The translations under genes were made by a program, and so were the position numbers. A model generated the notes under the pieces. It worked only from the letters and a program-made list of their open reading frames with translations, did no database searches and had not been told where the DNA came from. A DNA stretch of 35,970 nt from an uncultured Pirellulales bacterium. Its GTDB lineage: Bacteria; Planctomycetota; Phycisphaerae; Sedimentisphaerales; Anaerobacaceae. Positions 1 to 35,970 of the stretch are shown here, piece after piece (position 1 is the stretch's first letter; each line of letters starts with the position of its first letter). Location of the stretch: NCBI GenBank assembly GCA_964387515.1, contig CAYLXD010000004.1, positions 1 to 35,970 on the forward strand. The letters run 5' to 3'.

Positions 1-179
1 GAGACAGCAAGCTTCGCATGTGGCGTGACGGTTTCGCCAACCTGATTTTCCTCTTAAAGAAAAGGGCTATGACTTTGGCCTCACGCTGGAGGAGATAAAA
101 TCTGCAAAGAAGCGGCCGGAAAGGTGTATAATGTTGGCTCCGACGAAGAGATTAACCCCCAGTGAAATTAAGGACTGAA

Positions 180-335
180 TATTTTAGATTCGTGCTCCTT
201 CGACACTTCGGCTATGCTCAGTGCAGGCTTGGCTCCCCGCTTCGCCCGAAATAACAGGGCTTCCGACTTCGCTTGGGCTACGCCGGACAAGTCGCAGGGC
301 AAGCAGGACAAGTTGTGCAGGAATGACACAAAGAA
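180..335. repeat. GC-rich degenerate repeat island in the leader upstream of gmd
   Basis: Imperfect direct repeats are visible: ACTTCG at 205-210 and 266-271; GGACAAGT at 285-292 and 306-313; GCAGG at 223, 294, 303 and 317. The island creates the spurious ORF 214..480 and the 43-codon N-terminal extension of ORF 221..1354. Only one copy occurs in this window, so dispersed-repeat status is unproven. Confidence 0.35.
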
Positions 336-349
336 ATGTGGGAGATATT

Positions 350-2301
<1,952 letters not shown>

Positions 2302-2366
2302 GGGTTTGGTATCAAGAGGACTTAGAGCTGATTGAGCGTTTGGGAAAAAGCGGGACGGATTGCATT

Positions 2367-2894
2367 TTATCGGAGGACAGTGCTTTTCGGGACGTATTTT
2401 CGGGGTTGTTTGATGAACTCGAATAAGCGGAACGCACCAACAAAAGGCCCATCTATTTGATTGGTGCTGGGGTTTTCAACATAATGAGTAGGGTAATAGG
2501 TAACCTTGTAGCGGCGGGCGATCTCGGGCTGTTTATCAACATCAATCAGAATAGGAACAAAATTGGCCTCAACATATTCTTTGACGGAGGGGTTATTGTA
2601 GACTTTTTGCCACATGTCTGAACTAAAGTGTGTAAACTGTTTGGAAAAGCAAAGTAAAGCGGGTTTGTTTTGCTGTTTTGCCAACTCGATGCCGGTGTTG
2701 TAATCTTCAATCCAGGCGATTGGCTCCCTGTGTTCGGTCAAAAAGACAATTACCACGAATATAATGAAGGCCAGAATGACTATCCATAGAGCGCGAGATT
2801 GCTTTTTGGCTGTTGTAGGCTGTGCCTGTTTTGATGTCTGCTCGGTCGAGACATTATGGTTGTCGGCTTGTGCCTGTGCCACAGTGACCTCCAT
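2367..2894 (-). CDS. Membrane-anchored thioredoxin-fold protein lacking the CXXC motif
   Basis: One N-terminal TM helix (ALWIVILAFIIFVVIVFL) is followed by a Thioredoxin_7-like layout: WIEDYNTGIELAKQQNKPALLCF ... FVPILIDVD ... YKVTYYPT. Where WCxxC is expected the sequence reads QFTHFSSDMW. Confidence 0.6.
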   Translation of the reverse strand: MEVTVAQAQADNHNVSTEQTSKQAQPTTAKKQSRALWIVILAFIIFVVIVFLTEHREPIAWIEDYNTGIELAKQQNKPALLCFSKQFTHFSSDMWQKVYNNPSVKEYVEANFVPILIDVDKQPEIARRYKVTYYPTHYVENPSTNQIDGPFVGAFRLFEFIKQPRKYVPKSTVLR

Positions 2895-2977
2895 ATAAGA
2901 TTATTACAGTAAGTATTCATTATAGGTAAAGCCGTTACCCAGTCAAGTTTTACTGCCTATTTTTTTATTGGTCTTAA
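2895..2977. promoter_or_regulatory. AT-rich divergent intergenic region (probable divergent promoters)
   Basis: An 83 bp AT-rich spacer separates the start codons of 2367..2894 (-) and 2978..4522 (+). No confident -35/-10 assignment. Confidence 0.3.
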
Positions 2978-4522
2978 ATGAAGAAAATACCTGAACAGAA
3001 CAAAACTGTGGTGCGTGAGAGCGTGTTGCCGATGTACCTGATTGTTCTGGCGGGGGCAGGGATGCTCTATGTTGTTACCTGTGCGCCGGCTATATTATGG
3101 CAGGATAGTGGACAATTTGTTTATCGAATCTGGCACAATGATATTCAAGGCGAGCGAGGCCTTGCGCTTGCGCATCCGCTGTATATTATGATAGGTATTG
3201 CCGTGAAATATATACCCCTCGGGGAGCTGGCTTACAGGGTCAATCTTATATCGGCGGTATTTGGGGCGGTGACGGTTGCGAATGTGTTTTTACTTTTGCG
3301 GCTGTGGGTCGGCAGAAGTTTGCCGGCGGCAATCGCTGCAATTACATTTGCTCTTTCACACACATTCTGGTTTTACTCAAGTATTGCTGAAACTTATACC
3401 CTGTACACGGCATTACTAACGGGTGAGCTGATAATGCTTTTGCGGTATATGCAAAGCAGCAAGGTTGGCTATCTGTATTGGCTTGGACTTTTGAATGGTC
3501 TGGCGATTGCCGACCATATGTTTGCTTCGATACCGCTTTTGTGTTACGGAGTGTTTTTTGTTATGCTGTTAGTGAAAAAGCGTATCGGCTTTAGGCACTT
3601 GGCAATTGTTGTTTTGTTATGGATAATCGGAGCAGCGCCCTATGAGTATTTGATAATTAAAAACATAATCCAAAGCGGTAACTTTACAGGCACGGTTTTG
3701 TCGGCAGCGTTCGGCAGCGGTTGGCAGAGGGCGGTTCTTAATACTTCTTTGTCGCTGAAGATTGTAAAAGAAAATATTTTGTTTTTATTATTGAATTTTC
3801 CGACACCTAATCTGCTGCTTTTATTTGTGGGGTTCTTCGGGTTATATAAATATTGCTCTCCAAAAGCGTTTTCAAATGTATTTTTGGTGTTGTTAGTTCT
3901 CTTCTTTCTATTTGCATTTCGATACATCGTGCCTGATAGGTACACATTTTTTATGCCGTTTTACTGTATGGTTTCGGTTCTTGTTGGTTTAGGAACGTAT
4001 GTTGTTAATAAGCGAATGAGCAGCAGGGTTTTTGTTTGTCTGGTTTTGATTTTTGCATTTTTGCCTGTACCGGTTTATGCAGCGGCGCCGATTATCGCAG
4101 AGAAGGTTGGACTTAGTATCGGCACAAGAAGGGAAATACCATATCGTAATGGGTACAGGTATTTTCTTTGTCCATGGAAGACCGACTACAAGGGGGCAGA
4201 CAGATTTGCCGATGAGGCGTTGGCGTTGGTTGAAAATAATGCCGTTATATACGCTGACAGCACTGTGGTTTATGTCCTTTTGTATGCCCAACAGGTTGAG
4301 CAAAAGCGGCGTGACGTTAAAATTGTATCGGGCAGTGACAGCAGTGAAGGTGCTCCGGTTTTGAATGAGAATACGGTTGCTGGTTTAATGGCTGATTCGG
4401 CACTTTATGTAATGTCGCCTGTGAAGGGTTATTGTTTGCCTTTTCTTCTTGAGAACTATGATTTTGTTCAGGCAGGGGTGTTATGGCGAGTTGTTGGCAG
4501 AGCAGGTAACAATGGAAAATAA
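2978..4522 (+). CDS. DUF2723 / TMEM260-like GT-C fold membrane glycosyltransferase
   Basis: Polytopic membrane protein. The first loop reads CAPAILWQDSGQFVY ... LALAHPLYIMIG, resembling the DUF2723 signature (fwDsGEf ... HPPGYPL). A soluble C-terminal domain of about 130 aa follows. Confidence 0.65.
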   Translation: MKKIPEQNKTVVRESVLPMYLIVLAGAGMLYVVTCAPAILWQDSGQFVYRIWHNDIQGERGLALAHPLYIMIGIAVKYIPLGELAYRVNLISAVFGAVTVANVFLLLRLWVGRSLPAAIAAITFALSHTFWFYSSIAETYTLYTALLTGELIMLLRYMQSSKVGYLYWLGLLNGLAIADHMFASIPLLCYGVFFVMLLVKKRIGFRHLAIVVLLWIIGAAPYEYLIIKNIIQSGNFTGTVLSAAFGSGWQRAVLNTSLSLKIVKENILFLLLNFPTPNLLLLFVGFFGLYKYCSPKAFSNVFLVLLVLFFLFAFRYIVPDRYTFFMPFYCMVSVLVGLGTYVVNKRMSSRVFVCLVLIFAFLPVPVYAAAPIIAEKVGLSIGTRREIPYRNGYRYFLCPWKTDYKGADRFADEALALVENNAVIYADSTVVYVLLYAQQVEQKRRDVKIVSGSDSSEGAPVLNENTVAGLMADSALYVMSPVKGYCLPFLLENYDFVQAGVLWRVVGRAGNNGK

Positions 4523-4539
4523 ATGAAAGGAGTGTTAAG

Positions 4540-5640
4540 GTGCAGGTACCTCTGTTGGATTTGAAAGCACAGTATGCAGTAATTAAGGGTGAAATTTTAG
4601 CTGCGGTTTCGGAGGTCCTTGAAACTCAGAGATGCATAGGCGGCCCGAAAATCGATGAGCTGGAAGAGAAAATAGCGGCCATAAGTGACTGTAAATTCGC
4701 CGTGGGTGTATCCAGCGGCACCGATGCCATTTTGAATAGCCTGATGAGTCTGGAGATTGGCAGCGGTGATGAAGTTATTACCACGCCTTTTACATTTTTT
4801 TCCACAGTAGGCTGTATTGCCCGTATGGGTGCAAAGCCGGTATTCGTTGATATTGACCCGCAAACTTGCAATATCGACCCGGCGCAGATAGAGACAGCGG
4901 TAACCAATAAGACCAGGGCGATTATGCCGGTCCATTTGTTTGGTCAGATGGCTGATATGGACCCGATTATGGAAATCGCGAATAAGCGTAACCTTGTGGT
5001 TATTGAGGACGCAGCCCAGTCGATTACGAGCACTTATAAAGGCAAAAAGGCCGGCAGTATCGGTGCTGTCGGCTGCTTTAGTTTCTTCCCGAGTAAGAAC
5101 CTCGGCGGCATTGGTGACGGCGGCATGGTGGTTACGAATGACGAACGGCTTTATAAGCGTCTGGTTATGATGCGCAATCACGGCCAGAATCCGAAATATT
5201 ATTATAAGTATGTCGGAGGCAATTTCCGTCTCGACCCGATTCAGGCAGTGGCACTTTTAGTTAAGCTGCCGCATTTGGACAGATGGTCTCAGACCCGGAG
5301 ACGCAACGCGGACTATTACAACAGAAAGTTTGCAGCAACGCCCGTTACGACCCCTTACGTGAATCCGGATTGTGTGAGCATTTATAACCAGTATGTGATT
5401 CGGGTGCCTAAACGTGATGAGGTTGTCGCACACTTAAAGAAAAACAATATCGGTTGTGAGATATATTACCCTTTGCCTATGCATTTGCAGGAGTGTTTTG
5501 CATATTTGGGATATAAGCGGGGTGACCTTCCACAGGCGGAAAAAGCAGCAAATGAGGTTATGGCTATCCCCGTATATCCGGAACTCACCGATGAAATGAA
5601 GGATTATGTTGCTGAGACTATCCTGAAATTTCTGAGATAG
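4540..5640 (+). CDS. DegT/DnrJ/EryC1/StrS-family PLP-dependent sugar aminotransferase
   Basis: GTG start with AAAGGAG at 4526-4532. Motifs: GVSSGTDA, EDAAQS, FSFFPSKNLGGIGDGGMVVTND (PLP lysine in PSK), RNHGQ. The sugar and ring position cannot be assigned from sequence. Confidence 0.9.
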   Translation: MQVPLLDLKAQYAVIKGEILAAVSEVLETQRCIGGPKIDELEEKIAAISDCKFAVGVSSGTDAILNSLMSLEIGSGDEVITTPFTFFSTVGCIARMGAKPVFVDIDPQTCNIDPAQIETAVTNKTRAIMPVHLFGQMADMDPIMEIANKRNLVVIEDAAQSITSTYKGKKAGSIGAVGCFSFFPSKNLGGIGDGGMVVTNDERLYKRLVMMRNHGQNPKYYYKYVGGNFRLDPIQAVALLVKLPHLDRWSQTRRRNADYYNRKFAATPVTTPYVNPDCVSIYNQYVIRVPKRDEVVAHLKKNNIGCEIYYPLPMHLQECFAYLGYKRGDLPQAEKAANEVMAIPVYPELTDEMKDYVAETILKFLR

Positions 5641-5676
5641 CCTGTTATTTATTTTTTCGCTTGGGACTTGAAAACA

Positions 5677-6780
5677 ATGATAAAAATTATCTGTATATGC
5701 GGTGCCAGACCCAATTTTATGAAGATTGCGCCGGTTATGCGGGCGTTTGAGACGGCAGGCAATTTTGAAATACTGCTGGTGCATACAGGCCAGCATTACG
5801 ATGAGAATATGAGCAGGTTGTTTTTCGACGACCTCGGGATTCCAAGGCCGGATATAAATCTGGAGGTGGGCTCAGCCAGCCATGCCATTCAGACGGCCGA
5901 AATTATGAAACGTTTTGAGCCGGTCGTTCTGGATTTTAAGCCGAATTATGTTCTTGTTGTGGGCGACGTCAATAGCACCATTGCGTGCGGCTTAGTAGCG
6001 GTAAAATTAGGAGTGAAGTTAATACATGTCGAGGCTGGGCTACGCAGTTTCGACTGGACTATGCCGGAGGAAATTAACCGCATACTTACCGACCGAATAA
6101 GCGACCTGCTTTTCGTAACGGAGCAATCGGGTCTGGATAACCTTGCCAGGGAAGGAATCGATTCGGACAAGGTGCACTTTGTTGGTAACGTTATGATTGA
6201 CACCCTGATGGCAAATCGTGAAAGAGCAAAAAAATCTGATATACTCAGCAGGCTTGGGCTTAAGGAAAAAGGTTACGCGGCAATTACACTTCACAGGCCG
6301 AGCAATGTCGACGACCTCGATAAGTTCGCTGAGATTATTACCGCGTTTGAAGAAATCCAGAAGGATTTAAAGCTGGTTTTTCCGATGCATCCCCGCGCCC
6401 GAAGTAACATCAAGGGCAGCGAGCTTGAGAGGCGAATTGAAGTGATGCGTAACTTTATTTTGCTTGAGCCGGTGGGCTATCTGGATTTTTTGTGTTTGAT
6501 GAGTAACGCTGCGTTTGTAATGACCGATTCCGGCGGCATACAGGAGGAGACAACGATACTTGGTGTGCCCTGTATGACATTGAGGAAGAATACCGAGCGA
6601 CCGGTCACAATCACCGAAGGAACAAACCGCTTGGTCGATGAAATTAGCTGTGAAGGTATTGTCAAGTGCTACCGCCGGATAAGGCAGAATGGGCAAAAGG
6701 GCGGCAGAGTACCGAGATTCTGGGACGGCAAAGCCGCCGAACGAATCGCAAAGATTATTGCATGCTTACAGACAGACTGA
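5677..6780 (+). CDS. UDP-N-acetylglucosamine 2-epimerase family protein (HTGQHYD subtype, WbpI/archaeal-like)
   Basis: GARPNFMKIAPV, HTGQHYDENMS, HVEAGLRS, DSGGIQEETT. The track starts at TTG 5668; ATG 5677 is preferred. Confidence 0.85.
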   Translation: MIKIICICGARPNFMKIAPVMRAFETAGNFEILLVHTGQHYDENMSRLFFDDLGIPRPDINLEVGSASHAIQTAEIMKRFEPVVLDFKPNYVLVVGDVNSTIACGLVAVKLGVKLIHVEAGLRSFDWTMPEEINRILTDRISDLLFVTEQSGLDNLAREGIDSDKVHFVGNVMIDTLMANRERAKKSDILSRLGLKEKGYAAITLHRPSNVDDLDKFAEIITAFEEIQKDLKLVFPMHPRARSNIKGSELERRIEVMRNFILLEPVGYLDFLCLMSNAAFVMTDSGGIQEETTILGVPCMTLRKNTERPVTITEGTNRLVDEISCEGIVKCYRRIRQNGQKGGRVPRFWDGKAAERIAKIIACLQTD

Positions 6781-6818
6781 TTGAAACTGTTAATAGCATC
6801 ATAATTTAGAAAGATTTT

Positions 6819-8174
6819 ATGCCGCAGATTCGGTTTTTAATATCAAAGATTTTCCGACAAGTGTTTGGTTCACAACTTCGGCGGAATATGAGTTCTGGTG
6901 TCGCCGGAGCTTTAATTAATTTCGTTATTCTGGCTGTTGCCTATCCGATATATTTGCAGTATCTGGGCTATGAAAAGTACGGCGTGTGGCTTGTGTTGGC
7001 AACAGTTTTAGGTTTTGCACAAATGGGCAACCTCAGAATATCAGCTGCGGTAACCAAACTTGTTGCTGAGGAATACGGTCGAGACGACATCAAGGGTATC
7101 CAAAGCTATGTTTCGATGGCACTGATGGTTCTGGGTGTCAGTGGAACGATTGTTTTGTTGGTAATATTGCGTTTTAAGCTGCCGATTATTTCAGCATTCA
7201 AGCTTGAAGCTGAAAATGAATTAATCGTATCTGAGCTTATCCCATACATAGGCCTGCTGGTAATATACGTCTTTTGGGTTCAGACCTTAAATGCCATACT
7301 AATGGGTTTGGGGCGAATGGATCAGGCCAATTATCTTCAGGTAGTCGGCCGGCTTACTGCAACAGCTACAGCAATTGGACTTGTTATGACCGGAATGGGG
7401 ATCAAAAGTCTATTAATTGGAAATGTTATATCATATGTTATACTGCATATCGGCAGTATGTTTTGCATAAGAAGGATAGCCCATATACGTCTTTTGCGAA
7501 TCAGAAACTGGGACAGCAAGCGTCTGGTAAGACTTTTTCAATTCGGAGGAGGAGTCTTTGGCAGCTCTTTAATGCTGATGTTTCTTGATCCCTTTAATAA
7601 ACTGATGTTATCACGTTGGGCTGGTGTGTCTTCGATACCTGTTTACGAGATAGCTTTTAAAAGCGGCATTATGATGCGTGGTCTGATAGAGACCGGTTTT
7701 CGTGCCCTCATTCCAGAGATCAGCAGGATAAGTGCTGCTGCAAATAACATTGCCAGGGAGCGAATTTCAAAACTCAACCGGAAAAGTATGAAGCTCGTTA
7801 TCTTTCTTGGAGGGCCGATATTTGGCATTATATTGGCAGCAGCTACTCCAATATTAAAAGTGTGGTTTGGTGATAATTATTTAGATATGCTTCCTGTGGT
7901 GTTTAGAATAATGTTCATAAGCTCTTTCTTTGGGCTATTAGGCTCTACGCCATATTATATAATCATGGGGTTAGGTCGCGTAAGTCAGTTTATCTTTGTT
8001 GTGATAGTGCAATGTAGTTTGCACGTGGGAATTGTCTTAGGGTTCGTTTTTTTGACAGGCTCTCTTTCAGTACCCTCTGTGGCAATAGCAATCCTGTTAT
8101 CAGCTTTTGTTTCATCAATTCTCATATTTATGAAGGCAAAACGAGCAATAGCAGATATCGATAAAGGAGTATAA
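6819..8174 (+). CDS. wzx: Wzx-type polysaccharide flippase (MOP superfamily)
   Basis: A 451 aa protein with about 12 or more hydrophobic helices. It shows the polysaccharide-biosynthesis-protein layout and sits at the expected position in the locus. Confidence 0.7.
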   Translation: MPQIRFLISKIFRQVFGSQLRRNMSSGVAGALINFVILAVAYPIYLQYLGYEKYGVWLVLATVLGFAQMGNLRISAAVTKLVAEEYGRDDIKGIQSYVSMALMVLGVSGTIVLLVILRFKLPIISAFKLEAENELIVSELIPYIGLLVIYVFWVQTLNAILMGLGRMDQANYLQVVGRLTATATAIGLVMTGMGIKSLLIGNVISYVILHIGSMFCIRRIAHIRLLRIRNWDSKRLVRLFQFGGGVFGSSLMLMFLDPFNKLMLSRWAGVSSIPVYEIAFKSGIMMRGLIETGFRALIPEISRISAAANNIARERISKLNRKSMKLVIFLGGPIFGIILAAATPILKVWFGDNYLDMLPVVFRIMFISSFFGLLGSTPYYIIMGLGRVSQFIFVVIVQCSLHVGIVLGFVFLTGSLSVPSVAIAILLSAFVSSILIFMKAKRAIADIDKGV

Positions 8175-8313
8175 CAGAAACAAGTTTTGTGTTATTGATA
8201 AAGGGAAGCTTGATATGGATTGCGTTAATTCAGATTATGCCAAAATCGAAAAAGACGGCGATGCCACGCGCTTAATATGGGAAATGTCAGTTTAAATTGA
8301 TGGAGAATAGCAA

Positions 8314-9162
8314 ATGCTCAGTAGACTATATCACTATGCGCTTTATCTCAAAGCTATGCAACGTGTCAATATGGCTTTAGGTAGGGCAGCTGCTGTGTCA
8401 CCAAAAAGAAGAATTGATCCCACTAATCCAACATCGTGGGAATTTTCAGGTTTCAGTCAAAATGGTGAGGACGGTATTATCGATTATTTGACAACTAACA
8501 TTAGAGATCCCAATCGCTATTTTATAGAAATAGGGGCTGCTGATGGAATTGAGAACAACTCTGCTTGGCTTGCCATTGCAAAAAAGTTCAGAGGATTGAT
8601 GATTGACGGAAATCCAAAGTCAGTCCAACGGTGTAATCAGTTGATGCCGAGTTTGAATTTATACGTGGAATGCCTTCATCTCTTCATCGACAAGAACAAT
8701 ATTGAGGAACTTATTAAGTTCGCTTTATGTAAAGATCCCGATCTCTTTTCTTTGGATATTGATGGTAATGATTATTATATTGCACAATCCATAATAAACG
8801 CAGGTTTCCGGCCCAAAATATGGGTAGTGGAATATAACTCTGCATTTGGGCCAGTCCAATCTCTAACTATAGCTTACCGTAAAAATTTCAATTGTCGCAA
8901 GGCTCACAAAAGCCAATTGTATTATGGTGTATCTATAGCTGGCTGGAAAACATTCTTTCTGCAGCATGGTTATCAATTCGTTACAGTAGAAAGGAATGGT
9001 GTAAACGCTTTTTTTATTAAGCCGGATCATTTTGATAATATGTTTTGCAAAAATATTAAAGGGTTAGAATTTCAGGAAAATTTCTATCAGGAAAAAATTT
9101 CCAGATTGGCGTGGGAAGGACAATTTGAAATAATTAAACATATGCCTTTTGTGAAAATTTAA
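8314..9162 (+). CDS. Putative FkbM-like methyltransferase-fold protein
   Basis: FSQNGEDGIIDYL ... YFIEIGAADGIENNSAWLA ... GLMIDGNP ... DLFSLDIDGNDYY ... VVEYN. This resembles FkbM/Methyltransf_21-type proteins of LPS clusters. The assignment is from memory of the family pattern only. Confidence 0.4.
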   Translation: MLSRLYHYALYLKAMQRVNMALGRAAAVSPKRRIDPTNPTSWEFSGFSQNGEDGIIDYLTTNIRDPNRYFIEIGAADGIENNSAWLAIAKKFRGLMIDGNPKSVQRCNQLMPSLNLYVECLHLFIDKNNIEELIKFALCKDPDLFSLDIDGNDYYIAQSIINAGFRPKIWVVEYNSAFGPVQSLTIAYRKNFNCRKAHKSQLYYGVSIAGWKTFFLQHGYQFVTVERNGVNAFFIKPDHFDNMFCKNIKGLEFQENFYQEKISRLAWEGQFEIIKHMPFVKI

Positions 9163-9184
9163 ACTTATCTGAAAAGATTTTCTT

Positions 9185-10309
9185 GTGCCTCACATAGATC
9201 AAAAAATGAAATACATTCTCTTTTATGCGGTGTCACTGACTGGATCCCATGGCGGAAAAAATCGGTCAACCCAACTGCTGGAAATTCTTTCGGAATTGGC
9301 AGAAGTGCAGCCTATTTGTCCATCAGGCGGCAGAAGAAAATTGCAGTTTGCTATTTCAGTGAATCTAATCCCGACTCTAATCAAGTGGTCATTGAATTTT
9401 TCGCGAACATACGGTTTAAGAGCAGGCATAGGTTGGGCGATAGCATATATGGCCGGCAGAATGTCTGCCAAGAAGCAAATCGCGAGAGTTGGTAAGCCAT
9501 ATTTGGCAGCAATAGAATATTTTCGATACTTCCCGGATTTAACCCTTTCCAAGAGTACAGATTGCACTGTCATTGGCTTTCCACAGAACATAGATGCTTT
9601 AGCTCATGGCAATTTTGGGAAACAAAGTACACATCTAAGACGACTCAAACATGAAATTTCGATGTATCGCCGGTGCAACGCTGTATTTACGATTTCTCAA
9701 GAAGAAGCATGGTTTTTGCGAAATGCAGGAGTGAACGCTTATTTTTTGCCGTATATACCACCGAAAGATCAAATGACAATTATTGAAAAAGTTGCTCAAC
9801 TGCGTAATAACACAGGTGTACGCCACAATTTATTGTTTGGTACCGCGCGAAATACACCAACGAAATACGGCATGACCTCTTTTCTGAACTATGTACATGA
9901 TAAGAATGTTTCATTTGATCTGCCTGTTATAGTAGCAGGAGCTGGTACGACAGAACAATATGCGTCTTTTGCCAGTGAGAACGTTAAAATTCTTGGAAAA
10001 GTTACAAATGAGACACTCATTGACTTACTTGCCCAAGCTAATACACTAATAGTACCTCAAGAATGGGGCACAGGGGCATTGACCCGTGTTATAGACTGGG
10101 CACTTGCCAGTATTAATATCGTCTGCACCCGACACGCAGCGAGAAGTGTCCCTTATTTTCCAAATATGCATATATGCGACAATATCAGGGATATGATCGA
10201 GTTAATAAACAGTCCGCTGCCCCGATATCAGGGAGTCCAGCAAGTACCTGAAGAATTTAAAGAATCAGTTGAACATGCAAAGAGTTATATCAGCTCGTTC
10301 AAAAAATAA
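9185..10309 (+). CDS. Hypothetical protein, possible GT-B fold glycosyltransferase
   Basis: GTG 9185 or ATG 9206. The C-terminal half (VIVAGAGT ... VKILGKV ... LIVPQEWGTGALTRVIDW) has a GT-B-like beta-alpha pattern. No canonical EX7E motif. Confidence 0.3.
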   Translation: MPHIDQKMKYILFYAVSLTGSHGGKNRSTQLLEILSELAEVQPICPSGGRRKLQFAISVNLIPTLIKWSLNFSRTYGLRAGIGWAIAYMAGRMSAKKQIARVGKPYLAAIEYFRYFPDLTLSKSTDCTVIGFPQNIDALAHGNFGKQSTHLRRLKHEISMYRRCNAVFTISQEEAWFLRNAGVNAYFLPYIPPKDQMTIIEKVAQLRNNTGVRHNLLFGTARNTPTKYGMTSFLNYVHDKNVSFDLPVIVAGAGTTEQYASFASENVKILGKVTNETLIDLLAQANTLIVPQEWGTGALTRVIDWALASINIVCTRHAARSVPYFPNMHICDNIRDMIELINSPLPRYQGVQQVPEEFKESVEHAKSYISSFKK

Positions 10310-10388
10310 ATAAATCAGCTATGGCTGCCCAAATACTTATACAGATGCTATCTATGTCTGCATACATAATTGTGCTGGAGAATATTCT

Positions 10389-11381
10389 ATGAAGAAAGCA
10401 ATCATAACGGGAATAACCTCCCAGGATGGGGCATATCTCAGCGGGTTGTTGATCGGAAAAGGATATGAAGTAATTGGCCTAGTAAGGAGTTCCGGGGATT
10501 CACATTTGAAAGGATTGGCATATCTCGGAATCGAATCCAAGGTTACGATAGAGGTATGTAATCTGCTTGATATTACAAATATTATCAAGGTCATGCAAAA
10601 ATATAATCCAGACGAAGTTTACAATTTGGCGGCACAGAGCTCTGTGGGAATATCATTTACTCAGCCGCTCGGAACAATTGAATTTAATGTGATATCGGTA
10701 CTAAACTTATTAGAAAGCTTAAAAAGATTGAATAATAAAACAAAATTTTACCAGGCTTCAAGCAGCGAGATGTTTGGAAAAGTTGAACATTTGCCGATAA
10801 CAGAGAAAACCGCTATGCATCCGGTAAGTCCCTACGGAATATCGAAAGCGTCCGCCCATTGGATAACAGTTAATTACAGAGAAGCCTTTGGTCTCTTTGC
10901 CTGCTGCGGGATTTTGTTTAATCATGAATCTTTTTTGCGAAGAGATAACTTTTTTGTCAAAAAGGTTATCAAAGAATCCTTAGCAATCGCAGATGGCACA
11001 AAGAAAGTGTTAAGGGTGGGAAATATAGATATCTATAGAGATTTCGGGTATGGGCCGGAGTATACTAAAGCCATGTGGTCAATGCTTCAATTGGACAAGC
11101 CCGATGATTACATAATATGCTCAGGCCGATCAATCTCGTTAAGGTCGATTATCGAACATGTATTCGAAAGACTTGGCATCTCTAAAAAAGCATTAATTGT
11201 CGATAAACAGTTGTATCGGCCAACTGAAATAGTCGATATTTATGGGAACAATGAAAAGGCTAAGACGAAACTAAAGTGGAAATACAATTTAGATTTCTTT
11301 GATGTCTTAGACAACTTACTCGAGGAGGAGGCTGCTGAGCACGGTTCGCGGCTTAACAGCAAGAAGTTTAAATCAGATTAG
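10389..11381 (+). CDS. GDP-mannose 4,6-dehydratase paralogue (divergent)
   Basis: [37 protein letters not shown] (YxxxK), [18 protein letters not shown]. It is clearly homologous to 350..1354, but the RRG loop is altered and the gene lies in AT-rich DNA. GGAGA lies upstream of the ATG. Confidence 0.85.
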   Translation: MKKAIITGITSQDGAYLSGLLIGKGYEVIGLVRSSGDSHLKGLAYLGIESKVTIEVCNLLDITNIIKVMQKYNPDEVYNLAAQSSVGISFTQPLGTIEFNVISVLNLLESLKRLNNKTKFYQASSSEMFGKVEHLPITEKTAMHPVSPYGISKASAHWITVNYREAFGLFACCGILFNHESFLRRDNFFVKKVIKESLAIADGTKKVLRVGNIDIYRDFGYGPEYTKAMWSMLQLDKPDDYIICSGRSISLRSIIEHVFERLGISKKALIVDKQLYRPTEIVDIYGNNEKAKTKLKWKYNLDFFDVLDNLLEEEAAEHGSRLNSKKFKSD

Positions 11382-11479
11382 TACGAGCTTGATTTCTTGG
11401 TTGTTGTTAAAAGGATGCAATTATAGTTTGTGATTAAAAGACTGAGAAAAGGAAGCCGGTTAAAATTTGCAATGGAGCG

Positions 11480-11953
11480 ATGAATATGTCGAAGACAAAA
11501 CTGATGAGTTTGGGCAAAAAAATCGGCCGGGCTTTTGGGCCGGATATTAAGCGGCTCAAGTCCGCTGACTTCAATTATAAGTGGCTGGAATCCCTAAATA
11601 TCCACACAATTATTGATATTGGGGCGAGCGTAGGCGAGTTCTCTAAGATGATTCGCGAAATTCTGCCCGAAGCGCAAATATACGCCTTTGAACCGCTGAG
11701 GGCTTCGTATCTCAAACTCATCTCAAACACGAGATATTTGTCGAAGTTCCAGGCCTTTAATTTTGCATTGGGGGAGCAGGATGATAATGACGGCAAGATG
11801 ACCGCTTCATTCAGGGAAATTTCGTCTAAGTTAAGTAAGAAATATAGCCTGCACAGAGATAGCAGCCTTATACTTCTGCTCAACGGGTGGTTGGGGTGTA
11901 ATGAGAGTAAACATAAAGTAGGGATTATAATGAAGCCAAAAATCCCCAAGTAG
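11480..11953 (+). pseudogene. FkbM-family methyltransferase, C-terminally truncated
   Basis: IIDIGASVGEFS ... IYAFEP ... FNFALGEQD matches the N-terminal half of Methyltransf_21. The expected second half (KiDvEG-type block) is absent. The ORF stops one base before the next gene's ORF. Confidence 0.45.
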
Positions 11954-11954
11954 G

Positions 11955-13112
11955 GTGCTTCAGCTTCACATGAAAGAGAATAAAAGTATACTTGATGTAA
12001 TTGGTGGGACTCTTGCTCTTCAAGTTACAACCCTCGGTTGGGGAGGCACCGAGAGATATGTCCAGGACCTCACAATTGCTTATGCTCAGCGTGAGCTAAG
12101 ACCTTTGGTTATAGTAGACAGCGAACCTTTGTGTCGGAAAGAAAGCATTGAAAATGCCGGTGCGGAGGTTGTGTGTCTTGGTATAAATAAGCAAATCAGG
12201 AACAAAGAATACAGCACGCTTCTTGGGAATGTTCTGCAAAAATATAATGTTGGCCTTTTACACTCAAATGCCTGGGTACGGCAGGAATGGATTCAGGATA
12301 TCTGCAGGGTAAACAATGTTAAATTTATTAAAACAATGCATGGAACCGTGGTTTTTAGTTTGAGGAGATTAATAGGTTTAACCTGGCCGAAGAACTGGTG
12401 GAAATTATGGTCCTATATGATTCGCGCTCGGAGAACTTGCCCTGCCTTTATCAGCATTTCAAATTTATCTCTCAACGGGTCAAGACGTCTTTGGGGTAAA
12501 CAAGCGAATACAAAAATGGTTTGTCTTGGAGTTCCTGCTGTTGCCAAAAAAGCAGAACCCGATTCCAATGGGACAGCTCCAACGTTCATTTGGGTCGGCT
12601 CACTGATTCCCAGAAAACAGCCGATGTTGATGGTTAGGGCATTCAAGAAAGTTCTTGAGAAATATCCTGACTGCTCCCTGACTATTGCAGGAGACGGTCC
12701 CCTCAGAGAAAGATGTCAGGCATTTACTGAAGTTAATATGCCCGGCAAAGTGAAATTTTTAGGGTTTACCAATAGGGTAGGAAATGTTCTGGCTCAGAGC
12801 CAGATATTTGTTTTGACCTCAAAGTCGGAAGGTTTACCTTATGCGATTCTGGAAGCTATGGCTGCAGGTTTACCAGTTGTAACGACAAATTGCGGGGCTG
12901 TTACTGAAGCTGTTGTGGATGGCACTACCGGTATAGTCGTGCCGCTAAACGATAAAAAATCTCTGGCTGCAGCAATGCTTGAGCTGGCTGCCGAACCTTC
13001 TTTGAGAAAGAAAATGGGGCAGGGGGGTTATCAAAGATGGCAAAATGAGTTTTCTATCGGCAAAATGATAAATAATACTTTAAAAGCATATCGGATTCTT
13101 CTGGACCTATGA
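11955..13112 (+). CDS. GT4-family glycosyltransferase
   Basis: GSLIPRKQP ... LTIAGDGP ... SKSEGLPYAILEAMAAGLPVVTTNCGAVTEAVVDGTTG (EX7E region). The start is GTG 11955 or ATG 11970. Confidence 0.85.
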   Translation: MLQLHMKENKSILDVIGGTLALQVTTLGWGGTERYVQDLTIAYAQRELRPLVIVDSEPLCRKESIENAGAEVVCLGINKQIRNKEYSTLLGNVLQKYNVGLLHSNAWVRQEWIQDICRVNNVKFIKTMHGTVVFSLRRLIGLTWPKNWWKLWSYMIRARRTCPAFISISNLSLNGSRRLWGKQANTKMVCLGVPAVAKKAEPDSNGTAPTFIWVGSLIPRKQPMLMVRAFKKVLEKYPDCSLTIAGDGPLRERCQAFTEVNMPGKVKFLGFTNRVGNVLAQSQIFVLTSKSEGLPYAILEAMAAGLPVVTTNCGAVTEAVVDGTTGIVVPLNDKKSLAAAMLELAAEPSLRKKMGQGGYQRWQNEFSIGKMINNTLKAYRILLDL

Positions 13113-13438
13113 CTTTATTTGCTGTTAAGAGGGAGTAATACAATTGTTGTTTTTTATTCATTTTTGTTTTTTTGGCTCTGCATTATTGATAAGATTATGC
13201 TTAGGTGATGGGTCCGCTTTTGTTGGAAAATTATCATGAAATTTAAATGGCTAACAGATATTATTGTTACGCGTATGGGGAGTATCGGCTTCCTGCCGAT
13301 TGTGCTGATTCTTAATTATTAGTGTTAATTTTGCTGGGAGTTGTTGTGTGGCGGTCGAGAGTATCTCTTTATAAGTCGTTAGAGACTATGTGGGGCAAAT
13401 TGGGGGTTGATTCGTAATATTAGAGGATAATATCTGTC

Positions 13439-14785
13439 ATGAGATTTCTTATATTATGGAAAATTCTCCAAGAGCGCTTAACCGGTGCTAATCTCCCGCT
13501 TGTTTTCTCATTGGGCGTACTTACGCTAATGGTTATATTGTTTATCCTATGGAGGTGGGGTGCAGGTTTTCTCATAGCATTGGCACCTATTTTTGTCGCG
13601 TTACAAATCACAAGGTCGGATACACTCAATGGTATTGCCCTGATGGGACGCTTTATTCTTGCCATAGTCTTAACTCTTTATGCGCTTTTTGGCAGGAGAA
13701 ACAGATTGTTTTTCTCGTCAACGATGCTTATCTTGGGTTTGATTCCGATAGTTATGTTGTTGAATTCAGCAAGGGCCCCCTTTCCTATAGATGCTTTTGG
13801 CCAGAGCATTTTATGGACTTTTTTTTATGTCGGACTTATACTGGGTGGCCAAAGGATTCTTGCCGATGCTCGTGGGCGAGCAGCTTTCATCAAAACTCTT
13901 ATGCTGTTCTCAATTGTTATGGCCTGCATGCAAATTCCTTTCTTCCGGATGACTCGAGGCAGATTGGAGGGCGTTTTCGAAAATGTGGTTGGTATCATGG
14001 CAATTGGTATGGCTGGTGTGATCATTTTGGTCTGGTTTGGTATGAGACAAAAGTTTTGGAGTTTTCGATTTATATTTTTTATGATTTTTGCTGCACTTGC
14101 TTCTATTGTGTTGGTCCTTTCAGCAGGACGAGCAGCTTTAGGGGGGGCTGTGTTGGGCGTATTGGTTGTGTTGGTTCGTAAGTTGAAGCGAAATCTCGTT
14201 ATATACTTAGTCGCGGGGCTCATTTTGATTCCCGTTGGCCTAAGAGTAGTCACAGCTTTTCCCGGCTTTGAGGCTGTTAAAGCTAAGATTTTTCAAAAAA
14301 AACCTTCTCGACGACTTGAATTGTTCTTGTTGGCGTGGCAGGAAATTAAGATCAAACCGTTGGTTGGCTGGGGAACGGGGACTTCGCTTGTTAAGGGAAT
14401 AACCGAGGCCGGCATTCAGTATCATAACAGCTATGCTGCGTTTGCTGTTGAGCATGGCATTCCCTTTGCCGTAATGATGCTCTTTGTTTTCGTACGTCTT
14501 CCTTTGCGAGGTTTGTATTTACAGCGGCACTGTTATACTGAGGAACTTAAAGATATGGCAAATTTGTCGGCTGCGCTATTATCGGCATACATTTTTGCGA
14601 GTTTCCTTGGAGGCGGACTGCTTGCCACAACTGGAATACTTCCAACTTACGCAGCGATTGCCTTGCAGGAAGGCGTATATGCTGAAAATCGAGAAATCGA
14701 GCTCTACGGCTGGCAGGAATATGATGAAAGTGGCTTTTTAAGGGGTGGTTCGGAAGAGATGTTAGCCGGCGAATTCTTTGGATGA
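13439..14785 (+). CDS. wzy: O-antigen polymerase / O-antigen ligase family membrane protein
   Basis: A 448 aa polytopic protein with a Wzy_C-like central block (LSAGRAALGGAVLGVLVVLV) and a large loop followed by HNSYAAFAVEHG. It is paired with wzx in the locus. Confidence 0.65.
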   Translation: MRFLILWKILQERLTGANLPLVFSLGVLTLMVILFILWRWGAGFLIALAPIFVALQITRSDTLNGIALMGRFILAIVLTLYALFGRRNRLFFSSTMLILGLIPIVMLLNSARAPFPIDAFGQSILWTFFYVGLILGGQRILADARGRAAFIKTLMLFSIVMACMQIPFFRMTRGRLEGVFENVVGIMAIGMAGVIILVWFGMRQKFWSFRFIFFMIFAALASIVLVLSAGRAALGGAVLGVLVVLVRKLKRNLVIYLVAGLILIPVGLRVVTAFPGFEAVKAKIFQKKPSRRLELFLLAWQEIKIKPLVGWGTGTSLVKGITEAGIQYHNSYAAFAVEHGIPFAVMMLFVFVRLPLRGLYLQRHCYTEELKDMANLSAALLSAYIFASFLGGGLLATTGILPTYAAIALQEGVYAENREIELYGWQEYDESGFLRGGSEEMLAGEFFG

Positions 14786-14806
14786 CACAAGGAAAGAGAC
14801 AGATTT

Positions 14807-15643
14807 ATGAAGGAGTGGCCTAAGATAAGCGTTGTAACACCATCATATAACCAAGGGGCGTTTTTGGAACAAACTATCCGTTCTGTATTGGAGCAAAATT
14901 ACCCCAATTTGGAGTATATCGTAATTGATGGAGGCAGTACGGATGGTTCGGTAGATATTATCAAAAAATACGCTGATAGACTGGCGTACTGGGTTAGTGA
15001 AAAGGACAAGGGCCAGTCGGATGCCTTGAATAAGGGTTTTAAAAGAGCAACTGGTGATATTGTAGCGTGGCTGAATAGCGATGATATGTATCTGCCTGGA
15101 GCTCTTGAAACGGTGGCAAAGACGTTTGTGGATAATCCTGATGTCGACTTCGTTTTCGGAGACAAGTTGGCTGTAGATGAAAACGGCAATATCCTGCGCT
15201 ACGAAAGACACACTCACTTTAGCTTTACAGCCTTCGTTGTTATAGGCTCTACGCTGTCGCAGTGCGCAACCTTTTGGAAACGGGCACTTTTTGAAAAGTA
15301 TGGTTATATTGATGACGGGTTGCAGTATTCGATGGATTATGAGTTTTTTTGCCGTATTGGTGCTCATATAAATGCCAAGCACATAAGAAAATACTTAGCT
15401 AAATTTCGTTGGCATACCAGCTCAAAATCCAGCACACCTTCGGAGCGGCAGCGTATGGAGCACAATACTGCTCGAGACAGATATCTGCGTTCCGTATGCA
15501 GCGGATATCCTGAAATTCTTGTAAAGGTCACTATGCATCTTTGCCGCGCGTACTGGTACACCAAACAGGGCGATGGTTTTTATGTGTTGCGAGGGATTTG
15601 CAGGAGAATGTTGCCACGGTCACTGCGGCCGCGGTCCTTGTAG
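14807..15643 (+). CDS. GT2-family glycosyltransferase
   Basis: ISVVTPSYNQGAFLEQTIRSVLEQNYPNLEYIVIDGGSTDGS ... DKGQSDALNKG ... LNSDD. Confidence 0.9.
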   Translation: MKEWPKISVVTPSYNQGAFLEQTIRSVLEQNYPNLEYIVIDGGSTDGSVDIIKKYADRLAYWVSEKDKGQSDALNKGFKRATGDIVAWLNSDDMYLPGALETVAKTFVDNPDVDFVFGDKLAVDENGNILRYERHTHFSFTAFVVIGSTLSQCATFWKRALFEKYGYIDDGLQYSMDYEFFCRIGAHINAKHIRKYLAKFRWHTSSKSSTPSERQRMEHNTARDRYLRSVCSGYPEILVKVTMHLCRAYWYTKQGDGFYVLRGICRRMLPRSLRPRSL

Positions 15644-15680
15644 AAAATTTCATCATAAATTGTTGGTTTTCAAAGGTATT

Positions 15681-16778
15681 ATGAATTATCGCTTTCTGAA
15701 AAAGCACTTCTTTTTGATATTGCTGATTCTCGGTTTTGTGACCCTATATTCTGCCTCTCGTGCTGCATCGCCCCTGAGTGACATAGATATTGTTTTAAAG
15801 TTAAGACAGCTAAAGCCATTACCTAAGGTGCATTATTCCTGGGGACTTGGAACTTTAATTAACGATCCCAACAGCAAGCTGCTTTATGAGCTTGCGAGAA
15901 TCACCCATTCAATCGGCATAACCGGGGCGTATGTAAGCGAGGAACAGATTGTTAATGCGGTTTATGTCTGTGCGAGAGTCGACAGAACAAATCCTGAAAT
16001 ACCTGCGTCGATAGCAATAAATCTAAGCCCTTTTCATTACAAATTTGAAAAAAATCTCGGGCCGGCGGACCGGGGCGCAAGTTTCCAGGAAGAATTGAAC
16101 TTTTTGGTTACTCGTCTGATGCTGATAAAAAGCTGGGTCGGCAAAGCAAACGCGAAATATTCCAGTGACGTTCGGGTTACAGCCATTCTTTTTGACAGTG
16201 AAAGATTTGTCAGAAGCAAGACGGATGAAAAGTGGAATTCAGCCATTTGTGACGCGTTTGAAACAGTTCAGCAGGCCGCAGTCCGGATTTTCCCCTCCGC
16301 GAGAATAGAATGGTTTGCGCAGGGAGTCGAAGCTGCATGGGGTAAAGACGGGTGGGGCGAGACGCCGTTTTTCGTTCACTGCAAAATGTTCAGGGCTCTG
16401 TCCTGCATTTTTTACACTCTCCCTGAGATCGAACGTATGCGTGAAACCTTTCGCAGAACATGTAAGCTCGCTGACGAATTAGGCATTGAAGAAGTTACGC
16501 CCTGGGTCGCGCTGGGCAGCGGCCTGAGGCGAAACTTCAACGGCCAGAATTGGGATTCAAACTGGGACTATGACCTGATATATTCCTGGGAGTTTGGGGC
16601 GGAGCTGAATTCTAAATGGTACTCGGAACACCCTAAAAGGTTTGCTCCGTTTGACCGAGCCAGAATAGTTGCTTTTTATCCCTGCCCGTTTGACAGCCGC
16701 AGCCCGAATTGGGGCAAACACTTCATCGCATTTGTTAGGGGCGCAAACGGCGTAAGAAAACTGGACGACCTGGAATGA
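15681..16778 (+). CDS. Secreted or exported hypothetical protein, no recognised domain
   Basis: Trimmed from ORF 15573..16778 to ATG 15681. That start gives a signal-like N-terminus, MNYRFLKKHFFLILLILGFVTLYSASRAA. The upstream 36 codons overlap the GT2 3' end. Confidence 0.5.
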   Translation: MNYRFLKKHFFLILLILGFVTLYSASRAASPLSDIDIVLKLRQLKPLPKVHYSWGLGTLINDPNSKLLYELARITHSIGITGAYVSEEQIVNAVYVCARVDRTNPEIPASIAINLSPFHYKFEKNLGPADRGASFQEELNFLVTRLMLIKSWVGKANAKYSSDVRVTAILFDSERFVRSKTDEKWNSAICDAFETVQQAAVRIFPSARIEWFAQGVEAAWGKDGWGETPFFVHCKMFRALSCIFYTLPEIERMRETFRRTCKLADELGIEEVTPWVALGSGLRRNFNGQNWDSNWDYDLIYSWEFGAELNSKWYSEHPKRFAPFDRARIVAFYPCPFDSRSPNWGKHFIAFVRGANGVRKLDDLE

Positions 16779-16833
16779 TTTTACCGGTGGCCCGTCCGGA
16801 ATTATCCGAAGGATTATTATCGGGGGAAATAAA

Positions 16834-17976
16834 TTGGCAACGAAGAAAGCTCCTGTAAATATGGTTATTATTGTCGGGACGCGTCCCGAGGCCATTAAAA
16901 TGGCGCCGGTGTATCTGGCAATGAAACGGGACTCGCGGCTGAAAGTTACCATGGCAGTAACTGCTCAGCATCGGCATATGCTCGACCAAGTACTGGGAGT
17001 ATTTGGCGTCGTACCTGATATAGACCTTGATATAATGCAACCAAACCAAAATTTGTCTGAGGTTTCTGCTCGTGTAATTGTCGGGATTCATGAATCATTA
17101 TCGCGTATCAAGCCCGACGCAGCGATTGTCCATGGAGATACGGCAACCTGTTTGTTTTCGGCGGTAGCGGCATTTTATCTGCAAATCCCGGTCGGACATG
17201 TTGAGGCGGGCCTGCGCACGTATAATTTCAAGGCGCCATGGCCGGAAGAAATGAATCGCCGGTTAGTTGACCCGATATGCCGATGGTGCTGGGCTCCGAC
17301 CAAAAGTGCGGCTGATAATTTGCGTTCCGAGCATATTCCTGAAGGGAACATTTTTGTGACGGGTAACACCGTAGTAGATGCACTGCATCTTGCCAGGGAT
17401 ATTGTGCGTCGTCGAAAACCAAATATTGAAATGCTCCAGGATAAAATACTGGAAAACAAGCGGCTGATTCTTGTAACGGGGCATCGAAGAGAAAGTTTTG
17501 GCAAGCCATTCGAAGAATTGTGTTACTCCTTAAAGCAACTGGCCCAAAAACACAAAGATGTAGTGCTGGTTTATTCAGTTCACCTGAACCCAAATGTGCA
17601 AAGGCCGGTAAGAAAAATATTGGGTAACCAAGAAAATATTTATTTGATTCCGCCGCTCGAATACCTGCAGTTTGTATATCTGATGGACCGCAGTTATTTC
17701 ATAATCACAGATTCCGGCGGCATACAGGAGGAGGCGCCATCTTTACACAAACCGGTGCTGGTTACACGAGCGGTTACGGAACGACCGGAAGCTGTTCAGG
17801 CCGGCTATTCTATTCTGGTGGGCACTTGTCGAGAAAGGATTCTGGCCGAGGCGTCGCGTCTGTTATGTCAGCCGAAGGTTTATGAAAAAATGTCTATGTC
17901 CACCAATCCCTATGGTGACGGCAGGGCTTCCCAGAGGATTCTCGATTCATTGATATTGACTTTGAGGTCAAAATAA
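16834..17976 (+). CDS. wecB: UDP-N-acetylglucosamine 2-epimerase (non-hydrolysing type)
   Basis: GTRPEAIKMAPV, TAQHRHMLDQVL, HGDTATC, HVEAGLRT, DSGGIQEEAPSL. TTG 16834 is preceded by GGGGGAAA; the alternative start is ATG 16861. Confidence 0.9.
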   Translation: MATKKAPVNMVIIVGTRPEAIKMAPVYLAMKRDSRLKVTMAVTAQHRHMLDQVLGVFGVVPDIDLDIMQPNQNLSEVSARVIVGIHESLSRIKPDAAIVHGDTATCLFSAVAAFYLQIPVGHVEAGLRTYNFKAPWPEEMNRRLVDPICRWCWAPTKSAADNLRSEHIPEGNIFVTGNTVVDALHLARDIVRRRKPNIEMLQDKILENKRLILVTGHRRESFGKPFEELCYSLKQLAQKHKDVVLVYSVHLNPNVQRPVRKILGNQENIYLIPPLEYLQFVYLMDRSYFIITDSGGIQEEAPSLHKPVLVTRAVTERPEAVQAGYSILVGTCRERILAEASRLLCQPKVYEKMSMSTNPYGDGRASQRILDSLILTLRSK

Positions 17977-17990
17977 CTTAACGCCAACGT

Positions 17991-19091
17991 ATGCGTATAG
18001 CTGTTATCCATGGCAACGACGGTTCTGATGTCAGGGTTGGGAAAACGTGTCGGTCACTGAGCAAAATGGGTTATGAGGTATACTTCATTGGCTGGGACAG
18101 AAACCCTGATATGGAAAAGACCATAGACCTTGGAAATACATCGATGGAAATAATGAAACTGTCGACGAGATGCGGCAGATGGAATATGTTTGGGCAGTTT
18201 CATTTCTGGGGACATATAGCAAGCAGACTCAGAATAATCCGGCCCGATACTGTGTGCTGTGTGAATGAGGATTTGACTTTTCTGGTTCTTCCATTCCGTG
18301 GAATATTTTACAAATATCTGGTCTGCGATATTTATGATTCTATGCTTGACCGACATAGCCACCGCAGATGGCCACTTCGCATAGTTCTATGGGTAATCTC
18401 AAAGACGGTCAGTGCATTTGCCGACCGGCTGATAGTAACAGATACAACGAGACTGGAGAGGGTAAGAGAAAGATACCGCGATAAGTGTGTCGTTGTCGAG
18501 AATGTTCCAGATGACCCGGGAGAAGAACTGTCAGATGTAATGCCTCAAGGAAAAATCAAAATTTATGTTACTGGTTCGTTGAGTTCCGGCAGGGGGCTGG
18601 AAAACATCATTAAAGCGGTGGAAAGTATTGAGGATGCGGAAATAATTTCGACAGGATGGCCTTACTATGACTATGCCAGGGAGGTATTTATTAAACATCC
18701 GAAGGTAACATTCAAAGGAATTGTTACTCTCAGGCAGTCGCTGGAATTAGCGGCACAATGTGATGCTATACTGTCATTTTACGCACCGGTATCGGTAAAC
18801 AATAAATATGCCAGTCCGAATAAAGTTTATGACGCGATGAGTGTGGGCCGACCAGTAATAATGAATTCAGAACCGCTTGTTGCAAAATGGGTAGAGCAAA
18901 ATAAAGTTGGTTTTTTGTGTAAATATAATGATGTGGAAAAGCTTCGGGAAATTGTGAAATCGTTGGGAGACAATCGCAGGAAACTGCCGGAATTTTCAGT
19001 GTGGGCACGAAAACTATATCTGAAAAATCACACGTGGGCGCAAATGGAGAGACGTCTTAAGAAACTTTATAATAATATCGCCGTCAAATAG
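17991..19091 (+). CDS. Putative GT-B fold glycosyltransferase
   Basis: MRIAVIHGNDGSDVRVGKTCRSLSKMGYEVYFIGWDR is a GT4-like N-terminal domain. The C-terminal Rossmann half reads IYVTGSL ... KVTFKG ... NKVYDAMSVGRPVI. No clear EX7E motif. Confidence 0.5.
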   Translation: MRIAVIHGNDGSDVRVGKTCRSLSKMGYEVYFIGWDRNPDMEKTIDLGNTSMEIMKLSTRCGRWNMFGQFHFWGHIASRLRIIRPDTVCCVNEDLTFLVLPFRGIFYKYLVCDIYDSMLDRHSHRRWPLRIVLWVISKTVSAFADRLIVTDTTRLERVRERYRDKCVVVENVPDDPGEELSDVMPQGKIKIYVTGSLSSGRGLENIIKAVESIEDAEIISTGWPYYDYAREVFIKHPKVTFKGIVTLRQSLELAAQCDAILSFYAPVSVNNKYASPNKVYDAMSVGRPVIMNSEPLVAKWVEQNKVGFLCKYNDVEKLREIVKSLGDNRRKLPEFSVWARKLYLKNHTWAQMERRLKKLYNNIAVK

Positions 19092-19142
19092 AGTAATCGG
19101 TAGACGATGTTTTTTTGAGTTTAATATATGCAAAGGTGTTTC

Positions 19143-21287
19143 ATGAAGCAGGTTTTGCAGAATCTAAAAACGGGTCAACTGGAGGTTGCTGAGGTGCCGG
19201 CGCCAATGGTAAAACCCGGGCACTTGCTTATACAGACCCGGTGCAGCCTCATATCGAGTGGAACTGAACGAATGCTGGTCTCGTTTGCCAGGAGCGGACT
19301 AATCGGCAAGGCTAAACAGCAGCCGGACAAAGTAAAGCAGGTTATAGATAAAATAAAAACCGATGGTTTACTGCCGACGCTTCACAGCGTTTTTGCCAGG
19401 CTTGATGAGCCGCTGCCACTTGGTTACTGCAATTGCGGTACAGTTATCGAAGTTGGTAAAGGGGTCGGAGAGTTCAAGGTCGGCGACAGGGTCGTAAGCA
19501 ACGGACCACATGCAGAGATAGTCTCTGTCCCCAAGAACCTTTGTGCTAAGGTACCCGACAACGTTACCGATGAGCAAGCGGCATTTGCAGTCTTGGCGTC
19601 GATAGGTATACAAGGCATACGTTTAATTGAGCCGACATTCGGCGAAACTATCGCTATCTTTGGCTTGGGGTTGATAGGACTGATGTCTGTGCAATTGCTG
19701 AAAGCGTGTGGTTGTAGAGTAATAGGGATTGATTTAAGCGCGGACAGGCTGGAGATGGCTCGCAAGTTTGGTGCTGAAGTCATAGATATTTCCGGCGGTT
19801 CAGACCCCGTTGGTGCAGCGATGGCCTATTCGGACAACAAAGGTGTCGATGCGGTGTTGATTACCGCCTCAGCAGAGCGGGACACAATAATTCATCAGTC
19901 GGCACAGATGTGCCGAAAGCGAGGCCGAATAGTTCTGGTTGGTGTTGTGAATTTGCATATTGACCGTGCTGATTTTTACGAGAAAGAGTTGACTTTCCAG
20001 GTTTCGTGTTCGTACGGGCCGGGCCGATATGATACCGAATATGAAGACAAGGGGCATGACTATCCATATGGTTTTGTACGCTGGACGGAGCAAAGGAATT
20101 TCGAAGCAATTCTGAGCAGTATGTCTGCTGGGACACTGTTTGTCGACGATTTGATAAGTGAGCGTATTCCGTTGTCTGAAGCTCCTGAGGCTTACAAGCT
20201 TCTGATGGACGAGCCATCGAAGATGGCCCTTATATTGACATATCCTTATGGTGCAGCTAAAGCCGCTGGGACAATCGAAACCCCCACCGAATATGTCAAG
20301 TCACCTGTTTTTCCGCAGGTTGTGGCCGGCCTGATAGGAGCCGGGAATTTCGCAAAGCTGACGTTACTGCCGGCTGTAAAACCTCTTGGTATTCGTCTTA
20401 AGATGGTTGCTGATATCAATGGTGTTTCAGGAGCGCACACAGCGCGTAAATTTGGTTTTGAAAATGCCACGAACGATTACAAGGAAATACTAATTGACCC
20501 TGAAATAAACATTGTATTTATCACAACGCGCCATGATTTGCATGCTCCTATGGTAATAGAAGCCCTCGAAGCCGGCAAAAATGTACATGTCGAAAAGCCT
20601 TTATGTTTGAATCGAGAGGAACTGGCTTGTGTAAAAGAGGCTTACGAAAAGGCTGATGGTAGACAACTGCTGGTCGGTTTCAACCGACGGTTCTCGCCGC
20701 ATGCGCAAAAGATATACGCACTGGTTGCGACGCGCAGCGCTCCAATGTGTATGAGCTGGCTAATAAACGCCGGACATATCCCGGCAGACGTTTGGGTGCA
20801 GGACAGGGCTGTTGGTGGGGGACGTATAATAGGGGAAGGCTGTCACTGGCTTGATTTTATGAGATATTTAGTGGCTGAACCAATCATCCAAGTATCGGCA
20901 ACTATGGTCGGACAGGCTCGAGGTGTAGAGATTCGCGATGACAAGATGAGCATTACGGTTGGTTTCGCAGATGGCTCAATAGGGACGGTACATTATTTCG
21001 CAAACGGCTATAAGAGTTATCCGAAAGAGACTTTTGAACTTTTCTGTGATGGAAAGATTTTACGGCTGGATAATTTCCGAAAACTCAGCGGTTTCGGCTG
21101 GAGCAATTTCAGGAACATGAACTTGTTCAGCCAGGACAAAGGTCATAAAGCTGAATTTCGTTATTTTGTAGAAAGTATAAAAAGCGGTGGTGACCCTTTG
21201 ATACCGTTTGCTGAAATTGAAAATGTAACCCTTGCGAGTTTTGCAGCCGTCAAATCGGCCGAAGGGGCGGGTCTGGTCAAAATCTAA
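19143..21287 (+). CDS. Bi-domain oxidoreductase: MDR alcohol-dehydrogenase-like N-domain fused to Gfo/Idh/MocA C-domain
   Basis: N-terminal half: MKQVLQNLKTG ... GYCNCGTVIEVGKGV ... IFGLGLIGL (GxGxxG). C-terminal half: VVAGLIGAGNFAK ... VHVEKPL, typical of Gfo/Idh/MocA. ATG 19143 is preferred over 19128. Confidence 0.85.
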   Translation: MKQVLQNLKTGQLEVAEVPAPMVKPGHLLIQTRCSLISSGTERMLVSFARSGLIGKAKQQPDKVKQVIDKIKTDGLLPTLHSVFARLDEPLPLGYCNCGTVIEVGKGVGEFKVGDRVVSNGPHAEIVSVPKNLCAKVPDNVTDEQAAFAVLASIGIQGIRLIEPTFGETIAIFGLGLIGLMSVQLLKACGCRVIGIDLSADRLEMARKFGAEVIDISGGSDPVGAAMAYSDNKGVDAVLITASAERDTIIHQSAQMCRKRGRIVLVGVVNLHIDRADFYEKELTFQVSCSYGPGRYDTEYEDKGHDYPYGFVRWTEQRNFEAILSSMSAGTLFVDDLISERIPLSEAPEAYKLLMDEPSKMALILTYPYGAAKAAGTIETPTEYVKSPVFPQVVAGLIGAGNFAKLTLLPAVKPLGIRLKMVADINGVSGAHTARKFGFENATNDYKEILIDPEINIVFITTRHDLHAPMVIEALEAGKNVHVEKPLCLNREELACVKEAYEKADGRQLLVGFNRRFSPHAQKIYALVATRSAPMCMSWLINAGHIPADVWVQDRAVGGGRIIGEGCHWLDFMRYLVAEPIIQVSATMVGQARGVEIRDDKMSITVGFADGSIGTVHYFANGYKSYPKETFELFCDGKILRLDNFRKLSGFGWSNFRNMNLFSQDKGHKAEFRYFVESIKSGGDPLIPFAEIENVTLASFAAVKSAEGAGLVKI

Positions 21288-21296
21288 AGAGCGTTC

Positions 21297-23453
21297 TTGA
21301 ATAGATTCGAAAAAGCAATTCAATTCATTCGTAACTACGGCATTGGCTTTTGTGTATTTCGCACGCACTATGCGCTCCGTCGGAAAGTCGGGTTGCTGAA
21401 ACGCAAATTTCCTGCCCAACCCTGGTCGCAGATAACACTTTCCGATTGGCTCAAAAGCAGCGCTGACCCTGAGCCGGTAAGCTTTCTTAAAGCCCACCAA
21501 GCCAATGGCGGGCATTTCTTTTTTGACAGTGGTACTATTGTAGGGTTAAACGAATGCTACAAAAAAGAAATCGTATCACAGGCTGACCAGATACTTCAGA
21601 ACCGGTTTCGCTACTTCTTTAACGATTATTACGAGCTTGGCGCCGGTCCCGACTGGTTCCTGAACCCGGTAACCGGTGCCAGAGCAAAGTCTTATCTGCA
21701 CTGGTGTGACATTGACCTTTTCGACCCCACAGTCGGTGATATAAAATTTATCTGGGAGCCATCCCGATTTGCCTGGGTGTATACCTTGGTGCGGGCGTAC
21801 GCGGCAACAGGTGACGAAAAATACGCTGAGAAGTTTTGGACACTGTTTGAGTCTTGGCTCGTTGCCAACCAGCCCAACATAGGGCCGAACTACGCCTGCG
21901 GCCAGGAATGTGCGATTCGTTTGATGGCAATGTGCTTTGCATTGTATGCTTTCTCTCAGGCCCGCCCCAGCACCGTCGAGAGGAAAATAAAACTTGTTAC
22001 CGCAATCGCGGTTCACGCAGACAGAATAGAAAAGAATATAGACTTTGCTATTTCCACCCGCACGAACCATTCTTTAACCGAAGCAGCCGGCCTTTATACT
22101 GCTGGTGTATTATTTCCTGAGTTTGAACGCTCAGAGCATTGGTTAAAACTCGGAAAAAAAGTCTTGATGAAGGAGGGTTTGAAGCAGATTTATCTTGACG
22201 GTGCTTATATCCAGCATTCGATGAATTATCATCGCCTGATGCTGCAGGATTTTCTTTGGGTGCTTCGACTGGCGCAGTTGAACGACGACTCTTTTTGTGA
22301 CGAGTTGTTCTCCCGTGTTAAAAAGGCTGCTGGTTTTCTTTGCCAGATGCAGGATGAATTTAGCGGCAGAATGCCGAACTATGGCCCAAATGATGGAGCT
22401 TTAATTATACCTTTGAATAGCTGTGACTATATGGACTATAGACCTGTTCTGCAGGCAGTGAATTATTTGTTTAATAATGCCAGGTTATATGAGTCAGGGT
22501 CTTGGGATGAAGATTTGGTTTGGCTTTTCGGCCCCCAGGCCTTGGTCGCTCCTTGCAAGCAGGTAGAGCGTAGCAGTAAGGCATATGAGGCGGGGGGGTA
22601 CTATACCCTTCGCAACAATGAAAGCTGGGCAATGATGCGATGCCACAGTTATAGAGACCGTCCCAGCCACGCTGATATGCTCCATCTGGATTTGTGGTGG
22701 AAGGGACATAACATCCTGCGGGATTCCGGCTCGTATATGTATAATTGTGAGCAACCCTGGCAGGACTACTTCGGTTCAACCTTTGCCCACAATACGGTAG
22801 TAGTAAATGGCACCAGTCAGATGCAAAGGCTCACACCCTTTATGTGGTTAGACTGGACGAAGGCAAAACTTACTATGCGCAGGAGTTTTAATGGGGGTGC
22901 CATTGAGATTATGCAGGGTGAGCATTATGGTTTCCGCAAGCCGTACAATGTTATTCATCGTCGGGCGGTTCTGTCATCACAGGATGGTTTTTGGCTGATT
23001 GTCGACGATGTATTGGGAGAGGGGGTTTATGAGGTTGGGGTTTATTGGCAGCTTTGCGACGTCGATTATCAAACCCACGGTAACACCGTGATTTTGCAAA
23101 CGGCTTCGGGACCGGTGTGCCTGGTGCTCTTGGATTCTTCCGGTAGTGGAAAATGCGAATGTTTCAAAGGCAGCGACAGGCCGGCTGGCTGGCAGTCTTT
23201 GTATTATGGGCGTCGTGAGCCTGCGCCGGTGTTCATTTGCTCGGCAAGAGCGGTGCTGCCTGCTCGTTTTATAACTCTTGTCGATCTCGGGGATACGATT
23301 AAAAATGCAGCCTTGGATGGCAGAGAAAAGTTGTCTTGGTTTTCTGAAGTGTCGGGAAAAGAGCACATCGTTGCTCTAAATCTGATTGCAAGCTCCGATA
23401 GGAATATTTTTGTGTTTACCCAGCAGGGTACAGAAAAAATATCTTTGTGTTGA
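21297..23453 (+). CDS. Heparinase II/III-like (alginate-lyase fold) protein without a signal peptide
   Basis: FIWEPSRFAWVYTLVRAYAATGDEKYAEKFWTLFESWLVANQP is the N-terminal alpha/alpha-toroid pattern. SHADMLHLDLWWKGHNILRDSGSYMY is the Hepar_II_III C-domain pattern. TTG start. The N-terminus MNRFEKAIQFIRNYG is not hydrophobic. Confidence 0.8.
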   Translation: MNRFEKAIQFIRNYGIGFCVFRTHYALRRKVGLLKRKFPAQPWSQITLSDWLKSSADPEPVSFLKAHQANGGHFFFDSGTIVGLNECYKKEIVSQADQILQNRFRYFFNDYYELGAGPDWFLNPVTGARAKSYLHWCDIDLFDPTVGDIKFIWEPSRFAWVYTLVRAYAATGDEKYAEKFWTLFESWLVANQPNIGPNYACGQECAIRLMAMCFALYAFSQARPSTVERKIKLVTAIAVHADRIEKNIDFAISTRTNHSLTEAAGLYTAGVLFPEFERSEHWLKLGKKVLMKEGLKQIYLDGAYIQHSMNYHRLMLQDFLWVLRLAQLNDDSFCDELFSRVKKAAGFLCQMQDEFSGRMPNYGPNDGALIIPLNSCDYMDYRPVLQAVNYLFNNARLYESGSWDEDLVWLFGPQALVAPCKQVERSSKAYEAGGYYTLRNNESWAMMRCHSYRDRPSHADMLHLDLWWKGHNILRDSGSYMYNCEQPWQDYFGSTFAHNTVVVNGTSQMQRLTPFMWLDWTKAKLTMRRSFNGGAIEIMQGEHYGFRKPYNVIHRRAVLSSQDGFWLIVDDVLGEGVYEVGVYWQLCDVDYQTHGNTVILQTASGPVCLVLLDSSGSGKCECFKGSDRPAGWQSLYYGRREPAPVFICSARAVLPARFITLVDLGDTIKNAALDGREKLSWFSEVSGKEHIVALNLIASSDRNIFVFTQQGTEKISLC

Positions 23454-23477
23454 CAATCGAATGGTAGGGACTGGTGT

Positions 23478-24713
23478 ATGCGTATTCTTGTAGTTCATCA
23501 GTATTTTCTGGGTAAAAATGACGCCGGTGGTTCCCGCTGGAACCAGTTTGCGAAGTACTGGGCACAGGCGGGACATAAGATTACCGTTCTGGCTGGCACG
23601 GTGCATTACGCCACAGGTAGAAAGCAGCCTGAATATAAGGGCAGATTTATCGTTCGTGAGAGACAAGGAAATAATGTCGACGTGCTGAGATGCTACGTAA
23701 GCGAGGGATACAACAAAAGTTTTGTAGGAAGGTTCTGGGCTTATTTGTCGTTTGCGGTCAGTTCCATCTGGGCTGGCTTGTTTTATGCCGGCAAGTTTGA
23801 CGTAATAATTTGCACATCACCGCCTTTGACCGTTGGTCTTACAGGGTGCGTTTTAGGTGTACTCAAGCGAATTCCAATGGTCTTTGAAGTGCGGGATCTT
23901 TGGCTCGAATCGTTCCTTGACATGGGACTTGTGAAAAATAGATGGGCTATCAAAGTTATGTACTGGCTCCAGAGAAAAATCTATAACTCTGCCAAATGGA
24001 TTAATGTTTTGACACCTGCTTTTGAAGAATTTCTTGTCAAGGTCAATCAAGTTCCTCGGGAAAAAATAAGTATGATTCCTAACGCAGCTGATTTGGACAT
24101 TATCAAGCCAGGTCCACGAAACAACTGGGTACGGGATAAACACCACCTTGGAAATAAGTTTGTTGTTACGTATGTCGGTGCTCATGGGATTACCAACAAA
24201 TTGATGCAGTTGATAGAAGCGGCCAGCATTCTGAAGGAAAAAGACTCTGATGTACAGATTATGCTCGTAGGTGATGGGATAAGAAAACCGATACTTAGGG
24301 AAAAAGTCGCTCAGTTAGGTTTAGATAATATTACTTTTGTGGATTCAGTGCCGAAGAATGTAATTGTTGACTATATTGCTGCCAGTGATGTGTGCACAGC
24401 CGTGCTCCAAAAGCTCGAGTTGTTTAAAGCAATATATCCCAATAAAGTGTTTGACTATATGGCAGCGGCCAGACCTATAATCATTGGCATTGATGGAGTT
24501 GCGAGAAAACTGATCGAGGATGCGGGTTCAGGTATATACGTTGAGCCTGAAAATGCCCAGGAATTTGCCGAGGCAGTATTGAAATTAAAAGAGGACGGGC
24601 AGTGCCGCAGAGAATATGGGGAAAATGGCTTAAATTTCGTAAGGCAGCATTTCTCCAGAGCTTCTTTAGCGGATAAGTATTTAGATATACTGGTTAATAA
24701 GGTGATTGTTTAG
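23478..24713 (+). CDS. GT4-family glycosyltransferase, WbuB-like
   Basis: MRILVVHQYFLGKNDAGGSRWNQFAKYWAQAGHKITVLAG matches the WbuB-type N-terminus. A C-terminal GT-B half is present. Confidence 0.85.
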   Translation: MRILVVHQYFLGKNDAGGSRWNQFAKYWAQAGHKITVLAGTVHYATGRKQPEYKGRFIVRERQGNNVDVLRCYVSEGYNKSFVGRFWAYLSFAVSSIWAGLFYAGKFDVIICTSPPLTVGLTGCVLGVLKRIPMVFEVRDLWLESFLDMGLVKNRWAIKVMYWLQRKIYNSAKWINVLTPAFEEFLVKVNQVPREKISMIPNAADLDIIKPGPRNNWVRDKHHLGNKFVVTYVGAHGITNKLMQLIEAASILKEKDSDVQIMLVGDGIRKPILREKVAQLGLDNITFVDSVPKNVIVDYIAASDVCTAVLQKLELFKAIYPNKVFDYMAAARPIIIGIDGVARKLIEDAGSGIYVEPENAQEFAEAVLKLKEDGQCRREYGENGLNFVRQHFSRASLADKYLDILVNKVIV

Positions 24714-24796
24714 AAAGCGACGAGTACAATAATAACCTTAGGCAATTAGCTGTGGACAAGTTTGCCGAGTTCGAAATTGTATCGAAGAGGGTTTTA

Positions 24797-25714
24797 ATGG
24801 TAAATGCCCTGACGATAGATGTTGAGGATTACTGGAGTATTTTTTCACGAGACTGGCTTGGTCTTGATCAGGAACCCAGTGACGCAGTGGTTAAAAATAC
24901 CGAGTGGTTTCTGGAAACACTCGATCTCTTCAGTGTTAAAGCTACTTTTTTCGTACTGGGTAGGGTGGCAATCAGGTTCCCTGGTTTGGTAAGAAAAATT
25001 GCCCGTGCCGGTCATGAGATTGGAAGCCATGGTATTTCTCACGAGCAGATTTTCAAATTCACCAAAGAGCAGTTTCGCAGCGAGATAACCGATTCTAAGA
25101 AGCTACTCGAAGATATTGTTTCCGGTCTGGTATTTGGATATCGGGCACCGGCCTTTTCTATAATGCCGCAGACAAAATGGGCGCTGGAAGTGTTGGCCGA
25201 AGCAGGCTTTAACTACGACTCGAGTGTTTTTCCGATTTCAGGCAGGCGCTACGGCTGGCCCGGGTTTAGCAGAGATATAGCCAGGATTGAGCTGCCGTCT
25301 GGTCGAACCATTGTTGAAGTTCCAATGTCGACAGTAAGCATTTTGGGCAAAATTCTTCCAGTTGCAGGTGGTGGTTACATAAGACATTTCCCTTACTTTA
25401 TCACAAAATGGGCAATGGAGCACATCCAAAAAAGGAACAGGCCTGTAATAGTTTATGTGCACCCATACGAGGTTGATACCGGTGTGCGAACATTTGATAC
25501 GAAACAACTTTCCTATAAGAAAAGAATCAGAGCGATGAAGTTTCACAAAATGCAGCTAAGAAACAGAAACACCGTTCGCGGAAAACTAACTAAATTGCTG
25601 TCAGAATTTGAATTTGCCACCGTAAAGCAGGTGATAGAAAAAACCGTGGTGCGTTCATATAAGGAGGCCATAAAAGATGAAGTCCGAGACCGCTGGTACA
25701 CAGAGATATTTTGA
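24797..25714 (+). CDS. Polysaccharide deacetylase family protein (DUF3473 / PEP-CTERM-locus subtype)
   Basis: ALTIDVEDYWSIFS, FFVLG, GHEIGSHGISHE, YRAPAFSI. ATG 24797 with GAAGAGG upstream is preferred over GTG 24752. Confidence 0.8.
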   Translation: MVNALTIDVEDYWSIFSRDWLGLDQEPSDAVVKNTEWFLETLDLFSVKATFFVLGRVAIRFPGLVRKIARAGHEIGSHGISHEQIFKFTKEQFRSEITDSKKLLEDIVSGLVFGYRAPAFSIMPQTKWALEVLAEAGFNYDSSVFPISGRRYGWPGFSRDIARIELPSGRTIVEVPMSTVSILGKILPVAGGGYIRHFPYFITKWAMEHIQKRNRPVIVYVHPYEVDTGVRTFDTKQLSYKKRIRAMKFHKMQLRNRNTVRGKLTKLLSEFEFATVKQVIEKTVVRSYKEAIKDEVRDRWYTEIF

Positions 25715-26330
25715 CAGTGTTCCGAAGCGATGGGATGCGCTTTATTCTCATGAGAACCAGTTCAAGTACCTTATAAATAATTGGCTGCGCAAGGGACTTT
25801 ACGAGCGGCATCGACTTACTTTTGAGCATTGTGGTGACCTCTCAGGGAAGAGAGTGTTGGATATAGGATGTGGTACCGGCCGATACAGTATCGAATGTGT
25901 GAGGAGAGGAGCTGCCCACGTCATCGGTATAGATTTCGCGCCATCAATGATTGAATTTTCACGGGAAGTAGCCCAGCAATTGAACGTTGCTGATAAATGT
26001 GAGTTTATCTGTGCTGACTTTCTGGCGTATCCATTTGAAGAGTCTTTCGATATTGTTTTGGCACTTGGTGTTTTTGATTATATAAAAGAACCGGAGCCAA
26101 TGTTCAAAAAGATTGCCACACTGTCACCCCGCAAATTCGTGGCATCATTTCCGAAGTATACTCCTTTTTGGAATATTCAACGCAAAATTCGTTACTACTG
26201 GATCAGAAAATGCCCTATTTATGACTACACCACAGAGCAGTTAGAACGGCTGGCTCGCCAGGCGCCGTTTCCCCACTACCAGATCATTCCATGCAAACGA
26301 GGTTACTTTCTGGCAGGGGGCACTGAGTAA
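25677..26330 (+). CDS. Class I SAM-dependent methyltransferase
   Basis: Motif I is VLDIGCGTGRYS, followed by IGIDFAPSMI and DIVLALGVFDY. The gene overlaps the deacetylase gene by 38 nt. Confidence 0.8.
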   Translation: MKSETAGTQRYFDSVPKRWDALYSHENQFKYLINNWLRKGLYERHRLTFEHCGDLSGKRVLDIGCGTGRYSIECVRRGAAHVIGIDFAPSMIEFSREVAQQLNVADKCEFICADFLAYPFEESFDIVLALGVFDYIKEPEPMFKKIATLSPRKFVASFPKYTPFWNIQRKIRYYWIRKCPIYDYTTEQLERLARQAPFPHYQIIPCKRGYFLAGGTE

Positions 26331-26390
26331 TCTGACTTGTCGGTACAAGTTGTTCGCTCAGATAATCTTCTCCGGAATAAAGTGGGCCGA

Positions 26391-27008
26391 ATGGTAATAA
26401 CTGACATTAACCATGACCACGCTGCACAGATTGCCAAACTGCACATCCAAGGCATAAGTACTGGATTTATCAGCTCGCTCGGCATCGACTTTGTTACCGC
26501 CTTGTATGAGGCAATTGCACAGAGCGAATCCAGCTTTGGTTTTGTGGCGCAGGAAGCCGATAAAATTGTCGGGTTCGTGGCGTTTACTGCAGATATCAAC
26601 GTGCTTTACAGATCAGTTATTTTGAGGAAAGGTTTGCGTTTTGTACTTCTTTTGGCTGGGAAGATGTTGTCTTTACAAAGACTGGGAAGAACTTTTGAGA
26701 CTTTGTTCTATCCCAGCAGAATAAAGAAAATGGATTTACCCAAGGCTGAGCTTCTTTCGATAGTGGTTGCCGAAGAGCATCAGAGCAAAGGGGTAGGGTT
26801 GGCTTTGGTGGAAAGAGGTTTTGAGGAGTGTGTACACAGGAAGATAGAGAAAGTAAAGGTTCTTGTCGGTGCGCGAAAGGAACCGGCAAATAAGTTCTAC
26901 CTGAAGTGTGGCTTTGAGCTTGTTGGGCAGATAGAAAATCACGGTGTGCTCAGCAACATCTACGTAGCAGAGACAAGTAAGAGATGGACCGATGAGAAGT
27001 TTATTTAA
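26391..27008 (+). CDS. GNAT-family N-acetyltransferase
   Basis: VVAEEHQSKGVGLALVERG is the acetyl-CoA-binding Q/RxxGxG motif. Followed by NKFYLKCGFE. The start is ATG 26391 or TTG 26337. Confidence 0.75.
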   Translation: MVITDINHDHAAQIAKLHIQGISTGFISSLGIDFVTALYEAIAQSESSFGFVAQEADKIVGFVAFTADINVLYRSVILRKGLRFVLLLAGKMLSLQRLGRTFETLFYPSRIKKMDLPKAELLSIVVAEEHQSKGVGLALVERGFEECVHRKIEKVKVLVGARKEPANKFYLKCGFELVGQIENHGVLSNIYVAETSKRWTDEKFI

Positions 27009-27609
27009 AAGATTTTTCGATTTGTTAGTTTCGTTGTCTGCGATAGTGGTTTTGCTGCCGGTTTTTGCTGTTATTGTCATTGCGATAAAAATTAGCGGCA
27101 GGGGGCCGGCGATTTTCAGACAAGAGCGGGCAGGCAAAAACGGCAAGCCGTTTGTCTTTTATAAGTTCCGTACAATGAAAGCTGATGTCAATCCGTTCGG
27201 GCCGAGCCCAAAAACCGGCGATGACCCACGCCTGACAAGAGTAGGAAAGTTCCTTCGCGAATATTCGCTTGATGAGTTGCCGCAGTTGTTTAACGTGTTG
27301 AAGGGGGATATGAGTATTATCGGACCTCGGCCGTTGTATATCTCACAGATGGCTGAATGGGATGAAAGGCAAAAAAAGAGGCTGCTCGTTAAGCCGGGCC
27401 TTACGGGTTTGGCTCAGATTTCCGGCAGAGGCGAGCTTACACGTGAAGAAAAACTTGAACTTGATGTAAAATATGTTGAAGCTGCTGGTTTCTGGCCTGA
27501 CTTAAAGATAATTTTCACAACCATTGCCCATGTTTTTGGACGAAAGAATATATACGAGAAGAGATATTCTAAAACCGAACATACGAGAGGGCAGATGAGT
27601 AAAAAGTAA
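26992..27609 (+). CDS. Small monotopic phosphoglycosyl transferase (bacterial sugar transferase, PglC/WbaP-C type)
   Basis: One N-terminal re-entrant helix, then FYKFRTMK and DELPQLFNVLKGDMSIIGPRP. The gene overlaps the GNAT gene by 17 nt. Confidence 0.9.
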   Translation: MRSLFKRFFDLLVSLSAIVVLLPVFAVIVIAIKISGRGPAIFRQERAGKNGKPFVFYKFRTMKADVNPFGPSPKTGDDPRLTRVGKFLREYSLDELPQLFNVLKGDMSIIGPRPLYISQMAEWDERQKKRLLVKPGLTGLAQISGRGELTREEKLELDVKYVEAAGFWPDLKIIFTTIAHVFGRKNIYEKRYSKTEHTRGQMSKK

Positions 27610-27686
27610 TTGGTTGAACGTAATAGTAACTCATAAAGGGTAGGTGGTTTGTCATTAAAGTCAAATACAAAACAAAAATAGAGCGG

Positions 27687-28781
27687 TTGGAACAACTGAG
27701 CGAGGAAGAAAAAGCCCAGCTAAAGAAGGTTACCGAGAAGTTTGCTTTCCGCGCCAATGACTATTATCTGTCGCTTATCAACTGGAGCGACCCAGACGAC
27801 CCGATACGTGCAATTATAATCCCGCACACACAGGAGCCTGACGAGTGGGGTCGGCTGGACCCGTCGGATGAAAAAAGCTATACGGTTCTGCCCGGCCTTG
27901 AGCACAAATATAATTCCACCGCTTTGCTTTTGGTAAGCAACGTCTGTGATGGTATATGCCGCTATTGTTTCCGCAAGCGTGTTTTCATAGAACCGCGGCG
28001 TGAGTATCTGCGGGACCTGTCTGTAGCGGTGCGATACATACGGCAGCATCGTGAGATAACCAATGTACTTTTGACCGGTGGCGACCCCTTGGTACTTGCG
28101 ACGCCGAAACTTGAGACTATTATCCGGCAGCTAAGGGAAATCGAACATGTTCAGATAATTCGTATTGGCACAAAAATCCCGGCGTTTAATCCATATCGGA
28201 TTGTTGACGACCCTTCTTTGCTGGAGATGCTCAGTAGGTACAGCACCGAAAGAAAGAGAATATATTTTATGACTCATTTTGTTCATCCGCGGGAGTTAAC
28301 GGATGTAGCGGTCGAATCTGTTAATTTGCTTTATCATGCCGGTGCAGTTGTAGCCAATCAGATGCCCCTTATAAAGGGTTTGAATGATAATCCTGAAGTT
28401 CTGGCGGAGTTACTTGCGGAGCTATCCTTTATTGGTGCGGTTCCCTATTATATTTTCCAGTGTCGGCCAGCTTTGGGAAACAGGATTTATACACTGCCGA
28501 TTGAACAAGGGTATGAAATTATAGAGCAGGCCAAATCGCTGGTTTCAGGGCTGGCAAAGCGAGCTCGGTTTGTAATGTCGCATTCAAATGGAAAAATAGA
28601 AATCGCAGGTAAAACAGAAAAACGCGTCTATTTTAAGTATCACCGTGCCGCCTCTGATGAGGACAGCGGCAGATTCATGGTCTTCAAGAGTAATCCGAAT
28701 GCCTACTGGCTTGATGATTACGATGAGATAATTCACGATTATCCTGTTAATTTGCCTTATAGGTTGTATGGGCCGGAGTGA
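27687..28781 (+). CDS. KamA-family radical SAM / PLP aminomutase
   Basis: CDGICRYC (Cys87, Cys91, Cys94; codons 27945-27968), LLTGGDPL, YYIFQC, SNGK (putative PLP lysine, codon 28593-28595). The first canonical start is TTG 27687, but the frame is open from 27630. Confidence 0.85.
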   Translation: MEQLSEEEKAQLKKVTEKFAFRANDYYLSLINWSDPDDPIRAIIIPHTQEPDEWGRLDPSDEKSYTVLPGLEHKYNSTALLLVSNVCDGICRYCFRKRVFIEPRREYLRDLSVAVRYIRQHREITNVLLTGGDPLVLATPKLETIIRQLREIEHVQIIRIGTKIPAFNPYRIVDDPSLLEMLSRYSTERKRIYFMTHFVHPRELTDVAVESVNLLYHAGAVVANQMPLIKGLNDNPEVLAELLAELSFIGAVPYYIFQCRPALGNRIYTLPIEQGYEIIEQAKSLVSGLAKRARFVMSHSNGKIEIAGKTEKRVYFKYHRAASDEDSGRFMVFKSNPNAYWLDDYDEIIHDYPVNLPYRLYGPE

Positions 28782-28822
28782 AATCAAGGTTTTTTGATTT
28801 TAAGTTTTGGGTCGATTGAGTG

Positions 28823-28849
28823 CCCCCGTACAATCGGGGGTTAATTTTT
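28823..28849 (+). terminator. Rho-independent terminator-like hairpin after the KamA-like gene
   Basis: Stem CCCCCG (28823-28828) pairs with CGGGGG (28835-28840). The loop is TACAAT and TTAATTTTT follows. Confidence 0.5.
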
Positions 28850-28874
28850 GGAGAAATTATAAGGCGCGCCGAGA

Positions 28875-30104
28875 ATGGTGGTCAGAGTTGGGACAGTTGC
28901 TTTACTGCTTTTAGTGTGTTGTTGTGTAGGGTTTGCGTTGGAACCCAATGAGATTCTCGTAATAGCGAATAGTGACGTTGAGGTGTCGGTCCGGCTCGCC
29001 CAGTATTATTGCGAAAAGCGGGCTGTGCCCGCCGGTAATATTCTTACGCTGACTTTAGGGGCGAACCTTAGGGATATGATCACCAGAGACGATTATGAAA
29101 AACATCTTGCTAAACCCGTTCGCGCGAAATTATCCGCTCGTGAATTCGCCGGCAAAATAAAGTGTCTGCTGACGACTTACGGCGTGCCGGTCAAGGTGGG
29201 AAAAAGAGGCCCCTTAAAGGCTGAGCAAGTCGAGCTGAACCGATTGAAAAAACAAAGACAGCAGGCGAAGGAAATCCTTGAGCGCCTGCAGCAGAGCGGC
29301 ACGACTGAAACATCCAGAGCTAAAGAATATATCAAGCGCCAGCTCGCAGGTTTGCAGTTGGAAATTGACCGCATCGTCGGAAATCAAACAGATGCCTCTG
29401 TCGACAGCGAGCTGTCAATGGTGCTATTTGATAACTACGAGCTTTATCTCTGGCAGCCGAATAAACTGAAAAAAGGCGGACTGCTTTTTAGTTTCGCAAC
29501 GCTTATGGTTTCTCGTCTTGATGGTCCACGCGAGGACATCGCATTTGGTCTTATCGATAAAGCGATGGCGGCCGAGCGAAAGGGGCTGAACGGCGTTGCT
29601 TATATAGACTCAGGCTATTCCGAAGCTAAGGGCGAAAAATCGCTGTACGCCGAATATGATAAGTCGCTGCGCGAAACCGCACGGATGATACGCCGGCGGA
29701 CAAAGATGAAGGTCGTTGCCGAATCCACGAAGGAGCTTTTTGCGCCCGGTGCTTGTCCGCAAACGGCTGTTTACTGTGGTTGGTACAGCCTGAAAAAATA
29801 TGTCGATGCATTTGATTTTGTTGACGGCGCGATAGGCTATCACATCTCAAGTCTCGAAGCGGTCGACCTTCGCGACCCAAACAGTACTCAATGGTGTCCC
29901 GCTATGCTCGTCGACGGAGTAACCGCAACTTTAGGTGCTGTGGCTGAGCCTTATCTTCACTCATTTCCGAAGCCTGACGAATTTTTCTCTGAGTTACTGG
30001 ACGGCCGGTGTCTTGTCGAGGCGTACTATCATACAAAGCCGTTTAATTCCTGGCGGTTGCTTCTGATTGGCGACCCCCTCTACACCCCATTCAAAAAGCA
30101 TTAG
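28875..30104 (+). CDS. Secreted hypothetical protein (resembles the TIGR03790 family)
   Basis: Signal-like N-terminus MVVRVGTVALLLLVCCCVGFA, then EILVIANSDVEVSVRLAQYYCEKRAVPAGNILTL, and a C-terminal LLLIGDPLYTPF. The family assignment is from memory and was not searched. Confidence 0.45.
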   Translation: MVVRVGTVALLLLVCCCVGFALEPNEILVIANSDVEVSVRLAQYYCEKRAVPAGNILTLTLGANLRDMITRDDYEKHLAKPVRAKLSAREFAGKIKCLLTTYGVPVKVGKRGPLKAEQVELNRLKKQRQQAKEILERLQQSGTTETSRAKEYIKRQLAGLQLEIDRIVGNQTDASVDSELSMVLFDNYELYLWQPNKLKKGGLLFSFATLMVSRLDGPREDIAFGLIDKAMAAERKGLNGVAYIDSGYSEAKGEKSLYAEYDKSLRETARMIRRRTKMKVVAESTKELFAPGACPQTAVYCGWYSLKKYVDAFDFVDGAIGYHISSLEAVDLRDPNSTQWCPAMLVDGVTATLGAVAEPYLHSFPKPDEFFSELLDGRCLVEAYYHTKPFNSWRLLLIGDPLYTPFKKH

Positions 30105-30119
30105 CAAACCCTGAAATTT

Positions 30120-30136
30120 ATCCGCCGTAGGCGGAT
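30120..30136. terminator. Hairpin between convergent genes
   Basis: ATCCGCC (30120-30126) pairs with GGCGGAT (30130-30136) across a 3-nt loop. It lies between the stops at 30104 (+) and 30152 (-). There is no strong U-tract. Confidence 0.35.
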
Positions 30137-30151
30137 TCATCTCTCGTTGTC

Positions 30152-31162
30152 TTATTTGAGAATCTGCTCAATATCACCAAGCCAGGCGTCGAGCAAATCC
30201 AGTTCTTCCGCACCGACCAGCTTCATACTCACCAATTTCTCATAGCAGACCTTTAGATTCTCATTTGTTTTCTCGCTCCCCGGCTTTAACTGCAAGGTTT
30301 CTAAAGCCTCGCGGATTTCCACATTGTGCAGATAGCCCGGTATCTCGTCTTCGAAGTCGCGCAGCAGATTATGTTCGTTGCGTTCCTGTCTCATATTGGG
30401 TTCATGGAATAGAACTGCCCAGCCGTTAAGCCAGGCAATTCTCTGCGCAATGAAACTTCGCCAGGTATCTGTCATTCGGAATGAGCAATATGCCGGCAGA
30501 TAGAGCAGTTTGAACGTATCCGGCCACCACGTTGTGTTCTGACTGTTAAACGGACACCACGAGCCGTTGGCCAGCGCAATCCGCCGGTCCTTTCTAAAAG
30601 ATTGTGGCAGCGGCATAGTCAGCCGATATATCGCATCGACGTCAGGGTTATCATCCGCCAGACCCTGCTGAATGGGACAGTCCACATCGGTCTTATTCAG
30701 TGTTTTGTAATCGGCTAATCTTTCCTGGAGCTGCTCAAGTGGAAAACCCCGCGGCCAAATGTTCTTGTCCGTGAAATACCGATAGACGTTTACCCAGCCG
30801 CCGTCTTCAACGACCGCAGCGCCGCAAATCCGCTGCCGCTCGGACCAAAACCCCTCACAGGGAATATTATCATCGTCGGTTTCGATGATAAGGGAAGTTT
30901 TATTGCGAATAGCCAAAAGGTAGCCGATGTTCTTACGGGCATAGTGTCTTGTCGGACAGTTCTCCGCAAACTTCAGGTCAAGTTTCTTTTGTCTTTGCAG
31001 GCTGTAAAAATCACAGCCGTCAAGCTGAAAATCGTCCGGACTGGCTTGGTCGCCTATAACGATAAAATGACACCCCTTTTCCGCGCAGCCTGCCGCCAAA
31101 GCCTGCAAAGCCTTGTTGGGCCCGCTCACCGATGTTACCACAATGGAAACTTTGTCGTTCAT
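30152..31162 (-). CDS. STELLO-like (DUF288) glycosyltransferase family protein
   Basis: SIVVTSVSGPNKALQALA ... HFIVIGDQASPDDF ... YARKNIGYLLAI ... IIETDDDNIP matches the STELLO/DUF288 pattern (vvGDkKtP ... RKNiGYL ... DDDN). Confidence 0.65.
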   Translation of the reverse strand: MNDKVSIVVTSVSGPNKALQALAAGCAEKGCHFIVIGDQASPDDFQLDGCDFYSLQRQKKLDLKFAENCPTRHYARKNIGYLLAIRNKTSLIIETDDDNIPCEGFWSERQRICGAAVVEDGGWVNVYRYFTDKNIWPRGFPLEQLQERLADYKTLNKTDVDCPIQQGLADDNPDVDAIYRLTMPLPQSFRKDRRIALANGSWCPFNSQNTTWWPDTFKLLYLPAYCSFRMTDTWRSFIAQRIAWLNGWAVLFHEPNMRQERNEHNLLRDFEDEIPGYLHNVEIREALETLQLKPGSEKTNENLKVCYEKLVSMKLVGAEELDLLDAWLGDIEQILK

Positions 31163-31301
31163 AAGAGAACCGTCTTTTGTCGGACGGTTGCGTTGCTCGT
31201 TTCGTCTATTGTCTTACGGTTGCGTTTTAAACGACGATTTACGATAAACGCAACCGATACGAGCCTCGCAACCGCAACCGTTTAATGTCTTTGCGGTGAA
31301 A
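31163..31301 (-). promoter_or_regulatory. Intergenic array of CGGTTGCG / CGCAACCG motifs with nested hairpin potential
   Basis: CGGTTGCG occurs at 31185-31192 and 31217-31224. Its complement CGCAACCG occurs at 31249-31256, 31267-31274 and 31273-31280. There is an 11-bp perfect inverted repeat (31217-31227 / 31246-31256) and a 7-bp hairpin (31168-31174 / 31183-31189) 5 nt from the start codon at 31162. Confidence 0.55.
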
Positions 31302-32060
31302 TTACAAATTACCGGCAAGACGTTTTCCAAACAACCGCAATAAATTTTTGAAGGCATCTATTAAGACCTTCGTATTTACATTTTGACTGGGTGCGCGATA
31401 ATGTATGGGCACCTCAGCTGTTCGCATATTACGGCAGTAAGCCTTTATTTCTGTTTGAAAAAAATGCCCGCGTGATTTGATTCCTTTGTCCAAAACCTTT
31501 CGCAGAGCGCCGCTGGTGAACATCTCGAATCCGCTGGTCATATCTTTGAGTTTTGTCCCGAGTAGCAGGTTTGCCGCGATACTTCCCCACCGGCTGATTA
31601 GGTATCGGCTAAGGGGTCTTTCGGTGAATTCGCCGCCTTTGCAGAATCGGCTGCCGAAGACACAATCACAGCCCTCGGCCATTTTTTCAAAGAACTGCGG
31701 CATCTCGGCCGGCTTATGGCTGAACCCCGCATCAATCTCCAGTATCCAGTCGCAGCCCGCCTCTAAAGCCTCACGATACCCTCTCACATATGCATCCACA
31801 ACGCAGTTATTTTCCGGGGCCCATACCACCTGCAGTTGCGTCGGTTTATCCTGCCGGTTCTTGAGCAAGTCATACGTGCCGTCCTTACACGCCTTGTCAA
31901 AGACCGCGAAAAACTTTACGGACTTAAAACCTTCGCATTGCTCCAGCGCCGCCTTGATGAACTCTACCGCTGTCGACATCTCATTTGCCATCGGGCACAC
32001 GATTCCCAAATTTATATCAGAGAGCCGAAGCTCTTTATTGCCGGTTCCGCTAACGTTCAT
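31302..32060 (-). CDS. GT2 polyprenyl-phosphate glycosyltransferase (Dpm1/GtrB/ArnC-like)
   Basis: LGIVCPMANE ... DWILEIDAGFSHKPAEMPQF ... CVFGSRF ... DMTSGFEMF ... EVPIHYRAP is the soluble Dpm1-like GT2 pattern. Confidence 0.8.
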   Translation of the reverse strand: MNVSGTGNKELRLSDINLGIVCPMANEMSTAVEFIKAALEQCEGFKSVKFFAVFDKACKDGTYDLLKNRQDKPTQLQVVWAPENNCVVDAYVRGYREALEAGCDWILEIDAGFSHKPAEMPQFFEKMAEGCDCVFGSRFCKGGEFTERPLSRYLISRWGSIAANLLLGTKLKDMTSGFEMFTSGALRKVLDKGIKSRGHFFQTEIKAYCRNMRTAEVPIHYRAPSQNVNTKVLIDAFKNLLRLFGKRLAGNL

Positions 32061-32085
32061 TTTTTATCCATCGCTGTTATTTAGC

Positions 32086-32106
32086 CCCCGGGTTGCCGGG
32101 GTTTTT
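32086..32106 (+). terminator. Terminator-like hairpin, + orientation, between two minus-strand genes
   Basis: CCCCGG (32086-32091) pairs with CCGGGG (32096-32101), and T5 follows at 32102-32106. It belongs to a roughly 34-nt element nearly identical to 34588-34622. Confidence 0.4.
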
Positions 32107-32112
32107 GACGTC

Positions 32113-32859
32113 TTAATGTATCCGACGCGAGCATTTTGAGCAAATAAAAACATAGCCGACAGCAGCGACTGCAATCCCTGTGCCGGAGATGATTACATCA
32201 AATACTGTGAAGTACCTGCCGGAAATTACAGAAAACAATTTTACAACCAATAGCAAACCTGTCGGCACCGCTAAAGCAGTTATCAACCATTTCGCCCTGG
32301 ATGTTTTTGACGGAAGCGGATGTATCTGTCGAATCCACCTGTGGTGAGCTTGTCGAATCCATAGCATAGTGAAAATTGCATAGCCGAACAGATGAAACAT
32401 TGTGTTTGTTACCGGCACCAACTCCGCTAAATTCGCCCGGGCCAGATTCGTCAGAAGAAAGATGGTAATCCCCGTTACCGCAAGCAGGGCCGGCCAAAAT
32501 GTCAGAAACGAAAACAAAATTAAGCCTCCGCTCACACCTGACATATTTGCGAGAAAATCCTTAATATCACAGTTGCGCCCAACGTAGCCTTGAAGCAGTT
32601 CGTCGAGGCCTCCGTATCCGGCTGTTATCAGTAGTACCCACCATACCGCAGCCTTGCGCCAGTTTACTTTTCTGTCGGGACTGACCGCAAACCACAGCAG
32701 GAAAACCAAAATCAGGTACACGACCAGATGGAGTGTCTTGTCCGACACCTCGGCCTTGTAGACCAATTGGGGAATCGGTATGTGGGCAAGGACAAAAATT
32801 GTTGGCCAATAGAGCAATAGCGAGATTATAATCAGCTTTTGTCGCAGTGATAAAGCCAT
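32113..32859 (-). CDS. VanZ-like membrane protein with extra C-terminal TM helices
   Basis: DKTLHLVVYLILVF ... GGLDELLQGYVGRNCDIKDFLANMSGVSGG is the VanZ pattern (DK..H ... E..Q ... R..d..D...N..G). Confidence 0.65.
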   Translation of the reverse strand: MALSLRQKLIIISLLLYWPTIFVLAHIPIPQLVYKAEVSDKTLHLVVYLILVFLLWFAVSPDRKVNWRKAAVWWVLLITAGYGGLDELLQGYVGRNCDIKDFLANMSGVSGGLILFSFLTFWPALLAVTGITIFLLTNLARANLAELVPVTNTMFHLFGYAIFTMLWIRQAHHRWIRQIHPLPSKTSRAKWLITALAVPTGLLLVVKLFSVISGRYFTVFDVIISGTGIAVAAVGYVFICSKCSRRIH

Positions 32860-32983
32860 TTAAGTCACCCAAGTAAAGTACCGGTTCGCAATAATACATC
32901 GATTTTTACGGCTGTATCCTTTAATTTTAGAAGGTTTTGGTTTATAATATAACCGACACTTTACCCAAAATCGGAGAAACGCA
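32860..32983. promoter_or_regulatory. Divergent intergenic region (probable promoters for both operons)
   Basis: A 124 bp spacer between divergent starts. TATAAT at 32943-32948 lies 35 nt upstream of ATG 32984, and GGAGA is at 32973-32977. The -35 is weak. Confidence 0.3.
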
Positions 32984-33331
32984 ATGTTCGATTCAATGTT
33001 TGAATTTATAAAAAGTGCGATAACTGAGCAGATAGTAGGCGACCCCGTCTGGGCGACCGTAGCCTTGGTCGGACAGGCGGTATTCGGCGGACGATTTGTA
33101 CTCCAGTGGATAGTCAGCGAATACAAAAAAAGGTCTCACGTGCCGACCTCTTTCTGGTTCATATCGCTCATCGGCAGCCTTATCCTCCTTTTTTACTCCG
33201 TTCACATAAAAAATCCTGTCTTTATGTTGGGTTTTTCGCTGAATACCCTTATATACATCCGCAACATTCATTTGATTTATAAACACGCCAGGAAGGGCGT
33301 GGTAACGGTAATTGAAAAAGTCGAGGACTAA
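32984..33331 (+). CDS. Lipid-A-disaccharide synthase N-terminal (LAB_N) domain small membrane protein
   Basis: VGQAVFGGRFVLQWIVSEYKKRSHVPTSFWFISLIGSLILLFYSVHIKNPVFMLG ... IYIRNI matches the PF07578 pattern. Confidence 0.8.
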   Translation: MFDSMFEFIKSAITEQIVGDPVWATVALVGQAVFGGRFVLQWIVSEYKKRSHVPTSFWFISLIGSLILLFYSVHIKNPVFMLGFSLNTLIYIRNIHLIYKHARKGVVTVIEKVED

Positions 33332-33346
33332 TTGGAGGGTTCAAAA

Positions 33347-34567
33347 ATGAAACGCTTGATAACTCCGGCAATAGTTGTGGCAATTTTGGCCTGTACCGTA
33401 GTTTTTTGCCTGGCCCAGCATAAACCACCCCTTGAAACGGTTCAGCTTTCCGAGCCGAAGTTGACCGGCCCGATGAGCCTGGAGCAGACGCTCGCTAAAC
33501 GCAGAAGTGTCCGAAGTTACAGCAGCAGGCCCCTTGACCTTACGCAAATCAGCCAGTTAGCTTGGGCCGCGCAGGGTATAACCGAAAAGACGAAAGGTTT
33601 TCGAACGGCACCCTCGGCAGGGGCGGTTTACCCGATAAAGTTGTACTTCGCCACACCCGATGGACTTTTTATTTATCAGCCGCTCGGCCACAGCCTTGAA
33701 AAAGTATCTGCACAGGATTTGCGCAGCAGCTTATCATCCGCTTCGATGGGACAACCCTGGGTGGCCCAGGCCGCCTGTGATATCATTATTGCAGGCTCAG
33801 TGGAAAAGCTCGCTGCCAGATATGCTGCCAAAGCCGAAAAGTTTATGTTGTTGGAAGCCGGCCACATCGCCCAGAATATCCATCTTCAGGCCGTTAGTCT
33901 CGGCTTGGCTTCTGTGCCCATCGGTGCCTTTGATGTTTCTCAGGTGCACGTTATCTGCAATCTGCCGATGGCACTTGAGCCCCTTTATATTATTTGTGTC
34001 GGTTACCCCACGACTTACACAGCGCCGGAGAAACCCCCGATAACAGAGCAAAAAGTAAAAAAGGCTGTGTTTATTGTAGCCAGTGAGAATTTCCGCGATG
34101 AGGAGCTTTTCGAAACCAAAAGTGCTCTTGAAAATGCACAGGTGCAAACCGTTATAGCGAGCACAAAAACCGGACGCTTAGCCGGCGTATTGGGTGGCCG
34201 GGCACAGGCGGAAATTCTCCTCGATGGTGTCGTTGTTGATGATTATGATGTGATAATATTTATAGGCGGCCCGGGGGCAACACAGTATTTTGACGACGCT
34301 GCCGCACAGGATATCGCCCGAAAAGCTGTTTCAAAGTCGAAGCTCCTTGCCGCGATTTGCATCGCACCCACCACCCTTGCCAATGCGGGTGTGCTCGACG
34401 GCGTTAAGGCCACAAGTTTTTCTTCTGAACGGCGCAAACTCGAAAGGGCCGGTGCCATATATACCGGCGCACCGGTCGAAAGGGATGGCCTCATAATAAC
34501 TGCCGACGGCCCCCGCTCAGCAGCTCGATTCGGCAAAACTATCGCTGACGCACTTGCAGACAAATAG
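33347..34567 (+). CDS. SagB-type nitroreductase-fold dehydrogenase fused to a DJ-1/PfpI domain, with N-terminal hydrophobic anchor or signal
   Basis: ATG 33347 with GGAGGG at 33334-33339. The N-terminus is MKRLITPAIVVAILACTVVFCLAQ. SagB block: LAKRRSVRSY ... RTAPSAGAVYPI ... LLEAGHIAQNIHLQAVSLGL. DJ-1 block: VIIFIGGPG ... LLAAICIAPTTLANAGVL ... LIITADGP. Confidence 0.75.
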   Translation: MKRLITPAIVVAILACTVVFCLAQHKPPLETVQLSEPKLTGPMSLEQTLAKRRSVRSYSSRPLDLTQISQLAWAAQGITEKTKGFRTAPSAGAVYPIKLYFATPDGLFIYQPLGHSLEKVSAQDLRSSLSSASMGQPWVAQAACDIIIAGSVEKLAARYAAKAEKFMLLEAGHIAQNIHLQAVSLGLASVPIGAFDVSQVHVICNLPMALEPLYIICVGYPTTYTAPEKPPITEQKVKKAVFIVASENFRDEELFETKSALENAQVQTVIASTKTGRLAGVLGGRAQAEILLDGVVVDDYDVIIFIGGPGATQYFDDAAAQDIARKAVSKSKLLAAICIAPTTLANAGVLDGVKATSFSSERRKLERAGAIYTGAPVERDGLIITADGPRSAARFGKTIADALADK

Positions 34568-34596
34568 TATAGGTTGGCAAACAACCTGTTGTTTAG

Positions 34597-34619
34597 CCCC
34601 CGGTTTCACCGGGGGTTTT
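34597..34619 (+). terminator. Rho-independent terminator-like hairpin overlapping the nadE stop codon
   Basis: CCCCCGG (34597-34603) pairs with CCGGGGG (34609-34615). The loop is TTTCA and T4 follows at 34616-34619. The nadE stop (TCA at 34606-34608 on +) lies in the loop. Confidence 0.55.
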
Positions 34620-35970
34620 GACTGTAACGATTTGTAATCGGCAGTCTCCTGTCCTTGCCGAACGCCTTGGGCGTAATCTTTATCCCTGGCGGCGATTGCC
34701 TCCTCTTGTATTCGTTGCGGTCAACCATCCGAACAACCCGATGCACCACCTCTTGTGGCAGACCCGCCTTGATAAGCTCCTGCGCTGATTTGTCCTCTTC
34801 GACGTAGCCTTTCAGGATCTCATCGAGCAAATCATAATCCGGCAGACTGTCAGTATCTTTCTGGTCCGCTTTTAGTTCGGCACTGGGCGCCCGGCTTAGC
34901 ACACTGGCTGGTATAATCTCTCGACCCCTTATTTTATTTATATGCTCGGCCAATTTATAGACGATAGTTTTAGGAACGTCCTTTATCACCGCAAAGCCAC
35001 CTGCCGTATCGCCGTAGAGCGTAGCGTACCCGACCGCCGTTTCGCTTTTATTGCCGCTTGTAAGTACCAGGGCACCGTATTGATTGCTAAGTGACATCAG
35101 CATAGTGCCGCGAATCCTCGCCTGAAGGTTCTCGTATGCGATGCCTGCGCTGTCCCAGCCCGGTGCAGACCCTAAAGACCGGTTGAATTGCTCAAGTATC
35201 GGCTCAATCGAAATACTCAAAAATTCGATACCCAGATTCTTCGCCACCTTCTCAGCATCAGCTTTTGTCTCGGGACTGTTGAATTTCGAAGGCATTGTAA
35301 CGCCCACAACATTCTCAGCCCCCAGTGCGATAGCGGCGATAGCAGCGGTAACGGATGAATCTACACCTCCGCTAAGGCCCAGCAGGACTTTTTCAAAGCC
35401 GTTCTTTCGTGTGTAATCTCTTGTCCCCAGAATAAGTGCCTGATAAATCTCATCGACCGAATCGCTTGGTTGCGGCGCCTGCGGCGTAATTGGCTCTATT
35501 CGCACGCCTTTGTCGTCTGCTTTTACTTCTGCAATCAGCAAATCTTCCTCGAATGCCTTTGCTGTCGCTGCGATTTTGCCGTTTGAGTCCGTTATCATAC
35601 TTCGCCCGTCAAAGACTATCTCATCCTGACCTCCGACAAGATTGCAATACGACACGGCACAATGGAACTTTCTTGCGCACCCCCCGAGCAGCGTTTTTCT
35701 CTGTTCCATCTTATCCGTATGGAAGGGCGACGCCGATATATTGACAATCAGCCGGATTGGTCCTGCGCTTTTGAGAAAACTGCTGAGCCATTTGATGTCC
35801 CAGATGTCCCGGCAGACAGTAACAGCAACTTTTATCCACCGTCCGTTTGGCGGACTCACATCTTTTATATTGATGGTAACCGTCTCGCTGCCCGCCTGAA
35901 AGTATCTCGCCTCATCGAATACGCCGTAATTAGGTAGCTGTGCCTTTCGGTAAACCTTGGATATACGCCC
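34606..35970 (-). CDS. nadE: Glutamine-dependent NAD+ synthetase, 5' end beyond the window
   Basis: LGLSGGVDSS is the SGGxDS PP-loop. The upstream CN-hydrolase part includes VAVTVCRDIW. The frame stays open to position 35970: GRISKVYRKAQLPNYGVFDEARYF precedes the track's GTG at 35859. Confidence 0.9.
   Translation of the reverse strand, partial: GRISKVYRKAQLPNYGVFDEARYFQAGSETVTINIKDVSPPNGRWIKVAVTVCRDIWDIKWLSSFLKSAGPIRLIVNISASPFHTDKMEQRKTLLGGCARKFHCAVSYCNLVGGQDEIVFDGRSMITDSNGKIAATAKAFEEDLLIAEVKADDKGVRIEPITPQAPQPSDSVDEIYQALILGTRDYTRKNGFEKVLLGLSGGVDSSVTAAIAAIALGAENVVGVTMPSKFNSPETKADAEKVAKNLGIEFLSISIEPILEQFNRSLGSAPGWDSAGIAYENLQARIRGTMLMSLSNQYGALVLTSGNKSETAVGYATLYGDTAGGFAVIKDVPKTIVYKLAEHINKIRGREIIPASVLSRAPSAELKADQKDTDSLPDYDLLDEILKGYVEEDKSAQELIKAGLPQEVVHRVVRMVDRNEYKRRQSPPGIKITPKAFGKDRRLPITNRYSQNPR

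Follow-up and report, generated by a model that had tools for sequence, protein, structure and literature searches.

Among the glycans that contain L-GalNAcA or related L-hexosaminuronic acids are the main exopolysaccharide of Ralstonia wilt disease, the polysaccharide of Vibrio vulnificus YJ016 and several O antigens of Pseudomonas aeruginosa; the D-manno and L-galacto configurations differ from each other at C3 and C5 only. In the literature searched, no enzyme has been assigned to the C3 and C5 inversions that yield L-GalNAcA. When considered from the side of the glycan, two organisms are of particular relevance, since the structure alpha-L-GalNAcA-(1->3)-D-Bac is listed for both P. solanacearum GMI1000 and V. 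vulnificus YJ016 (PMC11200240). From the side of the genes, in-frame deletion of either VV0357, a Zn-dehydrogenase, or VV0358, whose product is heparinase II/III-like, abolishes the capsule of V. vulnificus, and each deletion can be complemented (PMC6037467). The genetic requirement for these two genes, and likewise the occurrence of L-GalNAcA in glycans of Ralstonia and Vibrio, are taken here from the literature, and the link to L-GalNAcA is built on these two organisms. The Ralstonia solanacearum EPS-I operon opens with wecB-wecC, and the sole uronate precursor that it encodes is UDP-ManNAcA, while the polymer contains L-GalNAcA. [quoted passage not shown]

The window analysed here, a stretch of 35,970 bp that represents an entire contig of a Planctomycetota-like MAG, carries a block of genes in the same order as Ralstonia EPS-I, namely OR, HEP, a GT4 glycosyltransferase, a phosphoglycosyl transferase (PGT), an acetyltransferase and DegT (Table 1). 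Identity to the Ralstonia proteins amounts to 52% over the full length of OR, 33% for HEP (E 9e-81; the two share their N-terminal motif as well as the invariant residues), 31% for GT4 and 42% for PGT, and the WecB of the window, which exceeds the cut-off of its TIGR00236 model with 459.8 bits, is 50% identical to Ralstonia EpsC. In some records, the Ralstonia GT4 that adjoins HEP is annotated as 'glycosyltransferase WbuB'. Proteobacterial HEPs are shorter than the window protein, with about 610 residues compared with 718, and lack a segment of about 35 residues after the first helix. VV0357 and VV0358 of V. vulnificus YJ016 are likened to the OR-HEP pair by published descriptions alone. Cluster look-ups for HEP returned other Pseudomonas species as well as Stutzerimonas and Thauera species, and no P. 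aeruginosa. The synteny with Ralstonia, as well as the location, fold, residues, cassette conservation and fusions considered below, was read directly.

The original prediction had placed HEP 9 bp after an oxidoreductase fusion, with a WbuB-like GT4 following 24 bp downstream, and both gaps are exact. No terminator-like site was found in either of them, and the hairpin listed in Table 1 is the sole convincing plus-strand terminator near HEP, it being understood that promoter-like and terminator-like matches in the window do not rise above shuffled controls. A UDP-sugar 6-dehydrogenase is absent from the window, and hence from the whole contig; thus, the source of any uronic acid is not visible in it, and this counts against the epimerase reading put forward below.

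Table 1. Coordinates of HEP, its domains and the neighbouring features within the 35,970-bp window.
Feature	Position	Strand	Basis
WecB-type non-hydrolysing UDP-GlcNAc 2-epimerase, UDP-ManNAc supplier	16834..17976	+	TIGR00236
OR: bi-domain oxidoreductase, MDR/ADH-like N half and Gfo/Idh/MocA C half	19128..21287	+	Pfam
HEP: signal-less protein of the PL12/heparinase-III fold; 718 aa, TTG start	21297..23453	+	
HEP N-terminal helical segment, residues 1-100, conserved basic motif GLLKRKFP	21297..21596	+	alignment
HEP alpha/alpha toroid, residues ~150-417; invariant N257-H258 (22065-22070), Q306, Y311 (22227-22229), R313	21744..22547	+	
HEP C-terminal beta-sandwich, residues ~435-716	22599..23444	+	model, alignment
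GT4 glycosyltransferase, WbuB/WcaI-like	23478..24713	+	Pfam, NCBIfam
GNAT acyltransferase, member of the HEP block	26337..27008	+	Pfam
Small Bac_transf phosphoglycosyl transferase (PGT), PglC-like primer	26992..27609	+	Pfam 3.6e-66
Intrinsic-terminator-like hairpin, first convincing one 3' of the block	28822..28841	+	

HEP had been predicted to have no hydrophobic N-terminus, and the hydropathy profiles bear this out for the protein and for its family. Within the first 40 residues, the best stretch of 10 residues reaches about 1.2 on the Kyte-Doolittle scale, compared with about 3.1 in synthetic Sec leaders, the best stretch of 19 residues in the whole protein (1.53) is located in the C-terminal beta domain, and hydropathy of the signal-peptide or transmembrane type is found in none of 291 homologues (0 of 116 of the window type and 0 of 175 of the Ralstonia type). 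A signal supplied from an upstream start, which the original prediction had considered, is excluded: the TAA stop of OR is in frame with the TTG start of HEP, with three sense codons between them, so that no upstream start can supply a leader. The N-terminus itself is formed by a helix with the conserved positions G15...R22...Y25...G32, which is common to both subfamilies and whose segment is conserved from about residue 5 in 24 homologues; judged from its sequence, this helix is not a leader peptide. HEP homologues are also present in Gram-positive Bacillales. Some enzymes with this fold are cytoplasmic, the oligo-uronide lyases of PL15 and PL17 among them. The missing signal alone is thus unremarkable, and it is the biosynthetic context that carries weight.

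The order OR, HEP and GT4, followed by a priming transferase, an acyltransferase and an aminotransferase, is found across many phyla, including Bacillales, and a Pfam census of the ORFs around HEP in 15 loci (113 ORFs) returned biosynthetic families exclusively. Of 70 loci, 65 contain a GT4, which in 50 of them stands directly 3' of HEP; for OR, 45 of 64 loci have it at a distance of 10 kb or less. The pairing of HEP with GT4 is tighter than that with OR, and the loci without OR within this distance (approximately 30%) count against the epimerase reading. Two explanations concerning OR were considered and rejected. The OR-less loci do not form a HEP subfamily of their own, as the absence is scattered over the tree with 13 changes and no clustering, and OR is not a stand-in for a UDP-sugar 6-dehydrogenase, since several loci and Ralstonia carry both. 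The GFO half of OR has pyranose C3-dehydrogenases as its nearest relatives and the MDR half has secondary-alcohol and polyol dehydrogenases as well as ketone and secondary-alcohol reductases, with quinone and enoyl reductases also among the MDR relatives. With respect to the sugar precursors, a WecB-like gene is located immediately 5' of HEP in eight loci, WecC-like UDP-HexNAc dehydrogenases occur directly after or within the HEP-GT4 pair in Bacillales and in other loci, and the E. coli clusters that contain a HEP-like and GT4 pair begin with wecB-wecC. In related loci, PGT recurs 3' of GT4 and GNAT genes recur downstream. Moreover, natural fusion proteins exist in which HEP is joined to GT4 (P0331), to GNAT (P0110, P0322 and P0324) or to a transferase of the WecA/MraY type (P0367). 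The family comprises 2,736 clusters (50% identity, E <= 1e-30), and its members without exception bear the name of a 'heparinase II/III' or an 'alginate lyase' family protein; no function is assigned to it in the full-text literature searched, where the relevant hits were confined to the V. vulnificus genetics, a mention in a Ralstonia fitness screen and the list of L-GalNAcA-Bac glycans.

From a structural point of view, HEP combines an alpha/alpha-toroid with a beta-sandwich, as PL12 enzymes do, and matches the Pfam families Hepar_II_III_N at residues 90-351 (1.3e-32) and Hepar_II_III_C at residues 425-624 (2e-35). The borders given for the toroid and the beta-sandwich in Table 1 follow the secondary structure of a predicted AlphaFold2 model with a mean pLDDT of 88 and a pTM of 0.91. 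When this model was submitted to Foldseek, the best matches were heparinase III structures (E about 1e-25), and DS-epimerase 1 (6HZN) was retrieved with an E value of 1.7e-15 and a TMq of 0.60, the second-highest TMq among the matches listed. At the level of sequence profiles, PL12 heparinases were the only matches in the PDB (9e-33), and no homology between HEP and dermatan-sulfate epimerase (DSE) was detected by this search of PDB sequences. HEP stays below the cut-offs of the NCBIfam HepC equivalogs (600 and 700 bits), its scores being 97 and 95.9 bits.

In an alignment of 60 sequences that covers both subfamilies, N257, H258, Y311 and R313 of HEP are invariant, and N257/H258 and Y311 align with N240/H241 and Y294 of heparinase III, which in the Pedobacter enzyme are the carboxylate-neutralising pair and the catalytic Tyr, respectively, with H424 as the beta-domain His. 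At the position of this last residue, the loop alignment places Pro456 in HEP and Pro in 59 of the 60 sequences, and a His or Gln is found two residues further on. The beta domain of HEP additionally contains invariant D460, D465, N472 and D476 and nearly invariant H463 and H498, whilst W153-E154-R157, C201-G202-Q203-E204, N365-D366-G367 and R556 are invariants of HEP without a counterpart in the lyases. Loss of the catalytic residues had been named in the original prediction as an outcome that would speak against it, and on this point the result is divided: the Tyr and the Asn-His pair are kept, but the beta-domain His is replaced, and its replacement by Pro456 counts against epimerisation because a second acid/base residue is needed for that reaction. 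H258 and Y311 are spaced by 53 residues, in keeping with expectation, and the comparison with DSE, whose His/Tyr/His catalytic set is H205, Y261 and H450, covers two of these three residues. Even so, the invariance of the Asn-His pair and the Tyr across subfamilies that are about 30% identical argues for uronate C5 chemistry having probably been retained. In heparinase catalysis, a His-Tyr couple provides base and acid (PMC7904915).

The reading that we prefer, and to which we would give slightly better than an even chance, is that HEP is a cytoplasmic uronate C5-epimerase that would, together with a C3-inverting OR, convert D-ManNAcA into L-GalNAcA. In its general form, the proposal that HEP is a non-degradative cytoplasmic enzyme exerting lyase-type C5 chemistry on a nucleotide- or lipid-linked uronate had been made from the start, and it finds support in the context, the fusions, the synteny with Ralstonia EPS-I, the capsule requirement for the V. 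vulnificus pair, the L-GalNAcA glycans of these two organisms, the residues and the fold; the epimerase chemistry, the role of OR, the sequence in which the steps take place and which sugar the window organism makes are what we infer beyond this. D-ManNAcA would be made by WecB and a WecC-type dehydrogenase. The Gfo/Idh/MocA half of OR would then oxidise the C3 hydroxyl and the MDR half would reduce the resulting ketone from the opposite face, so that C3 would be inverted. HEP would act on a non-reducing-end or UDP-linked 2-acetamido-hexuronic acid, with the Asn-His pair neutralising the uronate carboxylate and the Tyr serving as both base and acid, and the C5 proton would be abstracted. As O4 of such a substrate would bear no glycosidic leaving group, the enolate would be re-protonated on the opposite face, and the outcome would be C5 epimerisation instead of chain cleavage. 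Finally, the WbuB-like GT4 would add L-GalNAcA onto a bacillosamine-type primer. As to whether the substrate of HEP is UDP-linked or undecaprenyl-linked, we lean modestly towards the former. It is also possible, although we would put this somewhat below an even chance, that OR and HEP constitute a previously unrecognised two-enzyme 3,5-epimerisation system leading from UDP-D-ManNAcA to UDP-L-GalNAcA, in which C3 would be inverted via oxidation and subsequent reduction on two fused Rossmann domains and C5 via a lyase-derived, carboxylate-assisted proton shuttle. The conversion of D-ManNAcA into L-GalNAcA demands an inversion at C5 and the Ralstonia operon encodes no other candidate for it, which favours HEP.

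Some observations run against the epimerase reading in addition to those already mentioned. GT4 enzymes are classed as retaining, whereas a transferase that forms an alpha-L product out of a UDP-beta-L donor would have to invert. C5-epimerised HexNAcA has been proposed to arise by other routes, for instance with VpsJ of V. cholerae, and Ralstonia transposon mutants in OR and HEP display mild fitness effects only.

Among the alternatives, the one that survives best would have HEP perform another chemistry or none at all, acting as a C3 or C2 isomerase, as a scaffold that presents lipid-linked intermediates to OR and GT4, or as a chaperone of GT4. The loss of the canonical beta-domain His, the many invariant residues for which the lyases have no equivalent and the closer pairing with GT4 than with OR would all be in line with such a role, but we regard it as unlikely, given that precisely the Asn-His pair and the Tyr have remained invariant over subfamilies of such low identity and that the required C5 inversion has no alternative enzyme candidate in the Ralstonia operon. 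HEP might also be a cytoplasmic beta-eliminase or dehydratase, by which O4 would be removed from a UDP- or lipid-linked uronate to produce a 4-deoxy-4,5-unsaturated hexenuronate, and OR would subsequently turn this product into a sugar acid that is 4-deoxy or rearranged in another way, for example through enoyl reduction by its MDR half. This appears improbable to us, since a free 4-OH leaves poorly, the beta-domain His of the heparinases is missing and the two characterised glycans of cassette carriers hold L-GalNAcA, in which the 4-OH is kept, and no 4-deoxy sugar, despite the intact lyase Tyr and Asn-His pair, the tight coupling of OR and HEP and the quinone and enoyl reductases among the MDR relatives, all of which would suit an eliminase. 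Lastly, the housekeeping-lyase interpretation proposed for V. vulnificus VV0358 (PMC6037467), according to which HEP would be exported by a non-classical route and, like AlgL, act on misdirected polymer or on chain length, can draw on a fold and Pfam family typical of depolymerases and on the precedent of a lyase in the biosynthetic operons of alginate, but is very improbable in view of the 291 homologues, Gram-positive ones included, that are devoid of a signal or transmembrane segment, the in-frame stop upstream of HEP, its fusions to cytoplasmic GT4 and GNAT, the complete loss rather than alteration of the capsule upon deletion of VV0358, the fact that Wzx/Wzy pathways have no cytoplasmic polymer, and a HepC score (97 bits) far from the cut-offs of 600-700.

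If the two-enzyme reading of OR and HEP is true, HEP would be the first C5-epimerase for a nucleotide sugar or a lipid-linked monosaccharide to be built on a polysaccharide-lyase scaffold, and thousands of 'heparinase/alginate lyase' genes in genomes and metagenomes would actually be biosynthetic. Automated surveys of polysaccharide degradation probably miscount genes of the HEP type as degraders, above all in environmental phyla such as Planctomycetota. HEP and OR would provide a concrete and testable candidate pair for the inversions at C3 and C5 that lead to L-GalNAcA.

Compared with known systems, HEP shares with the AlgL-type lyases the position of a lyase-family gene inside a biosynthetic operon. 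However, AlgL belongs to PL5, consists of a single domain and is carried by its signal to the periplasm, whereas HEP has two domains and no signal, and is fused to cytoplasmic enzymes in some of its relatives. The PL12 enzymes heparinase III/HepC (Pedobacter heparinus 4MMH; Bacteroides thetaiotaomicron BT4657 5JMD and 4FNV) have the same two-domain fold as HEP, and their Asn-His pair and catalytic Tyr are aligned with those of HEP, but the identity is only 18-19%, and HEP diverges from them in the absence of a signal peptide, its biosynthetic context, an additional conserved N-terminal helical segment and Pro456. Neither the hydropathy nor the neighbour genes of HEP indicate an exported enzyme in a catabolic locus, as is typical of PL12. 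As regards the proposed reaction, precedents are offered by V. cholerae VpsJ and Halobacterium Agl32, alpha-helical toroids associated with C5 epimerisation of a uronate while it is part of a short lipid-linked glycan facing the cytoplasm; VpsJ is a proposed C5-epimerase that would convert bactoprenyl-PP-linked ManNAcA to L-GulNAcA. Both are described as having one domain and as similar to the N-acylglucosamine 2-epimerase family, in contrast to the PL12-like two-domain HEP, and they were therefore dropped as relatives and kept as analogues only. Human DSE (6HZN), in turn, is a strong structural match to HEP and, built on a lyase fold, epimerises a uronic acid at C5 without chain cleavage, although it does so on internal GlcA of a polymer and in the Golgi lumen, unlike the setting proposed for HEP. 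In bacteria, the HEP family would parallel animal dermatan-sulfate epimerase, whose evolution likewise started from a lyase fold.

The heparinase II/III-like protein HEP is very probably a cytoplasmic biosynthetic enzyme of some kind and not a degradative lyase, a possibility already raised in the original prediction and now supported by genomic context, predicted fusions and the missing export signal. Its gene belongs to a single long plus-strand polysaccharide locus, where it was confirmed to follow the end of the bi-domain oxidoreductase (OR) gene by 9 bp and to precede a WbuB-like glycosyltransferase (GT4) gene by 24 bp, with no terminator-like site in either gap. The remaining biosynthetic genes of the window encode GDP-sugar dehydratases, a DegT aminotransferase, two WecB-type 2-epimerases, Wzx, Wzy, several glycosyltransferases, an XrtA-type polysaccharide deacetylase, a methyltransferase, a GNAT protein, a small Bac_transf priming transferase (PGT) and a radical-SAM enzyme. 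The last five of these lie 3' of GT4 (24752-28781), an arrangement suggestive of amino-sugar re-acylation with an unusual acyl or beta-amino-acyl group; the deacetylase scores 260 bits, slightly below the TIGR03006 cut-off of 276. Despite the two 2-epimerases, no UDP-sugar 6-dehydrogenase homologue was found by phmmer or tblastn in the whole 35,970-bp window; any hexosaminuronic acid made by the locus would depend on a dehydrogenase gene located elsewhere.

Positions of the features discussed, and identity of window proteins to their Ralstonia EPS-I counterparts
Feature	Position	Strand	Description	Identity to EPS-I counterpart
OR	19128-21287	+	719 aa; MDR/zinc-ADH-like domain fused to Gfo/Idh/MocA domain	52%, full length
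HEP	21297-23453	+	718 residues, TTG start	33%, E 9e-81
GT4	23478-24713	+	glycosyltransferase	31%
PGT			priming transferase	42%
WecB			2-epimerase	50%
Terminator	28822-28841	+	first good terminator downstream	
L085	4729-14324		HEP-like locus, E. coli plasmid pCRE10.2, NZ_CP034402.1	
L086	1469-13648		HEP-like locus, E. coli AR_0077 chromosome	

The absence of an export signal was judged by hydropathy, conservation and the upstream stop, and agrees with the lack of a hydrophobic N-terminus in the original prediction. Within the first 40 residues the top 10-residue window reaches about 1.2 on the Kyte-Doolittle scale, versus about 3.1 for synthetic Sec leaders, and the best 19-residue window of the whole protein (1.53) falls in the C-terminal beta domain. 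Signal-peptide or transmembrane-like hydropathy was likewise seen in none of 116 close homologues and none of 175 Ralstonia-type homologues. Where a leader would be, HEP has a conserved helix carrying a basic motif, which both subfamilies share and which can be aligned from about residue 5 onwards in every homologue. A leader from an upstream start, which would have overturned the prediction, is impossible because the TAA stop of OR is in frame with the HEP TTG, only three sense codons before it (21285-21299: TAA AGA GCG TTC TTG). The two functionally coupled genes are thus parted by one stop codon in a shared frame; no single-polypeptide OR-HEP fusion was seen among the matches listed. HEP homologues are also present in genera that lack a periplasm (Bacillus, Paenibacillus, Peribacillus and Lederbergia).

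Natural fusions were sought among HEP representatives at 50% identity, with database gene calls taken as given. One predicted protein (P0331, 1143 aa) joins HEP to a complete GT4, three others (P0110, P0322 and P0324) carry a C-terminal GNAT domain, and in P0367 an N-terminal Glycos_transf_4 domain of the WecA/MraY type precedes HEP. Since the substrates of GT4 and GNAT enzymes, UDP-sugars and acetyl-CoA, are cytoplasmic, these predicted fusions would be separate evidence that HEP works at the cytoplasmic face and is functionally linked to repeat-unit assembly.

The same association recurs in other genomes. A scan of species-representative genomes with HEP gave 80 loci, whose ORFs were probed with the window's proteins, spanning Planctomycetota, Actinomycetota, Bacteroidota, Myxococcota, Thermodesulfobacteriota, Acidobacteriota, Verrucomicrobiota, Chloroflexota, Bacillota and KSB1. 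Of the 70 loci with sufficient flank, 50 have a same-strand GT4 homologue directly 3' of HEP, and 65 have one anywhere in the locus; the bi-domain OR was found in 45 of 64 loci, directly upstream of HEP in 31, and in eight loci a WecB-type epimerase lies between the two. Beyond GT4 there typically follow a small Bac_transf priming transferase, a PglD- or GNAT-type acyltransferase and a DegT aminotransferase, a set that marks a bacillosamine-type primer. Twelve loci encode a UDP-sugar 6-dehydrogenase, right after GT4 or between HEP and GT4, and the best-scoring class for the Bacillales copies is UDP-ManNAc dehydrogenase. Among 113 same-strand neighbours drawn from 15 diverse loci, the Pfam families were all biosynthetic (GT4, GFO, ADH_zinc_N, Hexapep/PglD_N, Bac_transf, Polysacc_synt_2, DegT and Wzy), with no uptake or catabolic family. 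A planctomycetotal locus with the OR-HEP-GT4 trio (L001/L009, 11504-14046) has 3-hydroxyacyl-CoA dehydrogenase and thiolase genes after GT4, which could supply 3-hydroxybutyryl groups, recalling the 3-hydroxybutanoyl-bacillosamine of Ralstonia EPS I. On the HEP tree, loci without OR within 10 kb are scattered and not clade-specific, and Actinomycetota sequences are nested among those of Planctomycetota, a sign either that the cassette moved horizontally between phyla or that sequences were misbinned. The closest relatives of the window's HEP on this tree (65% identity) come from Actinomycetota MAGs (L006 and L008) inside the Planctomycetota clade.

From a structural point of view, HEP carries the Pfam domains Hepar_II_III_N (residues 90-351, 1.3e-32) and Hepar_II_III_C (residues 425-624, 2e-35), and its sole NCBIfam matches are two HepC (heparin-sulfate lyase) equivalogs, which score 97 and 96 bits versus cut-offs of 600 and 700. 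An AlphaFold2 model built with 24 homologues as input (mean pLDDT 88, pTM 0.91) predicts an N-terminal helical segment, an alpha/alpha toroid (about 150-417) and a beta-sandwich (about 435-716). Foldseek against the PDB places PL12 heparinase III structures on top (E about 1e-25), followed by PL15, PL17, PL33 and PL8 lyases, and the sequence profile reaches heparinase III entries alone (9e-33). N257-H258 and Y311 of HEP align with N240-H241 and Y294 of heparinase III, in the numbering of the Pedobacter enzyme. Across 60 sequences from the window-type and Ralstonia-type subfamilies, which share about 30% identity, N257, H258, E262, Q306, Y311 and R313 are invariant. In heparinases a His-Tyr pair serves as base and acid (PMC7904915). 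The correspondence of catalytic residues holds for Asn-His and Tyr and fails for the beta-domain His, which aligns with the near-invariant Pro456, with His or Gln two residues on; H463, H498 and H554 are nearly invariant and particular to the family. Judged from these alignments, HEP keeps the half of the lyase site that binds the uronate and abstracts the C5 proton, the canonical partner His being gone.

A tblastn search of plasmid records matched 132 Ralstonia megaplasmids, inside the EPS-I exopolysaccharide operon. This operon runs wza, wzb, wzc, wecB (epsC), wecC (epsD), epsE, epsF, GT4 and acyltransferase, then a Gfo/Idh/MocA oxidoreductase (713 aa), a heparinase II/III-family protein (612 aa), a GT4 labelled 'WbuB' in several records, a sugar transferase, an acetyltransferase and DegT. 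EPS-I genes with fitness effects in a 2026 preprint include 'the dehydrogenase' and 'the heparinase-family protein'. In Vibrio vulnificus YJ016, in-frame deletion of either VV0357, a 'zinc-binding dehydrogenase', or VV0358, heparinase II/III-like (pfam07940), abolishes capsule, serum resistance and virulence, both deletions being complementable (PMC6037467); it is by these descriptions that the pair is likened to OR and HEP. That study proposed a periplasmic clearing lyase for the heparinase-like protein, a role that the missing signal makes improbable for HEP. Glycans with alpha-L-GalNAcA-(1->3)-D-Bac are listed for both Ralstonia GMI1000 and V. vulnificus YJ016 (PMC11200240); therefore, both organisms in which an OR/HEP-type pair was noticed make L-GalNAcA attached to bacillosamine. 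This correlation covers these two organisms, and such glycans match a cassette with HEP-GT4 beside bacillosamine-primer genes.

More distant relatives occur in E. coli as a pair, namely an 'alginate lyase family' protein of 541 aa (22% identity; family HMM E 3e-29) and a GT4 32% identical to that of the window. The pair follows wecB-wecC on IS26-flanked segments of IncC plasmids and also occurs in the galF-gnd locus of four chromosomes, in neither case with OR beside it. On the IncC resistance plasmids the order is wecB, wecC, DUF2837, wzy, GT, HEP-like, GT4 and nucleotidyltransferase, and four further E. coli plasmids carry the pair at 100% identity; the galF-gnd copies share about 70% DNA identity, and AR_0077, the one examined, has O8-type wzm/wzt too. 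These pairs widen the association of HEP-like proteins and GT4 with ManNAcA supply, and suggest that HEP alone, without OR, makes a simple C5 epimer.

The sole uronate precursor encoded by the EPS-I operon is UDP-D-ManNAcA (WecB and WecC). The D-manno and L-galacto configurations differ at C3 and C5 only, the same relation as that handled by GDP-mannose 3,5-epimerase. Once the primer pathway, the two glycosyltransferases and the export proteins are assigned, the main enzymes still lacking a role are OR and HEP; a small acyltransferase and a hypothetical protein are left over too. On balance, we slightly favour HEP as a lyase-fold C5-epimerase partnered with a C3-inverting OR for L-GalNAcA synthesis, by a mechanism that we infer throughout. 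OR would oxidise the C3 hydroxyl on one domain and reduce the ketone from the opposite face on the other. Its relatives fit this by sequence: the Gfo/Idh/MocA half is nearest pyranose C3-dehydrogenases (levoglucosan dehydrogenase, DgpA, glucuronide-3-dehydrogenase; weakly WbpB), and the MDR half is nearest secondary-alcohol and polyol dehydrogenases. A 3-keto intermediate is no beta-keto acid; with a 4-keto one there would be a danger of decarboxylation, as in UDP-xylose synthase chemistry. HEP would invert C5 via a carboxylate-stabilised enolate on a substrate that is UDP-linked or at a non-reducing end, with no glycosidic leaving group at O4, so that the first half-reaction of a lyase would end in re-protonation and not in cleavage; in the window's organism the uronate source is assumed. 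Because WbuB-type GT4s transfer L-FucNAc, the 6-deoxy analogue of L-GalNAcA, we lean moderately towards a nucleotide-level substrate. Against this proposal, other solutions for C5 inversion have been put forward, e.g., VpsJ, and GT4 is a retaining family, yet going from a UDP-beta-L donor to an alpha-L product means inversion, a puzzle that WbuB poses equally.

The family comprises 2,736 clusters at 50% identity (E <= 1e-30; 12,870 at E <= 1e-3), uniformly annotated as heparinase or alginate lyase, and the window's HEP is one ordinary member of it. Full-text literature searches found no functional assignment for the family, and the reading of a C5-epimerase with a C3-inverting OR for L-GalNAcA appears to be new. 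Lyase-fold uronyl epimerases as such are already known in the form of dermatan-sulfate epimerase, and the human enzyme DS-epimerase 1 (6HZN) matches the HEP model with the second-highest TMq of the Foldseek list (0.60, E 1.7e-15).

Follow-up and report, generated by a model that had tools for sequence, protein, structure and literature searches.

The open reading frame that ends at position 28781 of the window (the whole 35,970-nucleotide stretch of DNA analysed here) encodes a genuine KamA-family radical-SAM/PLP enzyme. Our tentative reading, to which as a whole explanation we assign a probability of roughly 45%, is that this enzyme is a 2,3-aminomutase with a non-lysine substrate, whose beta-amino acid product would be used in a cell-envelope glycoconjugate. 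To our knowledge, only three substrates have been established for radical-SAM 2,3-aminomutases, namely lysine, glutamate and arginine, and the window protein is an unambiguous example of a very large clade whose specificity residues are unlike those of all three established types. Identification of its substrate would reveal a new enzymatic way of making a beta-amino acid, of use in natural-product mining and biocatalysis, and the annotation of close homologues labelled as lysine 2,3-aminomutases would be corrected. The tight module that the gene forms with a priming transferase and an orphan TIGR03790 gene also offers a testable way into the envelope biochemistry of the Sedimentisphaerales, which are abundant anaerobic planctomycetes of sediments.

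Results

Family identity and fold

Scored against NCBIfam, the window protein passed the generic KamA model TIGR00238 (213.7 bits, cutoff 199.2), and phmmer matched it to the lysine 2,3-aminomutase of Clostridium subterminale (LAM, or KamA; PDB 2A5H) with an E-value of 5e-53 and ~34% identity across ~290 residues. An AF2 model of the protein, of only moderate confidence (pLDDT 68.8, pTM 0.70), returned 2A5H as the best Foldseek match (E 2e-21, TMq 0.57), with a core fold in common, and the next radical-SAM protein followed only at E 5e-7. The score above the TIGR00238 cutoff, together with hallmark motifs that align with LAM, confirmed the assignment as a KamA-type aminomutase made in a preliminary description of this DNA.

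All substrate-specific equivalog models, on the other hand, were failed by wide margins: TIGR03820 (KamA/AblA, lysine) with 216.7 against a cutoff of 525.4, TIGR04368 (Eam, glutamate) with 222.7 against 650, TIGR04468 (BlsG, arginine) with 217.5 against 600 and TIGR03821 (EpmB) with 173 against 369.3. Eam was nominally the top equivalog, yet it scored no better than the arginine and lysine models. Close homologues are named 'lysine 2,3-aminomutase' in some source databases and carry the generic name 'KamA family protein' in others.

Active-site residues

Residues were mapped using a MAFFT L-INS-i alignment of LAM, the window protein, a second LAM, AblA, EpmB, BlsG and a TIGR03822 protein, with the LAM reference sequence confirmed beforehand to be identical to 2a5h_A, and the mapping was repeated with hmmalign. 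At the level of aligned residues, the catalytic machinery was shown to be retained (all coordinates on the forward strand). The CxxxCxxC motif (CDGICRYC, 27945–27968) corresponds to the [4Fe-4S] ligands C125/C129/C132 of LAM and is invariant in our alignments A1 and A4, and the GGDPL block (28077–28091), likewise invariant in the clade, aligns with GGDAL of LAM. The Arg encoded at 27972–27974, invariant in 23 diverse clade members, is the equivalent of LAM Arg134, reported from the 2A5H structure to bind the substrate alpha-carboxylate, and the PLP Schiff-base lysine (NGK, 28593–28595) is the equivalent of LAM Lys337. Counterparts of LAM His230, Gln258 and Tyr290, which contact SAM or PLP, are kept as well.

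The residues that would confer specificity for lysine are not kept. In LAM, Asp293 and Asp330 are the first and second ligands of the lysine epsilon-ammonium group. The segment YYIFQCRP of the window protein pairs with YYIYQCD293L of LAM, which places Arg-Pro (28464–28469, Arg codon 28464–28466; invariant in A1 and A4) at Asp293-Leu294, and FVMSHS--NGK pairs with FVVD330APGGGGK, which places Ser-His (28578–28583, Ser codon 28578–28580) at Asp330-Ala331, in a loop two residues shorter than that of LAM. Both replacements had been proposed earlier from an alignment made by eye, and MAFFT L-INS-i and hmmalign gave the same result at each position, with neither Asp conserved in the rigorous alignment. 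With the loop before the PLP Lys shortened by two residues, either the Ser or the following His could occupy the position of Asp330 in space. Further differences from LAM include the loss of the Zn site, with Asn in place of Cys268 and the C-terminal CxCxxC gone, the absence of the first ~50 residues of the N-terminal region, and a different C-terminal beta-rich domain.

A sister clade of the characterised aminomutases

In a sample of 124 representative 50%-identity clusters near the window protein, Arg-Pro at the Asp293 position (termed the RP class) was found in 58 clusters, 44 of which also have Ser-His, and the PLP Lys is kept in 57 of the 58. The clade is defined by Arg-Pro at LAM positions 293–294, Ser-His at 330–331 and the PLP loop shortened by two residues, with a C-terminal KIEI...KYH...W(L/F)DD domain as a further defining feature; a His beside the Asp330-equivalent position is nearly universal across it. 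The window protein has all of these features and falls inside the clade in neighbour-joining (NJ) trees, and in a rough NJ tree, the clade is sister to all characterised aminomutases. The residue pairs at LAM positions 293/330 are D..D in the lysine type, D..T in the arginine type and K..N in the glutamate-like type, and Arg/Ser is, on these comparisons, the signature of a large sister clade rather than a local deviation within LAM or Eam. Our literature searches on TIGR03790, the KamA family, Eam, and aminomutases in connection with polysaccharide or ATP-grasp returned no characterisation of the clade or of the module described below.

Comparison with individual systems brought out partial likenesses. 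In Eam, too, a basic and a neutral residue take the place of the two acidic lysine ligands; Ruzicka and Frey are said to have reported in 2007 that Lys and Asn stand where LAM has Asp293 and Asp330. The analogy with glutamate 2,3-aminomutase that had been drawn before is upheld by the Eam-like sequences P0231, P0239 and P0259, which carry Lys and Asn at the two positions. They differ in this from the Arg-Pro/Ser-His of the window protein, and in the rough NJ tree they cluster with the characterised aminomutases, outside its clade. BlsG likewise has its loop ahead of the PLP Lys shortened by two residues and carries, where LAM has Asp330, a Thr, which is a neutral hydroxyl residue like the Ser of the window protein, but it keeps Asp at 293 and branches on the opposite side of the tree. 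EpmB (YjeK) shares with the window protein KamA-family membership, a short length and the lack of a Zn-binding C-terminus, whereas the EpmB residues at both positions are acidic (Asp and Glu) and EpmB has efp as a neighbour. Taken together, residues and model scores ruled out plain LAM, EpmB, BlsG or Eam as the identity of the window protein.

Alanine 2,3-aminomutases derived from LAM have been described in a Cargill patent, in which the key change affects an active-site Asp (D331G, D339H; as reviewed in PMC9850924). Its distance from the PLP Lys leads us to equate this residue with LAM Asp330, and the His of the D339H variant then resembles the Ser-His of the window protein. The patented enzymes are, however, laboratory mutants of true LAMs that keep Asp293, whereas the changes in the window protein are natural and ancient and include an invariant Arg at position 293.

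A conserved module in Sedimentisphaerales

The aminomutase gene has two conserved neighbours on the same strand. Upstream lies the gene for a small Bac_transf phosphoglycosyl transferase of 205 aa (26992–27609, forward strand; PF02397, 222 bits), and downstream that for a TIGR03790 family protein (28875–30104, forward strand; 250 bits, cutoff 67), which has an N-terminal signal-peptide-like hydrophobic stretch. Of 68 loci at species level, 54 have the transferase next to the aminomutase and in the same orientation, so the linkage seen in the window is kept in other genomes, and TIGR03790 is adjacent in 49 of 71 loci. The three genes form a same-strand unit with short gaps, and the conserved order in Sedimentisphaerales is sugar-phosphate transferase, aminomutase, TIGR03790 and then VanZ. 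In the window, the VanZ-like membrane protein is encoded at 32113–32859 (reverse strand; present in 39 of 51 loci) and is followed by a fusion of a SagB-type nitroreductase with DJ-1/PfpI (33332–34567, forward strand; 37 of 51 loci); in eight loci without TIGR03790, VanZ comes directly after the aminomutase. This right-hand flank (VanZ, nitroreductase-DJ-1, NadE) is as conserved as the module and housekeeping-like in character. Each half of the fusion recurs beside clade members of other lineages, with a DJ-1 gene adjacent to the aminomutase in lineage 2 and a SagB-type gene upstream of it in L096.

The module is positioned at the edge of variable glycan loci. The proposal that the gene belongs to a glycan operon stands only in part: the module does border such loci, but it is short and also occurs without any glycosyltransferase cluster, in a locus in which the surrounding genes have changed (L178). 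The GNAT and deacetylase genes of the window, previously put forward as partners, show no co-variation with the aminomutase, having homologues in 12 and 3 of 80 loci, respectively. In agreement with the preliminary description, no amide ligase was recognisable in the window, nor was an aminoacyl transferase, and three ORFs of the window (8314–9162, 9185–10309 and 15573–16778) had no match in Pfam, NCBIfam or PDB sequences. The transferase/TIGR03790 context was confined to loci of a single order-level lineage, and for this reason the adjacency could be inherited synteny. The mean identity of the aminomutase over 80 species is 74%, a value more usual among core metabolic enzymes than among decoration enzymes.

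For the TIGR03790 protein, a poor AF2 model (pLDDT 60.5) gave weak Foldseek matches to gingipains (E 8e-3, TM 0.30), a faint hint that it might be gingipain-like, and comparison of its profile with PDB sequences yielded coiled-coil noise only.

Clade members in other contexts

Further clade loci were collected in a metagenome scan with an alignment of eight sequences as query. Clustering of the neighbours of 78 diverse metagenome loci revealed no universal partner gene, and glycan genes are absent from most of these loci. Individual members are associated with other genes. In P0183, the aminomutase is fused to an ATP-grasp enzyme of the D-Ala-D-Ala-ligase (Ddl) type, P0189 has an NRPS condensation domain and P0123 a DdaG-like ligase together with RidA/FkbO, in both cases fused or adjacent, and the homologue in S. 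meliloti is flanked by ATP-grasp genes. A Calditrichia homologue, 62% identical, overlaps by 20 nt with the gene for a sodium:dicarboxylate symporter whose best match is GltP. These fusions to amide-forming enzymes and the overlap with a GltP-like transporter gene suggest that the clade product is a free beta-amino acid, possibly an acidic one. Elsewhere, genes for other enzymes that depend on polyprenyl phosphate adjoin clade members, a WecA-type (PF00953) gene in L084, L086, L046 and L001 and a gene for a PMT_2 GT-C protein in lineage 2, and in the metagenome locus L148, which was read by eye, the aminomutase lies between the genes for an enoyl-CoA hydratase and a 3-hydroxyacyl-CoA dehydrogenase.

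Discussion

Proposed function

We propose that the window enzyme would bind a free alpha-amino acid as its PLP aldimine and, through the 5'-deoxyadenosyl radical, would move the amino group from C2 to C3. With the Asp ligands of the epsilon-ammonium group both replaced, the substrate would be an amino acid other than lysine. By analogy with the Lys and Asn of Eam, the invariant Arg, flanked by Ser-His, would most likely grip an anionic or strongly polar side chain, a point that we hold less firmly, and it is just as conceivable that the Arg takes up space in a pocket made for a small neutral substrate. That the substrate is acidic is something we infer from the analogy with Eam and from one overlap with a GltP-like transporter gene. 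The free beta-amino acid would then serve as a building block, and in Sedimentisphaerales its most plausible destination would be a glycoconjugate of the cell envelope, since the module with the phosphoglycosyl transferase and the probably secreted TIGR03790 protein borders surface-glycan loci; a glycan link of the aminomutase gene is, in this respect, plausible.

Alternative explanations

The same chemistry might instead yield a soluble product, for example an intermediate of fermentation or, like beta-glutamate, a compatible solute, with the gene order merely inherited, an explanation that we regard as possible, if somewhat unlikely. The very high conservation of the enzyme and its place at the junction with an equally conserved, housekeeping-like flank would suit such a role, as would the window's lack of a ligase. 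Four loci with 65–74% identity (L053, L055, L063 and L076) have neither Bac_transf nor TIGR03790 and lie in unrelated contexts, two others (L084 and L086) have a WecA-type transferase in place of Bac_transf, the Calditrichia homologue overlaps the GltP-like transporter gene only, and the placement of L148 between two genes of acyl-CoA enzymes points in the same direction. Against a soluble metabolite, the short same-strand gaps between transferase, aminomutase and TIGR03790 persist amid changed surroundings in L178, neighbours of the WecA and GT-C types arise independently in related members, and a separate K..N lineage of glutamate 2,3-aminomutases exists that is distinct from the clade. Removal of the Asp330 equivalent is also the key mutation of the engineered alanine 2,3-aminomutases (PMC9850924), and the clade has a His next to that position, which would fit an enzyme for a small neutral amino acid, for instance one that makes beta-alanine from L-alanine to supply pantothenate/CoA or a dipeptide, with the Arg closing the pocket. 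The Ddl-type ATP-grasp fusion in P0183 and conservation at the level of a core gene agree with that idea, yet we consider it unlikely: an invariant Arg with Ser-His is a typical anion-binding set, superfluous for a methyl side chain, and a general look through ~160 neighbourhoods, made without a dedicated search, recognised no pantothenate genes.

The position of the clade outside all characterised aminomutases in the rough tree, its own C-terminal domain, the missing ~50 N-terminal residues and the membrane glycan enzymes close by could also indicate a KamA scaffold that carries out some other radical/PLP reaction, or that acts on an amino acid while it is attached to a carrier, to a nucleotide sugar or to a lipid-linked glycan. 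Such a departure is improbable in our judgement, as all residue classes of the amino shift are invariant, including the Arg for a free alpha-carboxylate, and a free amino acid as product would suit the fusions to condensation, ATP-grasp and adenylating enzymes; moreover, all characterised members of the KamA family known to us are 2,3-aminomutases. Least credible of all is an ordinary lysine 2,3-aminomutase, whether of the KamA/AblA type or of the EF-P-modifying EpmB type. It would agree with the database labels of some close homologues and with a GNAT gene two genes upstream, an arrangement superficially like ablA-ablB, but a GNAT homologue is present in so few loci, both epsilon-ammonium ligands are replaced, the Zn-site Cys268 and the C-terminal CxCxxC are absent, and the scores lie far below the AblA and EpmB cutoffs. 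Neither efp nor epmA could be recognised among the genes of the window or of the annotated neighbourhoods, the related-loci survey having covered homologues of window genes only, with efp and epmA outside its reach.

Within the envelope reading that we prefer, a more specific version would have the three genes of the module build a new envelope structure from a lipid-linked sugar, a beta-amino acid and TIGR03790 acting outside the cytoplasm. The small phosphoglycosyl transferase would start the lipid-linked sugar, the aminomutase would turn glutamate or a different anionic amino acid into the beta-amino acid that is joined to this sugar, and TIGR03790 would make use of the resulting handle, serving perhaps as a gingipain/PorU-like transpeptidase anchoring proteins or polymers to the glycan. 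The attachment of type IX secretion cargo through a seryl-amino-sugar linker offers a parallel. We think this detailed scheme quite improbable; if true, it would represent the first natural beta-aminoacyl glycan and would give functions to two orphan families together.

Gene boundaries

The aminomutase coding sequence probably extends over 27654–28781 on the forward strand, corresponding to 375 aa from an ATT start codon. Position 27630, taken at the outset as the start of the gene, proved to be merely the first codon past the stop codon at 27627–27629. No ATG, GTG or TTG occurs in the frame ahead of TTG 27687, from which the protein would be 364 aa long, and a segment common to the N-termini of all homologues, KY(L/I)T(K/R)IEQLEQL, is encoded in frame 5' of this TTG. 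A Shine-Dalgarno-like AGGTGG (27642–27647, forward strand) lies six bases 5' of ATT 27654. ATA 27633 matches the ATG of P0002 in the alignment, but it was rejected as a start, the closest relative, L143, having TGA at this position. As L143 also shares the arrangement of AGGTGG, six bases and ATT with the window, ATT 27654 is the likely start. The gap of 77 bp to the transferase gene given previously is correct if counted from the TTG, but shrinks to 44 nt from the ATT.

No riboswitch or other RNA was detected, with zero Rfam or tRNA matches in the window. Downstream of the stop codon, a terminator-like hairpin element is present at 28822–28849 (forward strand), in which the hairpin proper, of seven pairs (six G-C), spans 28822–28841 with TAATTTTT directly 3' of it. 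The hairpin exists as described earlier, although its role as a terminator closing the operon does not hold up in the same way: six terminator-like sites were found in the region against 4.0 ± 2.1 expected, which is not above chance, and TIGR03790 is the conserved downstream partner. In relatives, the TIGR03790 gene starts only ~39 nt past the aminomutase, which leaves no room for a hairpin, and it follows from this spacing that the aminomutase gene does not close the unit.

A KamA-type enzyme without the lysine-binding residues

The aminomutase frame is open from 27630 and ends at 28781, and its first canonical start codon is TTG 27687. Pfam assigns the 364-aa product to Radical_SAM, and among NCBIfam models it clears the cutoff solely for the generic KamA one (TIGR00238, 213.7 bits, cutoff 199.2), scoring far under cutoff with all substrate-specific models, namely glutamate 2,3-aminomutase (222.7 bits, cutoff 650), arginine 2,3-aminomutase (217.5 bits, cutoff 600), AblA (216.7 bits, cutoff 525.4) and EpmB (173 bits, cutoff 369.3). 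The sole solved relative by sequence is the lysine 2,3-aminomutase (LAM) of Clostridium subterminale (PDB 2A5H, E 5e-53), which was also the top Foldseek match (E 2e-21, TMq 0.57) of a moderately confident AlphaFold2 model (pLDDT 68.8, pTM 0.70), with the next radical-SAM protein fourteen orders of magnitude behind. Close homologues (62–91% identity) come nearly all from Phycisphaerae or Sedimentisphaerales MAGs.

Residues were mapped in an L-INS-i alignment, independently checked by hmmalign, using a LAM sequence identical to 2a5h_A over all 416 residues together with BlsG (arginine 2,3-aminomutase), AblA (adjoining ablB), EpmB (adjoining efp), a TIGR03822 protein and Fusobacterium LAM from plasmid records. 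The window protein keeps, all on the plus strand, the cluster cysteines (CDGICRYC, 27945–27968), the Arg equivalent to LAM R134 (27972–27974), which we take to be the ligand of the substrate alpha-carboxylate, the GGDPL block (28077–28091) and the PLP lysine in NGK (28593–28595). Exactly as the preliminary description had stated, LAM Asp293 is replaced by Arg (plus strand, codon 28464–28466) and Asp330 by Ser (plus strand, 28578–28580), here followed by His. Compared with LAM, the loop ahead of the PLP lysine lacks two residues, as it does in BlsG, and therefore Ser or His may fill the Asp330 site in space. The protein further differs from LAM in lacking the zinc site (Asn replaces Cys268, and the C-terminal CxCxxC is missing) and the first ~50 residues of the N-terminal region, and in having another C-terminal domain. 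By alignment, it was shown to carry all sequence features for KamA chemistry without the lysine-specific ones; with these residues replaced and the lysine models failed, the earlier proposal that the enzyme would act on a substrate other than lysine is well supported.

In every homologue an ATG precedes, by one to twelve codons, a retained N-terminal segment, KY(L/I)T(K/R)IEQLEQL. The window has an in-frame counterpart, KYKTKIERLEQL, and no canonical start (ATG, GTG or TTG) between the stop at 27627–27629 and TTG 27687. In the closest relative, locus L143, whose TIGR03790 protein is 82% identical to that of the window, a TGA stop takes the place of ATA 27633, which we rejected as a start, and AGGTGG, six bases and then ATT are common to the window and L143 (1–190). 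ATT 27654 is therefore the probable start, a non-canonical AUU codon; it would give a protein of 375 aa, and aligned homologues have 364–404 aa. Downstream, a terminator-like hairpin (28822–28841, plus strand) followed by TAATTTTT is the best such site in a region where their count is not above chance, and relatives in which TIGR03790 follows after ~39 nt have no room for one.

The substitutions mark a large clade

Searching 1.84 billion cluster representatives yielded 693 clusters at E < 1e-30, and among the best 150 of these, 124 span the diagnostic columns. Arg-Pro occupies LAM positions 293–294 in 58 of the 124, with Ser-His at 330–331 in 44 and the PLP lysine in 57 of those 58; the lysine-type Asp..Asp/Glu pattern is found in 37, Lys..Asn in three and other combinations in 26 of the same 124. 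Arg-Pro, Ser-His and Lys are present in all 34 aligned Sedimentisphaerales-type sequences, and 23 diverse clade members (32–45% identity to the first sequence of the alignment) share invariantly the three Cys, the R134 equivalent, the GGD Asp, Arg-Pro and the PLP lysine. In a rough, midpoint-rooted neighbour-joining distance tree of full-length representatives and references, all characterised types (LAM/AblA, EpmB, TIGR03822, BlsG and Eam-like) fall in one half, and the Arg-Pro/Ser-His superclade, including the window protein, forms the other. The substitutions define a large clade for which a literature search found no paper characterising any member; the window enzyme represents it, and the substrate of this enzyme is worth determining.

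For the three Lys..Asn proteins, the best NCBIfam match by far is glutamate 2,3-aminomutase (Eam; 488–556 bits), which bears out the earlier remark that Eam carries analogous replacements and places Eam in a lineage apart from the Arg-Pro/Ser-His clade.

A compact conserved module bordering variable glycan loci

Upstream of the aminomutase lies a Wzx/Wzy-type surface-glycan locus. It encodes sugar dehydratases, epimerases, an aminotransferase and both GT2 and GT4 glycosyltransferases, together with a flippase and a Wzy-like polymerase; a GNAT, a methyltransferase, a heparinase II/III-like protein and a deacetylase resembling that of the XrtA system are also encoded there. Directly before the aminomutase is a 205-aa Bac_transf phosphoglycosyl transferase (26992–27609, plus strand), and after it comes a member of the TIGR03790 family whose N-terminus resembles a signal peptide (28875–30104, plus strand; 250 bits, cutoff 67), followed by two minus-strand glycosyltransferases, VanZ, a SagB-type nitroreductase–DJ-1/PfpI fusion (33332–34567, plus strand) and NadE.

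We compared 80 species-level loci drawn from GTDB genomes. Immediately upstream and on the same strand, 54 of the 68 with room to judge have the transferase; immediately downstream, 49 of 71 have TIGR03790, and 8 more have VanZ directly there. The flank is likewise conserved (VanZ in 39, the nitroreductase–DJ-1 fusion in 37 and NadE in 33 of 51 loci). The upstream glycosyltransferases are variable, and just 12 of the 80 loci have a homologue of the window GNAT and 3 one of its deacetylase, leaving the previously suggested route through these two enzymes unsupported. The conserved unit is a short module of transferase, aminomutase, TIGR03790 and VanZ, not a long operon. Placing the gene in a glycan operon, as had been done before, agrees with the adjacency of the transferase, but the module also stands on a 2.27-Mb contig without any glycosyltransferase cluster. 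With its priming transferase and orphan, probably secreted protein, the module is the more intriguing lead, yet the less secure.

More widely, 78 diverse metagenome loci of the clade have no universal partner gene, and most of their contexts are unrelated to glycans. In the rough tree, members that adjoin further enzymes dependent on polyprenyl phosphate fall close to the window's subclade; WecA-type PF00953 genes adjoin clade members in loci L084, L086, L046 and also L001, and seven metagenome loci have a clade member with a PMT_2-type GT-C membrane protein, then DJ-1. In another lineage, a stand-alone DJ-1 directly follows the aminomutase, often behind a PMT_2 membrane glycosyltransferase, in L127, L132, L138, L152, L158, L164 and L170, and a SagB-family gene lies directly ahead of it in L096 (6448–7860). 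This recurrence may reflect a functional link or coincidence.

Proposed reaction, substrate and fate of the product

In the mechanism that we propose, the conserved Arg would hold a free alpha-amino acid, which would form an external aldimine with PLP; SAM would be reductively cleaved at the [4Fe-4S] cluster, and the resulting 5'-deoxyadenosyl radical would take the C3 hydrogen. The amino group would then move via an azacyclopropylcarbinyl radical, and the beta-amino acid would leave the enzyme. More tentatively, because of the analogy with Lys/Asn in Eam, the invariant Arg and neighbouring Ser-His might bind a side chain that is anionic or strongly polar.

An independent hint at an acidic substrate comes solely from a Calditrichia MAG, where the gene of a 62%-identical homologue shares 20 nt with that of a sodium:dicarboxylate symporter (Pfam SDF, 414 bits); among NCBIfam models, the symporter gene fits that of the glutamate/aspartate symporter GltP best. 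The Asp mutated in LAM-derived alanine 2,3-aminomutases is presumably LAM Asp330, to judge by its spacing from the PLP lysine, and its loss alone can redirect specificity. These enzymes were engineered from LAM chiefly via mutation of one active-site Asp (D331G, D339H; review PMC9850924), and a small neutral amino acid is a possible substrate here too. The acidic substrate of the preliminary description stays hypothetical, favoured by the Eam analogy and the single GltP-like overlap.

Regarding the product, three representatives are fusions: P0183 (D-Ala-D-Ala-ligase-type ATP-grasp, then aminomutase), P0189 (NRPS condensation domain, then aminomutase) and P0123 (aminomutase, then a DdaG-like amide ligase and a RidA/FkbO-like domain). 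On accessory plasmid A of Sinorhizobium meliloti M270 (locus L175, 1649–11214), a clade member is flanked by two ATP-grasp genes that adjoin ectB, aspartate-semialdehyde dehydrogenase and a gene annotated uridylate kinase, a set that resembles a pathway making small peptides from diaminobutyrate and a beta-amino acid. Rhizobium sp. NXC14 has a clade member that overlaps a weak condensation-domain gene. These arrangements fit the release of a free beta-amino acid, with the amide formed later.

In Sedimentisphaerales, the product might join an envelope glycoconjugate begun by the adjacent transferase, the weakest step of the proposal. That adjacency speaks for the glycan substituent suggested earlier, which stays hypothetical, as no attaching enzyme was identified in the window and the deacetylase and GNAT are not conserved with the gene. 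The main alternative, a soluble metabolite or osmolyte made by a gene whose adjacency is inherited synteny, stays plausible given core-gene-like conservation (mean 74% identity), an equally conserved housekeeping flank and close homologues in unrelated contexts.

Several other contexts had no apparent common theme: clade members adjoin a gene read by eye as methylglyoxal synthase in L097 and L099 (gene +1), a Pfam-confirmed AdoMet-decarboxylase/spermidine-synthase fusion in L109 (4497–5741), and genes read as purD and purN, on either side, in L105. A 70%-identical homologue in a Thermodesulfobacteriota MAG (L076, 5942–7075) has an in-frame stop ~14 codons before the conserved C-terminus, which could be truncation, sequencing error or recoding.

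Other reading frames of the window

The TIGR03790 protein (28875–30104) carries a helical hairpin inserted at about residues 107–170; six Cys are invariant, as are His323 and Cys341. Its poor AlphaFold2 model (pLDDT 60.5) best matched the gingipains RgpB and Kgp (E 8e-3, TM 0.30), a faint resemblance for which no sequence-level support was found. Three plus-strand frames within the glycan locus (8314–9162, 9185–10309 and 15573–16778; 282, 374 and 401 aa) had no match in Pfam, NCBIfam or PDB sequences, which leaves each a candidate for the missing modifying enzyme. At 19128–23453, a 719-aa fusion of zinc alcohol dehydrogenase and GFO/IDH/MocA oxidoreductase is followed by the 718-aa heparinase II/III-like protein, an unusual pair in the middle of a biosynthetic glycan locus. 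A 115-aa frame (32984–33331) matches only an internal segment (139–221) of the long lipid-A-disaccharide synthase model and keeps its position in several related loci (e.g. L007–L009, L027, L046 and L070). Within 24752–26330, the XrtA-type-like polysaccharide deacetylase frame (260 bits, cutoff 276) overlaps the next methyltransferase frame by 38 nt, and at least one of the two starts is probably miscalled.
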